Of a stretch of DNA of 64,000 nucleotides, positions 1 through 64,000 are shown one piece after another. Made by a program: the position numbers and the translations under genes. Location: the sequence record LR745208.1. The stretch is one strand, 5' to 3'. How positions within the stretch are numbered: the first letter of the stretch is position 1; each line of letters starts with the position of its first letter. Under the pieces are notes generated by a model. The model had not been told where the DNA came from. It saw only the letters and a program-made list of their open reading frames with translations, and ran no database searches.

Positions 1-92
1 ATAATGTCCTCAATTATCCTCATTTGACCACAGGTGGAAAATCGTACTGACCCTCAATACCTGCCTTATAGCTTACCCTTAACTGTAGAGAC

Positions 93-1535
93 ATGAAGGC
101 CAGGATCACATTATTGGACCCCGAAACCAATTCGGGGAAGGTTCACCAACTAGACTTACTCCATGCGGAGCATATCCAGTACGTCCAATCGTGTGTCAAG
201 TTGATGGTCTCCAACCGAATCTTCAATGTCCTCCCCTCAGGTCGGAAATCCTACTTCCCAACCTCGGAGATACTCTCTTCCCAACTAGTCAAAAACGCTC
301 AAGCTCAAGCAGTCGAGTTGGTTCATGGTTGGGTCAACGGAGTTTACGGTCGAACCCTCAAAGCCAAGATCACGGGACTCAAAGAAGACGGTACTTACAG
401 TGACTTGGAAGCCCTTCAGCTTTACACAATTGGGAAGTACCGGCTGACCCATGGAGGGAAATTTGGGAAGGGGACGATCTCTCAAGAACTCGTTGACCTG
501 TATTGGTCGTGGGTCTGGAATCCCGAGACTGTTGGAAACCCACCTACAATCAGCGAGCGATTTCCCCTGCGATTCACGGAGATGACCTGTACCTTCCGAG
601 AGTCCGGAGCATCTCATTTTCACGGTTGGTGGCTCAAGTTCTCCTCTTTGACTCGGTACAAAACCATCTTCCTTCCCCTCAAAGAGTCCCCCTTTCTTCG
701 TAAACGCAAGGATGTCCAGCTGACGGTCCTGGCCGCGAAGCGCCCCGACGGTCATTGGACCTTCCAATTCTCTGAGAAGTCAGAAGATCCGGTTCTCGAT
801 GGTTCGGCTGGCAAGTTGGGGATTGATGTTGGCTTGAATGTGTTGGCGGCCACTTCAAGCGGAACCCTCTATGGTCAACGATTTAAGGCCAAGTTCAACA
901 GGCTCCATAAGAGAGCTCAGTCCATCCGAGCTAACAGGAAACGACAAGGGTTCTTGGAGGATAGCCGTCGGTTGTGGGCCATGGAGCGGAGGCTCTCCGG
1001 CCAGATCAAGACGGCAACGAATACGGTAGCTAACCAGCTCGTGAAGAGCCACCCAAACACCACATTTGTGGTTGAGGATTTGGATCTCTCCAGTGCACCT
1101 GGGTCGAAAAGGTTTGCCTACAGGGCCCTTCAATCGAGTCTGGAGAGGAAAGCAGTTACGGAGAAGGTGAACCCGGCTTATACGAGTCAGGAATGTCCTT
1201 CGTGTCATTTCGTTTCCCGGAGTAACCGTCGGGGAGTAAAGTTTGTCTGCCAGAGTTGTGGCAGAAAGAGTCATGCGGATTTTGTTGGGGGATCCAATCT
1301 GCTCGGACGTTCCGGGGATAACCAGATTGGGTTGAAAACCTCAGTGAAGTCGGTGAAAGCGATCTTGGATGAAAGGCACCGCTTGCGGTTCAGATCACCA
1401 AGATCCCTGTTAGAAGGAGCTCACACCGATGAGCCCGAAGCTTACTGTGGGGGTATGGCTGGTAACAGCCTCACCCGCATAGCTCCAAAACAACCGATAC
1501 CCATTAAACCTCGCAAGAGGGATAAACGCGTATAG
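93..1535 (+). mobile_element. tnpB: IS200/IS605-family TnpB RNA-guided nuclease, no TnpA in window
   Basis: RuvC motifs LGIDVG, VVEDL, HADFVG; zinc finger CPSC..CQSC. Confidence 0.9.
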
Positions 1536-1542
1536 ATTGTCA
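1380..1542 (+). ncRNA. probable TnpB omegaRNA/right end
   Basis: nested stems TGTGGG/CCCGCA and GGCTG-GTAA-CAGCC over tnpB 3' end; TCAAC near 1538-1542; boundaries uncertain. Confidence 0.5.
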
Positions 1543-1599
1543 ACGGTAAGGAAGTGGAGGTTGGCCAAGGCATCCGAGGTGAAAGGGTAGTCCCCCTGT

Positions 1600-1646
1600 C
1601 GATTTCCCTAAAAATTACCCTTCTCGTGCCGATAGGGTATTGAAGG
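1600..1646 (+). promoter_or_regulatory. sigma28-type promoter cassette
   Basis: CGATTTCCCTAAA-N15-GCCGATAG; heads ORF 1660. Confidence 0.8.
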
Positions 1647-1659
1647 CAGGTAGCTCATC

Positions 1660-1944
1660 ATGGACACCGATCGCGACATGGAAGAAATCGAAGCAGGCAG
1701 CGAGATCGAGCCCCTCTACGAGGACGACTTCGACCTTGACAACATGAGGGGACACCAGGGGGAGCCCACGGACTCCGAGGACATGGATGATTCCGACGAC
1801 CATGACCCCGATGACGATGACGAGTCCTACGAGGACGACGATTTCAACGATTCCATGGACGGTGATCATGCGTCGGCCTTGGCCTCCGCGGGTTGGGGAA
1901 CTGACGAAGATTATGGCACCTTCAACGCCTTCGGGGAGGAGTAG
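1660..1944 (+). CDS. highly acidic small phage protein
   Basis: about 39/94 residues D/E; C-terminal SALASAGWGTDEDYG. Confidence 0.8.
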   Translation: MDTDRDMEEIEAGSEIEPLYEDDFDLDNMRGHQGEPTDSEDMDDSDDHDPDDDDESYEDDDFNDSMDGDHASALASAGWGTDEDYGTFNAFGEE

Positions 1945-1945
1945 G

Positions 1946-2203
1946 GTGGTGCTCTGGCCCCCCCAGCCCCAGGGCTACACCAAGCGCACCGTCAAGGACT
2001 ACCAGCCTGGGGATGCCATCGGATATGCTCGGGCCTTCCTGAAGAGCACGGGTATGGCCACGGATCCACGCTGGAGCCAGCGGGGGAAGGTCGTGGGACC
2101 CAAGGGGGCCTTCCTCGAAGTCCAGTGGGCGGACCCTGAGGGCACGTCTCTGGTCCATCCCAACAATATCGCCAAGGTAGGAACGGCCGCTTGGGCGGAT
2201 TGA
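1946..2203 (+). CDS. hypothetical protein (GTG start)
   Basis: 3' part of ORF 1787..2203, abuts previous stop. Confidence 0.6.
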   Translation: MVLWPPQPQGYTKRTVKDYQPGDAIGYARAFLKSTGMATDPRWSQRGKVVGPKGAFLEVQWADPEGTSLVHPNNIAKVGTAAWAD

Positions 2204-2248
2204 CGATTCTACTAAAAATCTTCCATCTCGTGCCGATAGGGTGTAAGG
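2204..2248 (+). promoter_or_regulatory. sigma28-type promoter cassette
   Basis: motif copy; heads ATG 2263. Confidence 0.8.
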
Positions 2249-2262
2249 AAGAAGAGAGCACA

Positions 2263-2466
2263 ATGAACCTCGTGACCCGCTCGGCCCGAAAGATGATCCG
2301 TCGATGTTGTGGGGATCACTCCCTCTCGGAGTTCAAGGCAAACGCCCACCGCGCAAATCGTGCGCGGGTCAAGCGAACCCTCGCCCAAGTCGCCTCGGGC
2401 AACATGGAGGATGCCAACCTCATGCCCGTTCGAGCGCACATGATCACCGCGTATGAGGTAGACTGA
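2263..2466 (+). CDS. small basic hypothetical protein
   Basis: ATG after promoter cassette. Confidence 0.7.
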   Translation: MNLVTRSARKMIRRCCGDHSLSEFKANAHRANRARVKRTLAQVASGNMEDANLMPVRAHMITAYEVD

Positions 2467-2574
2467 GCCATGAAAACCACCCTCACTGAATTCCTTCACG
2501 ATGTCATGGTCGGTGCCTTCTCCACCCTCGCTGTGCTGGTCCCGGTGCTTTGGCTATCCGGACAGGTATGACCG

Positions 2575-2865
2575 TTGTTGTTTTCACCTACCAGCGGGGG
2601 TACTTCCAGCATGGCCGTTGTTGAGCGATGGTCCGCCAAGATGGCTGATGGCCAAGAATTCCAGATTTCCCTGACGTATACAGGGATGGAGGGGTTCGGC
2701 TACGTCATCTACAACGTGGTTGACAACAAGCCTTGCATCCGGTCTACTCAGACGGGGCGGGGGTCAGACTTCAGTGCTCTGGCCCGAGCCCAGTTGGAAC
2801 TAGGGGAGAACATTGGACGTTCTGTCGTGATCTCCATGACCAAGTTGCCTAGGGGGGCATTATGA
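2575..2865 (+). CDS. hypothetical protein (start uncertain, possibly 2611)
   Basis: ORF coupled to next gene. Confidence 0.55.
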   Translation: MLFSPTSGGTSSMAVVERWSAKMADGQEFQISLTYTGMEGFGYVIYNVVDNKPCIRSTQTGRGSDFSALARAQLELGENIGRSVVISMTKLPRGAL

Positions 2866-3326
2866 TGGAATCAATTTGTACGTTTCTCGCATCCGCGCCG
2901 CATGCAGAGGTATGTCCGGCGCGGGCCGATGAAGATGCAACCTGCGTGTGTGGCCTGTGGGATGCCCGCAACGAGCTTGAGTGCCTCAACACATCCTATA
3001 ACGCCTACTATCGCGACGAGGACTGGAGGGCCGGTTCACCGGAGGTCCTCGCGGAGATCCTCGTGAGTAAGCGTTTTCGATCACGGCCAAAGCTGGATGT
3101 GACAGTGACCTTGGATTTGTCCTGTGAGGATCTGGCGCGATTTGATGCTGCTTTTGCGAAGTGTCTGGCAGTCTCAGAGAGGAAAGCAAAACTTGGGGAT
3201 TTGCATGAGGCACTGCGCCGCCAGCAGGAGGACCGATCGCGTCTGGCTGCACATGCGCTCACCGAGATTGATACAAATATCGCTGGCATCGAGGCTCAGA
3301 TCGCTGCGTTGAAGTCAGAGACCTAG
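2862..3326 (+). CDS. hypothetical protein with C-terminal coiled coil
   Basis: ORF, overlapping start/stop. Confidence 0.65.
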   Translation: MMESICTFLASAPHAEVCPARADEDATCVCGLWDARNELECLNTSYNAYYRDEDWRAGSPEVLAEILVSKRFRSRPKLDVTVTLDLSCEDLARFDAAFAKCLAVSERKAKLGDLHEALRRQQEDRSRLAAHALTEIDTNIAGIEAQIAALKSET

Positions 3327-3361
3327 AAGACGGAATCAACCAAGAAATGTTGGGGTAGTGT

Positions 3362-3410
3362 CGATTTCTTGAAAAAGTGGGCTATCCCGTGCCGATAGGG
3401 TTGTGAGAGA
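3362..3410 (+). promoter_or_regulatory. sigma28-type promoter cassette (TTGAAAAA variant)
   Basis: motif copy; heads ORF 3420. Confidence 0.75.
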
Positions 3411-3419
3411 GCAAACAAC

Positions 3420-3611
3420 ATGAAGACCCTGAAGACCATCGGACGTTCCGCCAGTGCTGTTTCTGCCCAGTTCCGTACCGGGGCAGGTTCGATGCATGAT
3501 CGGCGAGCCCCCAGGGGTGGTGCCTGCAACGATGTCAGGGAGCTCATGGACTCCTACATGGAGGACCGTGAGGTTCAGGGGGAACTTGATTCGATGGTTG
3601 ATGAGGGCTGA
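3420..3611 (+). CDS. hypothetical protein
   Basis: ATG after cassette. Confidence 0.7.
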   Translation: MKTLKTIGRSASAVSAQFRTGAGSMHDRRAPRGGACNDVRELMDSYMEDREVQGELDSMVDEG

Positions 3612-3638
3612 AAATCCCGACTGTTGCTGGAGTTGAAC

Positions 3639-3971
3639 ATGAATACGACGTGGTGTAAGCTGGCGAGTGGGTCGTGGGGACTCAAAATCGTGGGGACCGA
3701 TGAAGAGTTGGCCGCCCTGGTGGTAGGTGCCCCACTCAAGGTGGCTCGGCAGGACGGCACGTCCAGCATGGAAACACCCACCGCGATTTCTCTGTTCCCT
3801 GGGTATGCCCAGGCGTCCATCGTTGCAAAACCGAAGGCAGCCGCAACCACCCGACCAGTCACAGCTTCCCGACGATCCAACTGGCGCCCCTGTGGCTACC
3901 CAGGATGCAGCCCATCGTACTGTGATGAGTGTGACGGGGTAGGGTACCGCTCCGGACGTGGTGGATATTGA
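3639..3971 (+). CDS. hypothetical protein with C-terminal Cys cluster
   Basis: CGYPGCSPSYCDECDG. Confidence 0.7.
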   Translation: MNTTWCKLASGSWGLKIVGTDEELAALVVGAPLKVARQDGTSSMETPTAISLFPGYAQASIVAKPKAAATTRPVTASRRSNWRPCGYPGCSPSYCDECDGVGYRSGRGGY

Positions 3972-4170
3972 CATGCGTGACATGTACGCTCGGATCATAA
4001 GGTACACATGGCCCGCAACCACACGACATGTCCCCATGGGCACTGCCATGTGGATGGACGGAATAATTCCGCCCCTCAAGCAGATTGCTCCCCCAAGTCT
4101 TCGGCCGGAGTGTAATACCAATATCGAACCTGAGGGGAACAAATATCCCCCACGGTCTAAGGAGAGAGAC

Positions 4171-5014
4171 AATGACGACTACGATCAAGATGGGCCAGTG
4201 TCAGGAACCAATTCTCAAGTGTCTGCACCAGCACGGGGGTAGCTTCGCGGCTGCTGAGGTGACCGCCGAGGTGATTACCTCCATGGGGGCCGCTTCGGAA
4301 GGGGATGCGGGCAAGAAGTCCCGTCAGGCTGTGACCAACGCGGCCTTCGAGCTGCGGCAGCGGCATTGCATGACCAGTAATGGCAAGGTCTGGACGCTGA
4401 CCGGCCTCGGGACATCCGTGGCAACGGGAAGCACCGGAGGCAAGATCCCAGCTCGCGACTACAAGGCGGATCTGGTTCGGGTCCGTGCGCCCAACGGGGA
4501 AAGGGCAAAGGATGTCGCTCCGGAACCTTCGGGGGATGCAACCTCAGAGGGGGATACTTCGCAGGAAGCATCCGCTCAGATCTCGGCTGAAGCGACCGAA
4601 GAGGGCACAGCCACAGAGAGTGTCTCCCCCCCGGTGGATCCACATGCCGCGACGGATCCGGCTCCTGCGGCTACACCCCCCCGGCAGCGTCGCATGAAGG
4701 TGGCCAGCGCGGCCCCTCAGCAGCAGGGGGTGGAGGACCCACGCATCCAGGAAGCACGCCTGAAGACGGAATGCTTCGGCGGGTGGTCGTCCAAGGCTCG
4801 CCCCTGTGAGGGATGCCCTGTCTCTCGTCAGTGTCGGGAGGGTCAGGCAGCGGCAATGATGCACCTTGCAAGCTATCTCAAGGCAGCAGTTGTCACCGAT
4901 GCCATGAAGAACCTTCACACCACCCTCATCACGGGGATGTTGGAGTCCCGCGTCCGTGTGGCTCCCGTGTGGTCAGCCCCCGTGCTGACCGTGGTTCCTC
5001 CGGTCGAGGAGTAG
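4171..5014 (+). CDS. Mrr-N-like winged-helix protein with C-terminal Cys motif
   Basis: PILKCLHQHGG..WTLTGLG; CFG..C..C..C. Confidence 0.6.
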
Positions 5015-5018
5015 TTCG

Positions 5019-5516
5019 GTGTCCACGGGGACATCGGCAGAACAAGCTCTAGCCCCATTTCGATCCGTCTTGAATGACCCCAACACCCCCCTGCCTGAAA
5101 AGATTCGGGTGGGGGCTGAGTTGTGGTTGTTGATTGACCTAGCCGAAAAAGTCTTGGGGCCGTTCAAGGAAGAGCTGAGATCAGCTGCCTTGGCCCAGCT
5201 TGGTGGGAAAAAGGACTCTGTGACCTTCGACGGGAATGGGTTTTCTCAAGCTCGGGTAACTGTGCCTGAGGAGATTGTCAAACTCGAACCTAAGGCACAG
5301 GCTGCCCTCAATTCCTTCCAGGGGCTGTCCCTTGAAATGGCAATCTTGGAAGATGTGTTCAACAGCATCTATAAGGTGGACTTGAGGTCCAATTCGGTAG
5401 CTGCCTTCAATGCACTCCCCGAGGATGCCAGACGGCACATGGCCCACAAGGTCAAGATTGACATGAATACCCCGAGAGTATCCCTGCAAACCTTCAATGG
5501 GGTCGACCCCCTGTGA
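5019..5516 (+). CDS. hypothetical protein
   Basis: 165 aa ORF in operon. Confidence 0.7.
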   Translation: MSTGTSAEQALAPFRSVLNDPNTPLPEKIRVGAELWLLIDLAEKVLGPFKEELRSAALAQLGGKKDSVTFDGNGFSQARVTVPEEIVKLEPKAQAALNSFQGLSLEMAILEDVFNSIYKVDLRSNSVAAFNALPEDARRHMAHKVKIDMNTPRVSLQTFNGVDPL

Positions 5517-5963
5517 GTGAACATGAAAGCATGGTGGTTACGTGACATACTACCTGGAGGCTTCAGCCCAGTTGGCCCCACAGAATCTGTCCCCCAAGCG
5601 AAAGCATCAGGGGGGTGACCTAATGGGATACAATATCTGGCAAACCGAGGCAGACTTCAAGATAACAGCTGAGCGCCAACACTGGCGGATGCGGTTCCGA
5701 GATGAGATGTGCCATGACAACGTGGATCTTCACACCCGTTCCTGCCAGGAATGAGTCGGATGTGTGTCCGACGTGTGGGGGAGACCTATCCACCAAACAT
5801 TCCACTCCATGCCCCCGCGGGGAAGGTGTAACCATGTGGGCGATTGTGGAGACGTTTGAGTTTGATGATGAGAACGAGTCCCCGTAGCTCAGATGGACAG
5901 AGCGGTGAATTCCTAATTTACAGGTCACACGTTCAATTCGTGTCGGGGACGCTAGGTGAAACA

Positions 5964-6386
5964 ATGAATGTCAAACAAGTAATCGTGATCCGTAAGGACA
6001 TCAAGATGAGGCGAGGGAAGGAGATTGCTCAGGGGAGCCATGGCAGCATGGCCTGGATGTCCGAAGTGATCCGAAACCACACGAGAGATCATCAGGACTC
6101 CTGTGTGGACTACTTGAGTAATGGGTACCAGCCAATCGACCTGACCCCGGAACAAAACGAGTGGCTCATCAACGGGCTGTTCACTAAGATTGTGACTCAG
6201 GTGGATTCAGAGGCAGAACTCATGTCCGTCTTCCAAGCCGCCACGGATGCAGGTCTCACAGTGCATTTGATCACCGATGCTGGTCTGACCGAGTTTAATG
6301 GGGTGCCTACCCGCACCTGTCTGGCAATTGGTCCCAACAAGTCTGAGGAAATCGACAAGATCACCGGGCACCTGAAGTTGTATTGA
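5964..6386 (+). CDS. pth2: peptidyl-tRNA hydrolase, Pth2 family
   Basis: KQVIVIRKD..GKEIAQGSH, KIV, DAGLTE, LAIGP..IDKITGHLKL. Confidence 0.92.
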   Translation: MNVKQVIVIRKDIKMRRGKEIAQGSHGSMAWMSEVIRNHTRDHQDSCVDYLSNGYQPIDLTPEQNEWLINGLFTKIVTQVDSEAELMSVFQAATDAGLTVHLITDAGLTEFNGVPTRTCLAIGPNKSEEIDKITGHLKLY

Positions 6387-6389
6387 CCA

Positions 6390-6695
6390 ATGTCCAACGT
6401 CATCAAGATAGCAGAATTCCAAACTCGTAAGGACCACCGCAATCGACGGGATAGGGCGCGGTGGGCCCACAAAAAGGCTTCCCTGAGGCCCTTGGAGCCA
6501 CCAGATCTGCCCGATACGAACCGGTGTCAGGCTTGGCACCAGGGCGGGCAATGCGCCCTGGATATTGGACATTACAGGCCCAACCTGGATTTGAACCCCT
6601 GTCCTCACATTTTGGAGAATGGGACGGAATGGTTTGGTGTTGGTGATTGGGCGTCAGTTGCATACTTGACCAGTGGCATACTTGACAGGATCTAG
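6390..6695 (+). CDS. hypothetical protein
   Basis: ORF in operon. Confidence 0.55.
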   Translation: MSNVIKIAEFQTRKDHRNRRDRARWAHKKASLRPLEPPDLPDTNRCQAWHQGGQCALDIGHYRPNLDLNPCPHILENGTEWFGVGDWASVAYLTSGILDRI

Positions 6696-6817
6696 ACCGT
6701 GCTTATCATGGGGGCCATGCACCACTAACTGCCGTACTGTCGTGGCCCCCCTCTAGCATTGGTCTGCCCAATTTCATCTCAAGTGAAGGTCAGTCGATGT
6801 AATCAAGGAACAAGGTC

Positions 6818-7222
6818 ATGAATCCAATCAAGTCACGGTTTCTCAAGTCCCCCAGCTACCGGGCCGTCCAGCTCGCCTACGCTTTCCTGCGTGAAACCCC
6901 CTACCGTAATGTGGAGGCGGTCACCGGCCAGGACAAGATGGACAAGGCCCCTCGGGAGTATGCCCGTAGCGTCCTCGCCTTGGATGTTGCCACCTACGTG
7001 CTGTGGCTCTCCGAAGAGGGTGCGATCGACCCCAAGAACACGTCCCCAGCCTGGGGTTACCGGGCTGCGGAGGCCAAAGCTTTGAAGCCCAGCATCCTGG
7101 AATGGATGCTTCTTCCCGAGACTCCTGAGCGGGCAGAGAAGCGACTGGGCATCTACAATGCCTACATGGCCCGTAAGAAGGAAGTGGCAGCCGCCCATAT
7201 GGCAGCCAGGAAGCTGTCGTGA
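6818..7222 (+). CDS. phage hypothetical protein
   Basis: R..QLAYAFLR..PY..VE. Confidence 0.75.
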   Translation: MNPIKSRFLKSPSYRAVQLAYAFLRETPYRNVEAVTGQDKMDKAPREYARSVLALDVATYVLWLSEEGAIDPKNTSPAWGYRAAEAKALKPSILEWMLLPETPERAEKRLGIYNAYMARKKEVAAAHMAARKLS

Positions 7223-7596
7223 AGGAACGGCTGTATCTGGTGGTCCGTTCGGATTTGCCACCTGGGCTCCAGATGTCTCAGGTGGTGCATGCCATGGTGG
7301 CGTTCGACCGTGCTCATCCGGGGGTCTCGGAGGCATGGCAGGACAGCTCCAACACCATCTCAATCCTGTCTGTCCCCAATGAGGGGGCCCTCAGGAAATT
7401 GGCAGATGAGATTGATTGTTGGGGGGATGCCCCTTGGGTACCTTTCTATGAACCGGACCTGGAGGGCAGCATGACGGCTCTGGCACTAGGACCAGGGTAC
7501 ACCTCCCAGCGTATGGTGCGAGGGCTGCTCCCTGCATTGGACCCCAAGGTGGCTTACTACGCAAGTGCAGAGTTCGACACCAATCCCCATCCCTGA
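7219..7596 (+). CDS. second, divergent Pth2-like protein
   Basis: LYLVVRSDL..G.QMSQVVHA, FYEPDL..MTALALGP. Confidence 0.75.
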   Translation: MKERLYLVVRSDLPPGLQMSQVVHAMVAFDRAHPGVSEAWQDSSNTISILSVPNEGALRKLADEIDCWGDAPWVPFYEPDLEGSMTALALGPGYTSQRMVRGLLPALDPKVAYYASAEFDTNPHP

Positions 7597-7628
7597 TCCA
7601 GCGGTATCGGTGTGGCCGATACCCCCAA

Positions 7629-7703
7629 GCCCCATTGAGACATAGCGGCCTAATGCTCTGAGCTTTAACCTCAGGATCGCGAGTTCAAATCTCGCATGGG
7701 GCA
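7629..7703 (+). tRNA. tRNA with UUA anticodon (putative ochre suppressor, Glu-like body)
   Basis: acceptor GCCCCAT/ATGGGGC, anticodon arm CTGAG-CTTTAAC-CTCAG, T arm GCGAG-TTCAAAT-CTCGC. Confidence 0.8.
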
Positions 7704-7727
7704 CCCGCCAAAGGTGTAACTACAATC

Positions 7728-8306
7728 ATGAACATGACCCCCAAAGAAAAGCAACAGGTCGCAGAGAGCGTGATGGTGCTGCGTGATGTTCTCAAGGGAT
7801 ATGACTCCTTGGTGGAGGACAAGCACAATCTCCTGGAAGGTATCAAGAAGATAGGGGATGCCCTGAATGTTTCCTGGGAGTGCATTCCAGGACAGTACAT
7901 AAAGTTTGCGAAAAATGGTGGCGGGATGGTCGCAATCATCCTGGAGATCCTCAAGGATGCCAGCCACAACACAAGCCTCAATAGTCATACCTTGGGGCAT
8001 GAGCGAGAAGCCCGTGAGAAGGGTGCCCCAATCACACCTTTGGAGGAGGCAAAGAAGCAGATCGCCTACCTGACTTCCAAGCTGGATGCTGCCAACAAGG
8101 AACTGGCCCAGCGTAAGGAAGACGCCACCGCATGGTGTCAGGTTGACGAGTCCAATCCAACGGAAGTAGCTCTACGGGATCTGGTATACGAATGGGCTCG
8201 AACGGAGACCCGGGGGACCACCCCGTTTCGGGAACTTCAAGGTTTAGTGCTAGCTGCCCTTGTGCATTCCCTGATTAGCCGGGAGAAGTCATGCGTGTCC
8301 TCCTGA
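7728..8306 (+). CDS. hypothetical protein
   Basis: 192 aa ORF. Confidence 0.65.
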   Translation: MNMTPKEKQQVAESVMVLRDVLKGYDSLVEDKHNLLEGIKKIGDALNVSWECIPGQYIKFAKNGGGMVAIILEILKDASHNTSLNSHTLGHEREAREKGAPITPLEEAKKQIAYLTSKLDAANKELAQRKEDATAWCQVDESNPTEVALRDLVYEWARTETRGTTPFRELQGLVLAALVHSLISREKSCVSS

Positions 8307-8521
8307 CCCCTCAGGACATCCTCAAGGTATTCGAGGATTACGAGTATGACGAGCATTGTGGGAATTGTTATGACGTCCACAACCAAGACGCCCATGGACA
8401 CTACGACTCTTGTGAGTTTGCGGACAACCGAGATGCTCTCATCCGGCTGGCAACCTTGATTGTGGAATTCGCCAGCAGCCCTTCCACGCTACGAAAAGGC
8501 CCAAAGCCGTGGCACCGATGA
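8291..8521 (+). CDS. hypothetical protein
   Basis: overlapping ORF. Confidence 0.55.
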   Translation: MRVLLTPQDILKVFEDYEYDEHCGNCYDVHNQDAHGHYDSCEFADNRDALIRLATLIVEFASSPSTLRKGPKPWHR

Positions 8522-8535
8522 CGGTACAGTGAAGT

Positions 8536-9327
8536 ATGGTAACAGTCATTGGCATTGCTGGCAACTCAAGCGCAGGCAAAGACACCGTGGCCAACCTTCT
8601 TGTCGAGCGGGGTTTCACGATTGTGTCCTTCGCTGATGAGCTGAAACGCCTTGCTGGCCGGATCTTTGACTATGATGCCAACACCCTCTTTGGGGAACCC
8701 GCATGCAGGAATGCGCCGGACCCCAGAGCATCCGACCCAGCCTACTGGAAGGGGGTTTGGGATCGGGTGGATGTTAACCAAGGGCGGCTAGTGAAACTAT
8801 TTAGGGATGCCCCGATTCCCATCTCGGAATGCAGGATCACCAGGACATTTACAGAGATGGTGTTGGAGTTCCTCCATCGGCGAGAGGGTATGACGGCCCG
8901 GCGCTGTCTGCAGCAAATGGGCACCGCCTGGGGCAGGGCACTGTGGTCAGACGTGTGGATTAACACGGTCAGAAATACCGTTCAGCACCTGGAGCAGGGC
9001 TGGTCCTACACCCGACAGGGGGGCCCCGTGGACCCCGATACCTGGGGTACAGACCCACATGTGCATGTGTGTATCTCGGACTCTCGGTTCGCCAATGAGG
9101 CACAGGCCGTCCGTTCCCTCAAGGGTGGCAAAATGATATGGCTTGAGGCGTCCCTTCGGGCGCCAAGGAATCCCAGCATCGCACATGACTCAGAGCCCGT
9201 GAGGGAATCCTTCATCGTGAATGGGGTAGACCTGATCGACTACGACCTGGACAACAACGGGACCCTGGAGTCTTTGCCCGGGAAGTTGGATCTAGCCCTC
9301 ATTGCTCTTGCGGAAGGGTTATCATGA
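8536..9327 (+). CDS. deoxynucleoside monophosphate kinase
   Basis: IGIAG..SAGKDT, FADELK, LQQMGT, SDSRFANE. Confidence 0.88.
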   Translation: MVTVIGIAGNSSAGKDTVANLLVERGFTIVSFADELKRLAGRIFDYDANTLFGEPACRNAPDPRASDPAYWKGVWDRVDVNQGRLVKLFRDAPIPISECRITRTFTEMVLEFLHRREGMTARRCLQQMGTAWGRALWSDVWINTVRNTVQHLEQGWSYTRQGGPVDPDTWGTDPHVHVCISDSRFANEAQAVRSLKGGKMIWLEASLRAPRNPSIAHDSEPVRESFIVNGVDLIDYDLDNNGTLESLPGKLDLALIALAEGLS

Positions 9328-9878
9328 AGCACCAACTGCTGATGGTGGATATGGATGGCACGATCGCAGAGTTCTTGGGGGGGTTGCGCAGGGTATGGGC
9401 TACCTCAGTGGGGACAGTGTGCCCCCTTCCACCACCGGAACAACACACGATCTGGGATCTCTATGCCGTAGTGCCAAAAGAGCATCACGAAACGTTTGAT
9501 CAGGTGATGGCCACCCCAGGGCTGTTTCGAGATTTGGAACCCATCAAGGGAGCCGTGGATGCTTTGCATGCTATGCGGCAGGCTGGGCACGAGGTAATGT
9601 TGTGTTCCACCCCACTTGTGACCAACAAGGGTTGTGTTGAGGAAAAACTCGATTGGATCGAGAGACACCTAGGAGATGCCTTCACCAAGAAGGCCATATT
9701 CACTCACGACAAAACTGTAGTTTGTGGGGACATTCTGGTGGATGACAAGCCGGTCATCCGGGGGGCCAGGATGCCTACATGGAGTCATGTGGTCTACCAC
9801 CAACCCTACAATGCACACATCACAGACAGGCCCCGGCTGCACTCCTGGGCCGATTGGCGTAGCTTACTTACAATCTAG
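9324..9878 (+). CDS. 5'(3')-deoxyribonucleotidase (HAD)
   Basis: DMDGTIAEF, K..W, GDILVDD. Confidence 0.9.
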   Translation: MKHQLLMVDMDGTIAEFLGGLRRVWATSVGTVCPLPPPEQHTIWDLYAVVPKEHHETFDQVMATPGLFRDLEPIKGAVDALHAMRQAGHEVMLCSTPLVTNKGCVEEKLDWIERHLGDAFTKKAIFTHDKTVVCGDILVDDKPVIRGARMPTWSHVVYHQPYNAHITDRPRLHSWADWRSLLTI

Positions 9879-10102
9879 AACACCGTGGCCTGAATGTCCT
9901 GGCGGCGGTCATCCAGCAGCTGTAGCACTTCCTGGACCGCTGCGATGGCATCCTCCGGGGTGGTGGCTCGCCCGATGTCCGCCGCCAGATCCTCGTCATC
10001 GAACGCTTCGACCACGTAGTCCCAGCCACCTTCTTCGTAGTGGGCACGGGCATGTGCCCTCACGGCTGCAATCAGGGCTGTCATCTTCTCATCCATGGTC
10101 AT
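9875..10102 (-). CDS. hypothetical protein
   Basis: ORF with RBS. Confidence 0.7.
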   Translation of the reverse strand: MTMDEKMTALIAAVRAHARAHYEEGGWDYVVEAFDDEDLAADIGRATTPEDAIAAVQEVLQLLDDRRQDIQATVF

Positions 10103-10113
10103 GCTCCTTGGAC

Positions 10114-10320
10114 TTACGGACACACGATCTTGCTGTTGGCACGGACCCACTCACGGGCCTTGGTCTGGCTGGTGAACACAATGTGCTTGGGGGAACCATC
10201 CGGTAGGAACTCCCCAGGAATCACCACCTTGAAGGGGCGGCTGGGCTGGGCACTGAATTCGATGACTAGTGGGCTGCCCTGAACTTGCGTGATCCTGGTG
10301 TTGTATCGGTTGGTCGCCAT
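10114..10320 (-). CDS. small protein, paralog of 12998..13183
   Basis: MATNRYNTRITQVQG. Confidence 0.75.
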   Translation of the reverse strand: MATNRYNTRITQVQGSPLVIEFSAQPSRPFKVVIPGEFLPDGSPKHIVFTSQTKAREWVRANSKIVCP

Positions 10321-10332
10321 GGTTGGTCTCGC

Positions 10333-10377
10333 TCTCACAACCTTATCGGTATGGGGGGTCCCACAATTAGGAGAATC
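10333..10377 (-). promoter_or_regulatory. sigma28-type promoter cassette (variant)
   Basis: CTAAT-N15-ACCGATA. Confidence 0.7.
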
Positions 10378-10395
10378 AACTCAGCAAGAGGCCCA

Positions 10396-10632
10396 TCAAG
10401 ACAGGGCCACCATCACGGCTTCCCTGGCATCGTTGGACCCCCGGAAGGGGGCGCCGGGCTGGTCTCTACGACCCACAACCCGACCCGTCACAGTCATGGA
10501 GGTATCCCGGACCTCCACCCGGCCATCTGCCCGAAGGGAGACCCAGAAGTGCCGGTGACGCCCACGGGAAACGCTCACATGCACCGTCCCCGCAAGGTCC
10601 GTGCACGAATGATTTCGGGTCATTGTTTCCAT
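10396..10632 (-). CDS. hypothetical protein
   Basis: ATG after cassette. Confidence 0.65.
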   Translation of the reverse strand: METMTRNHSCTDLAGTVHVSVSRGRHRHFWVSLRADGRVEVRDTSMTVTGRVVGRRDQPGAPFRGSNDAREAVMVALS

Positions 10633-10638
10633 GGGCAT

Positions 10639-10684
10639 CCTCACAACCCTATCGGTACCAAGGGGTGACTTTTTAGTGAAATCG
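10639..10684 (-). promoter_or_regulatory. sigma28-type promoter cassette
   Basis: motif copy. Confidence 0.8.
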
Positions 10685-10849
10685 AACATCCCTAGGCCAG
10701 AAGGTGCTGACCTGTATGTAGGCACTCTGATATCTCATGGGCCAGCTTGGGGTTCACGGATCGAACCAGCTCTCGCAGGGCTGGCAGCGAGAAGCTCATG
10801 GCTTCTGCAACCGTCCAACCGAGGGTCTTGGCAATTCGTTCGTGGAGGC

Positions 10850-11053
10850 TCATGAGTTCACCAGGGCCAGCGCGGAATCCTTGGCAGCCTTCTCCGCACC
10901 CTGACCCGTGTACTCCTGGCGGACCGTGTTCGAGTCAGAGCTACCGTCCGGGAGCAGGTTCAGGTAGACCACGAAGTAGCCCGCACGAAGACGGAAGACT
11001 CGGTGGATCCGGGTTCCCTGAGGATTCGCTGGGACGGTCAGGATGGGTTTCAT
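10850..11053 (-). CDS. hypothetical protein
   Basis: ATG after cassette. Confidence 0.7.
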   Translation of the reverse strand: MKPILTVPANPQGTRIHRVFRLRAGYFVVYLNLLPDGSSDSNTVRQEYTGQGAEKAAKDSALALVNS

Positions 11054-11060
11054 GGTCTAG

Positions 11061-11107
11061 CCTCACAACTCTATCGGTATGGGGCAAGGCACTTTTTAGA
11101 GAAATCG
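11061..11107 (-). promoter_or_regulatory. sigma28-type promoter cassette (back-to-back with 11118)
   Basis: motif copy. Confidence 0.8.
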
Positions 11108-11117
11108 TGATGCAGTC

Positions 11118-11163
11118 GGAATTTCCTAAAAGTCATCCCTCCCGTACCGATAGGGTTGTGAGG
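11118..11163 (+). promoter_or_regulatory. sigma28-type promoter cassette
   Basis: motif copy; heads 11164. Confidence 0.8.
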
Positions 11164-11301
11164 ATGCCCATGACCGTTGAAGAACTCGAAGCTATGGACC
11201 GTTCCTGGCCTTCCTGGATGCTAGGGGGGTTGGTCGGCCGGAGGTCCTGGCCCGGAGTCGGGCCCGAATGGCCGAGCTGGCTGAGCAGTTTCACCAGATG
11301 A
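11164..11301 (+). CDS. small hypothetical protein
   Basis: ATG after cassette. Confidence 0.55.
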   Translation: MPMTVEELEAMDRSWPSWMLGGLVGRRSWPGVGPEWPSWLSSFTR

Positions 11302-11354
11302 CCCAAGAACCGGGACAGGTGTGAAGAGATGGTGCCCCAGAGAGTAAAGGGAGC

Positions 11355-11600
11355 ATGACCGAGCTGCCACAATTCACCAAGGGCAAGAAGTACCACATTC
11401 TGCTCAGGTGTGATCCCACAGGCCAGGAGGCGTACTTCAAGGGAACCTTCCTGGAACTCTCACACCCTGCCCCAACAAGATCCGCCTACGCCTTGTTCGA
11501 TGGGACCCTCCATCTGGGTCGGGGCTGGCCCGATGAAACCAGTGAGGAATTCATCGTTCAGGCAGATCACATTCATTCCGTTCAGGAGATTAAATCATGA
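11355..11600 (+). CDS. hypothetical protein
   Basis: RBS, coupled ORF. Confidence 0.7.
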   Translation: MTELPQFTKGKKYHILLRCDPTGQEAYFKGTFLELSHPAPTRSAYALFDGTLHLGRGWPDETSEEFIVQADHIHSVQEIKS

Positions 11601-11920
11601 AACAGTACCTGAGCATGACCACCAAGCGCAGCGACCTTCGCAGTGCGGCAATTGGTTGGGGCAACATCGAGGACCCCCGGCTGGTGGTACAGGGGAAGTC
11701 TATTGGGCACACGCCCTGCATCCATGGCCCCACGTATGACTGTGTCCTGAGGGCACTTGCGGACGGCTGGGAACTTCTTGGTCCCTCTGAGTCTCTGGAT
11801 GATGATGGTACCTTTTCTTGGGACTTGGTCCGGGATTGTGACCACGGGAGTGCAAGAGAAGCCTTCCTTCCAGAGTTCAATCGGCAGATGGCCAGGATGC
11901 GAAAGGAAGAGGGCCGATGA
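11597..11920 (+). CDS. hypothetical protein
   Basis: ATGA overlap. Confidence 0.65.
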   Translation: MKQYLSMTTKRSDLRSAAIGWGNIEDPRLVVQGKSIGHTPCIHGPTYDCVLRALADGWELLGPSESLDDDGTFSWDLVRDCDHGSAREAFLPEFNRQMARMRKEEGR

Positions 11921-12762
11921 TGAGCAGCCACGTCGTGATCTACCATGCCGGTTGCCCCGATGGGTTCACGGCTGCCTGGGTGGTTTGGGAAAACCTGTAC
12001 GGGAATGATGCGGAGTACATCCCTGCCAAGTACGGGGATGCTCCACCCGATGTCACTGGGAGGACAGTTCTCATCGTAGACTTCTCCTACTCCCGTGATG
12101 TGCTCCTCAAGATGCATACGGAAGCCAAGTCCCTGCTCGTGTTGGATCACCACAAGGGTGCTCGGGAGGCTCTTGAGGGGCTTCCCTTCTGCACCTTCGA
12201 CATGGCACGGTCTGGCGCCGGGATGGCCTGGGATCACATCCGTGGCAAGAAGGATCGCCCTTGGCTGGTCAACTACGTGGAGGACAGGGACCTATGGCGA
12301 TGGGCCCTCGATGACTCCAAGGCGGTCAATGCCTGGGTCGGGATCCAAGATTTCCACGATGATTCCACAGACCACCTTCCGACCCATGCCTTCTGCAATT
12401 GGAGTAGGATGTTGGCGGCCGGGTCTGGGGTGGCGAAGCGGAATGGCAAGCCCATTCTCAGGTTTCAGGCCCAGTACGTGGCCAACATGGTCAGGCAGGC
12501 GCAGAGGGTTTCCTTCGGAGGATTCGACAACATCCCCCTGGTCAACTGCACCCGCCCCCTGATTGACGAGGTTCTCAACAAACTGGCAGAAACATCCTTC
12601 CTGGCCATCGGCTGGTCACAGGAGGCAGATGGCCGGTTCCGTTACTCGCTTCGTTCCAGCAAAGAGAATGGAAATGTTGACGTTTCCTACCTTGCCCAGG
12701 CCCATGGTGGCTCAGGTCACCAGAACGCCGCGGGCTTCACTCTCGACAAGCTGTTGTTTTGA
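11917..12762 (+). CDS. DHH/DHHA1 phosphoesterase
   Basis: YH..CPDGF, LDHHK, GGSGH..AAGF. Confidence 0.88.
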   Translation: MMSSHVVIYHAGCPDGFTAAWVVWENLYGNDAEYIPAKYGDAPPDVTGRTVLIVDFSYSRDVLLKMHTEAKSLLVLDHHKGAREALEGLPFCTFDMARSGAGMAWDHIRGKKDRPWLVNYVEDRDLWRWALDDSKAVNAWVGIQDFHDDSTDHLPTHAFCNWSRMLAAGSGVAKRNGKPILRFQAQYVANMVRQAQRVSFGGFDNIPLVNCTRPLIDEVLNKLAETSFLAIGWSQEADGRFRYSLRSSKENGNVDVSYLAQAHGGSGHQNAAGFTLDKLLF

Positions 12763-12953
12763 TCGTGGACATCCAGGACACCGCAAAGGCCCTCATAGGG
12801 GCTGGGGACCGCCTCCGGGCAGCCAAGGCCGCTTGGGTCACCCGGGGACCAGAATCGCCCTGGTACCGTCTCTGTGACGAACTGCGGGAGGCAGAGGTGC
12901 AATACCTACAGGCATTCGAGACCCTGAGGGCCGCCCTGGAACGATTTCACTAA
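12759..12953 (+). CDS. hypothetical protein; its TAA stop is the -35 of next promoter
   Basis: CGATTTCACTAA overlap. Confidence 0.65.
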   Translation: MIVDIQDTAKALIGAGDRLRAAKAAWVTRGPESPWYRLCDELREAEVQYLQAFETLRAALERFH

Positions 12954-12987
12954 AAAGTTGCCTTCTCGTGCCGATAGGGTATTGAGG
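12942..12987 (+). promoter_or_regulatory. sigma28-type promoter cassette
   Basis: motif copy. Confidence 0.8.
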
Positions 12988-12997
12988 CTAGACTAAC

Positions 12998-13183
12998 ATG
13001 GCGACCAACCAATACAACACCCGGATCACTCAGGTACAGGGCTCGGCGATCGTGATTGAGTTTTCTGGCCAGCCCTCGCACCCCTTCAAGGTGGAGATTG
13101 CGGGACAGCGTTGGGTCTTCAAGTCCCAGACCAGGGCCCGAGAGTTCGTTCACAGCCGAATGCCAGTGGGTTCAAACGAGTAG
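12998..13183 (+). CDS. small protein, paralog of 10114..10320
   Basis: MATNQYNTRITQVQG. Confidence 0.75.
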   Translation: MATNQYNTRITQVQGSAIVIEFSGQPSHPFKVEIAGQRWVFKSQTRAREFVHSRMPVGSNE

Positions 13184-13193
13184 GTGTCCTGGT

Positions 13194-13239
13194 CGATTTC
13201 ACTAAAAAGTCACCCCCCCATACCGATAGGGTTGTGAGG
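13194..13239 (+). promoter_or_regulatory. sigma28-type promoter cassette
   Basis: motif copy. Confidence 0.8.
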
Positions 13240-13241
13240 AC

Positions 13242-13520
13242 ATGAACATGACCACCTACCGAGTCGCAGTAAGCCTTTTCGCAGTCCGGGTCCGTGTGGG
13301 CACGGAGCACATCCTGTATGTGGCCGAGAAGCCCCAGTGGGATGGCAGCTGGGCAACCAGCGATGTCACGCAGGCCAAGACCTGGACGACCAAAGGCTGG
13401 GCGCGCAAGTGGATCCAGGAGCGTGCATTCCGACAGATCGAGTCGGCCAGCGTCATCCCCCAGGACTGTCACAACCAGAACTATGCCTGGGTGGAAACTG
13501 TTTTGGGTCGTCAGTCCTGA
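13242..13520 (+). CDS. hypothetical protein
   Basis: ATG after cassette. Confidence 0.75.
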   Translation: MNMTTYRVAVSLFAVRVRVGTEHILYVAEKPQWDGSWATSDVTQAKTWTTKGWARKWIQERAFRQIESASVIPQDCHNQNYAWVETVLGRQS

Positions 13521-13578
13521 AGTCGCATTTGCCTCAACCACCCCGATGAGGGGGATGTTCCGGAAGGGATGTAAAATC

Positions 13579-13938
13579 ATGAGCAAGATCAAGACTGTCC
13601 ACCCGAATCTGACCGCCCCCGCTGCTCTGTCCAAGAAGGGCAAGGAAGCTGTTCAGAAGGTCCTGGACGTGATGGCCAAGCATGGCTGCAACCTCGCGGA
13701 AGATGCCACCGGGGGCTGCCCTGCCTTCCGGACCCCCGAGGAATGGGCTGCCAGGGGAGAGTCCTACGGGCTCAAGTCCGTTGTGGTCGTGGTCCATGAC
13801 GGTGGGGACGTGGGCAACTACTTCAGCTTCGATCGGGAGCAGTACAATCTCGTCGAGGATGTGAATGCTGCCCTGGGGAAGATTGGGCTGTACGCCGAAC
13901 AGTGCACCTGCTGGTACAGCGCCATCTACCCGATTTGA
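13579..13938 (+). CDS. hypothetical protein, paralog of 40223..40537
   Basis: VVVHDGG..GLYAEQCT.WY. Confidence 0.75.
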   Translation: MSKIKTVHPNLTAPAALSKKGKEAVQKVLDVMAKHGCNLAEDATGGCPAFRTPEEWAARGESYGLKSVVVVVHDGGDVGNYFSFDREQYNLVEDVNAALGKIGLYAEQCTCWYSAIYPI

Positions 13939-14006
13939 TAGTACTTCCCAGGACTTAAGCGAATCCTGGTCTCAGCAAGCAGGTTGCCGTGTACGGTGTC
14001 CCTGGA

Positions 14007-14052
14007 CGATTTCACTAAAAATTGGTCCCCTCATGCCGATAGGGTTGTGAGG
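14007..14052 (+). promoter_or_regulatory. sigma28-type promoter cassette
   Basis: motif copy. Confidence 0.8.
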
Positions 14053-14059
14053 ACGAACC

Positions 14060-14263
14060 ATGAACACCAACGACGCAACATTCTCGAACCGGGTCAACGT
14101 CAACGGTGCCGAAATCAACGAGGCAATCATTGCCCGGATCCGCACGGCGGTTGCCTACGAGTGTTCAACCGACGAGATCATGGACATGATCGAGGCAACT
14201 TCGACCTGCCCTACCCGTTGGGTAGCCTTCATGGCTGAGGCAATCCGCTCGGGCCGGGCATAG
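14060..14263 (+). CDS. hypothetical protein
   Basis: ATG after cassette. Confidence 0.75.
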   Translation: MNTNDATFSNRVNVNGAEINEAIIARIRTAVAYECSTDEIMDMIEATSTCPTRWVAFMAEAIRSGRA

Positions 14264-14268
14264 ACCTA

Positions 14269-14315
14269 CGATTTCGCTAAAAAGTCCCCTTCCCGTACCG
14301 ATAGGTATTTGAAAG
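14269..14315 (+). promoter_or_regulatory. sigma28-type promoter cassette
   Basis: motif copy. Confidence 0.8.
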
Positions 14316-14325
14316 CGAGAACTCC

Positions 14326-14565
14326 ATGGACGCCATCGTTTGGATCTCCAACCGCAACCATCCCACACAGACCACCTGCAAGGTCCTCCGAACAACCCCG
14401 ACCACGATCATCGTGGACATGGTCTATCCGCACACGACAACCAACCTCAAGTTCCGGCGCTCGGACGGCAACATGACCGGGGGCAAGGTGTCCTTCTGGC
14501 TGGACGCGGAGTCCCTGAAGCAGATCAACCGAGAGATCCTTGCCACCCACACAGGGAACTGCTAG
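14326..14565 (+). CDS. hypothetical protein
   Basis: ATG after cassette. Confidence 0.75.
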   Translation: MDAIVWISNRNHPTQTTCKVLRTTPTTIIVDMVYPHTTTNLKFRRSDGNMTGGKVSFWLDAESLKQINREILATHTGNC

Positions 14566-15269
14566 TCCCAGTCGAGCATGCAGCCAAGATGGGTTGCATG
14601 CTCTTCAATGCTGTCCGCCATATCCTCAGCGGTCCTAGCCTGCTGCCCAGCGTCCTCTTCCATGACAGGACACCATGGGGCATTGAAGGACGTAGTGGGG
14701 ATACCTCGTGGGGTTCCTACCATAATTTTCTCAACGGGGCCAACCCCTGCCAGGGTCCTCGTGTAGTGGAGCCCATCGGGGCTTGGCTTGACCGGCTTCC
14801 CAAGGATTTCGGGTACATGGGCCGCACATATGACGGGTGCCCCACCAGCCAGGACAAGCTTCTCAACCCCATGGGAGACCTCACTGTATTGTCCAGGCTG
14901 GCGATAGACACGGCTCAGGAGGCTCTTGATGGCACCCCTTCCTTCGGCGCTACCATTGGACCCTGCTAGACCTCCCTTGACACCGAACCGGGTTTTCTTG
15001 CATAGCTTGAAGGCAACAGGCGTTTCCCCATCGAAGTAAATTGACCATACATCAAACTCATTCAACCCTTGGGGGGAGGAAATGATCAGCCCCAATTGCC
15101 TGTAGGTAACTTCATACATTGCCCACACTGCATCCCTGTACTGGTCGTAGTCCCCATGCCCTATCTCAGTCCATTGCCCCATTGCTTCCTTGAGAAGGGG
15201 GAGGAGGTGGGGCCGAAGAGCCGGATTCTCGTGGGCAAGTCGGACCAGTTTGGATCGAAGGGTCACCAT
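14562..15269 (-). CDS. protein with TLRSKLVRLAH leader
   Basis: shared N-terminal motif. Confidence 0.8.
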   Translation of the reverse strand: MVTLRSKLVRLAHENPALRPHLLPLLKEAMGQWTEIGHGDYDQYRDAVWAMYEVTYRQLGLIISSPQGLNEFDVWSIYFDGETPVAFKLCKKTRFGVKGGLAGSNGSAEGRGAIKSLLSRVYRQPGQYSEVSHGVEKLVLAGGAPVICAAHVPEILGKPVKPSPDGLHYTRTLAGVGPVEKIMVGTPRGIPTTSFNAPWCPVMEEDAGQQARTAEDMADSIEEHATHLGCMLDWD

Positions 15270-15288
15270 GAAACGGTAGGGGTATAGG

Positions 15289-15334
15289 CGATTCCGCTAA
15301 AAATCTCCCCTCTCGTGCCGATAGGGTATTGAGG
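15289..15334 (+). promoter_or_regulatory. sigma28-type promoter cassette (identical to 15584 copy)
   Basis: 58 bp identity including ATGAACATGA. Confidence 0.8.
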
Positions 15335-15336
15335 AC

Positions 15337-15576
15337 ATGAACATGAAGAAGCCAGCCAAGAAAAGCTACTCCCCGCGGAAGAGCAACAAGTTCGAGTTCA
15401 CCTACGTGGAGTGGGATGAGGACACAGCGGCTCACTGTGTCTTCGGGAAAGACAGTGGGTTCGCCTACGCGGCCTTCTCGGATAAAGGTGAGGCAGACAC
15501 CTACAGTGAGGACCACAACCAGAACACGCGGGATGCCATCCAGCATGTTACAGAGACCAGCCTGTTCCCCCGGTAG
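15337..15576 (+). CDS. hypothetical protein
   Basis: ATG after cassette. Confidence 0.7.
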   Translation: MNMKKPAKKSYSPRKSNKFEFTYVEWDEDTAAHCVFGKDSGFAYAAFSDKGEADTYSEDHNQNTRDAIQHVTETSLFPR

Positions 15577-15583
15577 GTAGGTC

Positions 15584-15629
15584 CGATTCCGCTAAAAATC
15601 TCCCCTCTCGTGCCGATAGGGTATTGAGG
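15584..15629 (+). promoter_or_regulatory. sigma28-type promoter cassette
   Basis: motif copy. Confidence 0.8.
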
Positions 15630-15631
15630 AC

Positions 15632-16189
15632 ATGAACATGACCACCCTACTCTACATCCACGGCCTGGAGTCTGGCCCTCGGGGGGCGAAGACTGAGGCC
15701 CTTGAGGCTGCGGGATTCACGGTGGTTTCCGAGCAGATGCCCTGCCCTCCCATCCGTGACCTGAAGGGACCAGAGGGCGCTCAACTTTTCGAGCAAAGCC
15801 TTATGATCCAGCTTCAGGCACTGGCAACCCATAAGATCGATGCCATCGTGGGGTCTTCTTTTGGAGGGGCAGTGGCCGTTGAGCTGTTGCTCCGTGGGCT
15901 CTGGGCTGGCCCCACCCTACTGCTATGCCCCGGTCACGAACTCATGGCGGAGCGAACCGGGTACCAGCTTCACTGGGAAGGGCTCGAAGGTCTCCCGGGC
16001 GAAGTCACCAAGCAGGTACTGGTGGTCCATGGTAGGGGTGATGCTGTGGTTCCCGTAGGGCACTCACAGAACCTAGTGGCAGGATCCCAGGCGACCCTGG
16101 TTCTTGTGGATGATGACCACCGCCTCTCGGCCACATCGAACACCCAGCAACTCACCAGCCTGCTTGCCCTCATCGGTGTGAGCCCCTAG
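15632..16189 (+). CDS. alpha/beta hydrolase (YqiA-like esterase)
   Basis: YIHGLES, GSSFGG, HG..D..VP, DDHRL. Confidence 0.85.
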   Translation: MNMTTLLYIHGLESGPRGAKTEALEAAGFTVVSEQMPCPPIRDLKGPEGAQLFEQSLMIQLQALATHKIDAIVGSSFGGAVAVELLLRGLWAGPTLLLCPGHELMAERTGYQLHWEGLEGLPGEVTKQVLVVHGRGDAVVPVGHSQNLVAGSQATLVLVDDDHRLSATSNTQQLTSLLALIGVSP

Positions 16190-16190
16190 T

Positions 16191-16237
16191 TGATTTCGCT
16201 AAAAAGTCCCCCTCCCATACCGATAGGTATTTGAAAG
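16191..16237 (+). promoter_or_regulatory. sigma28-type promoter cassette
   Basis: motif copy. Confidence 0.8.
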
Positions 16238-16252
16238 CGGGACCCACCCACT

Positions 16253-16474
16253 ATGAAGCCCACATACATCATCGTTCTTACCCACACCACCACGAACGTC
16301 AAAACCTACGTGGCGGCCCGGACCCAGGTGGACGGTAGCTGGTCCACTCCTCACCAGGATCTCGCTCGTGTTTACAAGACCCTGGGTGGGGCGATGCGCT
16401 GGCTGGCCGACCACCCCGAGATCGCCCTTGGTACCGGTGGCATCCAGGGCGACATTGTCACGGTCCAGGTGTGA
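16253..16474 (+). CDS. hypothetical protein
   Basis: ATG after cassette. Confidence 0.7.
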   Translation: MKPTYIIVLTHTTTNVKTYVAARTQVDGSWSTPHQDLARVYKTLGGAMRWLADHPEIALGTGGIQGDIVTVQV

Positions 16475-16728
16475 CAACCGAGAGTAAACCCCTAACCAAC
16501 CCGAGTGCCATCGCCCTCCAGGAAGCCCTGGACCAGATGGAGTACAGCAAAACTTGCATCCGCGAGAATCGGGGTTACGACAAGGAGCTAGCTCGCGAAA
16601 GCTATGTGTCTGGCCTTGGTGAGGTGCTGATCCCGGCCATGGAGATCGCCCTTGGGGACATCGAGAAGGGGCAGGACCTAGAGAAGATCGCCAGGATGAT
16701 GGTCAAGATACTGGAAGGTAAGTCATGA
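16471..16728 (+). CDS. hypothetical protein
   Basis: GTGA overlap. Confidence 0.65.
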   Translation: MTTESKPLTNPSAIALQEALDQMEYSKTCIRENRGYDKELARESYVSGLGEVLIPAMEIALGDIEKGQDLEKIARMMVKILEGKS

Positions 16729-16949
16729 GCGACTGGAAGAACTCGAAGGGGGAGTCCGTGTATATTGAATCCATCCCCTGGGTGGAGGAGGGGATGAAGG
16801 TCTACGTTCCCAAGCAGGGGGATGAGAGGGCCTACACCGCTGGCATCGTTATGATTGCTACGGGCGATGCAGCAAGGGTCTTGACCCAACTCGGGTCCCA
16901 CTGGTATCGGCTCCGGGACTGTGTGAAAATCTCACAGTCGAATTCTTAG
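16725..16949 (+). CDS. hypothetical protein
   Basis: ATGA overlap. Confidence 0.65.
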   Translation: MSDWKNSKGESVYIESIPWVEEGMKVYVPKQGDERAYTAGIVMIATGDAARVLTQLGSHWYRLRDCVKISQSNS

Positions 16950-16951
16950 GT

Positions 16952-16997
16952 CGATTTCGCTAAAAAGTCCCCTTCCCGTACCGATAGGGGATTGAGG
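16952..16997 (+). promoter_or_regulatory. sigma28-type promoter cassette
   Basis: motif copy. Confidence 0.8.
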
Positions 16998-17002
16998 ATC
17001 AC

Positions 17003-17552
17003 ATGAGATGTCTCTGAAGCATCCGTCCAGAAGGCCGAACAGGAACAACAGCGGGTTGCAGCTCAGCGGGCCTACAGAGTTGAGGGACGGAAAACATTTG
17101 CCAAGAGGGCTGCCACGGTGGTTGGGGTTGTTCTGGTCGCGTTTCTTGGTGGCCTTGGGCTCATGCACGCGCAGGGCAACAGGGTAAGGGACGAACTCAC
17201 GACCCGCATGGAAGCCGTACGCCAACGTCGGGCGGACATCTACTCAGCCACCCAGAGAGAAGCCCACATAGTGGCCTACTGGGAGCAAGTGAGTGGCATG
17301 TCAGCCCCAAGGGAACGTGACGTTTGGGAAGCCCCCCTTTCACCACGGGATCGCGCTCTGGAACGAAGCCGGGCAGAACGCATCCGTGCCAGGGATGCCG
17401 AGATCACAGGTGCTGAAAACCGAGTTCACATTGCCATCCGCCGCTATGATGAGGCTGCGGCCAACTACAACCGTTACGCAGAATTAGTCGATCCATCCGT
17501 TTCTCGTGGGTTCCCCCACCATGTCCCCTACTCCAACGAGGTTTCCCCATGA
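17003..17552 (+). CDS. lemA: LemA-like membrane protein; extra base just after ATG 17003 (in-frame ORF from 17118)
   Basis: TM segment then QRRAD and ENRVHIAIRRYDEA..YN. Confidence 0.6.
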
Positions 17553-18382
17553 ATTCGATTTCTCGTTTCGGGCTCAGCATGTTGGCTGTGCTCCTCACCC
17601 TGACCGTTGCTACGTCGGCCATCGCTTACCCGGCCATCACCCACCCGGTGACAGACCTTGCGGGAGTCCTGACTCCAGCGGAGGTTGAGGATATTGCCGC
17701 CCGGGAGCTGGACCATTTCCAGCGGACCCATGTCCAGATTGCCGTGCTAACGGTGCCCACCACCAATGGGGAACCCATTGAGGACTTCGCCAACGGAGTT
17801 GCGGGTCAATGGCGTGGAGGGCAGGCCGGGCAGAACAATGGGGTCCTAGTCGTGCTGGCCATCCGGGATCACCGATCACGGATCGAAGTCGGCTCAGGGC
17901 TCGAAGCCCAGGTGACCGATTCACAGGCAGTCGAACTGCTGGACAGCATGCGCCCATCCTTCCGGGCCAGCCAGTTCGGAGATGGCCTGCGGGGCATCGT
18001 GGGTGCCCTGATTGTGGCCACAGGGGGGAACCCTCAGATGGTCACACAGGCTGGCTGGCGCTACCATCCAATGCCCGCACAGCACAGTAGTGGGGACCAT
18101 ACCGTGCTCATTCTGTTCATCATCCTGGGGGGTTTTCTGTTCCTACTGATGCTGTGGTGGATGGCGCGAGACGAGCGGGGCAGCTACGGTTACAGCAGTG
18201 GTCGAAGCTACGGTGGGAGTGGGAGTAGCTCAACCTTCGTGTACCTGAACAACGACAGTTCGAGTTCAAGCAGCTCAAGTTCGAGTAGCTGGGACAGCGG
18301 GTCAAGCTCAAGCTCCAATGACTCCAGCTACGGTGGTGGGGGCGGTGACTTCGGTGGTGGTGGCGGAAGCAGCGGCTGGTAG
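17549..18382 (+). CDS. TPM-domain (YgcG-like) membrane protein
   Basis: VTDLAGVL, IEVGSGLE, TM, Gly/Ser tail FGGGGGSSGW. Confidence 0.9.
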   Translation: MNSISRFGLSMLAVLLTLTVATSAIAYPAITHPVTDLAGVLTPAEVEDIAARELDHFQRTHVQIAVLTVPTTNGEPIEDFANGVAGQWRGGQAGQNNGVLVVLAIRDHRSRIEVGSGLEAQVTDSQAVELLDSMRPSFRASQFGDGLRGIVGALIVATGGNPQMVTQAGWRYHPMPAQHSSGDHTVLILFIILGGFLFLLMLWWMARDERGSYGYSSGRSYGGSGSSSTFVYLNNDSSSSSSSSSSSWDSGSSSSSNDSSYGGGGGDFGGGGGSSGW

Positions 18383-18388
18383 GATCCA

Positions 18389-18853
18389 ATGAACCCCATC
18401 CCCCTTGCAGCATGTGCGCTCATCATTCACGAGTCTGGCCTGATCCTGGCAGTATCCAGGAAGGATAGACCTGATGCCTTCGGACTCCCCGGGGGCAAGG
18501 TAGATGGGAAGGAGTCTCTGGAGTTCACAGCCTACCGGGAACTCTTCGAGGAGACCGGGCTGGTGGCTTTGCCAGATGGGGCACCTCCCTTCTTCACCGC
18601 ACTATGTCCTGGAGGGGGCCCCAATGGGGTGGACTACATGACCAGCACCTTCCTCTGCAAGACACATGGGTCAAGGATCCAGACAACCGAGAAGGGACTT
18701 GTTCGTTGGGTCCCCAAGGAAGTGCTCTGCCATCCCACAGCCCCCTTTGCCCAGTACAACCTGGACATGTTTGTGGCCCTGAACTCTGTCCCATGGTTCA
18801 TCCAAGACCTTCACATCACCACCATCCACCTTGACCCGGAGTACGTCCTATGA
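18389..18853 (+). CDS. NUDIX hydrolase
   Basis: PGGKVDGKES..TAYRELFEETG. Confidence 0.9.
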   Translation: MNPIPLAACALIIHESGLILAVSRKDRPDAFGLPGGKVDGKESLEFTAYRELFEETGLVALPDGAPPFFTALCPGGGPNGVDYMTSTFLCKTHGSRIQTTEKGLVRWVPKEVLCHPTAPFAQYNLDMFVALNSVPWFIQDLHITTIHLDPEYVL

Positions 18854-19107
18854 GCCGCACTATCACTTGGGGAACCTTGGCCGAAGGATGCCAGTATGCC
18901 ACTTGGCACGGGTGGGGGATCTCTGTAACTCGGAGGTACCCAAAGGGCTGGTCTATTGAGTTGCGCCGTGGCAAGAAGGCGTCCCCAGGACGTGTCACCC
19001 TGGACTCTCACCTGTCTGCCCGGTACTCCGAGGCATATGCGATGAAGTGGGCCGAGAAGGTTGTTCGAGCACTCAACCGTGCGCTCAAGAAGGACCAGAA
19101 GCGATGA
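18850..19107 (+). CDS. hypothetical protein
   Basis: ATGA overlap. Confidence 0.65.
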   Translation: MSRTITWGTLAEGCQYATWHGWGISVTRRYPKGWSIELRRGKKASPGRVTLDSHLSARYSEAYAMKWAEKVVRALNRALKKDQKR

Positions 19108-19463
19108 CTATAACCGTTACTGTTTCCCATATCCACGATGTGTTCGCAGCCCGTGCCAACCATTGGGCGCTTACCACCATTGACAATGCGTTCTTCAATT
19201 CGCGTGACAGGTGGGTGGGGGTCGAAGAGGGTCCACTCACGTTCCAATTCACTGACCGGGATGCATTCCTCAACTACTTGACTGAGGGGTACCTGAAGGC
19301 ATTTGGGCGGTTCACTTCCGCAGGGGAGTCCTGTGATGAGATAGAGAAGGTTCTCTCCGATCCCCACTACCAGAAGAAGTTCGCCTCAGTGGGATGGGTA
19401 CTCAACATGGCAGGCACCCATGGTCGGGTTGAGTACAACTGGTGGTTCAAACGGTGCGAGTAG
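19104..19463 (+). CDS. hypothetical protein
   Basis: ATGA overlap. Confidence 0.65.
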   Translation: MTITVTVSHIHDVFAARANHWALTTIDNAFFNSRDRWVGVEEGPLTFQFTDRDAFLNYLTEGYLKAFGRFTSAGESCDEIEKVLSDPHYQKKFASVGWVLNMAGTHGRVEYNWWFKRCE

Positions 19464-19464
19464 T

Positions 19465-20316
19465 TTAGTCGATCACTTCAACGTGGGTGATCTTCACTTT
19501 GTGGGGATCGAACACGGCCACTTCGGGGACACCACTCACGAGGTCTGACCCGTAGTAGATGACCGAATCATAGCCCCGGCTTTTGGCCCTTTTGGCCTGA
19601 GCCTTGCTGGATGTGATGAGGGTATTGAAGACGGTAGCCACAACCGTATAGACCTTGGGGCGGTAGGCCGATGAGTCCAGGCCCACCTCATCCAAGGTGT
19701 CGTAGAGGTAGCCGGGAGCCCCAGTCGGTGCCCCACCAAACATGTCCAGTGGGGACTCCCCACTCCCAAGGGGCTTTACCTTGCTACCAATGATGTACCC
19801 GGCAACGTCATTGATAGAGTTTGGGTCTACTCCCAAGAACTTCTCAAATCCCATTGTGTCGAGGGTCCCTTGACCTGGAGTAGGATTGTCGTTCCAGAAG
19901 CCTGTGGCCCGAGGATACGTCTCCCATGCGTCAACACCCCCTTTGTAAAGGGCCTCCAGCATCCCACCGGCATTGCGGTTCTGGCTCTTGAGATCATCAA
20001 TGATTGAGGGGTCGAACCCAATGTTGCGGTTGGCCTCTGCGTACTTCTCAGCAACGTGCTTGTAGGGAGTTAGGAAGATTCCCCGGCCGTAAAACTTGTT
20101 GACCAGTTCGTCCCGGCCACGGTTCATGTCAAAGGTCTTGAAGAAAGCCGTGGTGCCATGGTAGAGGGTCGTGGGTTTCCCCTCAGGGAGCCCCTCAAGG
20201 TCATAGTTGGATAGGTTGAGAGTCTTGGCTCCCTGGAGGAGATGCCGGAAGGCAACCTTGATGGGACTGGCCTGAGGGCTCATTAGGTGTCCAACAGGGC
20301 CATTTTCGTGAGCCAT
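19465..20316 (-). CDS. ADP-ribosyltransferase-like protein with KVAFRHL leader
   Basis: LYHGT..FD..GRGIFLT..AEKYA, GYDSV, EVAVFDP. Confidence 0.6.
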   Translation of the reverse strand: MAHENGPVGHLMSPQASPIKVAFRHLLQGAKTLNLSNYDLEGLPEGKPTTLYHGTTAFFKTFDMNRGRDELVNKFYGRGIFLTPYKHVAEKYAEANRNIGFDPSIIDDLKSQNRNAGGMLEALYKGGVDAWETYPRATGFWNDNPTPGQGTLDTMGFEKFLGVDPNSINDVAGYIIGSKVKPLGSGESPLDMFGGAPTGAPGYLYDTLDEVGLDSSAYRPKVYTVVATVFNTLITSSKAQAKRAKSRGYDSVIYYGSDLVSGVPEVAVFDPHKVKITHVEVID

Positions 20317-20732
20317 CCAAAGACTTCCCGCTTTGACAGTAGGGCCAGTTCCTTGCGGGTCTTGAGATCAAAAGCTACAAACTGGGCTGCATTCTGCTTC
20401 CCAGTCGTAGGCAGGGCTGCCACGGGTTGCCCTGGTACCCGAAGGATCCATTGACCCTCTAGTTTCTCCCATTTTGCCTGATTGTCCAGGATCGTCTGGT
20501 GCCTCTGGTTCTCTTCCGTACCTGGAGTCTGGAGGTTGTTGTGGTACTGGTCCCGTAGGGCCACCTCCCGTTGCTCACGTCGCAATGCAGATGGCATCCA
20601 TTTGGCAATGGCCTCTTCATCCACGTCCCTCTTTTTGGGGCCACCAGCCGCTTCCTTCAATAGCGGAAGCAATTGCCCACGCAACTCGGGATTGGCATGT
20701 GCCAGACGAATGAGCTTGGAGCGAAGGGTCAT
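20283..20732 (-). CDS. protein with TLRSKLIRLAH leader
   Basis: shared N-terminal motif. Confidence 0.8.
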   Translation of the reverse strand: MTLRSKLIRLAHANPELRGQLLPLLKEAAGGPKKRDVDEEAIAKWMPSALRREQREVALRDQYHNNLQTPGTEENQRHQTILDNQAKWEKLEGQWILRVPGQPVAALPTTGKQNAAQFVAFDLKTRKELALLSKREVFGWLTKMALLDT

Positions 20733-20915
20733 ACTTGGGGGCCTTGGATAGCCAGTTTAGGGTCTTACACCCAAATGTCGGCGATAAGCAACTTCCCGGA
20801 ATGTTGCTTATCGTACACTCTTAACTGGCGAAACCTTGCCTGGACGGGCACCGGGCAACGACTAACCGGCGAATTGTTGCAGGGACCCCTATTCCCCCTA
20901 TCCCCAGCACCCCGT

Positions 20916-21650
20916 ATGCCCCTCGACAAATTGGCAGCATGGCGGATTGCGTACTCCCATTGGGTATCTAGAGTTGCCCGTACCGTTCCAATGTACACGG
21001 ACGAGGCCCTCAAGGTCCTGGGGCTTCCTGCCACAGCCAGTGTTGAGGATGCCAAGAAGGCGTTCCGGACCCTCATAATGATCCACCACCCGGATAGGGG
21101 CGGGGACATCGCCAAGGCTGTACCAATTATTGAGGCCTGGACACAGTTGAAAGATGGGGTCACTATTTCCCGTCCCAACCCCACCTCCGGGACCTACCCG
21201 GGTAGCGGCTACCGTAGTCCACCCCCCAGGACCCGTCCAAGGCCACCACCGCCTCCGCCCCCAAGGCCACCACCAAGGAAGCCCGAGCCGCCCCCAGCAC
21301 AGCCGTCCCAGGGGCCATCCTCCAAGTATCCTCCCCTGAAGGTAACTTGGAAGGAAGCGGAACGGGCAACCAAGGTTCCTAATGGCACGAGTCAACCAGA
21401 AGCCAAGGACCGTCAACGGGCCGAAGACTTGATCAAGAAGGCCGCCAAAGTCCCCGGGTACGCCATTAAGATGAGTGCCTTGGCCAACCAGATGGCCAAC
21501 TCCATTGACAGCGTCGCCAAAGCCCTACGTCGCGGTCGGGCCTTCGAGGACCATGATGAAGTCCCGGGCATTGACATCCATATCATCCGGTCCATGTCCC
21601 AGATCTTCTATACCAGGGCTATGACTCTGGCTAGAGTCGCCGGGGCCTAG
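20916..21650 (+). CDS. DnaJ-domain protein with Pro-rich linker
   Basis: ALKVLGL..KKAFRTL..HHPDRGG. Confidence 0.8.
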   Translation: MPLDKLAAWRIAYSHWVSRVARTVPMYTDEALKVLGLPATASVEDAKKAFRTLIMIHHPDRGGDIAKAVPIIEAWTQLKDGVTISRPNPTSGTYPGSGYRSPPPRTRPRPPPPPPPRPPPRKPEPPPAQPSQGPSSKYPPLKVTWKEAERATKVPNGTSQPEAKDRQRAEDLIKKAAKVPGYAIKMSALANQMANSIDSVAKALRRGRAFEDHDEVPGIDIHIIRSMSQIFYTRAMTLARVAGA

Positions 21651-21655
21651 TCCAA

Positions 21656-22450
21656 ATGGCAGAGTCAATCATTCCTGTGGACCCTAACCCTGCACGGGTT
21701 GCCTTCCGGCATTTGTTGGCCTCCAGACCAATCTATATTGACAAACAGGCCCTTCAGCACTTCGTGCAAACAGACCTCATCCCATCAATCAGCAAATGGT
21801 TGAAACGCCAACCCCAGCAGAATGACCCAATAGGGTCAGTGGACCACATCGCCCAAGCAACCCTTCAGGTTGAGAAGGCAGACCAGAGGAGTTCCGATCA
21901 GGTTCGTGTCCAGATCCATGCCCGATCCTCTAGGAGCAAGGGGGTTGCTGTACTAAGCGGAAGTGCCGGGCGTGCAGCAAGAGAAATCAATGTGTGGATC
22001 AATGGAGCCCTATCCCCCGAGGATTTCCTGGTGCCCACCAAATGGTCGGATCGAATGTCTCCCGTATGGGAGTGCTCCAGTCCAGGGTGCCTCCCCTATG
22101 GCATCTATGCAGTTCTACTCCATGAAGTTACCCACATGGCCGAGGTGGCCCCGCCATCTCTTTCCTACAATCCCAGAGACGTGATTGAAAAAGGGGAGGC
22201 TGTTTGGGAGGGTTACATCAATGACCCAGGTGAAGTCCGGGCCTTCATGCAGGAAGTGGTGGATGCAGCAGAGCGTTTAGCCCCTAAACTCCGGGTTCAC
22301 ATGCGCTCCAATCAGCAACTCATGGAAACAGTGCTTACCCTGACAACCACTTGGTCCATTATTGAGAAGCACCTCAAACCTAGGGAGAGGGTCAAGATAC
22401 TCAAAGCAGTCTATGAAGTATTAGATCGAAAGGGGCTGCTGCTTGAGTGA
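21656..22450 (+). CDS. HExxH metallopeptidase-like protein with RVAFRHL leader
   Basis: LLHEVTH, YINDPGEVRA. Confidence 0.65.
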   Translation: MAESIIPVDPNPARVAFRHLLASRPIYIDKQALQHFVQTDLIPSISKWLKRQPQQNDPIGSVDHIAQATLQVEKADQRSSDQVRVQIHARSSRSKGVAVLSGSAGRAAREINVWINGALSPEDFLVPTKWSDRMSPVWECSSPGCLPYGIYAVLLHEVTHMAEVAPPSLSYNPRDVIEKGEAVWEGYINDPGEVRAFMQEVVDAAERLAPKLRVHMRSNQQLMETVLTLTTTWSIIEKHLKPRERVKILKAVYEVLDRKGLLLE

Positions 22451-22454
22451 TGCT

Positions 22455-22645
22455 TGATGCTACTTGGGGTGACGATTTCCCGCCCCAACGGTTCCCTCGG
22501 GGTGTAAGCTAGGCAAGGTCTGGAGCCACGAGCAAAACACGCTGCATGGATAGGTCACCCGTTCCCATCATGGAACACTTCGGCCGTCCCGATTTGGGTT
22601 CAACGCGGGGATTAGATACCCCCGGTGCGCGAGAAGACCTTTCAA
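22455..22645 (+). ncRNA. candidate structured RNA containing 16S helix-24-like hairpin
   Basis: ORF-free gap, several stems, GGGATTAGATACCCC at 22607-22621; strand uncertain. Confidence 0.35.
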
Positions 22646-22679
22646 TTCTTGGACAACCCTGCAATATTCTTGGACACAC

Positions 22680-23273
22680 ATGCAATTCACTCCTCCTGAA
22701 GAACAGTGGTCAATCATCATCGACACGGACAGCTACTCGGGTAACTTCGAACGTGAGATGGGGGCCTACATCACCGGTCTGGAAACAATTCGAGGGGAAG
22801 ACTTGATCCACGACTTCCGAGAGGCTCATGGTGTCAACCGAAAGGAACGGAACGTCTACTGGAACGATGACCCCAGGAACCCCCTAGCTGAAGTTTTTAT
22901 GGAGTGGCCTGGGGAGCATGGCGATGAGCTGGCCCACATCTGTCCAACTCCCGGCTATGGGAACAACGGGCATGGAGAGCACAAGAAGCTCTCGGAGCTG
23001 ACCCCCGCCAAAGCCGAGAAGTACCTCTGTCCCGCCTACCAATCGGTCCAGCTTCGAACCAATGAGAAACCCACGGACGAGCAAGTGAAGCTCATCAAGG
23101 AATGGGCCTACAAATTTGCTGCCAAAACCCAGGACCCTAAGCCCACTCTCGCGGAATACGAGAAGAGTGGCCGGGATAACCACCCCTTCTACTTCCAGCA
23201 ACCCATCAAAATTATTGGGTTCCGTCTCCAGTGTGACAGAATGACAACTGAGGAGACCAATCTTGGACCCTGA
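22680..23273 (+). CDS. hypothetical protein
   Basis: 197 aa ORF. Confidence 0.75.
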   Translation: MQFTPPEEQWSIIIDTDSYSGNFEREMGAYITGLETIRGEDLIHDFREAHGVNRKERNVYWNDDPRNPLAEVFMEWPGEHGDELAHICPTPGYGNNGHGEHKKLSELTPAKAEKYLCPAYQSVQLRTNEKPTDEQVKLIKEWAYKFAAKTQDPKPTLAEYEKSGRDNHPFYFQQPIKIIGFRLQCDRMTTEETNLGP

Positions 23274-23655
23274 CCAGTATACCCTTCAAGCTCGAAGGCT
23301 CCTCCAGGAGACCGATTGGGAAACCCTCGTTGCGAAGATCGCCCAAGCCATCCAAGAGGCCCGTACTAATGCCTTCTCGGAATGCGTGGAAACGGTCCGG
23401 GACTTCTGCCATAGCACGAAAAGCCCTGGGGGTAGTGAGGTGGCTTCCCGTATCCTCGAATCACTTGGCAGCCGGTCTGGCAATGATGGTACGGCCTTCA
23501 CGCACACCGCCTCCCTACGTGCCGCCCAAGAACTCAACTACATGTTCGTCCAATGCCAGCATTGTGGTCACGTGGACGTTCAATGCCAACTCACCAAACC
23601 AATTCCCAGGCCTCAGCCCACGATGCCAGAGGGGTCCTGGGATGATGAAGACTAA
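23263..23655 (+). CDS. hypothetical protein
   Basis: overlapping ORF. Confidence 0.6.
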   Translation: MDPDQYTLQARRLLQETDWETLVAKIAQAIQEARTNAFSECVETVRDFCHSTKSPGGSEVASRILESLGSRSGNDGTAFTHTASLRAAQELNYMFVQCQHCGHVDVQCQLTKPIPRPQPTMPEGSWDDED

Positions 23656-23878
23656 ACGACCCACCGAAAAGGCTCTTGACCAAATCCATTCTCTGAGCCA
23701 GGAGATGGAACGGCTGATTGCTAATGGGGATTGGACCCAAGCTGAGTTCAATAGGCTGCGTCATGAGGCTCATGCCATTGTACCGGATTTTGCAGATGTC
23801 CACAGCTTCCTAATTCGAGCCGCCCACCCGGACTGGCTAGGTCCAGCCTACAGGGCAAGACAGGACCCCGATGACTAG
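23642..23878 (+). CDS. hypothetical protein
   Basis: 3' part of ORF 23330..23878. Confidence 0.55.
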   Translation: MMKTKRPTEKALDQIHSLSQEMERLIANGDWTQAEFNRLRHEAHAIVPDFADVHSFLIRAAHPDWLGPAYRARQDPDD

Positions 23879-24128
23879 CTGGCATGTTCGACACATCCCC
23901 AAAGGCCAACTCGGGAACCTCTCCAAGATCGCTGAAGAGCTGGAGGAGGCCCTGGACGCCGAAGAACAGGGCCAAGACCTCATGCTCATGTTCGAGCTCT
24001 CAGATATCATCGGGGCCTGCGGGCTAGTGGCAGCCCGCTACGGAATGACCCTGGACCAACTCGTCACCTTCTCAAAACTCCGCAGCGAAGTGGCTATAGC
24101 TGATGCTGGACCTGTCCCAAATCCGTAA
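23871..24128 (+). CDS. MazG-like NTP pyrophosphatase
   Basis: KIAEELEEA..ELSDIIGA. Confidence 0.7.
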   Translation: MTSWHVRHIPKGQLGNLSKIAEELEEALDAEEQGQDLMLMFELSDIIGACGLVAARYGMTLDQLVTFSKLRSEVAIADAGPVPNP

Positions 24129-24695
24129 CGGGGTTTTCTTCCCGGACGCTGAAACCTCAGCGTTGGAGCAGGACCTGTTTGCCGACATGGCACCATCCCA
24201 CACAACAAGACCTTCCCGACCCGGGGCTTCACCCTATCAGGGTCAGCCGAACAGGGGATCCTTGAACGGTTCAGGGGCCAGAAGGTATCGCCCCAACTCC
24301 TCTATGCCAAGAACCAATGCTTCCGAGAGGAGCCCGTCCTTGAGGGGTTCAAGTGGCTTCGTGAGTTCACCAAGATGGAGCAGTTCGTGTTCTGCTACCA
24401 ACGGGATGCCCATGACCGCTTCGACATGCTCGTAGAGAATGCCACTGCGTTCCTTCAAGCCCACAACATTGAATGGCGTGTTCGGGATGTCACCCACGAG
24501 GACTCCGGATACCACCACCACAAGGTTGACATTGAAGTCCTGACCCAAACCTACGGGTGGCTCGAAACCCATTCCTGTACCTACTACGCCGATGAACAGA
24601 CCAGCCGGTTCAACATCAAGGGCAACCAACACACTCTGTCCAACACCGCCATTGCGTCCCCAAGAATCCTGGTCCCTTTTCTGGAACGGTTGTAA
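24103..24695 (+). pseudogene. seryl-tRNA-synthetase-like catalytic core, frameshifted near 24190
   Basis: frame of 24375 extends upstream through GSAEQGI, CFREE, REFTKMEQF; then KVDIE, ETHSC, HTLSNTAIASPR. Confidence 0.7.
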
Positions 24696-24886
24696 CCCAT
24701 GAGTAAAGAATACAAGGCGGAACTTAGTGCCCGATTGGGCTAGGTTTCCTCCGGTGCCTGAGTGTAACATCCTGCATGAGCACCCAAGAAGCAATTGTAC
24801 TGGTTGTATTGATTTTGACGATGGGCACGGTCATGGGCATCAATGCCTGGAAGGGCACCGGCTCTTGGTGGGGCTGAGAGGAACCG

Positions 24887-25321
24887 ATGAGTACCATCAA
24901 AGATACTGACAGCTACGTACATATCCAGATGCATGCTTGGTATCCTACCTTGGAGCAATTCCAAGAACTACTGGCGGCGGACTGGAAGGAGGCAGCCCTG
25001 GAGGCGTACTGCCTGGACTACAGCTTCGACGAGAAGACCCGGGAGGAGTACCTGCTCGTCCAGGAATTCACGAAGCTGGTCAGGGAGGCATGTCCGGCCG
25101 GGTTCCAGGTGGGGGTCCATCTGCTGTGGCCTAGAGCCGCCCACTGTGGCGAGGACATCTACGTTGTTGACGGGGAGTTGGACCACAACCGGTGGATGTA
25201 CCATCGCAAGTGCGACAAAGCTGCCCTTATCGAGCGCGGTGGGAAGCTGTGGTGCGCTGGTTGTATGGAGCCGGTAGAGAGGGAGGATACAATGTCCCTT
25301 GAGGAAAAGGCCGGGGCCTAG
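24887..25321 (+). CDS. hypothetical protein
   Basis: 144 aa ORF. Confidence 0.65.
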   Translation: MSTIKDTDSYVHIQMHAWYPTLEQFQELLAADWKEAALEAYCLDYSFDEKTREEYLLVQEFTKLVREACPAGFQVGVHLLWPRAAHCGEDIYVVDGELDHNRWMYHRKCDKAALIERGGKLWCAGCMEPVEREDTMSLEEKAGA

Positions 25322-25322
25322 T

Positions 25323-25368
25323 CGATTTTGCTAAAAATTGTGCTCCCCGTGCCGATAGGGTATTGAGA
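25323..25368 (+). promoter_or_regulatory. sigma28-type promoter cassette
   Basis: motif copy; heads 19-codon ORF 25373..25432. Confidence 0.8.
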
Positions 25369-25437
25369 AGCGATGGAGAAGGTCCTTCGCGAGCGTGGCT
25401 GGAAGGTCACCTGCTACTACCAGATCGACTGAGGGGA

Positions 25438-25749
25438 ATGACAATGAGCCCGACCACTTGGCCTTGCAGTTGTACCAAGACCCACCCAATCACCAAGCTC
25501 GAATGTGAGAGCTGTGGGGATCCACGCCCAGCGTTCCTGCCCGAGGATGACACCCATGCTCGCGACAAGGCCCGGGAGTACATCGCTAGGGCTGGCTTCA
25601 ACGTCGTTGAGGCTCAGGCGTTCGCGCTCCGGAACGGGATCCCCGTAGCCCAGTCTCGGGCGGTTGCTGAGATGACCCGGGAGCTGGAAGACACCGTTCG
25701 CAGGTACGGGACACAGGCTGGGTTTATCTTCGAGTGGTCACAGGTCTAA
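25438..25749 (+). CDS. hypothetical protein with zinc-ribbon-like N-terminus
   Basis: WPCSC..CESCG. Confidence 0.65.
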   Translation: MTMSPTTWPCSCTKTHPITKLECESCGDPRPAFLPEDDTHARDKAREYIARAGFNVVEAQAFALRNGIPVAQSRAVAEMTRELEDTVRRYGTQAGFIFEWSQV

Positions 25750-25753
25750 GGGT

Positions 25754-25799
25754 CGATTTCGCTAAAAAGTCCCCTTCCCGTACCGATAGGGTTGTGAGG
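25754..25799 (+). promoter_or_regulatory. sigma28-type promoter cassette
   Basis: motif copy. Confidence 0.8.
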
Positions 25800-25807
25800 T
25801 AGCAGTC

Positions 25808-26122
25808 ATGAAAGACACTCTTCATTTCTATGGACAGGGTAATGTGGTGACGGATTGCCTTCGGCCTATCGGGGCAGATACTAAGAAGACCCAGGATGTT
25901 TTGCAGGTCACCTGCAAGGCATGTCAGAAGACACATACCTTCAAGGCATCCTTCCGGTTCCAATACGGGGTACGGATTGTGGTGGGAGACCGGGTCCGTG
26001 TTATCTCAACCCAAGAAGTGGGGGAGGTAATCGGATTCTGTCCCGAGGGGGTTCCCTACACGGTTCAGTTCAAGTCCGGGGAAACTGCCCGGCTCATGGG
26101 ACATGAAATCGAGGTCAAATGA
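25808..26122 (+). CDS. hypothetical protein with SH3/KOW-like C-terminus
   Basis: VGDRVRV..GEV. Confidence 0.7.
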   Translation: MKDTLHFYGQGNVVTDCLRPIGADTKKTQDVLQVTCKACQKTHTFKASFRFQYGVRIVVGDRVRVISTQEVGEVIGFCPEGVPYTVQFKSGETARLMGHEIEVK

Positions 26123-26413
26123 GCACCTGGATCCCCCAGCAAGGCAGCGTGGCCACCAGCGTGCTGCTGCACCGGGATCTCAAGCCCGGCGACCCTCCAG
26201 GACTGCTGGGACTTCGATGCCATCGGCCCCACGGAAACCTCCAAGTCTCCTCTGGTGGTGGTTCACCGGAACGGCATGTTCCTGGGTACCTTCTCGGTGA
26301 TGTCAGGCCACATCCTGCTCACGGCCGAGAAGCAGGTCTCACCGGCATCCCTCAAGGCCGGTCTCAACGTTCTTCAGGCCTTGTGTGTGGCCTGTGCCTG
26401 CATGGCCCAGTAG
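26119..26413 (+). pseudogene. hypothetical gene with +1 frameshift near 26194
   Basis: GC3 bias switches frame at GACCCTCC; second frame ends TAG 26411-26413. Confidence 0.55.
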
Positions 26414-26414
26414 G

Positions 26415-26520
26415 CCCACCCAGTAAGAAAGGTCCAACCCTCACCGGCAAGTTGGGACTAGGAGGACCTGTGGACCTGTAGGGGTTCGACTCCCTTCCCT
26501 CAACAATCCTGTTGGGGGGT
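26415..26520 (+). ncRNA. candidate small RNA with T-arm
   Basis: AGGGG-TTCGACT-CCCTT at 26480-26496 plus flanking stems. Confidence 0.4.
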
Positions 26521-26541
26521 AACCCTTGAAAACAAAGAGCC

Positions 26542-27027
26542 ATGAACCAAAAGAAACTCAACTGCTGGGAGTTCAAGGACTGTGGGCGGAACCGGTCAAG
26601 AGGGCAACAACCCAAACAGGACTTCAAGTGTGGGACCTGTGGAAAAGTATGATCTGACTTCGCTTGCAATAAACGGAAATACTGCTCCCGGAAATGCACC
26701 AATCAAGCCGCTAGAACAGACAGACCCACCTGTCAACAGTGTGGGAAGTCATGTCGTCTTGGACGCAATCGGTTCTGCTCAAAATCCTGTGCAGCCATCT
26801 TCCAGGTGCGACCACCAGCTATGTCTTGGAGTGACTTCTATCGAAAAGCCCAGGCCGCAAATCCAGATCCACAACCTTGTGCCTGCGGGTCCCCAGGCAA
26901 ACACCGGCATCACACAGACTACACTAAACCCGAAGTCGTGGTGTGGTTGTGCGCCCCCTGTCATCTCAAGCACCACCACATTGGAGCCATTAGAGGACAA
27001 CGATTTCGCCCAGACCGCCCGCTTTAA
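26542..27027 (+). pseudogene. zinc-finger/HNH-like gene with in-frame TGA at 26650
   Basis: NCWE start, CxxC and YCSxxC repeats, HH.DY..P..V.WLC..CH..HH. Confidence 0.6.
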
Positions 27028-27487
27028 GTATGCCCCAAAAGCATCTGCCCATGACAGGTTGGCCTACTTGACATGTACCGATAGTTGTCCAGCCCACGAC
27101 ACCGTGGTGCCAGCCAAGGAGGCTAAGGATCGGGCCCCCAACTGCCCCCTGTGCAACCAGCCCCGTGAGGTCTACCAACACCCCACCGTCAAGCCGTATG
27201 GACTCGCCATCTACCACGCCAAGTTGTTGTCCTTGCCCCCACACACCAACCCCATTGCCATTGTCCCCTTCTGTGGAACTGGCATTGAAGCCAAGGCACT
27301 CCTGGATGTTGGGTTCAGGGTCATCGCCATTGATATTGATCCCCGTCACGTTGCCATGACCCAGTACAGGCTAGGTGGGGTGGGGGTAACTGTTGTAGCC
27401 GTTGGGGATGCCCCTCCAGCCACCACCACCACCACCGAAGTCCCCGCCACTGACACCACATCTTTTGAAGACCTACTGGGACTCTAA
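26990..27487 (+). pseudogene. C-terminal fragment of a DNA methylase
   Basis: RFKYAPKAS, HPTVKP, PFCGTG, IAIDID. Confidence 0.65.
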
Positions 27488-27490
27488 CAC

Positions 27491-29038
27491 ATGACCAACA
27501 CCAACCTGACACCCCCCTCCGCCGCCCCAACCAAATACACCCTTCACCACGGGGACTGCTTGGATGTCCTCAAGTCCCTACCAGCCAATTCCGTGGACGC
27601 CATCGTTACGGATCCCCCGGCAGGGATCAACTTCATGGGCAAGGATTGGGATAAGGACAAGGGTGGGCGGGACAAGTGGGTTGCTTGGATGACCGAGATA
27701 TCTCGTGAATGCATCCGCGTCATCAAGCCCGGTGGCCATGCCCTCGTGTGGGCAATTGGTCGCACATCTCATTGGACCGGCTGGGCCTGGGAGGATGCTG
27801 GCTGGGAAGTACGCGAAAAAATTACGCATTTGAATGGGCAGGGATTTCCGAAATCGTTGGATGTCAGCAAGGCGTTGGACAAACAGGCCGGAGCCGAGAG
27901 GGAAGTGGTTGGGTCGAAGGTGGGGCAACCAGGATACTCTGTGGCTCCTGGAAAAGGGCGCAACACCCTCAACTCGGCGAACGATGGCAGCCTCAACAAT
28001 TCTGACGCCGAATGTCAGATCACAGCCCCCTCCACCGACGCCGCTAAGAAGTGGGACGGTTGGGGGACGGCACTGAAACCTTCTAGTGAAGACTGGTGGA
28101 TGTTCCGTAAGCCCCTTGAAGGCACCGTAGCAGCCAATGTATTGGCCCATGGAACCGGGGCGCTCAATATCGATGGGTGTAGAATTGGATGTGAGTCTCG
28201 CCCTATCAACAACTACTCAAGTGAGGGGGCTCAAGGCTGTATGTCCCATGGTGAGGGTAAGGGTCACTCAGGTAAGGAGTACACAACCACGACAGTGTCC
28301 CAGGGCAGGTGGCCCGCAAACGCCGTCCTCAGCCACAACGAGGATTGCGTCGAAGTAGGCACCAGGAAGGTCAAGACCGGTACTGCCACCTTCAAGAATA
28401 CAGATGCCGGGACCGTGCTGGACTCCTACAGTGGGGGGCTGAAACGCCAGGACCACGGTGAGTATGGCCACGCAGACCCCGATGGCACCGAAACCGTACC
28501 CGCCTGGGATTGCACCCCCGATTGCCCCGTACGGATGTTGGACGAACAGAGCCTTGCTGGAGGCATGCACAGTGCTGGAGCCGCCCGAGACAAAACAGTA
28601 ACCTCAACCTATGAAGCATCCTCCTATGACCTGTCTGGACCCAGACCCATGGGGAGGCTAGGGGACACAGGAGGAGCCAGTAGATTCTTCTACTGCGCCA
28701 AAGCCTCCAAAGGTGACCGGGGCGAGGGTAACAATCACCCCACCGTAAAATCACAATCTCTTATGGTTTGGCTTTGCAGGCTAATCTGCCCACCCGGTGG
28801 GACCATCCTGGATCCCTTCCTGGGCAGTGGTACCACCGGTATCGCCGCCCTACTTGAGGGGTTCCGGTTCATTGGCATCGAGAAGGAGCTACCCTACTTC
28901 GAGATCGCTAAGGGACGAATCGAAAACTACAACCAACCAAAGGCTGCCCCCAAGGCGGCAACTAAGGTGGAGGGGGCAACTGAGGGTAAGAACCCCACCA
29001 CACCCGATACAGGCTCCATCCTGGACATGTTCGGGTGA
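27491..29038 (+). CDS. DNA N6-adenine/N4-cytosine methyltransferase (beta class)
   Basis: VTDPP, HPTVKS, LDPFLGSGTT, IGIEKE. Confidence 0.92.
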   Translation: MTNTNLTPPSAAPTKYTLHHGDCLDVLKSLPANSVDAIVTDPPAGINFMGKDWDKDKGGRDKWVAWMTEISRECIRVIKPGGHALVWAIGRTSHWTGWAWEDAGWEVREKITHLNGQGFPKSLDVSKALDKQAGAEREVVGSKVGQPGYSVAPGKGRNTLNSANDGSLNNSDAECQITAPSTDAAKKWDGWGTALKPSSEDWWMFRKPLEGTVAANVLAHGTGALNIDGCRIGCESRPINNYSSEGAQGCMSHGEGKGHSGKEYTTTTVSQGRWPANAVLSHNEDCVEVGTRKVKTGTATFKNTDAGTVLDSYSGGLKRQDHGEYGHADPDGTETVPAWDCTPDCPVRMLDEQSLAGGMHSAGAARDKTVTSTYEASSYDLSGPRPMGRLGDTGGASRFFYCAKASKGDRGEGNNHPTVKSQSLMVWLCRLICPPGGTILDPFLGSGTTGIAALLEGFRFIGIEKELPYFEIAKGRIENYNQPKAAPKAATKVEGATEGKNPTTPDTGSILDMFG

Positions 29039-29048
29039 TGCAACCCCA

Positions 29049-29535
29049 ATGAACCTCTTCATCCTTCACGAAAACCCCACCCTCGCATCCCACATGATGT
29101 GTGACCAGCATGTCGTCAAAATGCCAACCGAAACCGCTCAAATGCTATCCACGGTCGCACGGGCACATGGATTCGACGTGGGATACAAGACCACCCACCC
29201 CAACCACCCCTGCACCCGCTGGATAGGAGAGTCCCTGGAAAACTTCGCCTAGGCATCCCAACACGGTATGGCCCTGTGCCACGAATTTAACTTCAGGTAC
29301 CTGCACCCACACGGCGCCCAAACGGTCATCCAAGAGATCCTTAGCAAGGTGGGGCATCTACTCCAACTACCCAATCAACCAACCAAGAACACCCTTCCCC
29401 CAAGTGATGCCCCCACAGTATAGGGGCAACGACCCAGTTACCGCCTATCGCCGATTCTACACCGAAGACAAAGTACGGTTCGCCTCATGGAGGAAAACAA
29501 GGCAACCCCCAGAATGGTGGCCCAGAAGGGTGTAA
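29049..29535 (+). pseudogene. pyrimidine-dimer DNA glycosylase-like gene, TAG at 29250 plus frameshift near 29390
   Basis: MNLFIL..DQHVVKM..AQMLST..THPNHPC; downstream frame VTAYRRFY..PPEWW. Confidence 0.8.
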
Positions 29536-29558
29536 CTACCCTCAACAGGAGCCAATTG

Positions 29559-29969
29559 ATGAAGTTTATGTACCTGCGCCTCAATAAGTCCACCAACCCA
29601 CGAGTGACCGTCGCCTACATGACGGTATCTGAAGCCAATGGCCCACAGGCCATCCAGTTCGGCTACGCCATCCGTGCTCCTAACGACCCCTGGAACCGAA
29701 ACCGCGCTCGCCTGATCGCCGAAGGACGCATGTTCGCCTCCATGGTACGGGCTCCCAAGGAGCCCACCACCAAGGCCCCCACACAGGCCAGCGGATCCAT
29801 CCCCCTGGACACCACCCCAGGTAACCCCCCAGACCAGCAAATCCTCGACGCCCTCACCGCCCTGCCCGATACCTTCATGTGCGCCGCCACCGTCCGCAAG
29901 TACGCCAAGATGGTCAGGGAAGCCAGGACAATTCGGGTGGTGGCTCAGAGCACCGTCTCGGCACCCTAA
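29559..29969 (+). CDS. phage hypothetical protein
   Basis: TVAY..P.D.WNRNRARLIAEGR. Confidence 0.7.
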   Translation: MKFMYLRLNKSTNPRVTVAYMTVSEANGPQAIQFGYAIRAPNDPWNRNRARLIAEGRMFASMVRAPKEPTTKAPTQASGSIPLDTTPGNPPDQQILDALTALPDTFMCAATVRKYAKMVREARTIRVVAQSTVSAP

Positions 29970-29978
29970 AGGGACGAC

Positions 29979-30302
29979 CAAGGGCCGGAGAGCCTAGGTC
30001 CCCCCATTCCAAATCGGGACCCAAAAATTTCTGGGTAGAAAAATCGGCCGAAAACGTATTGCTGTGGCAATCGGCAGAATTTAAATAGGAATGGGCCCTC
30101 ATGGACAATGAACCCTCACAGGACCAGCTACAAGCCCAGAAGGAAGCCCGCTGGCAAGAACTCCAAGAGTTCGGGACCCTCCACGACTGGGAGGGTGGAC
30201 AGAACATCCTCCAATGCCTCCTTCAGGAAAAAGGGACCTCTAGTGGGAGAGGACAGGGGGGATGTGACACAGGAACCAGACAAGGGCCGGAGAGCCTAGG
30301 TC
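29979..30302 (+). repeat. 22 bp direct repeat CAAGGGCCGGAGAGCCTAGGTC (29979, 30281)
   Basis: exact duplicate; related copy at 42369. Confidence 0.8.
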
Positions 30303-30550
30303 GCCCTTTGGGGTTCCTAATCAAAAGTCCAAAATTTTCAGGCCAAGAAATTGAGCCAACTCGTCCTGGCCTTGGCTTTCGGGGAGTTTAATAGGTTCCA
30401 CTATAGGAATCAGGGGCTAATACCTGGATATCAAAGGGGTTTTCCAAATTGGTGTCCCTATTCCAATGTCGGTTGAATGTAGGTCCTGGGCCTACATGGG
30501 ACCCACATGTAAGTCTATTAACCGGTTCTACAGACCCGGGGGACGGGCGA

Positions 30551-30934
30551 TGTCAAGTGAATCAGTGCTGTCAAGTGAAATCGTACGTCGATTTTTCTGT
30601 TGACATCATCCCATACGATTGCCCTTGACATGCCCCGCACCCCATGCCCGCAAGGGGCCGGACCCCCCATGGTGCCCCTACCCCTGTCAAGCCAATTCGT
30701 CTGTCAAGAGAAATCGACTGGTACGAATTTGGTGCTTGACATGCCACCAACTATTAGGAGTTGCCGAATGGTTGGTTCCCGGACCCGGCCGTTGGCCCAC
30801 AGGGTCAGGTGCCTGTCAAGAGAAATCGCCCACAGAAGGGGCATCCCCTGGGGGAACCTTGTCAAGGGAAATCACCTAGCTCCTCCCGGATCAACGAAGG
30901 CTTGGATCTTGGGACTTGTTGATTTGGCTTGACA
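30551..30934. repeat. array of 10 CGATTTNNCTTGACA-like sites, both orientations
   Basis: copies at 30551, 30569, 30589, 30616, 30685, 30702, 30724, 30814, 30860, 30920. Confidence 0.85.
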
Positions 30935-31283
30935 GGAAGTCAATGGCCCCGAGGAGCCACAGGAGGCGTCCTACCTCTTTGGATGCCTCACTGCGTTCCC
31001 CGTTGGGGTCTTTAGGGAACTTTATAGTGATGTCAGCAACAGTGAAGCCAATGCCATTGCCGATACCATTCTGGATTTCCATGGCATGTTCAGCATAGTC
31101 GATCCCGTACTGTTCACTGAGGTCCAGGATTGCAGCCTCCCTGGCATCCCAAGCCCGTTTGATATGCTCCATCAGGTTGATGGGTGCGCCGCCAGCGGTC
31201 TTGAGCAAGGGCAACAGATGGGGCCGGAGAGCCGGGTTCTCTTGGGCTAGGCGGATCAACTTGGAGCGAAGGGTAGGGGCCAT
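30891..31283 (-). CDS. protein with TLRSKLIRLA leader
   Basis: shared N-terminal motif. Confidence 0.75.
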   Translation of the reverse strand: MAPTLRSKLIRLAQENPALRPHLLPLLKTAGGAPINLMEHIKRAWDAREAAILDLSEQYGIDYAEHAMEIQNGIGNGIGFTVADITIKFPKDPNGERSEASKEVGRLLWLLGAIDFLSSQINKSQDPSLR

Positions 31284-31429
31284 ACACCCGGTCAGGGCAT
31301 AGGCCAAGTAGGGAGCCCCGAAATTGGAACAGGCAGGTCCCCTCCCCGGGTTCCTGCCTGTTTGGCTGGGGAAGATGAGAATCGGCTCCTTGGTGGTGCC
31401 CATGGTCACATAATTACCGGTACTTGTTT

Positions 31430-31639
31430 TCATTTGGGCTCCTGGACTCCGAGCCGGGCGTTCATGAATGCCTTGATTTCTAGCCACGCCTCCGCGCTGC
31501 CCGGCTCCCCTTTTATGGTTTTGATGAGGTCCACCGATATCACCATGTTTGGGTCATTTGCGAGCATCATCACGAGCTTGCCAACAGAGGTTTCGGTCAG
31601 GAGCTTGCTGATTTTGTTGACTGCGGGGGGTTTCTTCAT
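31430..31639 (-). CDS. hypothetical protein
   Basis: ATG after cassette. Confidence 0.7.
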   Translation of the reverse strand: MKKPPAVNKISKLLTETSVGKLVMMLANDPNMVISVDLIKTIKGEPGSAEAWLEIKAFMNARLGVQEPK

Positions 31640-31643
31640 GATG

Positions 31644-31690
31644 TCCTCAACTACCTATCGGCACGGGAGGAGGACTTTTTAGTGAAATCG
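31644..31690 (-). promoter_or_regulatory. sigma28-type promoter cassette
   Basis: motif copy. Confidence 0.8.
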
Positions 31691-31706
31691 GTGCCCCCAC
31701 CCTAGG

Positions 31707-31943
31707 CTAGTTGCTGGACTGGGCCGACAGGGCATTGATCTGGCGGGCGGTATCCACCATGCCCTGGAGGAGATCCTGGAGTTCGAGGAGCTTGTGGACA
31801 TCCTCCATGGGTAGCCGGTTGATTATGGCCAGGGCATCCTTCTCGCTCCGTACGGGCCCCATATAGAACAGCAACTCCCTGAGGTGGGGGTGCTTGGGGG
31901 CATGGCGGGCCATGAAGGCATCTGCGATCTTGTCGAGGGTCAT
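31707..31943 (-). CDS. hypothetical protein
   Basis: ORF with RBS. Confidence 0.7.
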   Translation of the reverse strand: MTLDKIADAFMARHAPKHPHLRELLFYMGPVRSEKDALAIINRLPMEDVHKLLELQDLLQGMVDTARQINALSAQSSN

Positions 31944-31988
31944 GGGAGGGACTCCTGAGGGATTGTTGGGTCAGAGGGTCAGATAGAT

Positions 31989-32204
31989 CTACGACAGGGC
32001 GTCCATGATGCCGGTCCGGATGGCCTGGATGGTTTCCTGTGACCACCGGTAGGAGCGGGCATCCGCCATGAGGTTGCCGACGATACCTTGGACATTGGCC
32101 CGGGTGACGGGGCCTACGGTGAACAGGAAATTCTCAACCGCCTTGCGGGACACGCCCGGCTGGCTGGCGAGGGATTCGATTCGTTCGTTGGTCAGGGTGG
32201 TCAT
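31989..32204 (-). CDS. phage hypothetical protein
   Basis: AVENFL..NL.ADARSYRW. Confidence 0.75.
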   Translation of the reverse strand: MTTLTNERIESLASQPGVSRKAVENFLFTVGPVTRANVQGIVGNLMADARSYRWSQETIQAIRTGIMDALS

Positions 32205-32212
32205 GGGGTTGT

Positions 32213-32259
32213 TCCTCAACTACCTATCGGTACGGGGATGGGACTTTTTAGCGAAATCG
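32213..32259 (-). promoter_or_regulatory. sigma28-type promoter cassette
   Basis: motif copy. Confidence 0.8.
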
Positions 32260-32268
32260 TGCCGGGTC

Positions 32269-32586
32269 CTACTCATCATCCTCTTCCGAGTCATCGTCTT
32301 CCTCCGAGTCATCCTCGTCCGTGTAGGGGACATCGGGGAAGTAGAGGATCTGTCCCAAACCCATGCTGTCGGTCTGGGCACTACGCAGGCCCTCGGCCAG
32401 ATCCATCAGGTGACGGCTGTTGTCCTCCGCCCCCCAGACGAGGGCAGCCAGGAACTCTCCCAGGGTGTTGTCCATGCCCAGTTCGACCCCCAGGCAGGTC
32501 TTCCCGTACATGCCCCGTCCACTGTAGGACCGGCTGGTGAAGCCCTCAGAGTCATCGATGATCTGCTGTAGGATGTGCTTGGTCAT
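32269..32586 (-). CDS. phage hypothetical protein, acidic tail
   Basis: RSYSGRGMYG..C.G; DSMGLG.I.YFP. Confidence 0.8.
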   Translation of the reverse strand: MTKHILQQIIDDSEGFTSRSYSGRGMYGKTCLGVELGMDNTLGEFLAALVWGAEDNSRHLMDLAEGLRSAQTDSMGLGQILYFPDVPYTDEDDSEEDDDSEEDDE

Positions 32587-32595
32587 GACTGCTTC

Positions 32596-32640
32596 CTTCC
32601 TTCCCTATCGGCACGAGAGGGGTAGTTTTTAGCGAAATCG
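32596..32640 (-). promoter_or_regulatory. sigma28-type promoter cassette
   Basis: motif copy. Confidence 0.8.
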
Positions 32641-33077
32641 CAACTCTGAAATAGGCCAGTCATTTCAAGCACCGTCATCATATTGGGTCCAGTTGGGGTC
32701 CTGGGTACCTCATCAAAACTAAGAGCCCAATGATTTCAATATCCGGCACGACCGTGCTGGAGGAGACAGAATCGTTTTTATGCGAAGTCGTGATTCCAAT
32801 ATTTCCCTGTTCCAATAATCCTCAATAACTCCCACTGACATAGGTCAAATCCCAATAAGGTGACTCCGGAAAGTCACCCGAGCGCGTCAAAACCAAATGA
32901 GCGATTTGGAAACGGGCTGTTCAGGGTACACGGATGTTCAGGTTGAGCGGTTCATGACGCGGGGCGTCGAACGGTGCAGGTCGGGTGCAAGATCCGCGGT
33001 CGGGGAGGCTTGGTGCACGCAACGGGCACTACGACTTCAACTTCTAGCCTCGAACAAGGGCCCGATCTGGCCCTTGT

Positions 33078-33123
33078 CGATTCCACTAAAAATCCCCATT
33101 CTCGTGCCGATAGGGTATTGAAG
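33078..33123 (+). promoter_or_regulatory. sigma28-type promoter cassette
   Basis: motif copy; heads 33133. Confidence 0.8.
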
Positions 33124-33132
33124 CAGGAGACC

Positions 33133-33339
33133 ATGGAGAAGAACACGAACCGAGATCACGTCACTGGCCAGTATGACGTGGATGATGATGCCATGTGCAC
33201 CTGTGGCCACAAGCGTGGTGAACACACCTGTGGCAAGCGCGGTACGGGGGCCTTTGAGTGCGTGGTCGAGGGGCCCGATGGCATCCTTGGAAGCGCCGGA
33301 TGCGAGTGCATGAAGTTCAATAGGGTCAGCTACCGATAG
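33133..33339 (+). CDS. small Cys/His-rich protein
   Basis: CTCGH..H..C..CEC. Confidence 0.7.
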   Translation: MEKNTNRDHVTGQYDVDDDAMCTCGHKRGEHTCGKRGTGAFECVVEGPDGILGSAGCECMKFNRVSYR

Positions 33340-33617
33340 GCTTCACCGCTACTGGCCAGTGACGTGATCTCGCAGGAGAGGCATGCTTCCAGGCCAGACC
33401 CAATGTTGTCCTGTCGGACGGCCTTCACAGCATCCAGGTGTTGGCCCGACTGCCGCAGCAACACTGCATACAGGACACTCGGGGGCTCTGGTTAGAACCC
33501 GAGGGTGACCCTCGCCTTGAGGGCCCGCATGCCCTGGCGGGCCAGTGACAACTCACTAAAGTACACCTTGCTGGTGCTGTGCATGGGAAAGTAGACCAAC
33601 TTTTTAGTGAATTCGAC

Positions 33618-33926
33618 CTACCACCAGCTCGGGGAGGCTCCTACCCAGTTCTTTTCCACCTCAGCAAGGTCCCGCTGGGCATTCCGGATGGCCATCTGGA
33701 CGGTCTTCCCGTACCACGTACGGCCTCGGCGTCCCATGGGCCCCAGGTGCAGGGCCCATACAAGCGCCGAATCCCCCTGCTCCAGGTTGGGGCAGTCCTT
33801 GTGGACGTTCGCAGGGAGGTTTTCCGGTACTACCAGACACCGAATCAGCTGTGTCCCTGGCGTTGTGCCCATGGTGAGCTTGGCCACACGGCGTTCCAGG
33901 TTCAGCAAGGCTTCTTGGATCTTCAT
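33618..33926 (-). CDS. hypothetical protein
   Basis: coupled ORF. Confidence 0.6.
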   Translation of the reverse strand: MKIQEALLNLERRVAKLTMGTTPGTQLIRCLVVPENLPANVHKDCPNLEQGDSALVWALHLGPMGRRGRTWYGKTVQMAIRNAQRDLAEVEKNWVGASPSWW

Positions 33927-33928
33927 GG

Positions 33929-34195
33929 CTAGTCAATCTCCGTTCCATACTCCGCCCAGACAGCCGGTCCGACAATCCTTTGCCCTGCCAGAACACTCGC
34001 CGTGGGGTTGAAAGGCAGACCCTTCAGGACCCCCTCCTCGTTGACCACCAGGACATACCGTCGCTCACCGGGCAGCGGTCGCACAATCTCAATCCACCCA
34101 CCAACAGCCTCATGCAGCTGGTCCAGGGACAGCTCTGGCCCGTTCAGGCCATGAAGTGCCGTGACTGATCCGTCTGTACCGATGATTTTTGCCAT
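33929..34195 (-). CDS. DUF3846-like protein
   Basis: LDQLHEAVGGWIE..VNEEG..LPFN.TAS..IVG. Confidence 0.75.
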   Translation of the reverse strand: MAKIIGTDGSVTALHGLNGPELSLDQLHEAVGGWIEIVRPLPGERRYVLVVNEEGVLKGLPFNPTASVLAGQRIVGPAVWAEYGTEID

Positions 34196-34197
34196 GG

Positions 34198-34443
34198 CTA
34201 CTTTCCCAGTCCGAATTCGTCGATGGTGATGATCAGGGTCTGCCGCTGAACCTCAGCGACCGCCTCATTGAACTTCCATGCCTTGTAGGCATCGCTGACT
34301 GCCTTGTTGAAGTTACCGTCCGTACCCCCAGCCACATCACGGTCGAGTAGCTCCTTCCAGTACCTCTTGGCCTCCTCAACCTCTTTGAGGGCCATCCGGT
34401 AGGCAACTGCCGCAACCGTAACATGCATGTTCATCTTGTTCAC
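34198..34443 (-). CDS. hypothetical protein
   Basis: coupled ORF. Confidence 0.65.
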   Translation of the reverse strand: MNKMNMHVTVAAVAYRMALKEVEEAKRYWKELLDRDVAGGTDGNFNKAVSDAYKAWKFNEAVAEVQRQTLIITIDEFGLGK

Positions 34444-34643
34444 GGCCCAGTCTCCTCCAAAAGTTCCAGCTCGTCCTCCGACCAGGGGGCATCATCCTCA
34501 AACTCGTCATCCCACCGGATGAAGAACTCCAGGTGGACATCATCCACAGCGATGATGGTTCCCCTGGCCGCTGTATCGTCCTCTCCAAGACACAGCCCGG
34601 GCTTGACTCGAACTCGATCATGAAGCCTCATTGGTTTCCTCAA
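34440..34643 (-). CDS. SH3-like small protein
   Basis: DRVRV..GTI. Confidence 0.6.
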   Translation of the reverse strand: MRKPMRLHDRVRVKPGLCLGEDDTAARGTIIAVDDVHLEFFIRWDDEFEDDAPWSEDELELLEETGP

Positions 34644-34888
34644 TACTTCCCCGAGACAATCCCGTTGGCCAGCTCGATGGCATCCCTACGAAAGAAGTAT
34701 GTGCCCACGATGCCCCCGTTCAGGTACACCGTGAACCGAAGCCGGGGCGTGGGGTTGAAAACGTTGCCATTCTTGGGGTAGAGGTGCCCAATGACCACAC
34801 GCTCAATCGTGTACCCCGCCGCCTTGGCCCCCGCCGAAAGCCCCACCACGCTGAATGACGTGTGCCCGAGTTCGTTGATGGGATTCAT
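34640..34888 (-). CDS. hypothetical protein
   Basis: ATG after cassette. Confidence 0.7.
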   Translation of the reverse strand: MNPINELGHTSFSVVGLSAGAKAAGYTIERVVIGHLYPKNGNVFNPTPRLRFTVYLNGGIVGTYFFRRDAIELANGIVSGKY

Positions 34889-34893
34889 AGGTG

Positions 34894-34939
34894 CCTCAAT
34901 ACCCTATCGGCACGAGAAGGAGGATCTTTAGTGAAATCG
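34894..34939 (-). promoter_or_regulatory. sigma28-type promoter cassette
   Basis: motif copy. Confidence 0.8.
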
Positions 34940-35057
34940 ACCTGCCTCAATGCCCACCGGGGCCAAAACCTAACCCAAAGGGCACCATCAGCAGCCTCAA
35001 GTTGACAAATAGTTCAATGGTTTCGTCAAGACCTATGGATTGGTCAGACTCCCAGAG

Positions 35058-35165
35058 CTATGGGTACGGGAGGCTCTGCAGGGAGTCCAGCAACTTCTCG
35101 GTCTGGGCCCGACGCACCTGCAACTGGGCCACAATTGCCTTGACGAGCTGGTTGGGATCCCGCAT
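35058..35165 (-). pseudogene. fragment paralogous to C-terminus of 37525..37923
   Basis: MRDPNQLVKAIVAQL vs MRDPNQLVKAVVAGL. Confidence 0.6.
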
Positions 35166-35298
35166 CGATCTCAGGACATCCGAATAGAGCCTAGCAGGAC
35201 ATCCCACCCCGCGCTGGCCTGAGAAGCCTCTTCGGGTTTTTCTAGGATGCCCTGCCAGGACCTACTACCCATCCCGAGCCATATGGTGTCCATCCCTG

Positions 35299-35345
35299 CC
35301 TTCAAATACCTATCGGTATGGGAGGGGGACTTTTTAGGGAAATCG
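35299..35345 (-). promoter_or_regulatory. sigma28-type promoter cassette
   Basis: motif copy. Confidence 0.8.
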
Positions 35346-35536
35346 ACATTGGAAGAGCTACCAACATCCTTTCCTCAGACCGAGCTCGCTCATCATGGTC
35401 ATCCTGAGGGGGTGGGTTCATGGTTGGGATCCTCGCTGGGGCTGTTCGGAATGTCAAGGGCGGAGTAGGCTCGAAATTGAAGTTGTAGTGCTCGTTGCGC
35501 TGACCCAGGGACGGAGCCCACACCCCTGGGTCTTGT

Positions 35537-35637
35537 CCACCGGACCCAAAACCACACCCAAATGACACCAATGAGACACATCGGCTTACGAAATCATTGG
35601 ACTTTTCAGAATTGGTCACTTTTGGGGGTCCAGGACA
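35537..35637. repeat. ~100 bp R2 element, full copy
   Basis: CCAAAACC left arm, TACGAAATCATT core, TTGGTCACTTTTGGGGGTC right arm. Confidence 0.8.
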
Positions 35638-36068
35638 GTCCCCACGGCGAGCGCCCCTGCAACCCGATCCCAGAAGGCCTCGGTATCCATGTCATCGAGG
35701 TGGATCCTGACCTTCGTGATGCCATAGTCCCGTTTGATGGTGTTTTCAGCGATCCTGCGGTACCCAGCATCCTTGCTCTTTAGGGCTGTGAAGACTTCGT
35801 TGGCTGCCTTCAGGGTGTCCTTGAACCCCCGTACCTCATGCTGGAACACCACCACGAGGTTGCGATCCAGGAGGGTACTCACCTCAGTCCTCCAATGGGC
35901 AACCCACTTGGTCTGGCCATTCTTCTCGGCCAGCTGAGCCTTGTAGAACTCCAACAGAGCCCCTCCCGTGTGTTCCTCCACCTTGTCCTTGAAGGTCTCT
36001 CGGCTGTAGGCCATGGCCCTAAGAATACGCGTAGCGACCCGTTTGGCTGTTGGTTTCAAATCCGGCAT
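35616..36068 (-). CDS. protein with KRVATRIL leader; ends in R2-encoded LDPQK
   Basis: 150 aa ORF. Confidence 0.75.
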   Translation of the reverse strand: MPDLKPTAKRVATRILRAMAYSRETFKDKVEEHTGGALLEFYKAQLAEKNGQTKWVAHWRTEVSTLLDRNLVVVFQHEVRGFKDTLKAANEVFTALKSKDAGYRRIAENTIKRDYGITKVRIHLDDMDTEAFWDRVAGALAVGTVLDPQK

Positions 36069-36273
36069 TTCCGTCTCTTTCCAAAGTCGCGGGTTGGTCC
36101 GACAGACCCTACCAGAACCTCAACCACACCCGTCCCCGCTGTAACCCGGTTCCAAATGTGTTTACAGGCCATGATGTCCAACAGGGCTTTAAAGGGCCCA
36201 ACCAGAGTACATGGTGTTGAGGTCCTGGTAGGACCAGTCAAGAAAAGTGCCCCAGGGGCCAAAGATTAGGAAC

Positions 36274-36408
36274 CAGTACAGTCCGGTGGGACTCGAACCC
36301 ACATCCACGGTTTACAAAGCCGCTGCTCTGCCTGCTGATCTACCTCAATGTAGGTTATCCTAGGTTCCTACACCCACTTCCACCAGCTGAGCTACTTGGA
36401 CTGTACTG
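36274..36408 (-). tRNA. tRNA-Thr(UGU)-like with 52 nt D-loop insertion
   Basis: TAGCTCAGCTGGT..AGAGC, arm GCGGC-TTTGTAA-ACCGT, T arm GTGGG-TTCGAGT-CCCAC. Confidence 0.65.
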
Positions 36409-36409
36409 A

Positions 36410-36612
36410 CTCGATGAAGAATCCCATGTGTGGCCAGGAATTGAACCCAGCTACGGTCAGTCCACACCGACCGTCCCCATCCAGGGGCTAGGGGGAATCG
36501 AACCCCTGCACATCCAACACACACATGAGACTCGGTCGCGGGCAGGGGAGCTGCACCCCTCTAGCTTCATCAGCACCCTTTCGGGCCCCAGAACTCCTGG
36601 GCGGTCCGCGTT
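36410..36612 (-). ncRNA. promoter-driven structured RNA with three T-loop-like hairpins
   Basis: GGTTCAATTCC, GGTTCGATTCC, AGGGG-TGCAGCT-CCCCT, GCCC-GAAA-GGGT. Confidence 0.6.
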
Positions 36613-36616
36613 GTTG

Positions 36617-36662
36617 TTACAAACTACTATCGGTACGGGAAGGTGACTTTTTAGGGAAATCG
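36617..36662 (-). promoter_or_regulatory. sigma28-type promoter driving the RNA cluster
   Basis: motif copy, no RBS/ATG downstream. Confidence 0.8.
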
Positions 36663-37331
36663 TCACCGACCCATCACAACAGCCCCACAGCCAACATTGG
36701 CCATACATAGGATGCCACGTACCCCTTTGCTGGAGTTGCAGGACTTGCAGGCGATCACGATGTTCTCAGCCACATTGGGGCCACCCTTCGAGATTGGGGC
36801 TACATGGTCCACCGTAGGTTTGTCCCCATAGGGCTTGAGGCAGTAGGCACACAACCCACAAGATACCTCCAGGGCCAGCTCAACCTCATCCCCTGTGAGG
36901 GTACTCTCCACCTTGGCTAGATTGGCCCGACGCTGCTGGCGGTTCACAGTGAAATGTTCTGGGTGGGATTTGTAGAACCGGGCATCCTTCGCCCGTCTCC
37001 TTTCAGGGTGCTCCTTGTTCCGGGCATTTTGACGGGCCCGCACTGCTGCCCTGTTAGCCTGATAATAAGCTGCACTCCGGACCCTATATTTTTCAGGGTC
37101 CCTGGCATCCTCCCATGCCTGAACTCGTTCTGGATTGGAGGCACGATAAGCAATAACCTGCTCCTTAACCTTCACCCCGTCCCTCACGTAGCGTGCATGC
37201 CTGAGAATGGACATACACTCTTTACACTTGTACTTGTGCCCATCTTTAGCCCGTTTGTTAAGGCCAAAATCGTCAAGGGGCTTCAGAGTCCCACATTCGG
37301 AACATACTTTTTTAGCTGCCAAGGCATCCAT
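36663..37331 (-). CDS. HNH homing-type endonuclease
   Basis: CSEC, CKEC; CAYC..TVDHV.P.SKGG.N..NIV.AC..CN..K. Confidence 0.9.
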   Translation of the reverse strand: MDALAAKKVCSECGTLKPLDDFGLNKRAKDGHKYKCKECMSILRHARYVRDGVKVKEQVIAYRASNPERVQAWEDARDPEKYRVRSAAYYQANRAAVRARQNARNKEHPERRRAKDARFYKSHPEHFTVNRQQRRANLAKVESTLTGDEVELALEVSCGLCAYCLKPYGDKPTVDHVAPISKGGPNVAENIVIACKSCNSSKGVRGILCMANVGCGAVVMGR

Positions 37332-37463
37332 GCCAATGTGTGCGCAATAGGGAGATTAGCTGCGGGCCCTAACCTGAGCCCCGCCAGGGACTTGAACCCT
37401 GACCCGAAATCAAATGCCCGGTACTGCTCCATCTCACCCTTCGAAAGTCGAATCTTCATGGTA

Positions 37464-37509
37464 TCCTCAATATCCTATCGGTACGTGGAGGCAACTTTTA
37501 GTGAAATCA
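37464..37509 (-). promoter_or_regulatory. sigma28-type promoter cassette
   Basis: motif copy, 14 nt spacer. Confidence 0.75.
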
Positions 37510-37524
37510 TATTCGGCCCCCAAT

Positions 37525-37923
37525 TCAGCCCTGCCCGTCTTCGGACAGCATGGAACTAATCAACTTCTCGGCCGTGTCCCGACGCTCACGTAACCCGGCC
37601 ACAACCGCTTTGACCAGCTGGTTCGGATCCCTCATGGGCCCGATATTGCTCACAATTGTGTGTTCCCCACACACGATGTAGTGGCCATCCCCAGTTGGGT
37701 AAATTGAGAACTCCTTCGTGAACCTCAGGCAATAGTGCCAGCCGAGATTTTCCCACACGTCCACAACCCACCCCCCAGTCCTCATCCTCTTCAGGAGCTT
37801 CTGGGCTTCCCGCCCAGCGGTTTCGTATGCCTCCCGGGTACACCCTCCCCCGCAAGCCGGAGAACAATAGACCCCCCCGCGAAGTACCGGTGTCCATGAC
37901 AGTTTCTTTGCAACAGGCTTCAT
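37525..37923 (-). CDS. hypothetical protein
   Basis: YCSPACGGGC, VWENLGWHY. Confidence 0.75.
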   Translation of the reverse strand: MKPVAKKLSWTPVLRGGVYCSPACGGGCTREAYETAGREAQKLLKRMRTGGWVVDVWENLGWHYCLRFTKEFSIYPTGDGHYIVCGEHTIVSNIGPMRDPNQLVKAVVAGLRERRDTAEKLISSMLSEDGQG

Positions 37924-37953
37924 TTCTTCAAGTCTCCAGTTTCAATGCCAGGG

Positions 37954-38313
37954 CTACCCGTACACGATCTCCCCAAACAGGGCACATTGGATGAACACGT
38001 CAGCCGTGACCATATCACAGTTGCTGATCAGGACATCCTTGAAATGGTCAGGGTACTCCCGGGCCATCACCTGAAGGCCCCTCACGATGGAAGCATGGTT
38101 CATCACACACTCCCGCCTGGGGTCCTCGTTCTCGTAGATGGTCACCCCCCAGTAGTGTGCCCGGTCGGGACAGCTTGTGGAGTCCACATGCCCCCAATAC
38201 CGGATTCCGCCAGACTCGATGGCACTGATCAGCAAGGACTCGATCTCCTCGTTCTCAACCTCGAACGTCACGGTTACGGATGTCTTGGGCTGCTCAACTT
38301 CACGCTTGGTCAT
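37954..38313 (-). CDS. phage hypothetical protein
   Basis: AIESGGIRYW..ADVFIQCALFGEIVYG. Confidence 0.8.
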   Translation of the reverse strand: MTKREVEQPKTSVTVTFEVENEEIESLLISAIESGGIRYWGHVDSTSCPDRAHYWGVTIYENEDPRRECVMNHASIVRGLQVMAREYPDHFKDVLISNCDMVTADVFIQCALFGEIVYG

Positions 38314-38372
38314 TGGTCAATCCTTTTATCAGTCGGGCTGTATCCTCAGAGATCCAAACTGGACCCCACGCT

Positions 38373-38417
38373 ACCTCACTACCTATCGGCACGGGAAGCC
38401 AACTTTTTAGCAAAATC
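38373..38417 (-). promoter_or_regulatory. sigma28-type promoter cassette
   Basis: motif copy. Confidence 0.8.
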
Positions 38418-38496
38418 CCACGGCGGCCCTATGTGGCCCTATACCTCGAAGCTCAGTTCCTTTCAGCATGGAGAAATCGGCTGTAGCCCTCACAAA

Positions 38497-38868
38497 TCAG
38501 GCCCGACTCCAAGGTCCCTGCTTGGGACTGGAGACCCACTCCAAGGGTTCCCTGCCCAGCTTCCCAGAATCAAAGGTCACGGTAACCAGAGCCAGCCTAC
38601 CAGACAGGGCTTCGGTCCCGCCTATACGAGCGAACTCAAGTGGGACCCCAGCCTCAGTACACAGCTGACGGGCCTGCCCCTCCGCCCGAAGGCAGGCTTG
38701 ATGGTTACTAGGCCCAAGAGACCGCAACTCCTCAACCCCCTCGCTCGCAGAAGCCACACGATCCCTCTCAGCTCGGGTAGGACCCATGTTGGCCAGGAAG
38801 GTAGCAATCACGTCACCGCGTTCCCACGTCGTCTCACTCATGTCCCCTGTTACGCCCTCCGGGGTCAA
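38497..38868 (-). CDS. hypothetical protein
   Basis: ORF. Confidence 0.55.
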   Translation of the reverse strand: MTPEGVTGDMSETTWERGDVIATFLANMGPTRAERDRVASASEGVEELRSLGPSNHQACLRAEGQARQLCTEAGVPLEFARIGGTEALSGRLALVTVTFDSGKLGREPLEWVSSPKQGPWSRA

Positions 38869-38957
38869 AACCTAACCTAAATGGCCCCTGACTCCCTCAC
38901 GGCCTTACGAAATCATTAGGTTTTCTCGGATTGGTCACTTTTGAGGGTCTCGGACAG
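38859..38957. repeat. ~100 bp R2 element, full copy
   Basis: as 35537. Confidence 0.8.
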
Positions 38958-39234
38958 GACCCCGTTCCACGAATCGTCGGTGGCAGTCTGCACCCACCGG
39001 AAACTCTCCCATGTACCCAGGTGCACTGGCGTCACTGTCCTGGTCCCCCCATGCCGCACCACCGTCGATCACAATGGCAAGATACGGGTAGTCCCCCTCC
39101 TGGCTTTGTTCGCCCATACACCGCACCGGGCGCTCACAGATTGCACACTGCGCCTCATCCGACCTGTACGCATGGGCTCTGCCCGTCCCCATCGCGAACG
39201 GAGGAACCGCAAATGATCCATCTGGCCTCTTCAT
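38935..39234 (-). CDS. hypothetical protein ending in R2-encoded DPQK
   Basis: CAIC..C; stop inside R2. Confidence 0.7.
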   Translation of the reverse strand: MKRPDGSFAVPPFAMGTGRAHAYRSDEAQCAICERPVRCMGEQSQEGDYPYLAIVIDGGAAWGDQDSDASAPGYMGEFPVGADCHRRFVERGPVRDPQK

Positions 39235-39289
39235 CCCAATCGCGAGGTGCGGTGTAATAACTTCACACGTCAGTTCATGCCCCGTCCGA

Positions 39290-39335
39290 TTCTCGCGTCT
39301 CGTCGGTATGATGTCTCAACTTTTAACCGAAATCG
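39290..39335 (-). promoter_or_regulatory. degenerate sigma28-type cassette (ACCGACG -10)
   Basis: CGATTTCGGTTAAAAG..CATACCGACG. Confidence 0.55.
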
Positions 39336-39354
39336 GCCATTGCCATATGTGGCC

Positions 39355-39681
39355 CTATACCTCGAAGCTCAGCTCCTTGAACAGGTCCTTCGCAGCCTCA
39401 AGCCCCAGGGCCCGATCAACCACCTCCAGGCGTACCACCCTGCGAAGCCCCTCAACAGCCTCCCTGATCGATGAACAGAACTCGGATGCAAAGGTGGTGA
39501 GATCCCCATCAGGTCCCAAGTCAGCCATGGCACGGTACTCAGGACCAGCTGCCCGGGGATAGACACACACCCGAATTGGTAACCCCCCAAACACACCAAG
39601 CTCGTCCTTGGTCAAGATATGAGGACGATCCTGAGCCTCATCACTGTATTGGATATCTGTCAGCTTGTTCATCATCTTCAT
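39355..39681 (-). CDS. hypothetical protein
   Basis: ATG after cassette. Confidence 0.7.
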   Translation of the reverse strand: MKMMNKLTDIQYSDEAQDRPHILTKDELGVFGGLPIRVCVYPRAAGPEYRAMADLGPDGDLTTFASEFCSSIREAVEGLRRVVRLEVVDRALGLEAAKDLFKELSFEV

Positions 39682-39684
39682 GTC

Positions 39685-39731
39685 ATCACTACCCCTATTG
39701 GTAACGGGAGACCCCACTTTTAGGAAAATCG
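39685..39731 (-). promoter_or_regulatory. sigma28-type promoter cassette (ACCAATA variant)
   Basis: motif copy. Confidence 0.7.
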
Positions 39732-39742
39732 ACCTACTTCGA

Positions 39743-39845
39743 TGCCCACCGGGGTCAAAACCTAACCAAAATGGCCCCCGCTAGCCTTACCGGCTGACGT
39801 AATCATTAGGTTTTCTCGGATTGGTCACTTTTGGGGGTCCAGGAC
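39743..39845. repeat. ~100 bp R2 element, full copy
   Basis: as 35537. Confidence 0.8.
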
Positions 39846-40226
39846 AAGGCCCTCCGTTGGGACTAGATCCCGGCTCCGAAAAAGGACCGGATAGTTCGCC
39901 TCAGGGAGACCTTCCAGGTAGACTGTGTACCGACCGGTGCTGGTACAACATTTCCGGACCTCTCCGTACAGTCCCTTGAAGGGACCCTTTTCACGAACCC
40001 GGACCCGAACGCCACTTCCAGGCTGGAAGGAGCCAATTAGGGTTGCAGGCTCATTGGAAATGGAGCCGGGGACATCTGCCATAAGGATGAGCCTGTCCCC
40101 ATCATCAACCCCAAGACGATGGAGGCCCCGGCGGGCATCCACATCGAGTATGACCTTGGTGTTCCCAGGCATCTTCCCGCTTTGCAGGATCCGCTGCAAT
40201 GACTCGAAAAGTTCTTGGACGGTCAT
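39825..40226 (-). CDS. hypothetical protein (SH3-like C-terminus) ending in R2-encoded LDPQK
   Basis: stop inside R2. Confidence 0.7.
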   Translation of the reverse strand: MTVQELFESLQRILQSGKMPGNTKVILDVDARRGLHRLGVDDGDRLILMADVPGSISNEPATLIGSFQPGSGVRVRVREKGPFKGLYGEVRKCCTSTGRYTVYLEGLPEANYPVLFRSRDLVPTEGLVLDPQK

Positions 40227-40537
40227 CGTACAACCCTCAGAGCGGGCTTCCCTCGCATGGCTACCGGGAGGGGATTGATGACGGCATACCAGCCCGTACA
40301 GAGCTCAGCATACACACCACAAGCCTGGAGGGCTCCATCCATCTCTACCGCACGGTCACCCTCAGGGTCGAAGAAGGGGGCAAGGTTACCTCCTCCATGG
40401 ACCACCACGAGAAGAGCACTGGGATGGACTTGGTTCCACTCCCCCACAGAGGCATTCCATTCCTTGGGGGTGTAGAACTTACCGTCAGGAATATCCCCAA
40501 CGAGGTTCTGAACCACTTGTCGGAGCTTGAGGGTCAC
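40223..40537 (-). CDS. paralog of 13579..13938
   Basis: VVVHGGG..GVYAELCTGWY. Confidence 0.7.
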   Translation of the reverse strand: MTLKLRQVVQNLVGDIPDGKFYTPKEWNASVGEWNQVHPSALLVVVHGGGNLAPFFDPEGDRAVEMDGALQACGVYAELCTGWYAVINPLPVAMRGKPALRVVR

Positions 40538-40818
40538 AGCCAGCGACCCTTGGACGGGGAAAGGATCGTGTCGACCCCATTCAGGGTCGAGTAGGCAGAG
40601 ACCACTGCCCGGCCATCCAGGAACATGACCTTGGCAAGGGTCACCTCTCCCGCCAGGAAGGCCAGCCCCATCTTGGTCCTGATATCCTGGGTGACCAGGA
40701 AAAGCTTCCACTCAGGACCGTCCCAGTGCCCCTTGTACTGAGGGTACCGGGCATTCTGAAGCTCCGCATTCCTGCGAAGCCGGACAATCCGCTCAGCTGG
40801 ATCCTTGGGTGTGGTCAT
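40534..40818 (-). CDS. hypothetical protein
   Basis: ATG after cassette. Confidence 0.75.
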   Translation of the reverse strand: MTTPKDPAERIVRLRRNAELQNARYPQYKGHWDGPEWKLFLVTQDIRTKMGLAFLAGEVTLAKVMFLDGRAVVSAYSTLNGVDTILSPSKGRWL

Positions 40819-40823
40819 CTTAA

Positions 40824-40868
40824 CCTCACTACCCTATCGGCACGAGAAGACAACTTTTTAGTGAAATC
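40824..40868 (-). promoter_or_regulatory. sigma28-type promoter cassette
   Basis: motif copy. Confidence 0.8.
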
Positions 40869-41072
40869 CTACGGTGGCCCTAGTACCGGCTCGATCAAGT
40901 TGACCATTTTCCCACAAGCTGCGGGGGAACACCCATCCGAACAGCCCCTGTCGGCAATCCTCCAAACCTCACGTAGAACCGCATAGGCGGCATCCCGCTC
41001 TCGAAGGATCCGTTCCATCTTCTCGTAGGCTAAAGAGGGGAGGAGTGCAAAATCATCATCATCCGTGAGCAT
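40869..41072 (-). CDS. hypothetical protein
   Basis: ORF. Confidence 0.55.
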   Translation of the reverse strand: MLTDDDDFALLPSLAYEKMERILRERDAAYAVLREVWRIADRGCSDGCSPAACGKMVNLIEPVLGPP

Positions 41073-41096
41073 GCCCCTATTACCCCCATCCCGTAT

Positions 41097-41196
41097 CCCA
41101 CCGGACCCAAAACCTAACCAAAACAGCTCCGCCTACCCCACATCACTGACGGAACTATTGGGGATTTTGTCGGAGTGTGGTTTTGACCCCGGTGGG
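41097..41196. repeat. R2-related element with two left arms in inverted orientation
   Basis: CCCACCGGACCCAAAACC ... GGTTTTGACCCCGGTGGG. Confidence 0.7.
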
Positions 41197-41493
41197 ACAG
41201 GCAATCCCCATGTTGGCCATGATGGCAGCCTCTCGCTGTTCATCAGGCACCCCAAATGTCATGGCCTTCGCTTCCTCCCTACCCCTAGTAGGTGCCTGCA
41301 TCCTATGTAGCTCCTCCCTCAGGAACCACATGGGCTCACCCTCTCCCTCAAGCTGTACTAGAACTTGGCTGCTACCCTCTCGACCCACCACAATTCCATC
41401 CCGGCCATCTATGGCCACCAAGCCAGTCTGGGGAAGACCTGCCTCAGGTCGCCATTGAGAAGCCACTCGAACGGTGTCCCCCAATAGGATCAT
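41155..41493 (-). CDS. SH3-like hypothetical protein
   Basis: LGDTVRV..GIVV. Confidence 0.5.
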   Translation of the reverse strand: MILLGDTVRVASQWRPEAGLPQTGLVAIDGRDGIVVGREGSSQVLVQLEGEGEPMWFLREELHRMQAPTRGREEAKAMTFGVPDEQREAAIMANMGIACPTGVKTTLRQNPQ

Positions 41494-41548
41494 GTCCTGT
41501 AGAGTCTGCTGTCCTAGGGACCGACCCACCCGTGGGATTTTGGTCACT

Positions 41549-42076
41549 TCAGGCGAGTGCAGGACTACTACCCCCCCCATCCACCTTTGGGACATCAGGT
41601 GAGGCAGTGACCCTCTCCAAATGGCGTAGAGCAATCAGCTCAATGTGCCCGTCAGGAAACAGGACCCAAGAAGAGTCCCGTACATCATCCCCCTCAACTA
41701 CAACTGGTAGGAATAGCGGAGGGAGTGGTTCCACTATCACCCCAATCTGAAGATGAACCCGAGCACCCCAGCCATTTGGCCAGTTCACCTTGACCTTATC
41801 CCCTACCAGGATTGGATCCTCCACAGATGCCAGCAAAGTCTCATATTGCTCGTGCACCTCACTGGCCCTACGTACCCTGTTCTGTAACTCCCCCCTGAGG
41901 TCCACAAGGGCCATCTCAAGGGTAGGACCATAACCACAGGCCCCATCAGGCCCATCATCCGCCTCCACCCGATAGTGGGCATCCCATTGCGGGAGATATA
42001 CGTGAACTGCCGTGATGGGAAGTGCACCCCACCTGCCCAATTGGTCCTTGCCTAACTTGTACTCCATGTGTGCCAT
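41549..42076 (-). CDS. hypothetical protein (HicB-like segment plus SH3-like)
   Basis: YRVEAD..GYGPTLEMAL; VGDKVKV. Confidence 0.65.
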   Translation of the reverse strand: MAHMEYKLGKDQLGRWGALPITAVHVYLPQWDAHYRVEADDGPDGACGYGPTLEMALVDLRGELQNRVRRASEVHEQYETLLASVEDPILVGDKVKVNWPNGWGARVHLQIGVIVEPLPPLFLPVVVEGDDVRDSSWVLFPDGHIELIALRHLERVTASPDVPKVDGGGSSPALA

Positions 42077-42078
42077 GG

Positions 42079-42300
42079 CTACTTGCCCCCTACTAGATGA
42101 CGCCTTGCTATGGCATCATGGGTCCGCTCATTACTGACAAAAGTCCCCAGAAGCGCAATCAGCCTGATTCGGGATACACTCACCTGAGAAGCCGTAGCCC
42201 CAAATCGCTCCCTCCCTAATTGCTGGAGGGCCAATCCCGAAACCCGGGAATCCTTGAGCAGTATCTCCACTTCATCCAATGTCAGCTTCTCATAACTCAT
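42079..42300 (-). CDS. hypothetical protein
   Basis: ORF with RBS. Confidence 0.6.
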   Translation of the reverse strand: MSYEKLTLDEVEILLKDSRVSGLALQQLGRERFGATASQVSVSRIRLIALLGTFVSNERTHDAIARRHLVGGK

Positions 42301-42474
42301 TGTGGTTCCTTTGTTTGTGATGTTTGGTAAGGGACTGGCTGGAGACTGTGGAGTTCGGGACTGACTCTGGCCGGAGAGCCCAAGTCAGGTTGAGTTGAGG
42401 GCCAAAGTATTGGCCGGGATTTCAGTTTCAATATTTTTGGGTCCAAAATCATTGGGGCTTTAACTATTTGACTC

Positions 42475-42780
42475 CTACCGACCCGACCCTCGCTCTCCGG
42501 CGTCGGTAGGGTCCTCCCCATCCCTCGAAGGGACCCTGATGTCCCACCCCGTTGTGGCTCCATGGATGAGCCCACAGGACTTGGTTCCTAGGGGGCACAC
42601 GCAGGACAGGACGGGGTTAATCTGGCAAGAGGGGTCTTGTTTGCCCTGTTCTAGTGCCCGGTCTTCACAGGGAATGTGATCCATGCAAATGAACTGACCC
42701 GGATGGGTAATTGGGGAAGCTGCCTTCATGTGAGGCCGAATCTGTTGGGTTCCACAGCGGGCGCATGAGACGAGGGTCAT
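42475..42780 (-). CDS. Cys-rich hypothetical protein
   Basis: CARC, C.D..C. Confidence 0.55.
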   Translation of the reverse strand: MTLVSCARCGTQQIRPHMKAASPITHPGQFICMDHIPCEDRALEQGKQDPSCQINPVLSCVCPLGTKSCGLIHGATTGWDIRVPSRDGEDPTDAGERGSGR

Positions 42781-42984
42781 TTACCTACTTGCTCTTCCTA
42801 GGGTTCCGATGATGATCTCTTTACAAGTAGGGCATTGGACCAGATACTCACTTGGGCCTGCCGCACACTCTCCAAGGGTATGGGACGATTCCCACACCTG
42901 GAACTCGACCAAGGTCAAACAGTACTGGCAGGTACCGTGGCAGATTGCATCTTGGGGTCTTGTTCCTTCACGTAGTACAATCAT
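42781..42984 (-). CDS. zinc-ribbon small protein
   Basis: CQYC..CPTC. Confidence 0.7.
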   Translation of the reverse strand: MIVLREGTRPQDAICHGTCQYCLTLVEFQVWESSHTLGECAAGPSEYLVQCPTCKEIIIGTLGRASR

Positions 42985-43220
42985 GGGCTCACCAGGATGG
43001 GAGCACCGCAGTCCCCGTCAAAGGTAGGGTCATTTGGGTCCAGGTGGCGGTCTTCTGGGAGGGTCTGCCAAGCTGTAGGTGCCTTGAGGGTGGCCTTACG
43101 TGGGGGTGTGGGTGCCAGGACAGCTACGGTGATCATGGCACCCAGGGCGATGGCAGCCAGGGTCAGGAAGATGAACTCCCAGGGGTTGTCCCAAGGGTCA
43201 TTTGGGTGTGTCTCAGTCAT
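42981..43220 (-). CDS. small membrane protein
   Basis: single hydrophobic segment. Confidence 0.6.
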   Translation of the reverse strand: MTETHPNDPWDNPWEFIFLTLAAIALGAMITVAVLAPTPPRKATLKAPTAWQTLPEDRHLDPNDPTFDGDCGAPILVSP

Positions 43221-43249
43221 GGGTTTAGTTACCCCTCCTGTAGTTGTTC

Positions 43250-43357
43250 CAGACCCCCCCAAAACCGACACCTTCTGGATTCTCGGCAAATTGTCCAATG
43301 ATTTCGTAGTGGGCTATAGTAGGTGGTCTCTATTCGGGTGTGGTTTTGGCCCCGTGG
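43250..43357. repeat. R2 element, reverse orientation
   Basis: CCAATGATTTCGTAG core; GGTGTGGTTTTGGCCCCGTGG arm. Confidence 0.75.
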
Positions 43358-43451
43358 AGCATGACGGGGTGGTTGGGGGTGGGGTTTTTGGGATTGTGGG
43401 TCCTTATGGGAGGGGTCCTATATTGTGGGTTTGTGGCAACCCTGAGTTTTG

Positions 43452-43498
43452 AAATCGTTTCAAGCGATTCGTTTCGAGCGAATCGCTTGAAACGATTT
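43452..43498. repeat. perfect 20 bp inverted repeat, 7 nt loop
   Basis: AAATCGTTTCAAGCGATTCG / CGAATCGCTTGAAACGATTT. Confidence 0.9.
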
Positions 43499-43872
43499 GT
43501 CCCAATTGGAATCGTTTGAATGTATTTGAGTTTCAATAACTTGTGGGGTCCCAGAGGGGTTTCCCAACGGCTAGTGGGTGGTCCATTTTGGACCAGTCCT
43601 GTTACCTGATAGGTTAAGGGGACTTAGTCACCAAGGTGTTCTATTAATGGGTCCAAGTACTTGGGGTTGTCGGTCTTAGGGATACCCATTCATCGCAGAC
43701 TTGGCGTGTAGTGCAGATGAGGAGTGCCCACACACCCGAGCCAAAGATGATGGCGAGGAGGATGCCAAAGCCTATGTAGGAGGGCCAGTCTTCGTTCCAC
43801 ACGTTTGAGCGGCCCTGGTCATTGGGTGTTTGGGGGGTGGTGGGACCCATGGTTGGCGGTAGTTGGGTGGGG

Positions 43873-44214
43873 TCATTGCTCTGGGGGTCTTGGGATGTCT
43901 GGCCAACATTGGGGGCCTTGGGAGTTGAGGATCTGTCGTTGGTCTTTGGTGAGGGCGTCCCAAGCTGCATCCATCTGGTCAAGGATGTCGTCTTCCAGTT
44001 CCATGTCAGCCTGACGGGCGGTGGTGGTTCTTGTGCCATGGAAGGATGGGTCATCGAGGGAGGCTTCTTTGGCCCGGATGTCCCATAGTTGGCATTGGAG
44101 GTTCCGGTAGGTTTTGAGGGGGTCTGTGGGGTCGTCCATATCATTTAGTTCCAGCTGGTAGTGTTTTGGACAGGTGGTGTTCCAGCTGGCTACGGAGTAG
44201 GTCTTCCGCTTCAC
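43873..44214 (-). CDS. hypothetical protein
   Basis: EDDILDQMD..W. Confidence 0.55.
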   Translation of the reverse strand: MKRKTYSVASWNTTCPKHYQLELNDMDDPTDPLKTYRNLQCQLWDIRAKEASLDDPSFHGTRTTTARQADMELEDDILDQMDAAWDALTKDQRQILNSQGPQCWPDIPRPPEQ

Positions 44215-44596
44215 TTAGATTGAAGAAGTTGGAGACACAGGGGATATCGGTACGTGGGTTGTCATGGGTGTACATGAGGAACAGCCGTCCGGCCCCATAG
44301 AGCCATACCCCCAGGGTGTTTCTCTGCCCTCCTCCGGTCAGGACTATTGGGCGCAGCCCCTTGCAACCACAGCCACAGGGGGTCCAGTCGAAGTCGAATT
44401 TGTAGTCGGGGGTCTTGGGTGCTTTGAGGGTCATGAGCTTGCTGGCACCTCTGGGCTTACGGGGTCGTGGTGTCTTTTTGGGCTTCCAGGTCACGCGGGT
44501 GTTGCAGGCGTGGTTATCTCGATGGTGTGGGGAAAGGGTACACATTAGCCCATCTTTGTTGCGTTCGCCACAGGTGGCCAAGTTGGTGGGGGTCAA
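44141..44596 (-). CDS. hypothetical protein
   Basis: ORF. Confidence 0.5.
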   Translation of the reverse strand: MTPTNLATCGERNKDGLMCTLSPHHRDNHACNTRVTWKPKKTPRPRKPRGASKLMTLKAPKTPDYKFDFDWTPCGCGCKGLRPIVLTGGGQRNTLGVWLYGAGRLFLMYTHDNPRTDIPCVSNFFNLSEAEDLLRSQLEHHLSKTLPAGTK

Positions 44597-44753
44597 TTAG
44601 TTTCTCCTGGTATGGCGCGTTCCACGTAGATCCCCCCGAGGAATGTTTGGAGGCAAGCAAGGGCACCCCACCACCCCAGGTCATGGACGAGGATGGTGCT
44701 TAGTGCAATAAGCCCCCATACTCCTGCCAGTAGCAATCTTCGAGTTGAGTTGC

Positions 44754-44972
44754 TCATTGGTTTCCCATGAGCAGAGCAACCAGGGCTTTTCTCTGTTCCT
44801 CATCGAGGAAGGTGCTAGCACAGGTGTTGTTTGTGTCGTCTATGACAGAGAGTTTGTAGGTGGTTTTCCCGGTGGTGGACTCAATGCGGGTCCAAACAAC
44901 GACGCCATCGTTGGGAAGGACCACCCTGTGTTCGGTGGTAGTGGTCTTGTAGACCTGGAGTGGGGATGTCAT
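44754..44972 (-). CDS. hypothetical protein
   Basis: coupled ORF. Confidence 0.65.
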   Translation of the reverse strand: MTSPLQVYKTTTTEHRVVLPNDGVVVWTRIESTTGKTTYKLSVIDDTNNTCASTFLDEEQRKALVALLMGNQ

Positions 44973-45718
44973 GGGGTTGGCACCTTATCGACCAGGGTGA
45001 TTGCCCCTTCGGTCCATGCCTTTTCAGCCCAATCAAGCAGGCCGATGGCTTGCATTTCGGTAGCATCAATTCCCTGGATGCCCATCCGCATGGCGTCTTC
45101 ATTTTCGGCTGTGATGAGGGTGATGCGAGCCTTGGGGTTTTCGAGTTCGATCAGGCACCGTCCAGCGGTACACCAAGTCTTGAGGGTGTAGTCGTGTAGT
45201 CGAGGCAGAACTGAAAAGAGACGCGAGGCCCTGTCGGTTTCCTTAGAGACCATCCAGGATGCCTTGGAGGCTCGGATGACCTTGGCCATCGGCTCACACA
45301 CGGCCGTTCCGAACCCACAGGTGGGGCTTCCCCATTTGTCCTCAGTCTTGGTGAATGGGTGTCCACCGTGGCCGAACCAGACGGAGGGCTCAAAGTTGGC
45401 TTTGACGTAATCGTGAACACGGTTGGACGCTTCGTTGATGGCGGTCCAGCGAAGGTCCACGAACTTGTTAGGGGGGTCGTTGCGCCACCTGTAGGTCTTG
45501 AGGGCTGCTTCCAGGGTGGCATGGGAGTGGAGGCGATGGTCCTGGTCCCATTCACGGAGGGTGTCATCGTTCCGGCATGCATTGCAGATGACTTCCTGGA
45601 CCTTGGGGTTCTCACTTTTGGTATCCCCGGTGTAGATGGTGGTCCAAGAGGACAGGTTGGCGGCTTTGCAGCGGCCACAGGAGTGGTTGCCATCGATCTG
45701 GGTGTCAGTCATGCTCAT
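44969..45718 (-). CDS. hypothetical protein with CxxC N-terminus
   Basis: 249 aa ORF. Confidence 0.7.
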   Translation of the reverse strand: MSMTDTQIDGNHSCGRCKAANLSSWTTIYTGDTKSENPKVQEVICNACRNDDTLREWDQDHRLHSHATLEAALKTYRWRNDPPNKFVDLRWTAINEASNRVHDYVKANFEPSVWFGHGGHPFTKTEDKWGSPTCGFGTAVCEPMAKVIRASKASWMVSKETDRASRLFSVLPRLHDYTLKTWCTAGRCLIELENPKARITLITAENEDAMRMGIQGIDATEMQAIGLLDWAEKAWTEGAITLVDKVPTP

Positions 45719-45886
45719 CTTTCATGGATGCCGCTTCGAGGGCGAGGCATGGGGTACAGGGATTTGGGTGTCCATAAACGCAGCCTGTTCCCTTGTATTT
45801 ACACCCCAGCGAGGCAATCTGCGTGAGTGCCCCTTGCATCAGGGTGATGCGGTGGTTCAGTTCGTCCAGGTGTGGGTCGGGGACTC

Positions 45887-46294
45887 TCATTTGCTTTCGG
45901 TCCTTCCAAAGCAGTTATTCTGAAGCTTCTCCCAGTTGGGTCCCTCACATTCAATCATTTGCCCTTGAGTATCCACCACATACCATTGGAAGACGATCTC
46001 GGTGCCATCCAGGTAATGGTGGACCTGATTGGCATAGCCAAACGGGCATGTGATGTGGCTATGCCCCTTGGCCTTGTCATATTCCCGTTCAAGGACCCCT
46101 TCAAAGAGTGTGGTTTGGGCCCCAGTTTGCTTGTTTATTGAGGTGTATCGATGGGTTACCTTGGGGGACACAGGGCCCTCCATATCTCGCATGTGTCCCA
46201 CCCGAAGATGGCCGTAGAGAGCCAGACCAAGTAGTAGCTCTTCATGGTTACCGGCACCCGCTACAGCATGAGCCGTTCTTGGTGTCATAGCCAC
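45887..46294 (-). CDS. hypothetical protein
   Basis: ORF. Confidence 0.6.
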   Translation of the reverse strand: MAMTPRTAHAVAGAGNHEELLLGLALYGHLRVGHMRDMEGPVSPKVTHRYTSINKQTGAQTTLFEGVLEREYDKAKGHSHITCPFGYANQVHHYLDGTEIVFQWYVVDTQGQMIECEGPNWEKLQNNCFGRTESK

Positions 46295-46556
46295 ACCTTG
46301 GGCAGCAATGGTTGGAGAGGTATTCAGTCTTCAGGTGGTAGTTCCAACCTAGCAAGAAGGCATAGATCCAGATGGCTAGGAGGGTGCTGTCAGACACTCG
46401 TGGAGAGATGGGCTCTTGGGACTTGTTGGGGTAAGCGGATGCCATCAGGACTCCGTCGGGGGCATAGCTAACGGCTACGGGGATCCCTGTAATCTTCTCA
46501 AAGTCGGCGATTGCTTCGGTGAGGTCATTATTGGGGCCAACAGGGGTCATGGTCAA
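46248..46556 (-). CDS. hypothetical protein
   Basis: ORF. Confidence 0.55.
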   Translation of the reverse strand: MTMTPVGPNNDLTEAIADFEKITGIPVAVSYAPDGVLMASAYPNKSQEPISPRVSDSTLLAIWIYAFLLGWNYHLKTEYLSNHCCPRCGYDTKNGSCCSGCR

Positions 46557-46826
46557 TCACTTCTTTGGTGGTGTGGTCCAGTATTGAATCTCGTAGGCAT
46601 GCATAGCTGCCTTGAGTTTGGCAAAAAAGGCTCTTAAGGGTGCCTTGAAGTCGGGTATGATGGTTCCGGCGGTGACCTGGGCAGCAAGGGCCTCAAAGTC
46701 CTGGACCACTTCGGCCACCTGACTTTCCAGACCTGGGTTGGGGCCGTAGGACTTCTGGGCACTATTGGCCACGTCACTCAGATTTTCCACAGCTGGGCGA
46801 AGGCGTTCGATGGCATCACTTACCAC
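46557..46826 (-). CDS. hypothetical protein
   Basis: ORF. Confidence 0.6.
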   Translation of the reverse strand: MVSDAIERLRPAVENLSDVANSAQKSYGPNPGLESQVAEVVQDFEALAAQVTAGTIIPDFKAPLRAFFAKLKAAMHAYEIQYWTTPPKK

Positions 46827-46831
46827 GGGAT

Positions 46832-48151
46832 TTACCAGTTCTCTCGTTCCGTGGCCTGCTTGCGGGCTTCCACGTAGGCCAGTTGGGTCATTGCCTTGAG
46901 GTATTGGTGGTGTGCCTGAAAGTCTCCAAACTGGGGGCCAGAGGCGGCTGGCTTGAGGTCAATGCGGATTGAGCCTAGCCAGTTCATGACGTGGACATAT
47001 TGGGCCACGGTGGTCAGGAAGTCTTTGGCCTCTTGGGGGGTGACGTTCCCTTTGGCGGCAGCTTCGACCATAGCGTTCCAGTTCTCGAACAGGCCTACCG
47101 TGAAGGGGACTCGTTTGAAGGACTGGGACAGGAGGTCATTGCCAAGGTGCCACAAGGCACGGGAGAAGAGTGGGTCAGTCCCCTTGAAGCCCGCAATTGC
47201 CTTGTCCCATTCGGTCTTGACCAGCCCATACAGGGTCTCGATATTTTGGGTCTTCCCGTCCCAGTTGCCAGTTGTTGGCAGGTTGACCAGGGTTCTCCAA
47301 ACATCATCACGGATCATGATGGCCGTGACTGGGAGGGGGTGACGGCCCTTGGATGCCCCTTGTCCGTAGAAGTTTCGGTGCTCGTCCTTGTCCCCATACT
47401 CGGTATCGGGCAGGATGGATAGGTGGAGTTCCGCCCGTCTCTGCCCCCCTCTACCGGCCACAACCATACCTGCCCATTTGTTGGCCAGCTGGTCACGGAT
47501 GGTAGTCAGGATGTTGGCTTCCCCGGCCGGTGATGTACATGTATGGCCATTCTCGTTTTGGAACTTGGGTGCCATCATGTAGGAGGCGACAACCCGGATG
47601 GTCATCCGGTTGATCTTGGTGACCATGATGGCATTCCCACCGAGTTCATAGCCAAGGGCTTTGAGGGCCTTTTCGACCCGCTTACGGGTAGGGACCCAGC
47701 TTGGGATGAGGTTCTTTTTGACAGGCTTTCCAGTTACTTTGGCTAGCAGTTCCTTCAAGGGGGGGTAGGGGTCAACGTTGTCACTCACGAGGAGGCGTCC
47801 CCCGTGGATGGCATCGATGAGGTCTTCGAGGGGCATGTCCTTGGTGGTGGGGACATCATGGACGGAGTTGTCGCCCCAGCCCCGTTCGATGAGGTCCTGG
47901 TTGAACATTTCCTTCCAGGCAGCCTGTTGGGCAACGCCCTCAAGGTGTTCAACCCCTCCGTAGTCGTTGTAGGTGCCTTGGAGGGGGAAGGTACGGGGGA
48001 ACCACCCTCCCGTGATAGTAGCCATGGCTCCCCCGGCTTCCTTGCCCTGGTAGTAGGGGGAGCGAGTCAGGAGCATGTATTGGACTCGGTCTCCACAATG
48101 GATGGGGAGGCCTGAGATTGCACAAGTGAAGCTGGAGCTGCCCATGTTCAA
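46832..48151 (-). CDS. phage hypothetical protein
   Basis: MGSSSFTCAISGLPI..YNDYG; 439 aa. Confidence 0.8.
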   Translation of the reverse strand: MNMGSSSFTCAISGLPIHCGDRVQYMLLTRSPYYQGKEAGGAMATITGGWFPRTFPLQGTYNDYGGVEHLEGVAQQAAWKEMFNQDLIERGWGDNSVHDVPTTKDMPLEDLIDAIHGGRLLVSDNVDPYPPLKELLAKVTGKPVKKNLIPSWVPTRKRVEKALKALGYELGGNAIMVTKINRMTIRVVASYMMAPKFQNENGHTCTSPAGEANILTTIRDQLANKWAGMVVAGRGGQRRAELHLSILPDTEYGDKDEHRNFYGQGASKGRHPLPVTAIMIRDDVWRTLVNLPTTGNWDGKTQNIETLYGLVKTEWDKAIAGFKGTDPLFSRALWHLGNDLLSQSFKRVPFTVGLFENWNAMVEAAAKGNVTPQEAKDFLTTVAQYVHVMNWLGSIRIDLKPAASGPQFGDFQAHHQYLKAMTQLAYVEARKQATERENW

Positions 48152-48343
48152 TCCTTTGACTTGGTAGTAGCCCGGAACGGGCTGGTGATGAGTCCCAGAA
48201 GGAACATGGCAGCCCAGGCGACCCAGAAGCCTACCTGTGCGGTTTCATGGTGGCATTTCTCTGGGGTCCAGTTCGTGGCCCGCTTGGCGCGTTGTTTGAT
48301 GGTGTGGATGTCAATGGGTGGGCTGTTGCTCATTGTGGGTCTT

Positions 48344-48772
48344 TCATTTGCAAGACTGAATCTTGTTGAGTGCCCGGAGGTTGGCGGCATAGTGGGGGAC
48401 CACCGTGAGGGTCCGTCCCTCGGGGTTCTCAATGGAGCATGTGTACAGGTGGTTTCCAGCTTCAAAAGACAGGGAATGCCTTGGGGGACTGATCTCATAG
48501 ACCATGAAGCCATTGAAGTCCGTGGCATTCTGTGGGGGTCGTGTCTGGAAGTCCTCCATGGGCACACCTACAGGCCAATCCATGTCAAGCACGAATCGGA
48601 GGTTGCCTGAGAAGTAGTCTCCGGTCATGGAGACCAGCATGGCGGAGACCTTTTGGCCGTTCAAAGACACTTGAATGGGTGTGGGCAGGGTGGTGGTCAC
48701 TGGAGGGTCCTTCTGGCAAACATTGAAGATTTCCCACATTGGTGGCACCTCAATTGGATGAGGTGCCACCAA
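48344..48772 (-). CDS. hypothetical protein
   Basis: ORF, start uncertain. Confidence 0.5.
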   Translation of the reverse strand: MVAPHPIEVPPMWEIFNVCQKDPPVTTTLPTPIQVSLNGQKVSAMLVSMTGDYFSGNLRFVLDMDWPVGVPMEDFQTRPPQNATDFNGFMVYEISPPRHSLSFEAGNHLYTCSIENPEGRTLTVVPHYAANLRALNKIQSCK

Positions 48773-48886
48773 TGTGGGTCATTTGGGGCGATGACGGGGG
48801 TGGTCACTGGGACAAGGGGCATGGAGAATTGGCAGTGGGGGCAGGGCACATGGGTTACCTGATTGTCAACGGTGGTCATGGTGTGG

Positions 48887-49105
48887 TTACGCCTTTGATG
48901 GCAACAATTTCTTCCAAATGGCCCGATATGCCCTCATCCATTTTTCTGCCTCGTTGACAAGTTTGGTTTCCCCCTCATCGAGATGGGATTGAGCCATCGA
49001 CATATGGTCAATCATCTCTTTCAATTCAGCCAGACGCTCACGGGGCAATTCTCGCAAGGCATCCTGAAGTTCTACCGGGAAGTCTTCAATATCAGTGGTT
49101 CTCAT
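48887..49105 (-). CDS. hypothetical protein
   Basis: ATGA overlap. Confidence 0.6.
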   Translation of the reverse strand: MRTTDIEDFPVELQDALRELPRERLAELKEMIDHMSMAQSHLDEGETKLVNEAEKWMRAYRAIWKKLLPSKA

Positions 49106-49759
49106 GGTTCTGCTATGCTTCTAGGGTATTTGGCGCCACCAAATTTGCGGGGTCTGGGGAACTCATCTAGCCCTACCGTTTGGAGGATATCTCGGGTCAT
49201 GCCAATCCTTCGGAACAGGACCCCAATGTCCTCATCATAGGCCAGCCTGAGGCAGAAGTCCTTCAAGTAGGCCTGTGAGAACCCCTCGGTTAGCTCTGCC
49301 ATCTCCAGGACCTTCTCGGGCGAGAGGGTGGTGGTGTTTTGGGCCAGGAACAGGTCAATGAACCGTTTACGGTCATTGGCGTTGGGTAGGTTGAAGGTGA
49401 AGATGTCATCGAACCTCCCTGGACGGAGCATTGCATACCCCAAAGGGGCCAAGCTATTGACTGTGGCGAGGATGGTGGGGTGGTACACCGACTGTCTTCA
49501 GAGAAGATCCTACGGTGGTGTCATTGGCATCTGGGAGATTGTTCCATTGGGAAGTGCCGACACGGAGTAGATCGAACAGGTCGTGGAGAAAGAAGCGTTT
49601 CCAACTCCACTTGCCCTTCAGTTTCTTGAAATGGTTCCATACCACCAGGACAAAAGATGCCACAAGGGAGACCAGGATCACAATATTGAGGATGGCTCGG
49701 GTCAGGTGGTTGACCCGCTCCCAATCGGTCTTTGGGCTGGTGGTGTCTTCAAGTAGCAT
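49102..49759 (-). pseudogene. truncated AAA+ ATPase (second region of homology and lid only) with upstream TM fragment
   Basis: ILATVN..AMLRPGRFD..LP..DR..TEGFSQAYL; no Walker A/B seen. Confidence 0.6.
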
Positions 49760-49766
49760 ATCGGGC

Positions 49767-50102
49767 TCAATCCATCTGGTAGTAAACAGCAGTGCCCCAA
49801 CCGGCCGTCTTAAGGGTCCAGGAGATGGCTTCAGCCTGTCTGGTGTTCAGGTCACCCTGTCCCCCAATGGGGGCGTGGATGAAGTAGACACGGGCACCCA
49901 ACCAAGTACTGCCATGGCCGCTCAGTCCTGCTCTCGTGACTGCTCCCGCCACCTGGGCGACCCTGACTCCCTTGGGGAGAAACAGGATTGCACGGTCCAT
50001 ATTGCAGGTGCCCCCATCACCCGGGTTGTCCCTGGCGGTCTTTAGGGCTGCTTCCTTGGCGGCTTGAAGGTCCTGGATTAGCTTTGGCTGATCGAGTTTC
50101 AT
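49767..50102 (-). CDS. phage hypothetical protein
   Basis: DGGTCNMD..QGDLNTRQAEA..GW...YYQMD. Confidence 0.8.
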   Translation of the reverse strand: MKLDQPKLIQDLQAAKEAALKTARDNPGDGGTCNMDRAILFLPKGVRVAQVAGAVTRAGLSGHGSTWLGARVYFIHAPIGGQGDLNTRQAEAISWTLKTAGWGTAVYYQMD

Positions 50103-50130
50103 GGTCCTGTTACACCCGTCCGAGCGGCGG

Positions 50131-53100
50131 TCATGGCAGGTGATTTACTCCCCTCTCGGTCGTGTTGGGCACATCAACCTCAACTTCGGCCCCCTCAGTC
50201 TCATCGACCCTGGTTAGCTTCCGGGCTGGCTCCCCCACATCCACCCGGACCTTCTCGTCAGCCATTCCTGAGACCATGTCCATGACTAGCCTGAGGGCCG
50301 GTTTAGTGACCAGATCCGCCAGGGAGTCACCAAGATCGGCTAGGCCATCTTCCCGCATTGATTGGGCAATGGAGGCGAGTTTGCTGCTTGGTTCATAGCT
50401 CATGTCAAAAAGCTTCGGGCCCACGGCATCAGGGTCCGAAAGGTACCCTGAGTCGGGAGTTGAGTTGCGGGTTGCCATTGTTGAGTGCTTAGCCCAAGGG
50501 GTTGAGGCGAGTCCAACACCTCCCAGGACCTTAGTCAGGGCGAGCCCCTGAGGGCCCGCCAGGAACTTGAGTGCCTTGCCCCTATTGGCCCCCAGGGTTT
50601 GGGTCAGGAACTCCACAAGGGGGTCCCTAGCCGCCTTGGCGAGCTGTCTACCAGCGACGGTTACCATGGCTGACTTGGCTTCGGTTTTGGCCCGTGCCTT
50701 GAGGCGTTGGGTCGTCGTGGCAGTGGCTGGGGCGTGGAGGACGCCCACCTTGGGCATCAGGTTAGCCAGGGGGGTAGTCTTTGGGTGCTTCGAGTAGATG
50801 TCTACAATGTTGTGCAGCTCCTCTCTCCAGCCAGATGTCAGTGCCGACCCCCATGTGGCCACCACCCAGGCCTCCAAGTCATGGAGGTTCATGGGTCCCC
50901 GATGGGATACCCAGGAAGATGTCTTGGTAGACCACACTTGGTAACCGGTCACAGTTGTACCAATTGTATCAAAGGACCACATCCCCACGTCAAGAGACCA
51001 GCCCTCGTGGATCATGTAGGAGGCTAGGTCTGTTCCTTTGAAGTCTTGCGCGAGGGCAATGGGGCACCCCTCAATGGCATCCACTGTCCCTTCTTCGTCG
51101 GGATCATACCCATCCTCGTCATCATAGCGTTTCCTGGCGTCCCGCATGAGCGTGTTCAGGTCGGCTGCGTCAATGGGGTTCCAGAAGGTCTTCTCGTCTA
51201 TTTTTGGGTAGACAGCATTGGAGATATATGGGATTGGGTCCTTCAGCCATATACGGGGCCCCAGGTGGCGGTAGTCGGCCTGTTTGGTGTTCCAGAGGGC
51301 GTACTCCCAGGTTTCCTTATCGGCACCTTCGTCAAAGCGTGCCCGGAGGGATAGGTTGTTTTTGGTAAGCCAAATCAGGAAAGATGTCCCCACGGCCAAC
51401 TCCTCCTTATGGTGATCTCCGCCCGAGATAGCGGTGGCCTGGGGGGACAAGCGATTCATGTCGGCAGATATATTCTCATTCTCAGGATTCTTGGTACGGG
51501 CTTGGTTCCTGGCTTGGCGTAGGATGTCATCCAGTTCCTCCTGCTGTGCTACGGTGAGGCCTAGGATTGGGATGCCGGTGCCCGCGGATGGCTTGGTCCA
51601 CAGGTAGCCAGTGTGCCCCTCCAGCCACCCTACAAGGTCGCTAAAGGGCATCCATTTGGTCAGGGTCTCCACGTTGGTTACGTTGGTCATGGCTGGAGTC
51701 ACGGTGATTCGATAAGTAAGCCTGTAGGTCCAGCAGTCTTTTGTGGCGTTTGCCTCCACCTTAATCCCCGTCAACAGGTCTTTAACAGACACGGTTGGGG
51801 GCAGGGATCCATCATCCTTGGGGGCAGGTTGCTTCGACCATTGCTGTGCAAGCCATGTCTCGGTACGGGCGAGGAGGTCTGGGGATACTTTGGCTCGGGA
51901 GGCCTTGGCCATCTGGTTTGTCGGCGCCCATGTAGAATCCCTTTTAGCTAGCCCTTCGAGCCAGACTGTCGGGTGGTAGCTCCCTGTATAGCCTTCCGGA
52001 TATGCTTCCTTCCACTCGGCTGCTAGGGATTCCAGGGTATCTTTGGTCTCGGTAGTCATGGGTCCCTTTTCCTGCGCACGAGCGGCATCCTGTATCCAAG
52101 CCTCGGTACGAGTCACAAGGTCAGCAGAAGAGGTGAAAAAGTGTGGCCCTATCGTACCGATTTTGTTCAATGGGATCCAATTGTGATCCAGCCCATCAGC
52201 CTCCTTCGACACAAACATCTCAGCGGGTGCCACCCATGAGTGGCTGGTGTCTTTGGATAGCAGCCCGAGGAGCCATTCCTTGGGGCCCTCCTCCTTGCTC
52301 CAATAGGAGGATGGTTTGGCCTTCAGCCACTCTCTTGCCAAGGATTCCAAGGTATCTATGGCCCTGGTGGCCAACCGGGAGGATACGGCCGACTCGGATT
52401 TGGAGTTCTTCTCCGTTTTGAGTTGACGGAATGTTTCCTGAGAGATACTGGGGTTGCTGGAGAGGGGGAGGGTCCATGAGGCTTTGTCCACCAATGCTTT
52501 GTCATTCCACCAGCCCTCGAAGGCGGGGGTGGATAGGGTTATGAGAAGCTTACCTTTATGGTCTTTCAGGGATTGACGTACCTCAGGATGTAGGTGCTCC
52601 GCCTCATCGGCGATGACCAGATCGAACTCTTCACCCGCATAGAACTTGCTACTAAAAGTCCCTTTGCTGATGACCTCAGGGGGGTCCGTGGTACTGGGAG
52701 ACAAGTAGAGGACTCGTTTGCCCTCAGCCAGGGCTGCGTTGGCAACCGCTACGGCGAGAGTGGTTTTCCCCGCCCTCCGGTCAGCACTCACCACGTTGAC
52801 TCTATAGCCGCTTCGGGCAATTTGCCGCTGTATATGGCTCAGATATTCAAAATGGTCGAGTTTAGGGGCAGCTTCAGCTGTCTCAGCTGCGTGCTGCCCT
52901 TTTAGGATACAGTCATCGACGGAATCAACAGCTTGGTGCAGGGCATCAAGGTTGTCGTGGGTCCACTCTGCCCCCCAGTGGCGGGTCATTAGGTCCTGGA
53001 TCTCTTTGCATAAACGGACCCCAGTTGAGGTTCGGAGATCGGTCTCACCTCTACCATCGAGGGAGTAGGTCAGGTCATATGTAGAGTCAAGAGCACCCTT

Positions 53101-53673
53101 CAAGGTGACTGTGAAGCTAGCTTTGTTGGGGTCCGTGAAGTGGTGGGTAAAGGTGGCCTGGGCTGTCCTAGGCTCGGTTTGTGTTTGTTCACAGCCTTTG
53201 GCAATGTCCGAGACAACGTTTTGAAGTAGCTTCTCATTGTCCGGTGTCCAAAGGATTTTCCAGTGGCTCGACATCCACTCTTTGGCGGCGAGTAGGTTGC
53301 TGAACTGTATGGGGTGTCGGGTTGTGTGAGGATCCCCTGTTCGGCTTATCCCATAGGATATCCTCCCCGTACTTGCGTCTAACAGATAGCCGGTCAACGT
53401 GAATGAATGGGTCGCGGGAATGGTGGCCTTACCAAATTCGATCAGTTTGATGACCCGATCTTCGAGATCTCGGCGGGCTGTTCCAGAACCCAGGTTGGGT
53501 ACAATTATCCCCGTTGGACGGTCTGCGTAGCAACCTACAATATCGTCAAAGAAGTCCTGTCTCCATTGCGCTGGAGACCTACCAAGGGCATTGCGCAGGT
53601 CTACAATAAGGTCCTCTAGCCCGTCTATTTTGAGAGGGCGTCGGAACTCAGGCAATGGAACGGAAGGGATCAT
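50131..53673 (-). CDS. 1180 aa mosaic protein with terminase-like P-loop ATPase domain
   Basis: RRAGKTT, VIADEA, STP..SNPSI; internal duplicated domain. Confidence 0.7.
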   Translation of the reverse strand: MIPSVPLPEFRRPLKIDGLEDLIVDLRNALGRSPAQWRQDFFDDIVGCYADRPTGIIVPNLGSGTARRDLEDRVIKLIEFGKATIPATHSFTLTGYLLDASTGRISYGISRTGDPHTTRHPIQFSNLLAAKEWMSSHWKILWTPDNEKLLQNVVSDIAKGCEQTQTEPRTAQATFTHHFTDPNKASFTVTLKGALDSTYDLTYSLDGRGETDLRTSTGVRLCKEIQDLMTRHWGAEWTHDNLDALHQAVDSVDDCILKGQHAAETAEAAPKLDHFEYLSHIQRQIARSGYRVNVVSADRRAGKTTLAVAVANAALAEGKRVLYLSPSTTDPPEVISKGTFSSKFYAGEEFDLVIADEAEHLHPEVRQSLKDHKGKLLITLSTPAFEGWWNDKALVDKASWTLPLSSNPSISQETFRQLKTEKNSKSESAVSSRLATRAIDTLESLAREWLKAKPSSYWSKEEGPKEWLLGLLSKDTSHSWVAPAEMFVSKEADGLDHNWIPLNKIGTIGPHFFTSSADLVTRTEAWIQDAARAQEKGPMTTETKDTLESLAAEWKEAYPEGYTGSYHPTVWLEGLAKRDSTWAPTNQMAKASRAKVSPDLLARTETWLAQQWSKQPAPKDDGSLPPTVSVKDLLTGIKVEANATKDCWTYRLTYRITVTPAMTNVTNVETLTKWMPFSDLVGWLEGHTGYLWTKPSAGTGIPILGLTVAQQEELDDILRQARNQARTKNPENENISADMNRLSPQATAISGGDHHKEELAVGTSFLIWLTKNNLSLRARFDEGADKETWEYALWNTKQADYRHLGPRIWLKDPIPYISNAVYPKIDEKTFWNPIDAADLNTLMRDARKRYDDEDGYDPDEEGTVDAIEGCPIALAQDFKGTDLASYMIHEGWSLDVGMWSFDTIGTTVTGYQVWSTKTSSWVSHRGPMNLHDLEAWVVATWGSALTSGWREELHNIVDIYSKHPKTTPLANLMPKVGVLHAPATATTTQRLKARAKTEAKSAMVTVAGRQLAKAARDPLVEFLTQTLGANRGKALKFLAGPQGLALTKVLGGVGLASTPWAKHSTMATRNSTPDSGYLSDPDAVGPKLFDMSYEPSSKLASIAQSMREDGLADLGDSLADLVTKPALRLVMDMVSGMADEKVRVDVGEPARKLTRVDETEGAEVEVDVPNTTERGVNHLP

Positions 53674-53705
53674 TTAGAATTCAGAGCCGGTTGACGGTAT
53701 GGCAT

Positions 53706-53906
53706 CTACTGATCCTGATTGGCCGAATGTATGGCACGAAACCAGTATCCCGCGCAGGTGACTACCATGAAGGCAGCCAGATTGAGTGCCCCAGGGAAGG
53801 TGGAAAAACCAATGAGGGTGGCCAATATTCCAAGCCAGATGGACGCAATACAATGCTTGTGCCAAGTTTTCATGTCATTCCCCCACTTCTCTGGATGTGA
53901 TTCCAA
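53706..53906 (-). CDS. small membrane protein
   Basis: two hydrophobic segments. Confidence 0.55.
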   Translation of the reverse strand: MESHPEKWGNDMKTWHKHCIASIWLGILATLIGFSTFPGALNLAAFMVVTCAGYWFRAIHSANQDQ

Positions 53907-54032
53907 ACCTGGATAATACCCACTGTGATCCAGCCAGCCAGGATGAGCCCCAGGAGGGGGTCTCCGGAGACCAGCAAGAGATACAGGGAGAGGATGGCTC
54001 CGAATGGGCCATAAGCCCCATGGCGAGGTACC

Positions 54033-54644
54033 TCATAGAAGTCCTTTCAGGGCGTCCACTTGAGCCTGCATGGCATCGACCTTTTCCTTCAAGGCCAGGG
54101 TCAGGTTGGATAGGGTCTTCTGAAGGGCATCCTCAGGTGCCCCTTTGATGCCCTCGCAATCCAAACGACCGCCTACCTGCACTCGGTAAATGCCCTCGTT
54201 CCCCTCAGTAATGGTGAGAGTATCTTCCCCTAGCTGGCGCATGATTGTGAAGCACCGGTCCAGGGTTGAGGGCTGGCTCGGGAGCTTGCCAGCCAGTTGG
54301 ATCAAGGCAAGCTCATCGTCGGCTGGGATGTTAACAGGTTTGGCAAACCCGAGTTGGACATCTATTTGGCCGATGTGGATGGTATCATCTGAGCGGGGAT
54401 ACCACCTGTTGACCACAGCGTCATTCACGTACTCAAGGGCCCAGATTTCCTTACCCACCCTGTTTTCAATGATTAGTCTCCGTCCCTCCGTCCCCGAGAT
54501 GACGAGGTGGCTTTTTGGGTCTTCCCCAATGCGGATTACCTGTTGGGTAATGGTCTTGGTCTGGTGGATGCCGGACCCCCTCCGTGAGCACACGAAGGTG
54601 ATGGGGGTGATCTGGTTCTTGGGATTCGTGAAGCTTTTGATCAT
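54033..54644 (-). CDS. hypothetical protein with shared CF.LMR.LG domain
   Basis: paralogous module. Confidence 0.75.
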   Translation of the reverse strand: MIKSFTNPKNQITPITFVCSRRGSGIHQTKTITQQVIRIGEDPKSHLVISGTEGRRLIIENRVGKEIWALEYVNDAVVNRWYPRSDDTIHIGQIDVQLGFAKPVNIPADDELALIQLAGKLPSQPSTLDRCFTIMRQLGEDTLTITEGNEGIYRVQVGGRLDCEGIKGAPEDALQKTLSNLTLALKEKVDAMQAQVDALKGLL

Positions 54645-54650
54645 GGTTCC

Positions 54651-54944
54651 TCAAAGTCCGAGTAGTCCGGCCAGCCCATTGTCTTCCGCTGGCTTCGGGT
54701 CCTGCTGGAGTGGCTGGGGATTCAGATAGATGTGCCGCTGCCCTGTTACGCCTAGGGATACTCTTGGCTTGACGGTAGCACACCCCTCTTCAAAATACTC
54801 TAAGGTAACCATGGTTGCCCATGTCTTGTCGAAGCACCACGCTGGCTGTTCTCCAGATGTGGGTGACTCGATGACGATGGCTGGGTGCTCATTGCCATAG
54901 GCATCTACGTAGACAACATGGGAACCAATAGGGGTGCGGGTCAT
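54651..54944 (-). CDS. hypothetical protein
   Basis: ORF with RBS. Confidence 0.7.
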   Translation of the reverse strand: MTRTPIGSHVVYVDAYGNEHPAIVIESPTSGEQPAWCFDKTWATMVTLEYFEEGCATVKPRVSLGVTGQRHIYLNPQPLQQDPKPAEDNGLAGLLGL

Positions 54945-55037
54945 GGGGTCATCTCCAAGTTGTTCAAATTGGGGACCCTGCCCACACGTCTAGGCACTTA
55001 CGATGCCATGCGTCTAGGCAGGTGAGCCACCAGGGTC

Positions 55038-55391
55038 TTACTCTTTTGGGTTGATATCGGGGAGGTGCCCCTGTTGTAGACTACAGCAATGGGGGTGGGC
55101 GAGATCCCCGCTAGCTACGAGGGCTGTGTGGGTGACTCCTGCGATGGCGTCCAAGCAACGGCCAAACTCCAGCCGGTACTCCTCATCATCGTAGGTATAG
55201 GGACCACGACTGGTGGTGGCCCACCCATAGCCGCGGGTGATATTGAGGACCTCTTCCAAGGCGGATGCCAGACCCGTCTGGTCTCGGTGCAGGGCAGCCT
55301 CCAAGGTGGCAATTCGTGTATGCAATACGATCATTACATCACGAAAACTCTTGTCCCGTATGGCCCATTCTTCACATTGCTGACAGGTCAT
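55038..55391 (-). CDS. hypothetical protein
   Basis: ATGA overlap. Confidence 0.65.
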   Translation of the reverse strand: MTCQQCEEWAIRDKSFRDVMIVLHTRIATLEAALHRDQTGLASALEEVLNITRGYGWATTSRGPYTYDDEEYRLEFGRCLDAIAGVTHTALVASGDLAHPHCCSLQQGHLPDINPKE

Positions 55392-55804
55392 GATTGGCCC
55401 CATTTGCGAAGGAGCATGCTCAGGTCTGCCACGACCAGCACTTCCCACTCGGTAGCTTTGAGTAACCCGGCCCCCGACGGGTGTGGGTCGTGAAACAGCT
55501 TTGTTCCCTGCCACAGCACAGCATGTTGGTGCCCACGGGGACCGGGCCCGGCGGCAATGGAAATTCCATGGTGGTAGGCTGGGTCCTCGAATGGATTGAA
55601 TCTGAAGTTCATGGACATCAATCCACGCTCGGCCAGCCATTGCTGAGACTGTGAGAACCAGCTGTTATCTTTGATGGCGCAGAAGTTGGGCACATTGGCG
55701 ACATCCAAGTCTAGCAGTGAGGCGAGGCATGTAGCATAGCAGTTACCGACTTGTTCGGGTGGGTCATCTACGCCACCGAATGTGGTCTGGTGCTGGAGCC
55801 TCAT
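55388..55804 (-). CDS. papain-like (C39-like) peptidase-family protein
   Basis: GNCYATCLASLL..HAV..HDPHPS. Confidence 0.6.
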   Translation of the reverse strand: MRLQHQTTFGGVDDPPEQVGNCYATCLASLLDLDVANVPNFCAIKDNSWFSQSQQWLAERGLMSMNFRFNPFEDPAYHHGISIAAGPGPRGHQHAVLWQGTKLFHDPHPSGAGLLKATEWEVLVVADLSMLLRKWGQS

Positions 55805-56709
55805 GGGGCACTCAATGCCTTGAAGATCAGGTCAAGGTACTCAACGGTCTTGGCAGGCGTCCAGGCATGAATGAGGACATTCGTGACCAGGGTACTGTCG
55901 GCGTCAAAAGTCACCCCATCTGCCTTGGCAAGTTCCGCCAGAGCCCCCACGTCAAAAGGGGTGCCCCGGGTGGCTTGAATGGAGATCACGCGTTTGCGGG
56001 GCCCCATGGTGATTTGTGCCCCACGCATTGGGAAGGTGTACCACGGTTCTAGGTTGAACTCGTCCTTGTAGTATTGGTTTGGGATCTCCTGGGGCCGGAT
56101 ACAGACATCATTGGAGGACAGTTCCTCGAAGATGCCCAGGAACTCTGCATCGTGACGCACACGAATTGGGTCCGGAGGGATGGGCAGGTGTTTGGTGTCG
56201 GAGGGAACCACCCGCTCCCATCCCGTAGGTTGCCACATGTAGGCAAACATGTTTGGGGGCATCTGGGGGGGCACAGGGAGGCGGTCAAACCCTTTCGGGT
56301 ACTTGTATTTCTTGCTGCGACGAAACTCATTCAGAAGGTCGCTCCATTTCCCATAGACTTCCTTGGGGATGTCTTTGGCGTCAACTGGCAGGCCCAGTTG
56401 GGCATTGACATCGTGGTAATTGGCAAGACTCAGAGGCGCACGCGCAGCTTCTACCCGAGCATGCCAGTCACGCCACACGGAGAGAAGCACTCGGTTGATG
56501 TACTGAATGTGGGGGTCAGAGGCGAGACCCTCATCGTCTACTGAGGAGTTGGTCTGGACATGAAAAAGGCCACAGCCATTCATGTACAACTCAATTGCAC
56601 ACCGCTGGCATCGGTTGCAGCGATAGTTGGTCTGGCTCATCCCACCAAACGACCCCCCACGCTCTTGCCAGTCCTGGCTGCCACACCAGCAATCCGGTAG
56701 GTTCTTCAC
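55801..56709 (-). CDS. hypothetical protein
   Basis: 302 aa ORF. Confidence 0.75.
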   Translation of the reverse strand: MKNLPDCWCGSQDWQERGGSFGGMSQTNYRCNRCQRCAIELYMNGCGLFHVQTNSSVDDEGLASDPHIQYINRVLLSVWRDWHARVEAARAPLSLANYHDVNAQLGLPVDAKDIPKEVYGKWSDLLNEFRRSKKYKYPKGFDRLPVPPQMPPNMFAYMWQPTGWERVVPSDTKHLPIPPDPIRVRHDAEFLGIFEELSSNDVCIRPQEIPNQYYKDEFNLEPWYTFPMRGAQITMGPRKRVISIQATRGTPFDVGALAELAKADGVTFDADSTLVTNVLIHAWTPAKTVEYLDLIFKALSAP

Positions 56710-56715
56710 TACATC

Positions 56716-57072
56716 TTACCTTTTCGATAAACGCCCATTCCCGTTCCCGCCTTGGACTCCTCTTTGGTCCGGTCCGTACCGTTCGACCCTCAAGACTATG
56801 CGATGGGGCAAGGTCCACAGGATAAACCCTACAGTCCATATCGAAAGGGACGCTGGCCAGAGTACGGAACCGAAGATGATGTATGCGGCATGCCAGTCAC
56901 AGGGACTCATTTTGGGATAGTCCTTGTGGTCATGCTCAGAACGCCACGTGCCAGGACTCTGATTACTGTAGGCGGAGGAGGGGTCGAATCGCTCAAACAG
57001 CCTGGATGCAAAGTGTGCAAACAGCACATAGAGGAAGATCAGCCCAACAATGCAACCAAAAGTTCCCATCAC
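56716..57072 (-). CDS. membrane protein
   Basis: two TM segments. Confidence 0.65.
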   Translation of the reverse strand: MMGTFGCIVGLIFLYVLFAHFASRLFERFDPSSAYSNQSPGTWRSEHDHKDYPKMSPCDWHAAYIIFGSVLWPASLSIWTVGFILWTLPHRIVLRVERYGPDQRGVQGGNGNGRLSKR

Positions 57073-57138
57073 ACACCCTCCCGTAGGCGTTCACACTCTT
57101 CCAGCCCATACCCGCATGTTTGCAGTTCTGGCAGCCCA

Positions 57139-57576
57139 TCAGGTCCTCGGCTTCGGCCGGATCACTTCCAGCATCGCATTGAGACGGTACACCCCATGGG
57201 ACCCGATCTTGGGGGTCACGTCCATCCCATCCAGGAAATTGTCCACCAGCTCACTGGCATTGGTGTACCCCATCGAATTGGCCAGCAGAAACAGGATCAA
57301 CCGGACCGTGTCCTCACTCAGCACATTGTTGGCCATGCACTCCCGCAGGTGATTGTTGTCATCCTGGATGGCCCTCAGTTCCCTGGTAGCCCTCAGGAGG
57401 GCTCGGCCATCAACGTCATGGGCGTCCCGCTCGTGGGTGTACTGGTCACGAAGCTCACGGAGTTGCCTCTTCAACTCGGTCTCAGCTTGTGTGTCCCGCA
57501 TGGCTTCGCAGTATCCTCCTGGTTCACAATCTGAACAGGGGCCTCCGTGGATATTGTGACAATTCATGCAACTCAT
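57139..57576 (-). CDS. hypothetical protein, coiled coil
   Basis: ATGA overlap. Confidence 0.7.
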   Translation of the reverse strand: MSCMNCHNIHGGPCSDCEPGGYCEAMRDTQAETELKRQLRELRDQYTHERDAHDVDGRALLRATRELRAIQDDNNHLRECMANNVLSEDTVRLILFLLANSMGYTNASELVDNFLDGMDVTPKIGSHGVYRLNAMLEVIRPKPRT

Positions 57577-58202
57577 GTGGTTTTTGCATCCTTCCAGTCG
57601 TCAACAAAACGATAGCTGGTATCCTCCCCCCATAGGTATAAGGAGCATCGCTTCAGGGGGGATCCCGGTACCTGGGGTGTGCGGCCAAGGTCCAGTCCCA
57701 CCATGATGAATTCGGACGCTCTTTCCAAACCCACCCACCGAGAGATGTAGCTGCGCAGAAAAGCCTCCTGAAGCTCGAACCAGAAGGGACGCTTTCGAGA
57801 AAGCAGCGCGTCCAGTCGGGGAAGCATGGCCTTTGGCACCTTGGGGAGGTAGTCCTCGGTGAGGATGAGGATCAGGTCATCCCCTTCCAACCCAAAGTTG
57901 GCGAAGTATGTCTGTCCCGTGTCCGTGTTGATGGCCAGGGTGTAGCTGAATTGCTTGACCCTACCACCCCAGATAGCTCCCGCGAACTTGTCGGGCAGCC
58001 TCTCGTTGCCATAGTTGTCCAGAACCAGCAGGTTGATGGGGTTGGAGCCTGTACCATGTACTTTGAAGTTCCCAAGGTGGTCCCCGTCCGGCACCATGGT
58101 ACAGGCAGTCTGAGGGATCCAGTCGAAGGTGTTGTAGACCCTGCGCAAGATTCGGCCTTCGGCCTTGTGGGGGGAGATTATCGTGTGGGTGGTTATGGAC
58201 AT
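57573..58202 (-). CDS. hypothetical protein
   Basis: 209 aa ORF with RBS. Confidence 0.75.
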   Translation of the reverse strand: MSITTHTIISPHKAEGRILRRVYNTFDWIPQTACTMVPDGDHLGNFKVHGTGSNPINLLVLDNYGNERLPDKFAGAIWGGRVKQFSYTLAINTDTGQTYFANFGLEGDDLILILTEDYLPKVPKAMLPRLDALLSRKRPFWFELQEAFLRSYISRWVGLERASEFIMVGLDLGRTPQVPGSPLKRCSLYLWGEDTSYRFVDDWKDAKTT

Positions 58203-58254
58203 GTTGTTTCTCTTACACCTTCAAGGGGTGGTACATGCTTCAATCCTCTCATTT

Positions 58255-58362
58255 TGGCAACTTGCCTGGGATTTGAACCCAGATCCCGGCAAGAGTTGGG
58301 GGTGGGGTCTAGAACACCTTCCAACTCTCACCATGTGCTAACCAGTCTTGCACCAACAAGTT
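58255..58362 (-). tRNA. 108 nt tRNA with 47 nt anticodon arm and encoded CCA
   Basis: AACTTGT/GCAAGTT-G-CCA, D stem GTGC/GCAC, T arm CTGGG-TTCAAAT-CCCAG. Confidence 0.75.
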
Positions 58363-58364
58363 CA

Positions 58365-59210
58365 GGCCCCTACCCGGTTCTGCCCCGGGCCTCCCACCAT
58401 TCTGGGTAATGCGACTACACACCGTTAGGCCGTACTGGGTGGCGTGGGACATAACCACTAACGCTAGCCACCATCACGATTGAGGCAGTTTGTGGACCCC
58501 GCCGGGGTATTCCCTGACACAGACCACACTCTGCCCAAACATTAACCCCGTGCAGCAATTTCCACGGGACGGGTCCAACTGCGCCTTTTGGGTGACCTTT
58601 CGCTAGCAGGTGTCTCATTGTCCACGGGAGGCCCCGCTTCATCCGTTTGAGACTCGACCCAGTCAGTGGAATGCCTCCCACGTCTACCCAGGCCACCGCT
58701 AACTCCATCCTGTGCTGCCCTCAGACTGCCCCAAGAATCTTCACTGGGACCTTGGACCAACTGTAACGACAACACAAGGCATCATTGCGGAAGTACGCGC
58801 ACTCTATTCCGCTTCCCTCTCTCCCTGCGCGCTATGCCAGGAACTAAACCCTGGCTACCTGGAGAGGAATAAGCTGTTGGTGGGTTGATCCAGGCCAATA
58901 CTGGGGCCCGGACATTTCACTTGGGGGGGCGCCCACCGGCATCCTCCTTGCGCTACATCTTTCAGCGACCGGGCGGTTGTCTCGCATACCTGCCCAGTTA
59001 TCGCTTCTGGTTCGCCATTGGAACTGCTTACCCTCCGACATCAATCTAACTTCATCGATCAATCCGACTCAATCCACACATGGGGTGCCCCGTAGGGCGT
59101 AAGTTGGGTGGGATCTAACTCGGCGGGGCTCTTGCGTTTTTCATCATTGTAGGGTTCCTCTGCGTACGTTTACTGGTGCCTTGTTGGCTGGGACTCTTCT
59201 CTGTTCCTTA
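58365..59210 (-). ncRNA. candidate large structured ncRNA (~850 nt)
   Basis: own promoter, no convincing ORF, multiple hairpins, tRNA immediately 3'. Confidence 0.65.
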
Positions 59211-59252
59211 CACACCCTATCGGCACAAGAAGACCAATTTTTAGCAAATTCG
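59205..59252 (-). promoter_or_regulatory. sigma28-type promoter driving the large ncRNA/tRNA
   Basis: CGAATTTGCTAAA-N15-GCCGATAG. Confidence 0.8.
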
Positions 59253-59259
59253 TATGACC

Positions 59260-59874
59260 CTACGTGACCACATCTTCGTCTGGCTCGGCCAGTATGTACT
59301 GGTCCTCTGGAAAGCAGACGTCCACCCGGTAGGCGGACTCCTCATCATCTGACTCGTCCTGATCCTTTTTGATCACCACCAGGACTTTTTCGGATGCCGG
59401 GCACGGAAGGGACCCCACGAACATGTGGCGGCCCCCCAGGACTCCAACCACCACGTCCCCGGCATTGAGGTCCTTGGCCAATACCTTGATGGCATCCGGC
59501 CCCACCCGCTTGATCCCCAGGGGCTCCGCGATGGCGTTCAGGGCACCTGCCCGTTCAGACGGGGGGTCCACCGGGGCGTCTACCCCAATGGCTTTGCGGA
59601 GCTTCCCAATTTGGGACTCCAAATCCCCAATGTCCTTCTGGATTGCCTGGACCAAAGTCCCATAGAGAAGGTTGAGGGCAGCCTCCCCAGTTTTGACAGG
59701 CTGTCCTGACGAGAGGGGGATGCCTCGGTGCCTGATGACAGGGGACCCAACATTTGCAAAAACACCCCCGTCAGCCTTGTTGTCGCTGATCTCAATTCGG
59801 GTATCATGCCCCAAGAATCGCATGAGAAGGAAACACTCGCCTGTTGTCCGTTGCCTATTCATTGTCTGCTCCAC
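59260..59874 (-). CDS. hypothetical protein with shared CF.LMR.LG domain
   Basis: paralogous module. Confidence 0.75.
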   Translation of the reverse strand: MEQTMNRQRTTGECFLLMRFLGHDTRIEISDNKADGGVFANVGSPVIRHRGIPLSSGQPVKTGEAALNLLYGTLVQAIQKDIGDLESQIGKLRKAIGVDAPVDPPSERAGALNAIAEPLGIKRVGPDAIKVLAKDLNAGDVVVGVLGGRHMFVGSLPCPASEKVLVVIKKDQDESDDEESAYRVDVCFPEDQYILAEPDEDVVT

Positions 59875-60892
59875 ACGTCGTTCGTCTCAGGTCCCCATGT
59901 GGAAGCGCCACAGGTTCGGGCTGTGAGGGGAAAAGTACTAAGCAAGTAGTGGGGCCAACGTCCACCACTTCGCCCTTTTCGGTGGTGCTCACCCAACCCC
60001 TGTCTGCACGAACTATGTCGCCCTTTTTGATTGACCCGCGGCCCCAGGGACCACGGGCCAACTCCTCTTCCTCCACATGGTCCAGGTGCTCGGTCATGTA
60101 GTATCCTGTATACGCGCTGGTACCGGTACCCCTACTACTGGAGAATCCCACGCAAACCTCGTGGGGTCCGCAAGGACCAATCACGGTTCCAGTCTCATCA
60201 ATGTGTTGGTACCGGCCCCGTGCCACTTTGACCCGGTCCCCAATCTTGAATCCAGTCAGGCTCCCTGGTTCCGGGGTCCTCTCACAGGCAGCCACACAGG
60301 CAGAGGCAGGATCAAGGTCACCAGCGATGTACCATCCTGCCTTGGCACCCCCATCGAAGCTCACCATAAATTCGAGTTCCTCATATGCGTTTGGGGTAGT
60401 GCTTGTCACGGTCCCCGTAAGACCTATGAACCGGTGCTCCAAGTTGGTACCCCTGGTCTTGCGGGCAAGGCGAACCCGGTCCCCCACTTTGTAGGCTGGG
60501 GTTCGGATAGAGCAGGTACACTCATCGCCAGCCCCAGCCGCACAACCAGGACAGGTACCCCCACCATGGGGTCCCGCAGCACCAGTTGGGGCTGTGATTG
60601 ATCTCAGCTTGGCGATTTGGGTCTCCAAGGTCTTGACCTTGGCATCCACCCGCTTGGTCAGGAGCCGGACCAGCTCCTCAAGTGAGGCTTCCGGGGTGGG
60701 ATGTTTCTTGGACGTCATGTCCCCGGCTGACACCCAATAGGTAGAGGTGCCATCGGCGAGTAGCATCTCCTTCTTGAGGATGCCTCCCGTGAATCCCATT
60801 CCCTCGATGAGGGCAAAACATGTTTTCTCAAGCGTTTTCATCACTTGCACTCGAATCTTTCTGGGAAAAGTGCTGCCACCTTTGCTGTCCAC
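59855..60892 (-). CDS. mosaic protein: shared domain plus three SH3/KOW-like repeats (start possibly 60841)
   Basis: KVGDRVR, KIGDRVK, KKGDIVR. Confidence 0.75.
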   Translation of the reverse strand: MDSKGGSTFPRKIRVQVMKTLEKTCFALIEGMGFTGGILKKEMLLADGTSTYWVSAGDMTSKKHPTPEASLEELVRLLTKRVDAKVKTLETQIAKLRSITAPTGAAGPHGGGTCPGCAAGAGDECTCSIRTPAYKVGDRVRLARKTRGTNLEHRFIGLTGTVTSTTPNAYEELEFMVSFDGGAKAGWYIAGDLDPASACVAACERTPEPGSLTGFKIGDRVKVARGRYQHIDETGTVIGPCGPHEVCVGFSSSRGTGTSAYTGYYMTEHLDHVEEEELARGPWGRGSIKKGDIVRADRGWVSTTEKGEVVDVGPTTCLVLFPSQPEPVALPHGDLRRTTCGADNE

Positions 60893-61131
60893 TCATGTCC
60901 ATGTACCTTTTGTGCCTTCCGCTCCCCGTCCTGGAGCTTCTCCAGCGCGCGCTTGAAGATCCTCCCCGCTCGTAGGGGTACGATTTTGAAGGGCTTAAAC
61001 CAGTAACTCCCCCACCCATGGGCCCTTACGTGCCCCTCGTCGCTCATTTCAGTGACCTCCCCTCCCAATACGTAGGGGTACACGTCATGTTTCCAGAAGG
61101 CGTATTGTTTCACTGACTTGGACCCTCTCAT
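60841..61131 (-). CDS. phage hypothetical protein
   Basis: YAFWKHDVYPYVLGG. Confidence 0.75.
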   Translation of the reverse strand: MRGSKSVKQYAFWKHDVYPYVLGGEVTEMSDEGHVRAHGWGSYWFKPFKIVPLRAGRIFKRALEKLQDGERKAQKVHGHEWTAKVAALFPERFECK

Positions 61132-61337
61132 GGTTCCTTCCCCTTCGGTGTCCCAGCGAGATCCTCAAGGGACTCCGCCAGCCCATCCAGGTCGTAAGAT
61201 TTCGCACAACAGGTTCCAAACTTGCCATCACAGCCCTTCGTGATCAACAGCCCCGACGCAGCATCGTAGCTCATGTCGAAGTTGGAGTGGGTCTTCCAGA
61301 AGGCCAGGAAGGCACGGATTGTTTCTTCTAGGGTCAC
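61128..61337 (-). CDS. hypothetical protein
   Basis: overlapping ORF. Confidence 0.6.
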   Translation of the reverse strand: MTLEETIRAFLAFWKTHSNFDMSYDAASGLLITKGCDGKFGTCCAKSYDLDGLAESLEDLAGTPKGKEP

Positions 61338-61762
61338 GGGCCACCAAACTTCTGAGGAACCCCGCCTCTATCGAAAGGCCAAGCCGGGCCATACTCGGAG
61401 TTGGGATTGGCTGCATCCCACGCTGCCGCACATGTCCGACAGGGACGCTCCCAGTAGCCATTTCGATCCAGGTGCCCGCATCCGAAGGTCAGGCCCTCGT
61501 GGATACCTGATGAGACGGCACAGTCGGCTTGGCCACATGGCCTGGGTGCGCAGTGCATGGGGGCCATAGCGTCATCGTCGCCCTCGCCGCGAATCGCGCT
61601 GCACTCACACTCGCCCGGTGTCGGGGCGCCACATCCATCACAGGCGCACTCGCACGGCACGCAGTCGCATCCGGTGCAGGGGGTGGCGAGCGCGGTGATG
61701 TTGTTGAGCCGGTAGGTGCGGCGGGTCTTGGGTGGGTCATTGTCAACGGTCGAGGCATCCAT
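61334..61762 (-). CDS. Cys-rich hypothetical protein
   Basis: GIHEGLTFGCG.LD.NGYW..PC. Confidence 0.7.
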   Translation of the reverse strand: MDASTVDNDPPKTRRTYRLNNITALATPCTGCDCVPCECACDGCGAPTPGECECSAIRGEGDDDAMAPMHCAPRPCGQADCAVSSGIHEGLTFGCGHLDRNGYWERPCRTCAAAWDAANPNSEYGPAWPFDRGGVPQKFGGP

Positions 61763-61802
61763 CGTGGTCTCCTGGGTGGGTGTTCCGGCCCGCAGGGCCA
61801 GT

Positions 61803-61848
61803 TCCTTACACCCTATCGGCATGGGGGCACCAATTTTTAGAGAAATCG
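61803..61848 (-). promoter_or_regulatory. sigma28-type promoter cassette
   Basis: motif copy. Confidence 0.8.
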
Positions 61849-61967
61849 ATATGGGGTCACGTATGGTCGTGCGCTTGGGCTTCTTTTAGTTCCCTGATTC
61901 TGGCCACTTCATTGGCGGCCATGGTGGGAACATCCATCCTGGCATATGAGATGAAGTTGGGATGTCG

Positions 61968-62372
61968 TCATAGTGGATCTCCCAGGACGGTTACAGTAGC
62001 CGGAAGGGTGGTGTCCCACCTGACACCGAGGATGGCTAGGTGGTGGCAGATCGTACCAGCAACCCGGCACCACACCTTGGCTTGGTTCAGGTGATTGAGG
62101 CGGGTCTCTTCCCTACGTGCGTTGACGATTGGGTCCTCATGGTGCTCCAAGTGGTCAAAGAACTCGGCATTGCTGGCGGCTTCCTTCTGCTTGTGCATTG
62201 CCTCCCGGGCCAGTGCAATCAGGAACTCCTCATGGGACAGCATTGCTGGAGCCCGTGTCAGGCGTTCCGCTGCTTGAACGATTTCCTGGTTGGGGACAAA
62301 GGGGATCTGGAGTGTCACCACTGGTTCCTTGAAGGGAGCAAATGGATCAGGCATCTTGGGCATTCCGTTCAT
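61968..62372 (-). CDS. hypothetical protein
   Basis: ORF. Confidence 0.55.
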   Translation of the reverse strand: MNGMPKMPDPFAPFKEPVVTLQIPFVPNQEIVQAAERLTRAPAMLSHEEFLIALAREAMHKQKEAASNAEFFDHLEHHEDPIVNARREETRLNHLNQAKVWCRVAGTICHHLAILGVRWDTTLPATVTVLGDPL

Positions 62373-63219
62373 TACGCAACTCCTGCAATTCCCGTTCGTA
62401 GTTGGCCAGCATTTTTTCGTACCTCTGGATCCTCAAATTGGCAATGTCCAGGTCATCATACTGCCTTGGTAGGCAATACCGACAGGCCCCACAGGGGCCG
62501 TTCCCTGCTGCCTGCTCCTCCTCACATGCTTTGCCGGACCAGACATGGATTTCGGTTCGGGCTGCCTCAAGCTCTTGCGTGAGTCGTGCGACATCTTTGC
62601 GAAGCAGGTTTCTCTCACCCCGCGCCATTGCAAGGGATCCCTCACTCGCCTCCGCACGCCACGTCATGCTCTCAAGATTTGCAAGAAGGGATGGGATTCT
62701 CGGCAGGACCAGTACTGCATAGCTGGCCTGTTCATGTCGGTCTTTGGCCTGAAGGGCGGCATTGAGATCCTTGCGGAGTTCAGTCAAGCATTGTAGCCCA
62801 CCACACCCCGGAGTCTCATCAGATGTGTGCCCACAGCCACATGGCTCCCCGCCCATCTGTTCCTCCCGGAATGCCTTGGCGGACTCAGGACTGGGCTCAG
62901 GGATAGGATGGTGAACCTTCTCGTAGGCGTCCACCACTTCAGCAAGGATCTGTAGACGCTCGAAGGCTGGCGTGCCTGGAGGGGCCTCCCAGAGGCGTTC
63001 TACCTCATGAAGCGCCGCCGCATGCTCGGTGTCATTGGTGATGCCCTCCAGTACAGGTTCCACCTTGGACTCATGGAGCCACACCGTGACTGGTCCTACA
63101 AGCTCACGCCACTCGACCTGCACCATCTCACCCCGGAGGGCGGTCACTTTGCCAGTGTAGGTGGGTCGAGGCCAATGCTCAACATGGAACCTAACTTGGT
63201 CACCTATCTTGTGGGCCAT
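62347..63219 (-). CDS. mosaic protein with HigA-antitoxin-like segment
   Basis: AAL.EVE.LW.A.PGTP..ERL..LAEVV.AYE..H.PI..P. Confidence 0.7.
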   Translation of the reverse strand: MAHKIGDQVRFHVEHWPRPTYTGKVTALRGEMVQVEWRELVGPVTVWLHESKVEPVLEGITNDTEHAAALHEVERLWEAPPGTPAFERLQILAEVVDAYEKVHHPIPEPSPESAKAFREEQMGGEPCGCGHTSDETPGCGGLQCLTELRKDLNAALQAKDRHEQASYAVLVLPRIPSLLANLESMTWRAEASEGSLAMARGERNLLRKDVARLTQELEAARTEIHVWSGKACEEEQAAGNGPCGACRYCLPRQYDDLDIANLRIQRYEKMLANYERELQELRNERNAQDA

Positions 63220-63222
63220 GCC

Positions 63223-63471
63223 TTACTTACGCCCCGACACCCCAGAGTTGGGCCACGAATGCACCAAGCAGACCTGTTCCCAGCCCTTGCTCCTTGGGGG
63301 AGGGGCGTCACATTCGATGCAGTAGGGTTTGACCCGGCGTGACTCCGGTGGCCTATTGATGACCATACGTGTGGTGTCACGCTCTTTGGTTGCGGTTAGG
63401 GCCCTAACCTCGGTGGCAGACTCCTGGAGCAAGTCATTCAGGTCGTACCAGTCCCAACGGTCTATCACCAT
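63223..63471 (-). CDS. hypothetical protein
   Basis: ORF. Confidence 0.5.
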   Translation of the reverse strand: MVIDRWDWYDLNDLLQESATEVRALTATKERDTTRMVINRPPESRRVKPYCIECDAPPPRSKGWEQVCLVHSWPNSGVSGRK

Positions 63472-64000
63472 TCACCCCGCATGTATGCCTTCAGGTTCCA
63501 TTTGGTACCAAGAATGTGATCCGTTACAACTCCGTCCTGCATCCTGACTGTCCTTCTCTTATCCGCTTTGGATCCCGCCCCAACCTGTTGCTTACGGTCG
63601 GCTGCCCGGGTTGACGTGGCCTGGGTGTTCGCAGCCTCCCAGAGGCGTGCCCGTAGTAGGGACAGGGCAGATGCCAAGTTCTGCTTCTGGCTACGCTCGG
63701 TCTGGCATCGAACCATGAGCCCTGTAGGCAAATGTCTTACTTGTACGGCGCTATCAGTAGTGTTGACTCCTTGTCCGCCACATCCGCTCGCTCTCGTAGC
63801 TGCCCATTCAATATCCTGGGGCCGAATCACGAGTTGGGTCTCGTTCGGAGGTTCAAGGGTTGCCACCGTAATTGTGCTACTGTGGATTCTCCCATTGCTG
63901 GTCCGCTGCACCCTGTGGCCACCTGCCTCATTGGCGAAGGCATCCTTGGCGCCCTTCCCTGATACCTCTATGATGCACAGCCCTGGGGATTGCTCAATGA
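63465..64000 (-). CDS. class I peptide release factor (RF1-like), 5' end outside window
   Basis: EAGGHRVQR, GRIHSS, SGCGGQGVNTTDSAV, QTERSQ, VTDH. Confidence 0.88.
   Translation of the reverse strand, partial: IEQSPGLCIIEVSGKGAKDAFANEAGGHRVQRTSNGRIHSSTITVATLEPPNETQLVIRPQDIEWAATRASGCGGQGVNTTDSAVQVRHLPTGLMVRCQTERSQKQNLASALSLLRARLWEAANTQATSTRAADRKQQVGAGSKADKRRTVRMQDGVVTDHILGTKWNLKAYMRGEW

What the first reader, a model, noticed from the sequence alone, without database searches (positions are those of the whole stretch)
34951..43357. ~100 bp MITE-like repeat that donates the same DPQK-stop to three unrelated genes
Seen: full copies at 35537, 38859, 39743 and (reversed) 43250, partial at 34951, double-left-arm at 41097. 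Arms are imperfectly inverted around TACGAAATCATT(A/G)G. The right arm encodes the stop of 35616 (LDPQK), 38935 (RDPQK) and 39825 (LDPQK). Inference: a small mobile or recombinogenic element that lands in gene 3' ends and caps them, or a site for a phage recombinase; possibly a common C-terminal tag.
Basis: partly seen in the sequence, partly recalled or inferred. Interest (0 to 1): 0.75.

Follow-up and report, generated by a model that had tools for sequence, protein, structure and literature searches.

The report
Local palindromic repeat capping phage genes
A 104-base, roughly palindromic DNA module occurs six times within one 8.4-kb stretch of a 485-kb uncultured phage and supplies the last codons and stop codon of four unrelated small genes; it looks like a locally duplicated gene-boundary module, not a jumping element.

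Summary
The repeat is real. There are six copies, at 34950-35066, 35531-35648, 38850-38967, 39741-39856 and 41092-41204 (minus strand) and 43240-43368 (plus strand). Each is recovered by a profile built from the other five (E 5e-8 to 2e-25).

The window is the first 64 kb of LR745208.1, a 485-kb uncultured groundwater phage. The repeat occurs nowhere else in that genome. Outside this phage it was not found in GenBank phages, IMG/VR, JGI metagenomes or GTDB genomes.

Three unrelated genes end inside its left arm with the same frame and sequence (…V-L/R-D-P-Q-K-TGA). A fourth gene ends in copy F. None of 150 homologs of the one gene that has relatives ends in DPQK, so the tail comes from the repeat.

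Evidence for mobility is lacking:
- there are no target duplications;
- there is no dispersal across the genome;
- 24 population contigs show no polymorphism;
- no partner transposase was found.

It is not a structured RNA, a terminator or the phage's 62-copy promoter. Two or three conserved blocks flank a 20-nt spacer of fixed length and random sequence, which points to a protein-recognised boundary signal.

Best reading: a locally duplicated junction module in an ORFan-rich region, working like T4 PeSL cassettes. Interest is moderate.

The parts
34950..35066 (-). Copy E. It has the right arm/block 3, a 19-nt spacer and 'TGACCAATCC', but lacks the coding arm. Its central motif is inverted or palindromised. 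It is followed directly by a promoter copy.
   Evidence: E 7e-8 when left out; block-2 profile hits the + strand at 35008-35028
35531..35648 (-). Copy A, 104-nt core. Its left arm holds the last codons and the TGA of gene 35616-36068. The arms are significantly inverted.
38850..38967 (-). Copy B, 104-nt core. Its left arm holds the last codons and the TGA of ORF 38935-39234. The next gene's ATG (38841) lies 12 nt after the right arm.
39741..39856 (-). Copy C, 104-nt core. Its left arm holds the last codons and the TGA of gene 39825-40226. It is followed directly by a promoter copy, and the junction is shared with E.
   Evidence: (family D5)
41092..41204 (-). Copy F. Its left arm is an inverted copy of a right arm, giving a true ~20-bp-stem palindrome. 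It holds the last 13 codons and the TAG of ORF 41155-41580. The next gene's ATG (41072) lies 23 nt after the right arm.
   Evidence: I7; RNA z -4.7; DNA z -3.8
43240..43368 (+). Copy D, in the opposite orientation, inside the 420-nt gene-free stretch 43223-43643. It has a 13-nt insertion and caps no gene.
35616..36068 (-). Gene for a 150-aa protein with 178 database relatives. It ends ...AVGTVLDPQK-TGA inside copy A.
38935..39234 (-). 99-aa ORF with no relatives; gene callers call it only in shorter forms. It ends ...ERGPVRDPQK-TGA inside copy B.
39825..40226 (-). Gene for a 133-aa ORFan protein. It ends ...TEGLVLDPQK-TGA inside copy C.
41155..41580 (-). Gene for a 141-aa ORFan protein. It ends ...PTGVKTTLRQNPQ-TAG inside copy F.
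34894..34943 (-). A copy of the genome-wide promoter+RBS motif, abutting copy E. The E+promoter unit and the C+promoter unit are 86% identical across the junction.
   Evidence: (D5)
39693..39735 (-). A copy of the genome-wide promoter+RBS motif, abutting copy C.
38426..38462 (-). An unused 37-nt copy (95% identical) of the last 7 codons and stop of gene 39355-39681, lying in front of another promoter. It is independent evidence that 'gene 3' end + intergenic signal' units are duplicated in this region.
   Evidence: (D10)

Best explanation
The repeat is a ~104-nt quasi-palindromic gene-boundary module. It has been copied six times by local duplication and recombination inside one ORFan-rich, hyperplastic early-gene stretch of a 485-kb phage.

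Each copy has four parts:
- a left arm (TGTCC-GGACCCCCAAAAGTGACCAAT);
- a central motif (CCAATGATTTCGTAAG);
- a spacer that is 20 nt in five copies (19 nt in E) and has random sequence;
- the best-conserved right block (CATTTGGGTTAGGTTTTGRCCCCGGTGGGCAT).

Shown here:
- The copies are confined to 8.4 kb.
- They sit at the ends of promoter-headed gene groups. They come either directly before the next promoter (C, E) or before one small promoter-less ORF (A, B, F).
- Upstream ORFs run into the left arm and take their last 7-13 codons and stop codon from it.
- That tail is foreign to the one protein family that has relatives.

Inferred:
- Duplications and recombination whose breakpoints fall in gene 3' ends carried a stub of an earlier gene (…VLDPQK-TGA) along with the module. 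New upstream genes were fused to it in frame. The capping is therefore a by-product and not a tag.
- The conserved blocks at fixed distance, around a saturated spacer, mean the module is kept by selection as a DNA-level signal read by a protein. The likeliest signal is transcriptional: an alternative promoter or a boundary signal. GATTTC and TAGGTT, the two motifs it shares with the phage's main promoter, lie in its conserved blocks.
- Like T4-type PeSL cassettes, the copies also offer homology for shuffling the small genes between them.
- F's converted arm and E's flipped centre show hairpin-templated repair acting on the palindrome.
For: Local restriction: profiles of the whole element and of each block, plus fuzzy searches for each arm, find only these six copies in 485 kb. 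My own rough arithmetic for six random sites all falling within 8.4 kb is 6 x (8416/485034)^5, about 1e-8.

Conservation pattern: mean pairwise identity is 0.77 in block 3, 0.65 in block 2, and 0.86-0.93 in block 1 among A-C. The spacer is 0.36, the same as unrelated flanks at 0.37-0.38. The core is exactly 104 nt in A, B, C and F.

Context: the 62-copy promoter+RBS motif heads the neighbouring genes. C and E are fused to it with a shared junction. B and F end 12 and 23 nt before the next ATG, with no main promoter between.

Foreign tail: the three proteins share only their last 8 residues. 0 of 150 homologs of the 150-aa protein carry DPQK, and homology ends at about residues 141-144.

Junction-module duplication happens here independently: a 37-nt gene 3' end plus promoter is copied at 38426-38462, and a 36-aa ORF is paralogous to the C-terminus of another gene.

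Hyperplastic character: three of the four capped ORFs have no relative among 5.8 billion proteins. Most neighbours have no Pfam or PHROG hit, and there is a free-standing HNH endonuclease.

Shared motifs: across the genome, GATT[TA]C-N24-40-TAGG[GT]T occurs only in main promoters and in copies B and C.

Known precedents: PeSL cassettes (PMC2839356, PMC4122927) and repeats that give genes new C-termini (PMC5896051).
Against: - No transcript data exist, so a promoter or boundary function is untested.
- The main-promoter profile does not detect the element even at E<=100. A and D lack the TAGGTT motif.
- No sigma-70-type promoter or intrinsic terminator is predicted in the copies.
- Block conservation could result from gene conversion between copies and not from selection.
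- All three A/B/C tails being in the same frame (about 1 in 9 by chance) might hint at a use for the peptide.
- Recombination between copies has not been seen: all population contigs are collinear and about 100% identical.
- There are no related phages with which to reconstruct any event.
Confidence: 0.5

Rival explanations
1. It is a non-autonomous mobile element (MITE/REPIN/PATE-like palindrome). A transposase supplied in trans moved it, it inserted near gene 3' ends, and it is now decaying.
For: Its size is ~104 nt and it has no coding capacity of its own. Copies D, F and A have significant terminal inverted repeats, and F is a stable hairpin. Copies lie only between genes or on their 3' ends. 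One copy is inverted. The genome carries four TnpB-type (IS605-family) genes. Bacterial MITEs are known to overlap gene 3' ends and donate C-termini (PMC5896051), and MITEs do occur in viruses (PMC11602168).
Against: All copies lie within 8.4 kb of 485 kb. There are no target-site duplications. Three copies lack significant inverted arms. No presence/absence variation appears in about 24 assemblies. No copy is found in other phages, in metagenome contigs or in 185,579 species' genomes by the exact right-arm pattern. The TnpB elements' ends are unrelated. No transposase lies within +/-10 kb. A saturated spacer with preserved length and conserved blocks fits old, constrained copies better than a recent burst.
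Confidence: 0.2
2. The copies are target sites of a site-specific recombinase, either attC-like cassette boundaries or invertase sites, and they delimit exchangeable gene cassettes.
For: The copies are imperfect palindromes with a variable centre, placed at the 3' ends of small unrelated genes arranged in one direction. One copy (D) is inverted. GTTAGGT (= GTTRRRY) is present in the right arm of B, C, E and F.
Against: No integrase or recombinase domain is recorded in the genes within +/-10 kb, and none appears in the Pfam/PHROG scans of the cluster. No RYYYAAC partner lies on the same strand, and A and D have GTGTGGT. Only F folds as single-stranded DNA. Many 'cassettes' carry their own promoter. 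The population shows no rearranged variants.
Confidence: 0.07
3. The shared ...VLDPQK end, or its mRNA sequence CCCCCAAAAGUGA, is itself functional. It could be a C-terminal tag such as a degradation or localisation signal, or a recoding site such as a -1 slip on A-AAG before UGA.
For: Three unrelated ORFs use the same frame. A_AAG followed by a stop codon is a known kind of slippery context (own knowledge).
Against: The conserved unit runs about 80 nt past the stop and is best conserved at its far end. Copies D and E cap no gene, and F caps with a different peptide. The -1 frame is open for only 13 codons in B and C, and its sequence is not conserved. D has a 13-nt insertion there. With only three cases, the same frame is expected about 1 time in 9.
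Confidence: 0.05
4. Each copy encodes a small RNA with constant handles and an individual 20-nt segment (a guide-like or antisense regulator), or it is a structured cis-regulatory RNA.
For: Conserved blocks flank a spacer of fixed length and unrelated sequence in all six copies. The genome carries RNA-guided TnpB-type genes.
Against: There is no consensus secondary structure and essentially no covariation. Five of the six copies fold no better than shuffles as RNA. No Rfam family matches, even at E<=5. The spacers have no match with <=3 mismatches elsewhere in the genome. The three spacers tested have no exact match in IMG/VR except in the phage itself. There is no similarity to the 3' ends of the TnpB genes.
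Confidence: 0.05

Closest known systems
PeSL cassettes (promoter-early stem-loop) of T4-type phages (PMC2839356, PMC4122927)
   Same: Both are short conserved intergenic modules repeated between small ORFan genes in hyperplastic regions of a large phage. Both sit at gene boundaries next to promoters and are proposed to act both as regulatory signals and as homology for shuffling the genes between them.
   Different: PeSLs are a sigma-70-type promoter plus a terminator hairpin. This module has neither. It is about twice as long and quasi-palindromic. It overlaps coding 3' ends and occurs in only one region. Recombination products have been shown for PeSLs but not here.
Bacterial MITEs that overlap gene 3' ends, e.g. 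Coxiella QMITE1/QMITE2 (PMC5896051)
   Same: Both are ~100-nt non-coding repeats with inverted ends whose copies overlap the 3' ends of unrelated genes. They provide the C-terminal residues and the stop without much changing protein length.
   Different: Those are dispersed in tens of copies with direct repeats and have IS relatives. This one has six clustered copies, no target duplications and no partner element, and it is in a phage.
REPINs / REP doublets and Rickettsia palindromic elements (own knowledge: Bertels & Rainey 2011; Ogata et al. 2000)
   Same: Both are ~100-nt palindromes made of two inverted conserved arms around a less conserved centre. They lie outside genes or are fused in frame to coding sequence.
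   Different: REPINs number in the hundreds and depend on a RAYT transposase. RPEs insert inside genes. Here the best-conserved parts include a non-palindromic central motif, only one copy is a stable hairpin, and no RAYT or Y1 transposase was seen.
Integron attC sites
   Same: Both are imperfect palindromes with a variable centre at the 3' end of each of several unrelated, co-oriented small genes.
   Different: The core-site pair is not present, no integrase is nearby, only one copy folds as single-stranded DNA, and many of the genes have their own promoters.

Membership tests
MITE | Small (50-500 bp) with no coding capacity of its own | tested here: met
   The core is 104-117 nt, and every frame has stops within about 20 codons.
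MITE | Terminal inverted repeats | tested here: inconclusive
   Arms are significantly inverted in D (0/500 shuffles), F (2/500) and A (6/500), but not in B (49/500), C (221/500) or E (248/500).
MITE | Target-site duplications flanking copies | tested here: not met
   The best flank-to-flank matches are no better than shuffles: A 104/300, B 81/300, C 250/300, D 150/300, F 12/300.
MITE | Copies dispersed through the genome, with evidence of movement (empty sites, polymorphism) | tested here: not met
   All six copies lie in 34950-43368 of a 485,034-bp genome. About 24 population contigs are collinear and 99.8-100% identical.
MITE | A related autonomous element or transposase with matching ends | tested here: inconclusive
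   No transposase or recombinase domain lies within +/-10 kb. The four TnpB-type copies have no similarity to the arms. The rest of the genome's proteins were not scanned.
T4-type PeSL cassette | Contains a strong sigma-70-like early promoter | tested here: not met
   No sigma-70-type site is found in the five co-oriented copies, and only one weak 9/12 match lies in D. The profile of the phage's own 62-copy promoter does not detect the element.
T4-type PeSL cassette | Contains a stem-loop that terminates transcription | tested here: not met
   There are no terminator-like sites at the copies. Folding z-scores are about 0 for A, B, C and E, and the spacer hairpins are no better than shuffles.
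T4-type PeSL cassette | Lies between small non-essential/ORFan genes in a hyperplastic region | tested here: met
   The ORFs are 35-222 aa and mostly lack any family hit. Three of the four capped ORFs have no relatives. Duplicated gene fragments are present.
T4-type PeSL cassette | Recombination between copies produces indels, replacements or mini-circles | not testable with these tools
   No related genome was found, and the population contigs are identical.
REP / REPIN | Two inverted REP arms forming a long hairpin; many dispersed copies; an associated RAYT transposase | tested here: not met
   Only F is a stable hairpin (RNA z -4.7, DNA z -3.8). There are six clustered copies, and no Y1-type transposase in the neighbourhood.
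Integron attC | Paired core sites RYYYAAC ... GTTRRRY on one strand, and a foldable bottom strand | tested here: not met
   GTTAGGT is present in B, C, E and F but has no RYYYAAC partner, and A and D read GTGTGGT (sequence read). Five of the six copies do not fold as DNA.
Integron attC | An adjacent integron integrase with attI and Pc | tested here: not met
   No integrase or recombinase domain is recorded in the called genes within +/-10 kb or found in the cluster scans.
Any Rfam RNA family (REP-like, cis-regulatory, sRNA) | A match to a curated covariance model | tested here: not met
   No hit overlaps any copy at the gathering score or at E<=5.

The most novel reading that the evidence does not exclude
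The two conserved handles with an individually different spacer (20 nt in five copies, 19 in E) form a family of addressable, guide-like RNA or DNA modules. Each copy would be aimed at a different target, possibly serving the phage's TnpB-type nucleases or an unknown partner. The palindromic arms and the gene capping would then be secondary.
Probability: 0.03. Interest if true: 0.85.

Novelty: new variant of a known kind. Interest (0 to 1): 0.38.

Why it matters
Huge phages carry hundreds of small ORFan genes, and little is known about how these are gained, lost and wired into expression. This locus shows a concrete trace of that process. A boundary module is copied locally together with a stub of coding sequence, and four unrelated genes now take their C-terminus and stop codon from it.

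If the module is a transcription signal, it defines a second signal class beside the phage's 62-copy promoter. If its copies recombine, it is a counterpart, in a very different phage, of the T4 PeSL shuffling mechanism. There is also a practical point: shared C-terminal peptides in phage ORFans can be repeat-derived and should not be read as protein homology.

Tried and rejected
1. Genome-wide MITE. Profiles and fuzzy searches over all 485 kb found nothing outside the 8.4 kb.

2. Copies in other organisms. The following returned only the same phage plus single chance hits to the searched pattern:
- a central-motif-to-arm pattern in IMG/VR;
- the right-arm pattern in IMG/VR, JGI metagenomes and GTDB genomes;
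- blastn of a copy against GenBank phages.

3. Population polymorphism. 24 contigs carrying the 133-aa gene are collinear and 99.8-100% identical.

4. Relatives of the phage through a neighbouring 439-aa protein. Only the phage itself was found.

5. Homologs of the capped proteins. Only the 150-aa protein has any. Contigs of its two closest relatives hold neither the element nor the promoter motif.

6. Structured RNA or terminator. There is no consensus structure, no Rfam match and no terminator. The spacer hairpins are not better than chance.

7. A derivative of the main promoter. The profile does not detect the element; only two short motifs are shared.

8. Spacers as guides. They have no targets in the genome or in IMG/VR.

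9. Replication origin at the local GC-skew minimum near 42 kb. The genome-wide cumulative minimum is near 430 kb, so the 35-42 kb skew is a local compositional feature.

10. Stop-codon recoding, suggested by a tRNA with anticodon TTA. A crude ORF-coverage test was uninformative.

11. An 11-nt resemblance between the right arm and a nearby tRNA-like 3' end. I judged it to be chance (own estimate).

12. A cognate DNA-binding protein in the cluster. The 73-aa ORF 42079-42300 looked like a helix-turn-helix by eye. It has no Pfam, PHROG or PDB sequence hit, and its model (pLDDT 84) has no significant structural match.

Full report
**Where the window comes from.** The 10 kb around the finding is 100% identical to bases 34000-44000 of LR745208.1. 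This is an unannotated 485,034-bp 'uncultured phage' assembly, so the window is its first 64 kb. The same genome is in IMG/VR as a 485,040-bp contig. It also appears in groundwater metagenome assemblies from ENA, JGI and Logan. The window has no N. I fetched the rest of the genome in ten pieces for copy counting.

**The observation.** Genes here run on the minus strand, so I describe the copies in that orientation. They are E 34950-35066, A 35531-35648, B 38850-38967, C 39741-39856 and F 41092-41204, with D 43240-43368 on the plus strand. A profile built from any five copies recovers the sixth against the whole genome (E from 5e-8 to 2e-25). It finds nothing else at E<=10. B and C are 85% identical over 116 nt.

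With common anchors, A, B, C and F are each exactly 104 nt, and D has a 13-nt insertion. The three ORFs 35616-36068, 38935-39234 and 39825-40226 end in the left arm in the same frame: V-L/R-D-P-Q-K-TGA.

Three things were not in the first description:
- F caps a fourth ORF, 41155-41580, which ends ...PTGVKTTLRQNPQ-TAG.
- E is nearly complete, but its central motif is flipped.
- Only D, F and A have arms that are inverted beyond chance.

**Anatomy.** In gene orientation each copy reads as follows:
- block 1: TGTCC-TGGACCCCCAAAAG-TGA-CCAAT;
- a short link;
- block 2: CCAATGATTTCGTAAG;
- a 20-nt spacer (19 nt in E);
- block 3: CATTTGGGTTAGGTTTTGRCCCCGGTGGGCAT.

Mean pairwise identity is 0.77 in block 3 and 0.65 in block 2 (about 0.8 without E). 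In block 1 it is 0.86-0.93 among A-C. The spacer is 0.36, the same as the unrelated flanks at 0.37-0.38. The spacer sequence is therefore saturated while its length is preserved.

F's left arm is an exact inverted copy of a right-arm-type sequence. F is the only copy that folds far better than shuffles (RNA z -4.7, DNA z -3.8).

**Distribution.** None of the three blocks occurs anywhere else in the 485 kb. Six random sites falling within 8.4 kb has a probability of roughly 1e-8 (my arithmetic).

Outside this phage, the following all returned only the same phage plus single chance hits to the searched pattern itself:
- a central-motif-to-arm pattern in IMG/VR;
- the right-arm pattern in IMG/VR, JGI metagenomes and one genome per 185,579 species;
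- blastn against 50,697 GenBank phages.

About 24 contigs of the phage population are collinear and 99.8-100% identical across the region.

**The capped genes.** The three DPQK proteins share nothing except their last 8 residues. The 150-aa protein has 178 relatives in a library of 1.84 billion representatives. Alignments end at about residues 136-144 of 150. C-terminal tails differ in every relative, and none of the 150 listed contains DPQK. The contigs of its two closest relatives hold neither the element nor the promoter motif.

The 133-aa, 99-aa and 141-aa ORFs have no relatives among 5.8 billion proteins. Their codon-position composition looks coding, although the 99-aa ORF is called only in shorter forms.

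**Context.** A second, much larger repeat family is a promoter-plus-ribosome-site motif: cGATTTCnCTAAAAAGT-N9/10-CGTrCCGATAGGGT, then GAGG and ATG. It has 62 copies, mostly in the first 160 kb. In the focal region it heads most gene groups.

The element copies lie at the downstream ends of such groups. C and E abut the next promoter, and their junction is shared (86% identity across it). A, B and F are each followed by a single small ORF that has no main promoter of its own.

The region is ORFan-rich and contains a free-standing HNH endonuclease and three tRNA-like remnants. It also shows other duplicated junction pieces. A 37-nt copy of the last 7 codons plus stop of gene 39355-39681 sits unused in front of another promoter. 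A 36-aa ORF is paralogous to the C-terminus of a neighbouring gene.

**What it is not.**
- It matches no Rfam family, even at E<=5.
- It has no consensus RNA structure.
- It has no intrinsic terminator and no sigma-70-type promoter.
- Its spacer hairpins are no better than chance.
- The main-promoter profile does not detect it.
- Its flanks show no target-site duplications.
- No transposase or recombinase domain is recorded within +/-10 kb.
- The genome's four TnpB-type genes have ends unrelated to the arms.
- The spacers have no targets in the genome, and the three tested have none in IMG/VR.

**Best explanation (confidence about 0.5).** This is a locally duplicated gene-boundary module in a hyperplastic early region.

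The duplicated unit included a stub of an earlier gene's 3' end, and upstream ORFs now terminate in it. This is supported by four findings: the foreign tail, the shared frame and nucleotide sequence, the independent example at 38426-38462, and the strict locality.

Conserved blocks at fixed spacing around a saturated spacer argue that the module is maintained as a protein-read DNA signal. Its position, and the presence of GATTTC and TAGGTT in its conserved blocks, make a transcriptional role the likeliest. Across the genome, GATT[TA]C-N24-40-TAGG[GT]T occurs only in main promoters and in copies B and C. The role could be an alternative promoter or a boundary signal. This step is inference.

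By analogy with T4-type PeSL cassettes (PMC2839356, PMC4122927), the copies would also serve as homology for shuffling the genes between them. This too is inferred and was not observed.

**Rivals.**
- A decaying MITE/REPIN-like element (0.2). This fits the size, the partial inverted arms and the known habit of bacterial MITEs of donating C-termini (PMC5896051). It fails on dispersal, target duplications, polymorphism and a partner element.
- Recombinase sites (0.07).
- A functional tag or recoding site (0.05).
- A small or guide-like RNA (0.05).

Each of the last three lacks positive evidence and is contradicted by the tests above.

**Novelty and interest.** The sequence family is new and so far unique to this phage. 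The kind of thing is not new: repeated intergenic modules in phage hyperplastic regions are known, and so are repeats that cap genes in bacteria. What differs is the combination:
- strict locality;
- a quasi-palindrome with a non-palindromic conserved centre;
- a fixed-length free spacer;
- in-frame capping of four ORFs in a huge phage.

I rate it a new variant of a known kind, with moderate interest (0.38). The decisive data are split reads in the source metagenomes, transcript ends and related genomes, and none of these can be reached with the tools here.

Noticed in passing
window-wide, e.g. 12941-12987(+), 34894-34943(-), 40824-40872(-); 62 copies in the genome: A ~47-nt promoter-plus-RBS-like motif: cGATTTCnCTAAAAAGT-N9/10-CGTrCCGATAGGGT, then GAGG and ATG within about 20 nt. 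It sits in front of many small genes, mostly in genome 1-160 kb. It is not sigma-70-like, so it is probably read by a phage-specific or unusual host factor.
   Followed up: partly
window 93-1535 (+); also genome 181557-182706, 374413-374718, 460760-462300: A 480-aa TnpB-type protein (OrfB_IS605 plus the Cas12f1-like TNB domain) present in four full or partial copies that are 80-90% identical. This is an IS605-family, RNA-guided-nuclease-like element inside a huge phage.
   Followed up: partly
window 7629-7705 (+): A tRNA with anticodon TTA, which would read the UAA stop codon, found by both ARAGORN and Rfam. A crude ORF-coverage comparison gave no sign of stop-codon recoding but was not a real test.
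   Followed up: partly
window 36260-36600 (-): Three tRNA-like units in tandem between a promoter copy and the 150-aa gene. Only one reaches the Rfam tRNA threshold (36285-36343, partial model), and ARAGORN calls none. They are degenerate or unusual tRNA genes.
   Followed up: no
window 43223-43643, palindrome 43452-43498: A 420-nt gene-free stretch next to copy D. It holds a perfect 20+20-nt palindrome (AAATCGTTTCAAGCGATTCG / CGAATCGCTTGAAACGATTT) whose halves contain CGATTT-like motifs resembling the upstream part of the main promoter. It may be a regulatory hub.
   Followed up: no
window 35000-42000: GC skew of about -0.15 on the + strand, while the adjacent 42-54 kb is about +0.1 although its genes are on the same strand. 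The genome-wide cumulative minimum is near 430 kb, so this is local composition and not an origin. The repeat-bearing block may have a separate history.
   Followed up: partly
window 38426-38462 and 39342-39378: A 37-nt repeat (95% identical) covering the last 7 codons and TAG of gene 39355-39681. The second copy lies unused downstream of another gene's stop and in front of a promoter.
   Followed up: yes
window 35058-35165 and 37525-37635: A stand-alone 35-aa ORF (MRDPNQLVK...) is paralogous to the C-terminal 36 residues of the 132-aa ORF 37525-37923 (65% aa identity, 75% nt identity). This is a domain-sized fragment duplication.
   Followed up: partly
window 15183-15263, 20647-20732, 31200-31274; also genome ~275.6, 351.5, 351.8, 390.9, 398.5, 432.6, 433.3 kb: An ~80-nt repeat that is the conserved N-terminal coding part (roughly MTTLRSKLIRLAHENP..LRPQLLPLLKEA) of a paralogous protein family with at least ten members.
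   Followed up: partly
window 40223-40818 (-): Two ORFs (94 aa from the promoter-proximal ATG at 40818, and 104-162 aa in another frame) overlap by 4 to 180 nt depending on the start chosen. This could be a frameshift or simply two coupled genes.
   Followed up: no
window 36663-37331 (-), 27491-29038 (+), 33929-34195 (-): Annotatable genes near the repeat cluster: a free-standing HNH endonuclease (PF01844; PHROG 'endonuclease VII'), an N6/N4 DNA methylase, and a DUF3846 protein.
   Followed up: partly

Follow-up and report, generated by a model that had tools for sequence, protein, structure and literature searches.

A tRNA-Thr(UGU)-like RNA with an additional D-loop arm in a 485-kb phage genome: a possible enlarged tRNA mimic

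Introduction

Does a tRNA gene that carries a structured insertion in its D-loop contain an intron, or does it produce an enlarged tRNA-like RNA that is never spliced? This question is raised by a tRNA-Thr(UGU)-like cloverleaf RNA of 143 nt, hereafter element 3, located at 36412-36270 on the minus strand of the genome of a 485-kb phage (LR745208.1). All positions given without another identifier are those of the window, i.e., the whole 64-kb stretch of this record that was analysed. The initial annotation had left two readings side by side, a novel intron type and an enlarged tRNA mimic. The second one fits better, and the first one gained no positive support. We thus favor, tentatively and with a probability of about 0.42, an element 3 that would be a tRNA-shaped small RNA derived from a tRNA-Thr(UGU) gene and retaining its extra arm, i.e., an enlarged, unspliced tRNA mimic and no intron-bearing decoder.

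Genomic Setting of the Locus

Element 3 is one domain of a ~550-nt non-coding stretch placed behind an early-type promoter cassette and a free-standing HNH homing-endonuclease gene (Table 1). The stretch holds no convincing open reading frame; the small ORFs overlapping the RNA locus match no NCBIfam family, and a protein-coding explanation was rejected on this ground. The locus stands alone, at least 100 kb away from the tRNA clusters of the phage, whose host appears to be bacterial, judging from a GroEL-type chaperonin and from Shine-Dalgarno leaders. In order of transcription, the HNH gene is followed by element 1, element 2 (115 nt), a gap of 6 nt, and element 3. Guide RNAs of the HEARO/IscB type were considered and rejected, the HNH protein having only 222 aa and Rfam giving no match.

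The core motif of the promoter cassette is found 28 times in the 64-kb window for 0.29 expected, and 43 cassettes are present in the genome, nearly all of them followed by GGTATTGAGG-N-ATG. The cassette at 36662-36627 is an exception, being followed by structured RNA without the usual Shine-Dalgarno sequence and ATG. In IMG/VR, the cassette was found in no other phage. The 150-aa ORF lying downstream of the RNAs is probably co-transcribed with them.

Table 1. Positions of the features of the locus in the 64-kb window.
Feature	Position	Strand	Remarks
HNH endonuclease ORF, 222 aa, free-standing, homing-type	36663..37331	-	Pfam HNH E = 1.3e-11; directly precedes the RNA locus
Phage early-type promoter cassette (CGATTTCCCTAAAAAGTCACCTTCC-CGTACCGATAG)	36627..36662	-	Begins directly 3' of the HNH stop codon
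Element 1, predicted four-hairpin domain closed by 5 bp	36537..36610	-	Fold z = -1.0, not significant
Element 2, 115-nt T-arm RNA, 14-bp closing helix GAGUCUCAUGUGUG/CACACAUGGGAUUC (2 G-U)	36419..36533	-	Fold z = -4.2
Element 3, tRNA-Thr(UGU)-like, extra D-loop arm, 15-bp closing helix	36270..36412	-	Sequence, Rfam, ARAGORN, constrained folding
Element 3, closing helix, 5' strand GAGUCAGUACAGUCC	36398..36412	-	Last 6 nt are acceptor positions 1-6
Element 3, closing helix, 3' strand GGACUGUACUGGUUC	36270..36284	-	Pairs with 36412-36398
Direct repeat, copy 1 GTAGCTCAGCTGG	36383..36395	-	G7, U8, A9 and 5' half of the D arm
Direct repeat, copy 2 GTAGATCAGCAGG	36331..36343	-	11/13 identical to copy 1; Rfam and BLAST align it to ordinary tRNA D arms
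Extra D-loop arm, 54 nt	36334..36387	-	Best constrained fold
Anticodon arm GCGGC-UUUGUAA-ACCGU, G27-U43, C31-A39 mismatch	36307..36323	-	Anticodon UGU at 36316-36314
T arm GUGGG-UUCGAGU-CCCAC	36286..36302	-	Rfam, sequence
Element 4, ~140-nt domain	36101..36241	-	20-bp closing helix, 3 G-U (36235-36216 with 36124-36105)
Downstream ORF, 150 aa	35616..36068	-	No promoter cassette of its own

A Conserved tRNA Core with an Additional Arm

The tRNA-Thr-like gene first noticed on the minus strand is real, as seen from a partial Rfam match and from ARAGORN after deletion of the insert. Indeed, the Rfam tRNA model (RF00005) matches 36343-36285 at 35.6 bits (gathering score 29), over model positions 7-64 only. 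On the intact element, neither a tRNA call by ARAGORN nor a full-length RF00005 cloverleaf match was obtained; once 52-54 nt are deleted, ARAGORN calls a tRNA-Thr(TGT) with a score of 109-114, within the range of the phage's own tRNAs. The core nucleotides of a tRNA are present (U8, A14, G18, G19, A21, and a T-loop UUCRANY), and the anticodon loop, TTTGTAA, has 7 nt with U33. A tmRNA was rejected, since ARAGORN detected none and Rfam gave only 13.3 and 6.8 bits, on T-arm hairpins.

Every sequence feature described by the initial annotation was recovered, namely the D stem GCTC (36392-36389)/GAGC (36328-36325), the 2-nt acceptor bulge (AA at 36397-36396), the C31-A39 mismatch in the anticodon stem, to which a G-U pair at 27-43 has to be added, the lack of an encoded CCA, and the 52-nt deletion (36381-36330) that restores AGCTGGTA. 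The acceptor helix had been given as 11 bp: the pairing of CAGTACAGTCC (36408-36398) with GGACTGTACTG (36284-36274) is correct, its length is not, as the closing helix reaches 15 bp including two G-U pairs. The two stems of the insert, GCTGGT/ATCAGC and (G)TGTAGG/CCTACA(T), also exist on the minus strand. They build an arm in which an internal loop separates the outer helix GCUGGU/AUCAGC from the hairpin GUGUAGG-12 nt-CCUACAU. This arm is inserted between A14 (36388) and AGGCA (36333-36329), the latter still providing G18, G19, and A21. Taken alone, the arm folds at -16.6 kcal/mol (z = -2.67) and is more stable than 198 of 200 shuffled sequences. When folding was constrained by the tRNA core, the fold of the initial annotation was the most stable one, with -52.8 kcal/mol versus -49.3 kcal/mol for the alternative. 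A weak lead, on which nothing is built here, is an 11-mer of the arm, GGTGTAGGAAC, with only one other copy in the genome, in the leader of another promoter cassette; about 5 of 200 shuffles score as high.

Could such an RNA decode? A working tRNA-Thr(UGU) with a permanent D-loop arm would see its helix opened by RNase P and 3' trimming, would receive a CCA, and would decode ACA/ACG early in infection. This proposal draws on the fact that A14, G18, G19, A21, and the T-loop are not engaged by the insert, and on the existence of other tRNAs with a D-loop hairpin (tRNA-Phe(GAA) and tRNA-Gly(CCC), described below). Moreover, none of the phage tRNAs encodes CCA, so that its absence from element 3 is normal here. 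On the other hand, the genome already holds a canonical tRNA-Thr(TGT) (L041:11081-11153, 64.9 bits). Element 3 has the Thr anticodon UGU, but its pairs 1-72 and 2-71 are C1-G72 and A2-U71, unlike the three Thr tRNAs of the phage, which all begin with G1-C72 and C2-G71; ThrRS identity elements consist of acceptor-stem pairs and of the anticodon, in sets that differ between species (PMC9976931). The AA bulge in the acceptor stem also argues against decoding, as does the 8-bp pairing between leader and trailer. The latter is absent from the other D-loop-hairpin tRNAs and from the 36 canonical tRNAs of the phage, where this pairing extends at most 3 bp past the acceptor stem. Finally, no ThrRS (thrS) homologue was found encoded by the phage. 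A decoding role is thus improbable.

Is the Insert an Intron?

If the insert were a protein-spliced intron, an endonuclease would cut at both borders, producing 2',3'-cyclic phosphate and 5'-OH ends, and the exons would be joined into a canonical tRNA-Thr by the RtcB ligase of the phage. A search of the genome for an RNA ligase, as suggested at the outset, did reveal an RtcB gene (L047:19175-20341). It is full-length, 46% identical to E. coli RtcB, and reaches 379 bits with the Pfam RtcB model, which leaves a small probability to splicing by cutting and ligation. In addition, the removal of 53-54 nt gives a near-perfect cloverleaf (ARAGORN score 113.7). Nevertheless, RtcB in huge phages is generally read as a repair enzyme (PMC7162821). 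No endonuclease was found in a partial screen of the proteome, the 54-nt candidate intron has no special structure of its own (z = -0.39), and the host looks bacterial. Furthermore, the spliced product would still be devoid of the Thr acceptor pairs while a canonical copy is already present.

The borders of the insert are also unfavorable to splicing. We looked at the exon-intron borders for the bulge-helix-bulge motif, in which a 4-bp helix lies between two bulges of 3 nt each. The initial annotation had seen no clear one, and the motif is indeed absent at either possible border pair: the strict scan gave a single candidate, which is incompatible with the tRNA, and the candidates of the relaxed scan lie off both border pairs. 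A bulge-helix-bulge intron was rejected for this reason. In bacteria and phages, the known group I introns of tRNA genes have at least 200 nt, are self-splicing, lie in the anticodon loop, and are often associated with homing endonucleases. The insert likewise interrupts a tRNA gene of bacterial type, but it has only 52-54 nt, and its place is in the D arm or ahead of it. With Rfam (35000-38000, E up to 10), we detected no group I intron and no small self-cleaving ribozyme family (hammerhead, twister, pistol, hatchet, and others). A group I intron was therefore rejected on its size, its position in the D region, and the missing Rfam match. Elsewhere in the genome, ARAGORN calls a tRNA-Ile with a 210-nt intron (L041:3806-4092); this call was set aside, as Rfam gives no group I match there.

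Taken together, protein splicing of the insert is very unlikely. The same low probability applies to its boldest form, a true intron in the tRNA of a bacterial virus, excised by a protein endonuclease that would not depend on the bulge-helix-bulge rule and sealed by the phage RtcB. If true, this would be the first case, beyond archaea and eukaryotes, of a tRNA intron that does not splice itself, and the tRNA-Phe and tRNA-Gly genes with a D-loop hairpin might be further members of the class.

Neighboring Domains and Long Closing Helices

Element 3 is not the only structured domain of the stretch. Element 2 lies 6 nt upstream. Besides its T arm, CUGGG-UUCAAUU-CCUGG, it comprises a hairpin of 9 bp and, internally, a second T-arm-like hairpin, GGGG-UUCGAUU-CCCC, whose similarity to the variable loop and T arm of element 3 is reached by 1 of 300 shuffles; none of 200 shuffled sequences is as stable as its fold. 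Elements 2, 3, and 4 are thus three consecutive domains with long closing helices containing G-U pairs (14, 15, and 20 bp, respectively). Around element 4, the fold of 36269-36069 has z = -2.36 and is equalled by 1 of 200 shuffles; element 4 is a candidate site, predicted by folding, for double-strand RNA processing ahead of the 150-aa ORF. Element 1 is a weakly supported structured domain, known from its predicted fold, and in the strain variant L207 both SNPs that fall within it (36546 and 36540) break predicted pairs.

How far can long helices be taken as a sign of function? From a listing of helices, we estimated that a given long-range helix of 14-15 bp with two G-U pairs is to be expected by chance about 0.5-2 times per 64 kb. 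The weight of these helices as an argument therefore comes from their register with T arms and from their clustering. A T arm enclosed by a closing helix of at least 9 bp in tRNA register occurs only twice in the 485 kb, in elements 2 and 3, and both RNAs start with GAGUC and end with GRUUC. Other T-loop motifs of the window (6587, 26483, 37388, and 58269) were discarded because they have no such helix of at least 9 bp. A deletion scan revealed no tRNA at three of them and, near 58269, only near-threshold ARAGORN calls (at most 108.9). The motif at 37388 falls within a 58-aa ORF. In the three long helices, G-U pairs, as read on the minus strand, make up all seven positions that are not Watson-Crick (2, 2, and 3), which fits selection on an RNA transcribed in the local direction.

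These observations bear on the possibility that the locus is a non-functional relic, i.e., pieces of tRNA genes that partial duplication, together with repair around a mobile HNH cassette, has rearranged and that would be, if transcribed, mere junk in a long leader. The stray copy of a variable loop and T arm inside element 2, the uncompensated SNPs and non-significant structure of element 1, and the C-A mismatch in the anticodon stem of element 3 all speak for it. On the contrary, decay does not create 7-8 additional bp past the acceptor on two neighbors with the same GAGUC/GRUUC ends. Neither the seven G-U positions out of seven on the transcribed strand, nor the extra arm and element 2 folding far better than shuffled sequences, nor a promoter cassette proper to the locus agree with a relic.

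Another possibility is that the RNA acts in cis, as a leader of the 150-aa ORF (36068-35616) in which the tRNA look-alike would bind ThrRS, RNase P, or another tRNA-binding protein and control the stability or translation of the mRNA in the way of the thrS operator. The ORF lies downstream of the RNAs without a cassette of its own, and it is well established that a 5' UTR can act by mimicking the anticodon arm of tRNA-Thr (PMC9976931). However, element 3 ends ~200 nt before the start codon with another closed domain in between, such a leader is absent from nine relatives that have a homologue of the ORF, and the phage encodes no ThrRS. A cis-acting leader is highly improbable in our eyes.

Origin and Distribution

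The insert is flanked by the two copies of an imperfect 13-nt direct repeat, 52 nt apart. This repeat makes the border ambiguous: the insertion of 52 nt within the D-loop, as first described, does work as an in-register deletion, but its position is not unique. Indeed, the in-register D-loop deletion is scored 109.2 by ARAGORN, and the best score is that of a 53-54-nt deletion placed between acceptor positions 6 and 7/8. Such a repeat points to a partial duplication, and we infer from the sequence that element 3 may have been derived from a tRNA gene through partial duplication of its 5' part. Two other origins were rejected, a recent paralogue of the phage's own tRNA-Thr, after comparison with the canonical Thr tRNAs, and a host tRNA copied as an attP site, since no match to a cellular tRNA came from the species genomes searched. 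The direct repeat is also what a relic would display, and partial 5' duplications of tRNA genes are very common: among the matches to a spaced D-arm pattern, 27 of 38 viral ones and 110 of 122 cellular ones are of this type.

An independent orthologue of element 3 was not found in the searches of IMG/VR, species genomes, JGI metagenomes, and nine relatives. In IMG/VR, the exact 38-mer covering the anticodon and T arms retrieved the same phage only. A degenerate pattern of the anticodon loop and T-loop gave no match in 185,579 species genomes and, in JGI metagenomes, only a 100% identical contig together with unrelated tRNA-Thr genes and att-like 3' halves. Comparing the flanking proteins to IMG/VR and GenBank phages yielded nothing useful, and when 36200-36650 was compared with 50,697 phage records by a distant blastn, only tRNA genes were retrieved, without homology to rnaC or rnaD of T4. 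Look-ups of exact proteins led to other assemblies of the same phage, three identical and one variant with 4 SNPs, none of which falls in elements 2-4. Homologues of the 150-aa ORF, with 50-68% identity, are carried by other large phage contigs, and none of the nine homologous loci has a tRNA-like RNA upstream (9/9). At one of these loci, a CRISPR-like array is located upstream instead.

The absence of the RNA locus from the nine relatives means that it is recent and could be selectively neutral. Its restriction to a single phage adds to the arguments for a relic. We consider that reading unlikely on balance, and nonetheless one to be taken seriously.

Comparison with Known tRNA-Like RNAs

The closest parallel is found in phage T4, where the segB homing endonuclease gene is followed by tRNA-Arg, rnaD (119 nt), a gap of 6 nt, and rnaC (139 nt). 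Like elements 2 and 3, T4 RNAD and RNAC (species 2 and 1) are in tandem, 6 nt apart, with the shorter one first, downstream of a free-standing homing endonuclease gene. RNAC also resembles element 3 by its canonical T arm, its acceptor-like closing stem without CCA, and a ~60-nt hairpin in place of the D arm. However, RNAC reaches only 17.5 bits, with the tRNA-Sec model of Rfam, and has no recognisable anticodon loop, whereas element 3 reaches 35.6 bits and has its UGU loop. The T4 RNAs are expressed late, from the end of a genuine tRNA cluster, whereas the locus described here is alone behind an early-type cassette. The closing helices of 14-15 bp are also missing from the T4 RNAs. The likeness in size and spacing may be coincidental. 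The function of RNAC and RNAD is unknown (PMC3014915, PMC9697503).

The non-canonical introns of archaeal tRNAs are like the insert in that they have some tens of nt, lie outside the anticodon position, in some cases in the D-loop, and depend on a pathway whose ligase, RtcB, is encoded by the phage. They differ by their bulge-helix-bulge, absent here, and by the host, which looks bacterial in the case of this phage. Archaeal examples recovered in our control scan (L137 and L156) look different.

Other tRNAs with a D-loop hairpin are present in viral contigs and in a few bacterial genomes. A tRNA-Phe(GAA) of this type is found in L012 (viral), L083 (Dysgonomonas mossii DSM 22836, positions 2845-2939), and L172, with identical bodies and with hairpins that differ by compensating changes, and a tRNA-Gly(CCC) in L013 and L027 has a hairpin of the same kind. 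These tRNAs have an ordinary cloverleaf with a stable hairpin between G19 and A21 and, like element 3, they are missed by ARAGORN. They differ from it by their 7-bp acceptor stem with neither bulge nor leader-trailer helix, by the lack of a D-arm repeat around the insert, and by an unrelated sequence. Our searches of the literature on phage tRNA inserts and mimics brought up no description of them.

Finally, the bacterial Y RNA-like RNAs (YrlA) and the thrS operator illustrate what is proposed for element 3: neither decodes, and each binds a protein by imitating the shape of a tRNA or the anticodon arm of tRNA-Thr. The two termini of YrlA pair into a stem on the anticodon side, and its partner is Ro60. 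No Y RNA or YrlA match was given by Rfam at the locus, and no TROVE domain was present among the 26 ORFs scanned. As for the thrS operator, it adjoins the ribosome binding site of thrS, whereas the phage has no thrS.

Conclusions

In conclusion, an enlarged tRNA mimic fits better than a spliced tRNA, because the tRNA core is kept and a long closing helix is shared with the adjacent T-arm RNA; because the stretch is non-coding and directly behind an early-type promoter cassette; and because a canonical tRNA-Thr(UGU) is encoded elsewhere while element 3 has a 2-nt acceptor bulge and no Thr acceptor pairs. We propose that, once a tRNA gene had been enlarged by partial 5' duplication, the cassette would drive transcription of the ~550-nt stretch early in infection. 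The domains would be cut from the primary transcript at or near the long helices, by double-strand-specific cleavage and/or by tRNA end-processing enzymes, and element 3 would persist as a stable L-shaped RNA. Its elbow (A14, G18, G19, A21, and the T-loop) and its UGU anticodon loop would be exposed. Its acceptor end would be buried in the closing helix, so that it would not be aminoacylated. Element 3 may then bind proteins recognising the tRNA shape or the anticodon loop of tRNA-Thr, as a decoy or a sponge.

Since element 3 belongs to one phage lineage only, its importance is limited as matters stand. Phage tRNA look-alikes go back to species 1 and 2 of T4, and no function has been assigned to any of them. 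Element 3 has kept a readable identity, with its Thr UGU loop, an elbow that is intact, and an acceptor end predicted to be buried, and it makes hypotheses of binding or decoy directly testable. Moreover, tRNA genes with a D-loop hairpin are missed by the standard tRNA finders, and if any of the tRNAs with a D-loop arm were spliced, or decoded with their arm in place, the rules of bacterial tRNA architecture would widen.

The early region and its RNA locus

LR745208.1 is an unannotated "uncultured phage" record of 485,034 bp, and the window, its first 64 kb, corresponds to IMG/VR contig 3300025030_000038. The remainder of the record was also retrieved, so that element 3 could be weighed against the entire tRNA set of the phage, which includes about 36 ordinary tRNAs located at 141-201 kb, with tRNA-Thr(TGT), (CGT) and (GGT) among them. 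Two tRNAs lie in the early region, distant from these main clusters; one of them, with a TTA anticodon, would read UAA and scores 29.5 bits with Rfam, barely above the gathering score. Two features of the phage, its GroEL-type chaperonin and its Shine-Dalgarno leaders, point to a bacterial host.

A promoter cassette of ~45 nt, composed of CGATTTCnCTAAAAAGT, 8 nt and CGTRCCGATAG, is present in 43 genome copies, oriented along the local genes and concentrated in the first ~120 kb (e.g., window positions 1625, 11143, 14294, 36637 (-) and 37485 (-)). It nearly always precedes GGTATTGAGG, a few bases and then an ATG, and it does not serve the canonical tRNA clusters. In IMG/VR, only two matches were found outside this phage, single ones on other contigs, and they are probably due to chance. 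One copy starts directly after the stop codon of the 222-aa HNH endonuclease ORF and is followed by about 550 nt devoid of a convincing ORF, until an ATG at 36068. The four predicted RNA domains lie in this interval.

Coordinates of the RNA domains and of other features (window positions unless stated)
Feature	Position	Strand	Description
Promoter cassette copy	36662-36627	-	
Element 1	36610-36537	-	closing helix 5 bp; fold vs shuffles z = -1.0
Element 2	36533-36419	-	closing helix 14 bp, 2 G-U; fold z = -4.2
Element 3	36412-36270	-	closing helix 15 bp, 2 G-U (36412-36398 with 36284-36270); fold z = -3.69
Extra arm of element 3	36387-36334	-	54 nt
Element 4	36241-36101	-	closing helix 20 bp, 3 G-U; z = -2.36 (for 36269-36069)
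Minihelix	37377-37425	-	acceptor + T arm
TnpB-like RNA-guided nuclease family ORF	93-1535	+	480 aa; OrfB_IS605 and Cas12f1-like TNB domains
tRNA-Arg(CCT)	5878-5952	+	early region
TTA-anticodon tRNA	7629-7705	+	early region
Inverted repeat CGAGATCACGTCACTGGCCAGTA	33151-33173 / 33350-33372		perfect, 23 bp, covering 222 bp
Four-base-anticodon tRNA (ttta)	L040:28332-28406 (phage genome ~142.3 kb)		ARAGORN; Rfam tRNA score 50.7 bits
RtcB ligase gene	L047:19175-20341 (phage genome 483,175-484,341)		full length

Elements 2 and 3 are separated by a 6-nt gap, both start with GAGUC and finish with GRUUC, and in both the closing helix abuts the T arm in the tRNA register. Element 2 is a 115-nt T-arm RNA with, in addition, a 9-bp hairpin and a further internal hairpin resembling a T arm. 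Element 4 (~140 nt), which separates the tRNA-like RNAs from the ORF that follows, looks like a candidate double-strand RNA processing site. When all 485 kb were scanned, a T arm combined with a closing helix of at least 9 bp was found only in elements 2 and 3; the 36 canonical tRNAs pair over at most 3 bp past their acceptor stem. Taken singly, long-range helices of 14-15 bp are not rare. What gives the long helices weight is that they stand in register and cluster, and that each of the seven non-Watson-Crick positions in the three of them is a G-U on the transcribed strand. The inverted repeat CGAGATCACGTCACTGGCCAGTA is devoid of G-U pairs and is therefore a DNA-level palindrome. The minihelix, which sits within a 58-aa ORF overlapping the HNH ORF start, gives a weak mascRNA-like Rfam match (E = 0.13), probably by chance.

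A tRNA-Thr-like RNA with an extra D-loop arm

The initial annotation described a tRNA-Thr-like gene with a structured insertion in the D loop. Its D stem GCTC/GAGC around 60 nt, both inner stems of the insert, the anticodon loop TTTGTAA with a C31-A39 mismatch and the lack of an encoded CCA were all recovered on the minus strand. The complementary segments proposed as an 11-bp closing helix (36408-36398 / 36284-36274) do flank the tRNA-like body, but the helix extends to 15 bp. As for the 52-nt insert, its in-register deletion gives a cloverleaf (ARAGORN 109.2), but its borders are ambiguous because of an imperfect 13-nt direct repeat, GTAGCTCAGCTGG / GTAGATCAGCAGG, whose copies are 52 nt apart. 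The best cloverleaf (ARAGORN 113.7) is obtained by deleting 53-54 nt directly after acceptor position 6, which leaves a perfect acceptor stem and a D stem with one A-G mismatch. ARAGORN makes no call on the intact locus and calls tRNA-Thr(TGT) in 369 of 3,075 single deletions. The second repeat copy aligns to ordinary D arms with Rfam and BLAST alike. The Rfam tRNA model matches 36343-36285 with 35.6 bits (gathering score 29), at model positions 7-64 only, since the acceptor 5' strand is located 54 nt farther upstream.

When the insert is kept and pairing is imposed on the acceptor stem as well as on the anticodon and T arms, the D region initially proposed is the most stable (-52.8 vs -49.3 kcal/mol; free folding minimum, -55.6 kcal/mol). 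The constrained fold places in order the D stem, A14, the 54-nt arm and AGGCA, the source of G18, G19 and A21. By itself, the arm adopts a single dominant structure (z = -2.67), while the alternative 54-nt "intron" has no special structure (z = -0.39). The structure of element 3 is real and beyond chance. The 11-mer GGTGTAGGAAC of the extra arm (36376-36366) has one other copy in the phage genome (L039:42759-42769), in a leader directly 3' of a promoter cassette, and this copy may hint at the source of the inserted sequence.

Origin of the locus

Searches with element 3 patterns in IMG/VR, JGI metagenomes and 185,579 species genomes returned the same phage only. Its other assemblies are identical at the locus, except one variant from another sample with four SNPs in 3.2 kb. 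Two are C-to-A changes in element 1 (36546 and 36540), both disrupting predicted pairs; the remaining two fall in the HNH ORF and a 132-aa ORF, and none in elements 2-4. Homologues of the downstream 150-aa ORF (50-68% identity) occur on other large contigs, and nothing tRNA-like was seen upstream of them in the nine loci examined. These comparisons mark the HNH gene, together with the RNA locus, as a lineage-specific addition. That element 3 acts as a leader control element is the least probable of the readings considered here. On a related 407-kb contig, the homologue of the 150-aa ORF is preceded by a CRISPR-like array (L211:1540-2320), in which a 36-nt repeat (GTCGTGGTCTGGTGGGCTCCACGCAGCCTCTCAAAT), present about 11 times, alternates with unique spacers.

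We also scanned viral and cellular collections for tRNAs whose D-loop 5' half lies 35-65 nt away from the 3' half. Most matches (27/38 viral, 110/122 cellular) were a 5' tRNA fragment just upstream of a complete tRNA, so partial 5' duplication is a frequent event. These fragments consist of an acceptor strand and a D arm, and many are found in Patescibacteria genomes. The 13-nt repeat carries the signature of such a duplication, and element 3 probably originated in this way. Unlike in the other duplications, no separate acceptor strand accompanies its downstream copy; the 3' end is paired with the upstream acceptor strand, in a helix lengthened by additional pairs. That the element is a neutral relic, left when tRNA genes were rearranged near a mobile endonuclease, is unlikely, although this ranks second among the readings considered.

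In a minority of the matches, the additional sequence is truly inserted within the tRNA, and the acceptor stem is normal. Three tRNA-Phe(GAA) genes, from a viral contig (L012:6501-6618), Dysgonomonas mossii (L083:2834-2946) and a third genome (L172), are identical in their bodies but differ, by compensating changes, in the hairpin of the D loop, and tRNA-Gly(CCC) genes (L013 and L027) have a similar stable hairpin. Both sets show that a D-loop hairpin can be maintained in tRNA genes. ARAGORN calls none of these five. They are unrelated in sequence to element 3 and, unlike it, have no long helix. The D. mossii carrier is an isolate genome (DSM 22836), with the tRNA-Phe near a Schlafen AlbA_2 gene.

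Decoding tRNA, intron or mimic

A decoding tRNA bearing a permanent extra arm is improbable, and a protein-spliced intron even more so. The phage already has ordinary threonine tRNAs for three anticodons, and element 3 is no close copy of any ordinary phage tRNA. Its acceptor stem contains an AA bulge and lacks G1-C72 and C2-G71, common to the three phage Thr tRNAs; known ThrRS identity elements comprise acceptor pairs and the anticodon, in sets that vary among species (PMC9976931). No ThrRS homologue is encoded by the phage. Concerning splicing, neither possible border pair has a bulge-helix-bulge motif, no ribozyme or group I intron match was obtained with E up to 10, and the host signs are bacterial. 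The genome check for an RNA ligase did reveal an RtcB gene, with 46% identity to E. coli RtcB and a chaperonin and a SET-domain ORF nearby, and it is the sole item in favor of splicing; the RtcB of huge phages is usually taken as a tRNA repair enzyme (PMC7162821).

Of the two readings initially offered, a novel intron type or an enlarged tRNA mimic, the second is therefore favored: we consider an unspliced tRNA-Thr-derived mimic the most likely reading, with a probability of roughly 0.4. Phage T4 presents the nearest comparable design, in the order segB homing endonuclease, tRNA-Arg, rnaD (119 nt), 6 nt and rnaC (139 nt), against HNH, element 1, element 2 (115 nt), 6 nt and element 3 (143 nt) here. 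In T4 rnaC, a canonical T arm is combined with a closing stem that resembles an acceptor but lacks CCA, and a hairpin of ~60 nt occupies the D position. The locus has no sequence homology to rnaC or rnaD, and the likeness is thus an analogy of design, not membership; no role has been assigned so far to the T4 RNAs (PMC3014915, PMC9697503). In the present phage, the mimic would be released out of an early non-coding transcript and would expose the tRNA elbow and the UGU anticodon loop, while its acceptor end would be held in the helix.

What the first reader, a model, noticed from the sequence alone, without database searches (positions are those of the whole stretch)
58365..59210. ~850 nt promoter-driven non-coding region: candidate giant structured RNA
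Seen: promoter at 59205-59252 faces ~850 nt with only short, weak ORFs, then the long-arm tRNA. Stems include GCCC-TACG-GGGC (59087-59098, UNCG-type), GCCAGG/CCTGGC (58836-58855), CCCGTG/CACGGG (58547-58568), GCGGAA/TTCCGC, and a degenerate cloverleaf with CCCGG-GGCAGAA-CCGGG near 58370-58430. Known: GOLLD and ROOL are large ornate RNAs found in phages next to tRNAs. Inference: a GOLLD/ROOL-class or new large RNA.
Basis: partly seen in the sequence, partly recalled or inferred. Interest (0 to 1): 0.85.

Follow-up and report, generated by a model that had tools for sequence, protein, structure and literature searches.

The report
Phage small-RNA locus, not giant RNA
The 1-kb gene-free stretch is a real promoter-driven non-coding unit of a 485-kb phage, but only 85 bases of it are conserved elsewhere: a small pseudoknotted RNA, absent from Rfam 15, that other large phages carry inside their tRNA gene clusters.

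Summary
Window 58203-59259 is a 1057-nt gap between two minus-strand genes. It has no coding signal in any frame. It lies downstream of one of 59 copies of a phage-specific promoter motif, which elsewhere sits directly before a start codon. The window is bases 1-64000 of uncultured huge phage LR745208.1.

The interpretation as a GOLLD/ROOL-class or new giant structured RNA is not supported:
- No Rfam family matches, even at E<=10.
- The 844-nt core folds no better than shuffles (z = -1.15).
- No relative of the whole stretch exists in any collection searched.

One 85-nt segment (58785-58869, minus strand) belongs to a conserved RNA family. It has three helices and a pseudoknot. Across 16 sequences 95% of cells are paired and 20 of 27 pairs show compensatory changes. 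The family occurs in Myxococcus phage Mx1, Streptomyces Stanwilliamsviridae phages and uncultured phage contigs of 49-436 kb, mostly inside tRNA arrays. It is not in Rfam 15.

The unit ends in a tRNA-like element (58255-58362). Its acceptor, D and T arms and CCA are canonical, but its anticodon arm is 47 nt long.

Best reading: a precursor carrying discrete small RNAs that are released by tRNA-processing enzymes. The other ~760 nt are unexplained.

The parts
59207..59252 (-). Copy of the phage's repeated promoter/5'-leader motif. It keeps the AAGGAA Shine-Dalgarno-like tail but no start codon follows.
   Evidence: Iterated nhmmer over LR745208.1 finds 59 copies. Orientation follows the gene strand, and an ATG lies 5-25 nt downstream in nearly all other copies. 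The sigma-70 consensus scan finds nothing here.
58870..59206 (-). 5' non-coding segment (337 nt). No relatives and no coding signal. It contains the UACG hairpin at 59087-59098 and a 10-codon ORF (59148-59116) with a good SD.
   Evidence: local z between -1.7 and +0.3
58785..58869 (-). Conserved 85-nt pseudoknotted small RNA module. P1: 58861-58867 with 58816-58822. P2 hairpin: 58849-58855 with 58836-58842. Pseudoknot: 58826-58832 (GCGCGCA) with 58795-58801 (UGCGCGU). P3 hairpin: 58807-58812 with 58787-58792.
   Evidence: Covariance model R1 scores it 94.8 bits, and it is the only copy in the 485-kb genome. Covariation. Independent RNAalifold prediction. Relatives.
58363..58784 (-). 3' non-coding segment (422 nt). 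No relatives and no coding signal. It includes the cloverleaf-shaped but statistically unremarkable stretch 58365-58431 and the CCCGUG/CACGGG hairpin.
58255..58362 (-). tRNA-like element. 7-bp acceptor AACUUGU/GCAAGUU; U8; D arm GUGC/GCAC with a GG loop; T arm CUGGG-UUCAAAU-CCCAG; discriminator G; encoded CCA. In place of the 17-nt anticodon arm there is a 47-nt arm (13+4 bp) with the loop UUCUAGACCC.
   Evidence: Read from the sequence. Fold z = -2.0. ARAGORN calls it only at a 90% threshold, as tRNA(CUA) with a 14-nt 'intron'. ARAGORN at default and the Rfam tRNA model do not call it.
57573..58202 (-). Downstream gene (209 aa, or 174 aa as called in public data). It is probably co-transcribed, because no terminator-like site lies between the promoter and it on the minus strand.

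Best explanation
The gap is a non-coding transcription unit, not one giant RNA.

**Shown:**
- One of the phage's 59 near-identical promoters points into about 1 kb without any coding signal.
- Inside lies an 85-nt RNA with three helices and a loop-to-junction pseudoknot. It belongs to a family conserved in unrelated large phages, usually within tRNA arrays.
- The unit ends with a tRNA-like element. Its acceptor/T/D 'elbow' and CCA are intact, and only its anticodon arm is aberrant.

**Inferred:**
- The promoter makes a long precursor that also reads into gene 57573-58202.
- Host or phage tRNA-processing enzymes recognise the tRNA-like element: RNase P at its 5' end, and 3' trimming or CCA maintenance at its 3' end. 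This cuts the precursor and separates the non-coding part from the downstream mRNA.
- The 85-nt module is a stable small RNA whose function depends on its pseudoknotted fold. Either it is a trans-acting factor linked to tRNA biology, or it is a processing element of tRNA-type precursors.
- The remaining ~760 nt are lineage-specific leader or spacer.
For: - **Non-coding.**
- **Promoter family.** 59 copies, and this copy lacks an ATG.
- **No terminator.** There is no terminator-like site on the minus strand between 59207 and 58203.
- **Retrieval of the module family.** The first lead was the only non-self blastn hit of the region, in the tRNA array of Myxococcus phage Mx1. Structure-agnostic DNA patterns then retrieved more. 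Blastn found 47 Streptomyces phage records.
- **Model scores.** Model R1 scores 47.8-103.5 bits in 27 other loci (15, 12) and 94.8 bits here.
- **Structure.** On the MAFFT alignment A2, 95.3% of cells pair, 17 of 27 pairs change on both sides, and 0 of 500 shuffles reach this. On the 16-sequence alignment A4 the figures are 95.4% and 20 of 27; with the 3' partners slid by 1-3 columns only 38-55% pair. RNAalifold recovers P1-P3 on its own.
- **Pseudoknot.** Its two variable positions covary: UU/AA in 14 sequences, CG/CG in the window, UG/CA in L083. Those positions were N in the search patterns.
- **Context.** The module is on the same strand as the tRNAs. A tRNA ends 1-7 nt before P1 in Mx1, L083, L084 and L088. 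A tRNA or tRNA-like element starts 3-5 nt after P3 in L083, L085, L088, L089 and L093.
- **A possible parallel.** In L085 the module is followed at once by another long-arm tRNA-like element with G-CCA.
- **tRNA-like elbow.** U8, A14, G18G19, G53-C61, U54U55C56 and A58 are read directly from the sequence.
Against: - There is no transcript data, so the promoter's activity, the precursor and every processing step are inferred.
- In the window the module is not next to a tRNA. It lies 337 nt from the promoter and 422 nt from the tRNA-like element, so tRNA-type processing cannot define its ends here.
- The ~760 unexplained nt sit in a genome that is about 92% coding. That argues for some function that this explanation does not supply.
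- The phage has no relatives at this locus. Conservation of the flanks could therefore not be tested at all, and absence of evidence is weak.
- The Rfam tRNA model and default ARAGORN do not recognise the tRNA-like element. RNase P recognition of it is assumed.
- The sequence patterns used to collect the family fixed part of the pseudoknot. Five of its seven pairs never vary and say nothing either way.
Confidence: 0.6

Rival explanations
1. One large (~0.95 kb) structured RNA of a new class, in which the 85-nt module is only one domain and the tRNA-like element forms the 3' end. This would be analogous to GOLLD or ROOL, which sit near phage tRNA islands.
For: - It is a promoter-driven, coding-free kilobase in a dense genome.
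- With the tRNA-like element included, the minus strand folds better than shuffles (z = -2.54 with 20 shuffles) while the plus strand does not (z = -0.57).
- GOLLD and ROOL are large phage RNAs near tRNA islands (PMC12286853).
Against: - Without the tRNA-like element, z is -1.15 with 120 shuffles, and local windows average about -0.2.
- No Rfam hit.
- In all other phages the module stands alone, flanked within a few nt by tRNAs or genes.
- Nothing else in the stretch matches those loci or GenBank phages.
Confidence: 0.13
2. A decayed remnant. A former small tRNA/small-RNA cluster or former early genes have eroded, leaving one functional module, one crippled tRNA and a long functionless 5' UTR for gene 57573-58202.
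For: - The promoter keeps its SD-like tail but has lost any start codon.
- The tRNA-like element looks like a tRNA(CUA) with a disrupted anticodon arm.
- A cloverleaf-shaped stretch at 58365-58431 has no statistical support.
- A second promoter copy at 36662 drives another ORF-free stretch full of tRNA-like fragments.
- The flanks have no excess structure.
Against: - No residual codon signal is seen in any frame.
- No tRNA-model hits at E<=10 are seen in the flanks.
- The genome is otherwise compact.
- The sequence is identical in independent assemblies from other samples, although those are the same strain.
- The long arm of the tRNA-like element is a clean 13+4-bp helix, not a random disruption.
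Confidence: 0.2
3. Hidden protein-coding sequence: small proteins, recoded stops or frameshifting.
For: - Public gene callers called a 97-aa ORF at 58415-58708.
- The phage carries a suppressor-type tRNA(UUA) at 7629-7705 and a gene for an RF-1-domain protein nearby.
- A 10-codon ORF with a good SD lies at 59148-59116.
Against: - All three stop codons occur in every frame.
- The codon-usage score is negative in all six frames.
- No Pfam or PHROG hits.
- The rest of the genome is about 92% coding under the standard code.
Confidence: 0.04
4. A DNA-level element: a replication origin, packaging site or attachment site.
For: It is a large intergenic region. The 3' half of a tRNA-like sequence could serve as an att core.
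Against: - No iterons, tandem repeats or significant inverted repeats.
- No AT-rich tract; GC is about 55%, like the genome.
- No GC-skew turn here.
- No integrase nearby.
- The tRNA-like 26-mer is found only in this phage in IMG/VR.
Confidence: 0.03

Closest known systems
GOLLD (RF01998) and ROOL (RF03087) large ornate RNAs
   Same: They are non-coding RNAs of phages and prophages, often near tRNA islands, of unknown function. GOLLD exceeds 800 nt (PMC12286853). The size of the gap and its link to tRNA-type elements are similar.
   Different: - No covariance-model match, even at E<=10.
- No excess folding energy.
- Only 85 nt are conserved, and those form an autonomous small unit in other phages.
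Theta ribozymes (minimal HDV-like self-cleaving ribozymes next to phage tRNAs; PMC10879173)
   Same: They are small pseudoknotted RNAs embedded in phage tRNA clusters within a few nt of tRNA ends, with many next to tRNA-Met. Relatives of the module abut tRNA ends, and it lies upstream of tRNA-Met in the Streptomyces phages and L083.
   Different: - The helix order here is P1-5', P2 hairpin, PK-5', P1-3', P3-5', PK-3', P3-3'. That is not the nested double pseudoknot of HDV-like ribozymes (my reading).
- No HDV-like Rfam hit.
- The hosts differ: Streptomyces, Myxococcus and environmental phages rather than gut Bacteroidota/Bacillota phages.
- Self-cleavage is untested.
Stable small RNAs co-transcribed with phage tRNAs (T4 species 1 and 2 RNAs, rnaC/rnaD; from my own knowledge)
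   Same: They are tRNA-sized structured RNAs of unknown function, encoded within a phage tRNA cluster and matured from a common precursor by tRNA-processing enzymes.
   Different: No sequence comparison was made here. The T4 RNAs are not in Rfam, and no pseudoknot of this kind is known to me for them.
tRNA-like processing signals at the end of long non-coding RNAs (MALAT1/mascRNA; from my own knowledge)
   Same: A long non-coding transcript is followed by a tRNA-like element that RNase P could cleave, which would define the 3' end of the upstream RNA.
   Different: That system is eukaryotic. No triple-helix or A-rich stabiliser is seen here, the analogy is functional only, and processing is untested.

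Membership tests
GOLLD RNA (Rfam RF01998) | Match to the family covariance model (sequence plus ornate multi-domain structure) | tested here: not met
   No hit at gathering score over the whole window, nor at E<=10 over 57900-59500.
ROOL RNA (Rfam RF03087) | Match to the family covariance model | tested here: not met
   No hit.
GOLLD/ROOL-like 'large ornate RNA' as a kind | Conservation and covariation over several hundred nt | tested here: not met
   Only 85 nt have relatives. No relative of the phage exists at this locus in the phage collection, IMG/VR, JGI metagenomes, GTDB genomes or the 5.8-billion-protein set.
Group I / group II introns, RNase P RNA, tmRNA, known small ribozymes (Rfam 15) | Match to any of the family models | tested here: not met
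   Nothing at E<=10 in 57900-59500. Nothing overlaps the module in 11 related loci at gathering score, nor at E<=10 on the L084 copy.
HDV-like / theta ribozymes | Nested double pseudoknot (P1, P1.1, P2, P3, P4) with cleavage at the 5' end of P1 | tested here: not met
   The helix order supported by covariation is different, and there is no Rfam HDV-like hit. Cleavage is not testable here.
HDV-like / theta ribozymes | Position within about 5 nt of a tRNA 3' end | tested here: inconclusive
   A tRNA ends 1-7 nt before P1 in 4 of 16 loci (Mx1, L083, L084, L088). This is not so in the window or in most other loci.
   The window copy scores 94.8 bits (E about 1e-19) over the full length 1-85.
   The window has GCGCGCA / UGCGCGU, a compensated CG/CG variant of the usual UU/AA. 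All 7 pairs are kept in 16 of 16 sequences.
   The nearest ARAGORN or Rfam tRNA in the window is more than 20 kb away. Only the aberrant tRNA-like element lies 422 nt downstream. L081 and L086 also lack nearby tRNAs. This is a typical context, not a strict requirement.
tRNA (RF00005), for 58255-58362 | Cloverleaf with a 5-bp anticodon stem and 7-nt loop; match to tRNA models | tested here: not met
   No Rfam tRNA hit at E<=10, and ARAGORN at default finds nothing. It is called only at a 90% threshold, as tRNA(CUA) with a 14-nt insert. The acceptor, D and T arms and CCA are canonical.

The most novel reading that the evidence does not exclude
The 85-nt module is a new class of catalytic or processing RNA. 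It could be a self-cleaving ribozyme, or a cis element that directs maturation of neighbouring tRNA-type RNAs. Large phages of Streptomyces and Myxococcus and uncultured phages would then use it in their tRNA clusters. The window's long-arm tRNA-like element, and the one that directly follows the module in L085, would be its partner substrate.
Probability: 0.12. Interest if true: 0.85.

Novelty: new variant of a known kind. Interest (0 to 1): 0.55.

Why it matters
Small structured RNAs hidden in phage tRNA clusters are an emerging theme: GOLLD, ROOL and theta ribozymes. This one has a compact pseudoknotted fold with strong covariation and no Rfam entry.

It is present in cultivable phages: Mx1 and the Streptomyces phages Jay2Jay, Mildred21 and Tomas. 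Its function can therefore be tested directly in laboratory hosts.

For this window, the result replaces a speculative 'giant RNA' with a defined 85-nt element plus a defined open question, namely what the other ~760 nt do. It also supplies a 59-copy promoter motif that organises the phage's presumed early genes.

Tried and rejected
- **Stop-codon recoding.** Rejected: all stop types occur in all frames, and no frame has coding signal.
- **Pseudogene of a paralogue.** tblastx of the region against the whole 485-kb genome finds nothing beyond the promoter motif.
- **Paralogous non-coding copies in the genome.** None. Only the 46-nt promoter recurs.
- **Synteny-based homologues.**
  - Both flanking proteins are orphans: only identical copies in 5.8 billion proteins, only self in IMG/VR.
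  - The neighbouring 345-aa and 1180-aa proteins hit only self in GenBank phages.
- **Other assemblies** (L031, L078). They are 99.98-100% identical, so they give no variation.
- **Promoter-motif scans.** IMG/VR, JGI metagenomes and GTDB genomes returned only the same phage or single matches that showed no DNA similarity to the phage.
- **Decayed tRNA array.** ARAGORN at relaxed thresholds and the Rfam tRNA model find nothing in the flanks.
- **Repeats, iterons, CRISPR-like units in the region.** None.
- **Weak blastn hits of the flanks.** The hits in Klebsiella, Rhizobium, Streptomyces and Pseudomonas phages have E between 0.1 and 5, and I judged them to be chance. The Vibrio and Streptococcus hits of the module consensus lie in coding sequence, so I also judged them to be chance.
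- **A wider pseudoknot pattern.** Freeing four pseudoknot pairs brought no new members.
- **Literature.** No paper in the held library contains the module's conserved strings. The catalogue of 10,006 viral candidate RNAs (PMC10690425) could not be checked because its tables are not held.
- **The two long-arm tRNA-likes** (window and L085). They share only generic tRNA features.
- **A recurring protein partner of the module.** None found.

Full report
**Origin of the window**

The window is bases 1-64000 of LR745208.1, an uncultured 485,034-bp phage. It equals IMG/VR UViG_3300025030_000038. I fetched the rest of the genome in pieces for within-genome comparisons. There are no N in the window.

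**Checking the observation**

The finding lies in a 1057-nt gap (58203-59259) between two minus-strand ORFs, 57573-58202 and 59260-59874.

- Every frame on both strands has 8-19 stops, and all three stop codons are represented. Stop-codon reassignment therefore cannot open a frame. This was worth checking because the phage has a tRNA with anticodon UUA.
- A codon-usage log-odds score trained on 169 long ORFs of the genome gives +20 to +30 per 150 nt in the flanking genes. It is negative in all six frames across 58250-59260.
- The short ORFs hit no Pfam or PHROG family.
- tblastx against the whole genome finds no paralogue.
- By a crude measure the genome is 92.5% coding. This is its third-largest ORF-free gap, and one of the two larger gaps is full of tRNAs.

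The stretch is genuinely non-coding and unusual for this genome.

**The promoter**

Iterated nhmmer finds 59 copies of a ~46-nt motif, cGATTTCnCTAAAAAGTnnCCnTCnCGTrCCGATAGGGTrtTGAGGA.

- The motif is always oriented with the local genes.
- Copies are concentrated in 1-160 kb and 464-485 kb of the record.
- In nearly all copies an ATG follows within 5-25 nt.
- It does not resemble the sigma-70 consensus. I infer that a phage-specific or phage-modified polymerase recognises it.
- The copy at 59207-59252 keeps the SD-like AAGGAA but has no start codon behind it.
- The only other clear exception is the copy at 36662-36627. It leads into 340 ORF-free nt packed with tRNA-like fragments.
- No terminator-like site lies on the minus strand between the promoter and ATG 58202.

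**Is it one large structured RNA?**

- Rfam 15 gives nothing for GOLLD, ROOL, introns, RNase P, tmRNA or ribozymes, at gathering score on the window or at E<=10 on 57900-59500.
- A first fold of 58254-59210 gave z = -2.54 on the minus strand. That used only 20 shuffles and included the tRNA-like end.
- With 120 dinucleotide shuffles, the 844-nt core (58363-59206) gives z = -1.15 on the minus strand and -0.17 on the plus strand.
- 150-nt windows average about -0.2 on both strands.
- Nine sub-segments range from -2.0 to +0.6.
- There are no repeats of note.

Thermodynamics therefore gives no support for a giant ornate fold, although it cannot exclude one.

**Search for relatives**

- The flanking proteins have only identical copies in 5.8 billion proteins and in IMG/VR.
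- Neighbouring larger proteins hit only this record among 50,697 phage records.
- Other assemblies that carry the locus are 99.98-100% identical.
- Scans for the promoter motif in IMG/VR, JGI metagenomes and GTDB genomes returned the same phage or single matches that showed no DNA similarity to the phage.

**The lead that changed the picture**

The only non-self blastn hit of the gap was 53 nt at 83% identity (E = 5e-5) in Myxococcus phage Mx1. It lies in the Mx1 tRNA array, 6 nt after tRNA-Asn, on the tRNA strand, under a 38-aa antisense 'hypothetical protein'.

The pairwise alignment showed two things. One hairpin stem is completely exchanged (GCGGAA/UUCCGC against GUCCCG/CGGGAC) around a conserved 14-nt loop. 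An enclosing stem has a U-A to C-G swap.

I then collected more members:

- Patterns built only on the single-stranded conserved letters retrieved 10 IMG/VR contigs of 49-436 kb.
- A later pattern added two more metagenomic contigs and the Streptomyces phage isolates.
- blastn of a consensus found 47 Streptomyces phage records (Stanwilliamsviridae; Jay2Jay, Mildred21, Tomas, Naboo and others). In the three annotated records I opened (Jay2Jay, Mildred21, Tomas) the match lies in an unannotated gap of the tRNA array; Naboo is unannotated.
- A covariance model (R1) scores 94.8 bits for window 58785-58869 (minus strand), 71-103.5 bits for the first set and 47.8-55.2 bits for the Streptomyces-type set.
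- R1 finds exactly one copy in the 485-kb genome.

**Structure of the module**

- P1 is 7 bp. It encloses the hairpin P2 (7 bp, loop UUNAGU) and the strand GCGUUCA.
- A second hairpin, P3 (6-7 bp), follows. Its loop reads UAGAG-UGAACGU-AN.
- The underlined seven loop letters (UGAACGU) pair with GCGUUCA to form a pseudoknot.
- On the MAFFT alignment of 12 sequences, 95.3% of cells pair and 17 of 27 pairs change on both sides. No shuffle out of 500 reaches any of the five measures.
- On 16 sequences the figures are 95.4% and 20 of 27. With the 3' partners slid by 1-3 columns only 38-55% pair.
- RNAalifold recovers P1-P3 independently.

Caveats:

- The search patterns fixed five of the seven pseudoknot pairs. 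Only the two central pairs are informative there. They covary as UU/AA in 14 sequences, CG/CG in the window and UG/CA in L083.
- Alignment A4 was fitted to P1-P3, though not to the pseudoknot.

**Context of the module elsewhere**

- It is always a single copy, on the strand of the neighbouring tRNAs.
- A tRNA ends 1-7 nt before P1 in Mx1, L083, L084 and L088.
- A tRNA or tRNA-like element begins 3-5 nt after P3 in L083 and Tomas (both tRNA-Met), L088 (tRNA-Val), L089 (a tRNA-like element with a CCA anticodon that ARAGORN and Rfam do not call) and L085.
- In L081 and L086 it sits between protein genes, with no tRNA nearby.
- No protein family recurs next to it.
- No Rfam family overlaps it in 11 loci, nor at E<=10 on two copies.
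- No paper in the held library contains its conserved strings.
- A 2023 catalogue of 10,006 unnamed viral candidate RNAs could not be checked.
- Nothing else in the window's gap matches any of these loci or GenBank phages.

**The 3' end of the unit**

58255-58362 (minus strand) has these features:

- A 7-bp acceptor stem, U8, and a 4-bp D stem with an A14...GG...A21 loop.
- A 5-bp T stem with the loop UUCAAAU, discriminator G and an encoded CCA.
- In place of the 17-nt anticodon arm, a 47-nt arm of 13+4 bp with the loop UUCUAGACCC.

Default ARAGORN and the Rfam tRNA model do not call it. ARAGORN at a 90% threshold calls it tRNA(CUA) with a 14-nt insert.

The intact elbow is what RNase P and the 3'-end enzymes recognise in tRNAs (established knowledge). 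I therefore infer that it works as a processing signal, whatever else it does.

In L085 the module is followed 4 nt later by another tRNA-like element with a 9-bp extension of the anticodon arm and G-CCA. The two elements share only generic tRNA letters. The pairing of module and long-arm tRNA-like element is therefore a two-case observation, not a finding.

**Conclusion**

The gap is best read as a promoter-driven non-coding precursor carrying discrete small RNAs, not as a GOLLD/ROOL-class giant RNA.

- Firm: it is non-coding; the promoter belongs to a family; Rfam membership fails; and there is an 85-nt conserved pseudoknotted RNA.
- Inferred: transcription itself, read-through into gene 57573-58202, and processing at the tRNA-like element.
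- Open: the function of the module and of the ~760 unconserved nt.

The rivals cannot be excluded without transcript data or a relative of the phage. They are one large lineage-specific RNA, or a decayed array leaving a long leader.

Noticed in passing
window 36285-36662 (minus strand): A second promoter copy (36662-36627) drives 340 ORF-free nt holding three T-arm-containing tRNA-like pieces. The last (36285-36343) matches the Rfam tRNA model at 35.6 bits but only over positions 7-64. It is closed by an 11-bp outer stem and carries an extra D-arm-like insert. The fold has z = -2.7.
   Followed up: partly
whole genome; in the window e.g. 1600-1645, 12942-12987, 40824-40868, 61808-61848: A 59-copy, ~46-nt promoter/leader motif with an invariant GTrCCGATAGG core. 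It sits directly before start codons and is concentrated in 1-160 kb and 464-485 kb of the record. It probably marks one temporal class of genes.
   Followed up: partly
outside the window: LR745208.1 about 435,238-435,370 (L011 21238-21369, + strand): Inside a 1240-nt ORF-free gap there are two copies, about 102 nt apart, of a hairpin repeat ending in GTGGATTGAAACA. It looks like CRISPR-repeat units (a mini-array or solitary repeats).
   Followed up: no
window 7629-7705 (+); window 63465-64000 (minus, runs off the end): A tRNA with anticodon UUA, which would read UAA (ARAGORN; Rfam 29.5 bits). About 4 kb upstream of the finding is a gene whose product carries PCRF/RF-1 release-factor domains, according to public gene calls on L078. 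Yet the genome looks about 92% coding under the standard code.
   Followed up: partly
window 59116-59148 (minus strand): A 10-codon ORF, MMKNARAPPS-stop, preceded by AGAGGAA at 7 nt. It is the first ATG after the promoter. It could be a leader peptide or chance.
   Followed up: no
L085 2641-2749 (minus strand), IMGVR_UViG_3300045996_001187: A 106-nt tRNA (Rfam 33.5 bits) with a long extended anticodon arm and G-CCA starts 4 nt after the conserved module. This echoes the window's long-arm tRNA-like element.
   Followed up: partly
L082 8153-8517 (minus); L083 1948-2178; L079 382-759 and 2623-2691: Other RNAs in the related phage tRNA arrays: a full bacterial-type RNase P RNA (299.5 bits) in a 363-kb phage contig; a group I intron in a 436-kb contig; and, in Mx1, a tmRNA that the record's feature table for this stretch does not list and that partly lies under a CDS annotated as 'Hef-like endonuclease'. 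Mx1 also has an unannotated tRNA-Cys and tRNA-Pro.
   Followed up: no
L075 = MIBM01000156.1 (MAG 'Spirochaetes bacterium RIFOXYC1_FULL_54_7'): A 1986-nt contig binned with a Spirochaete genome is 100% identical to the phage at about 312.2-314.2 kb. This is either a binning artefact or a hint to host and site.
   Followed up: no
window 50131-53673 (minus strand): A 1180-aa P-loop NTPase-like protein (weak STAND/AAA hits) has three further matching places in the same genome and no relative in GenBank phages.
   Followed up: no
window 38779-44657 against L058 (Ga0209210_1001771): Another sample carries the same phage at 99.6% identity with a 24-nt length difference in this stretch. This is the only strain variation seen, and none of it is at the finding.
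   Followed up: no
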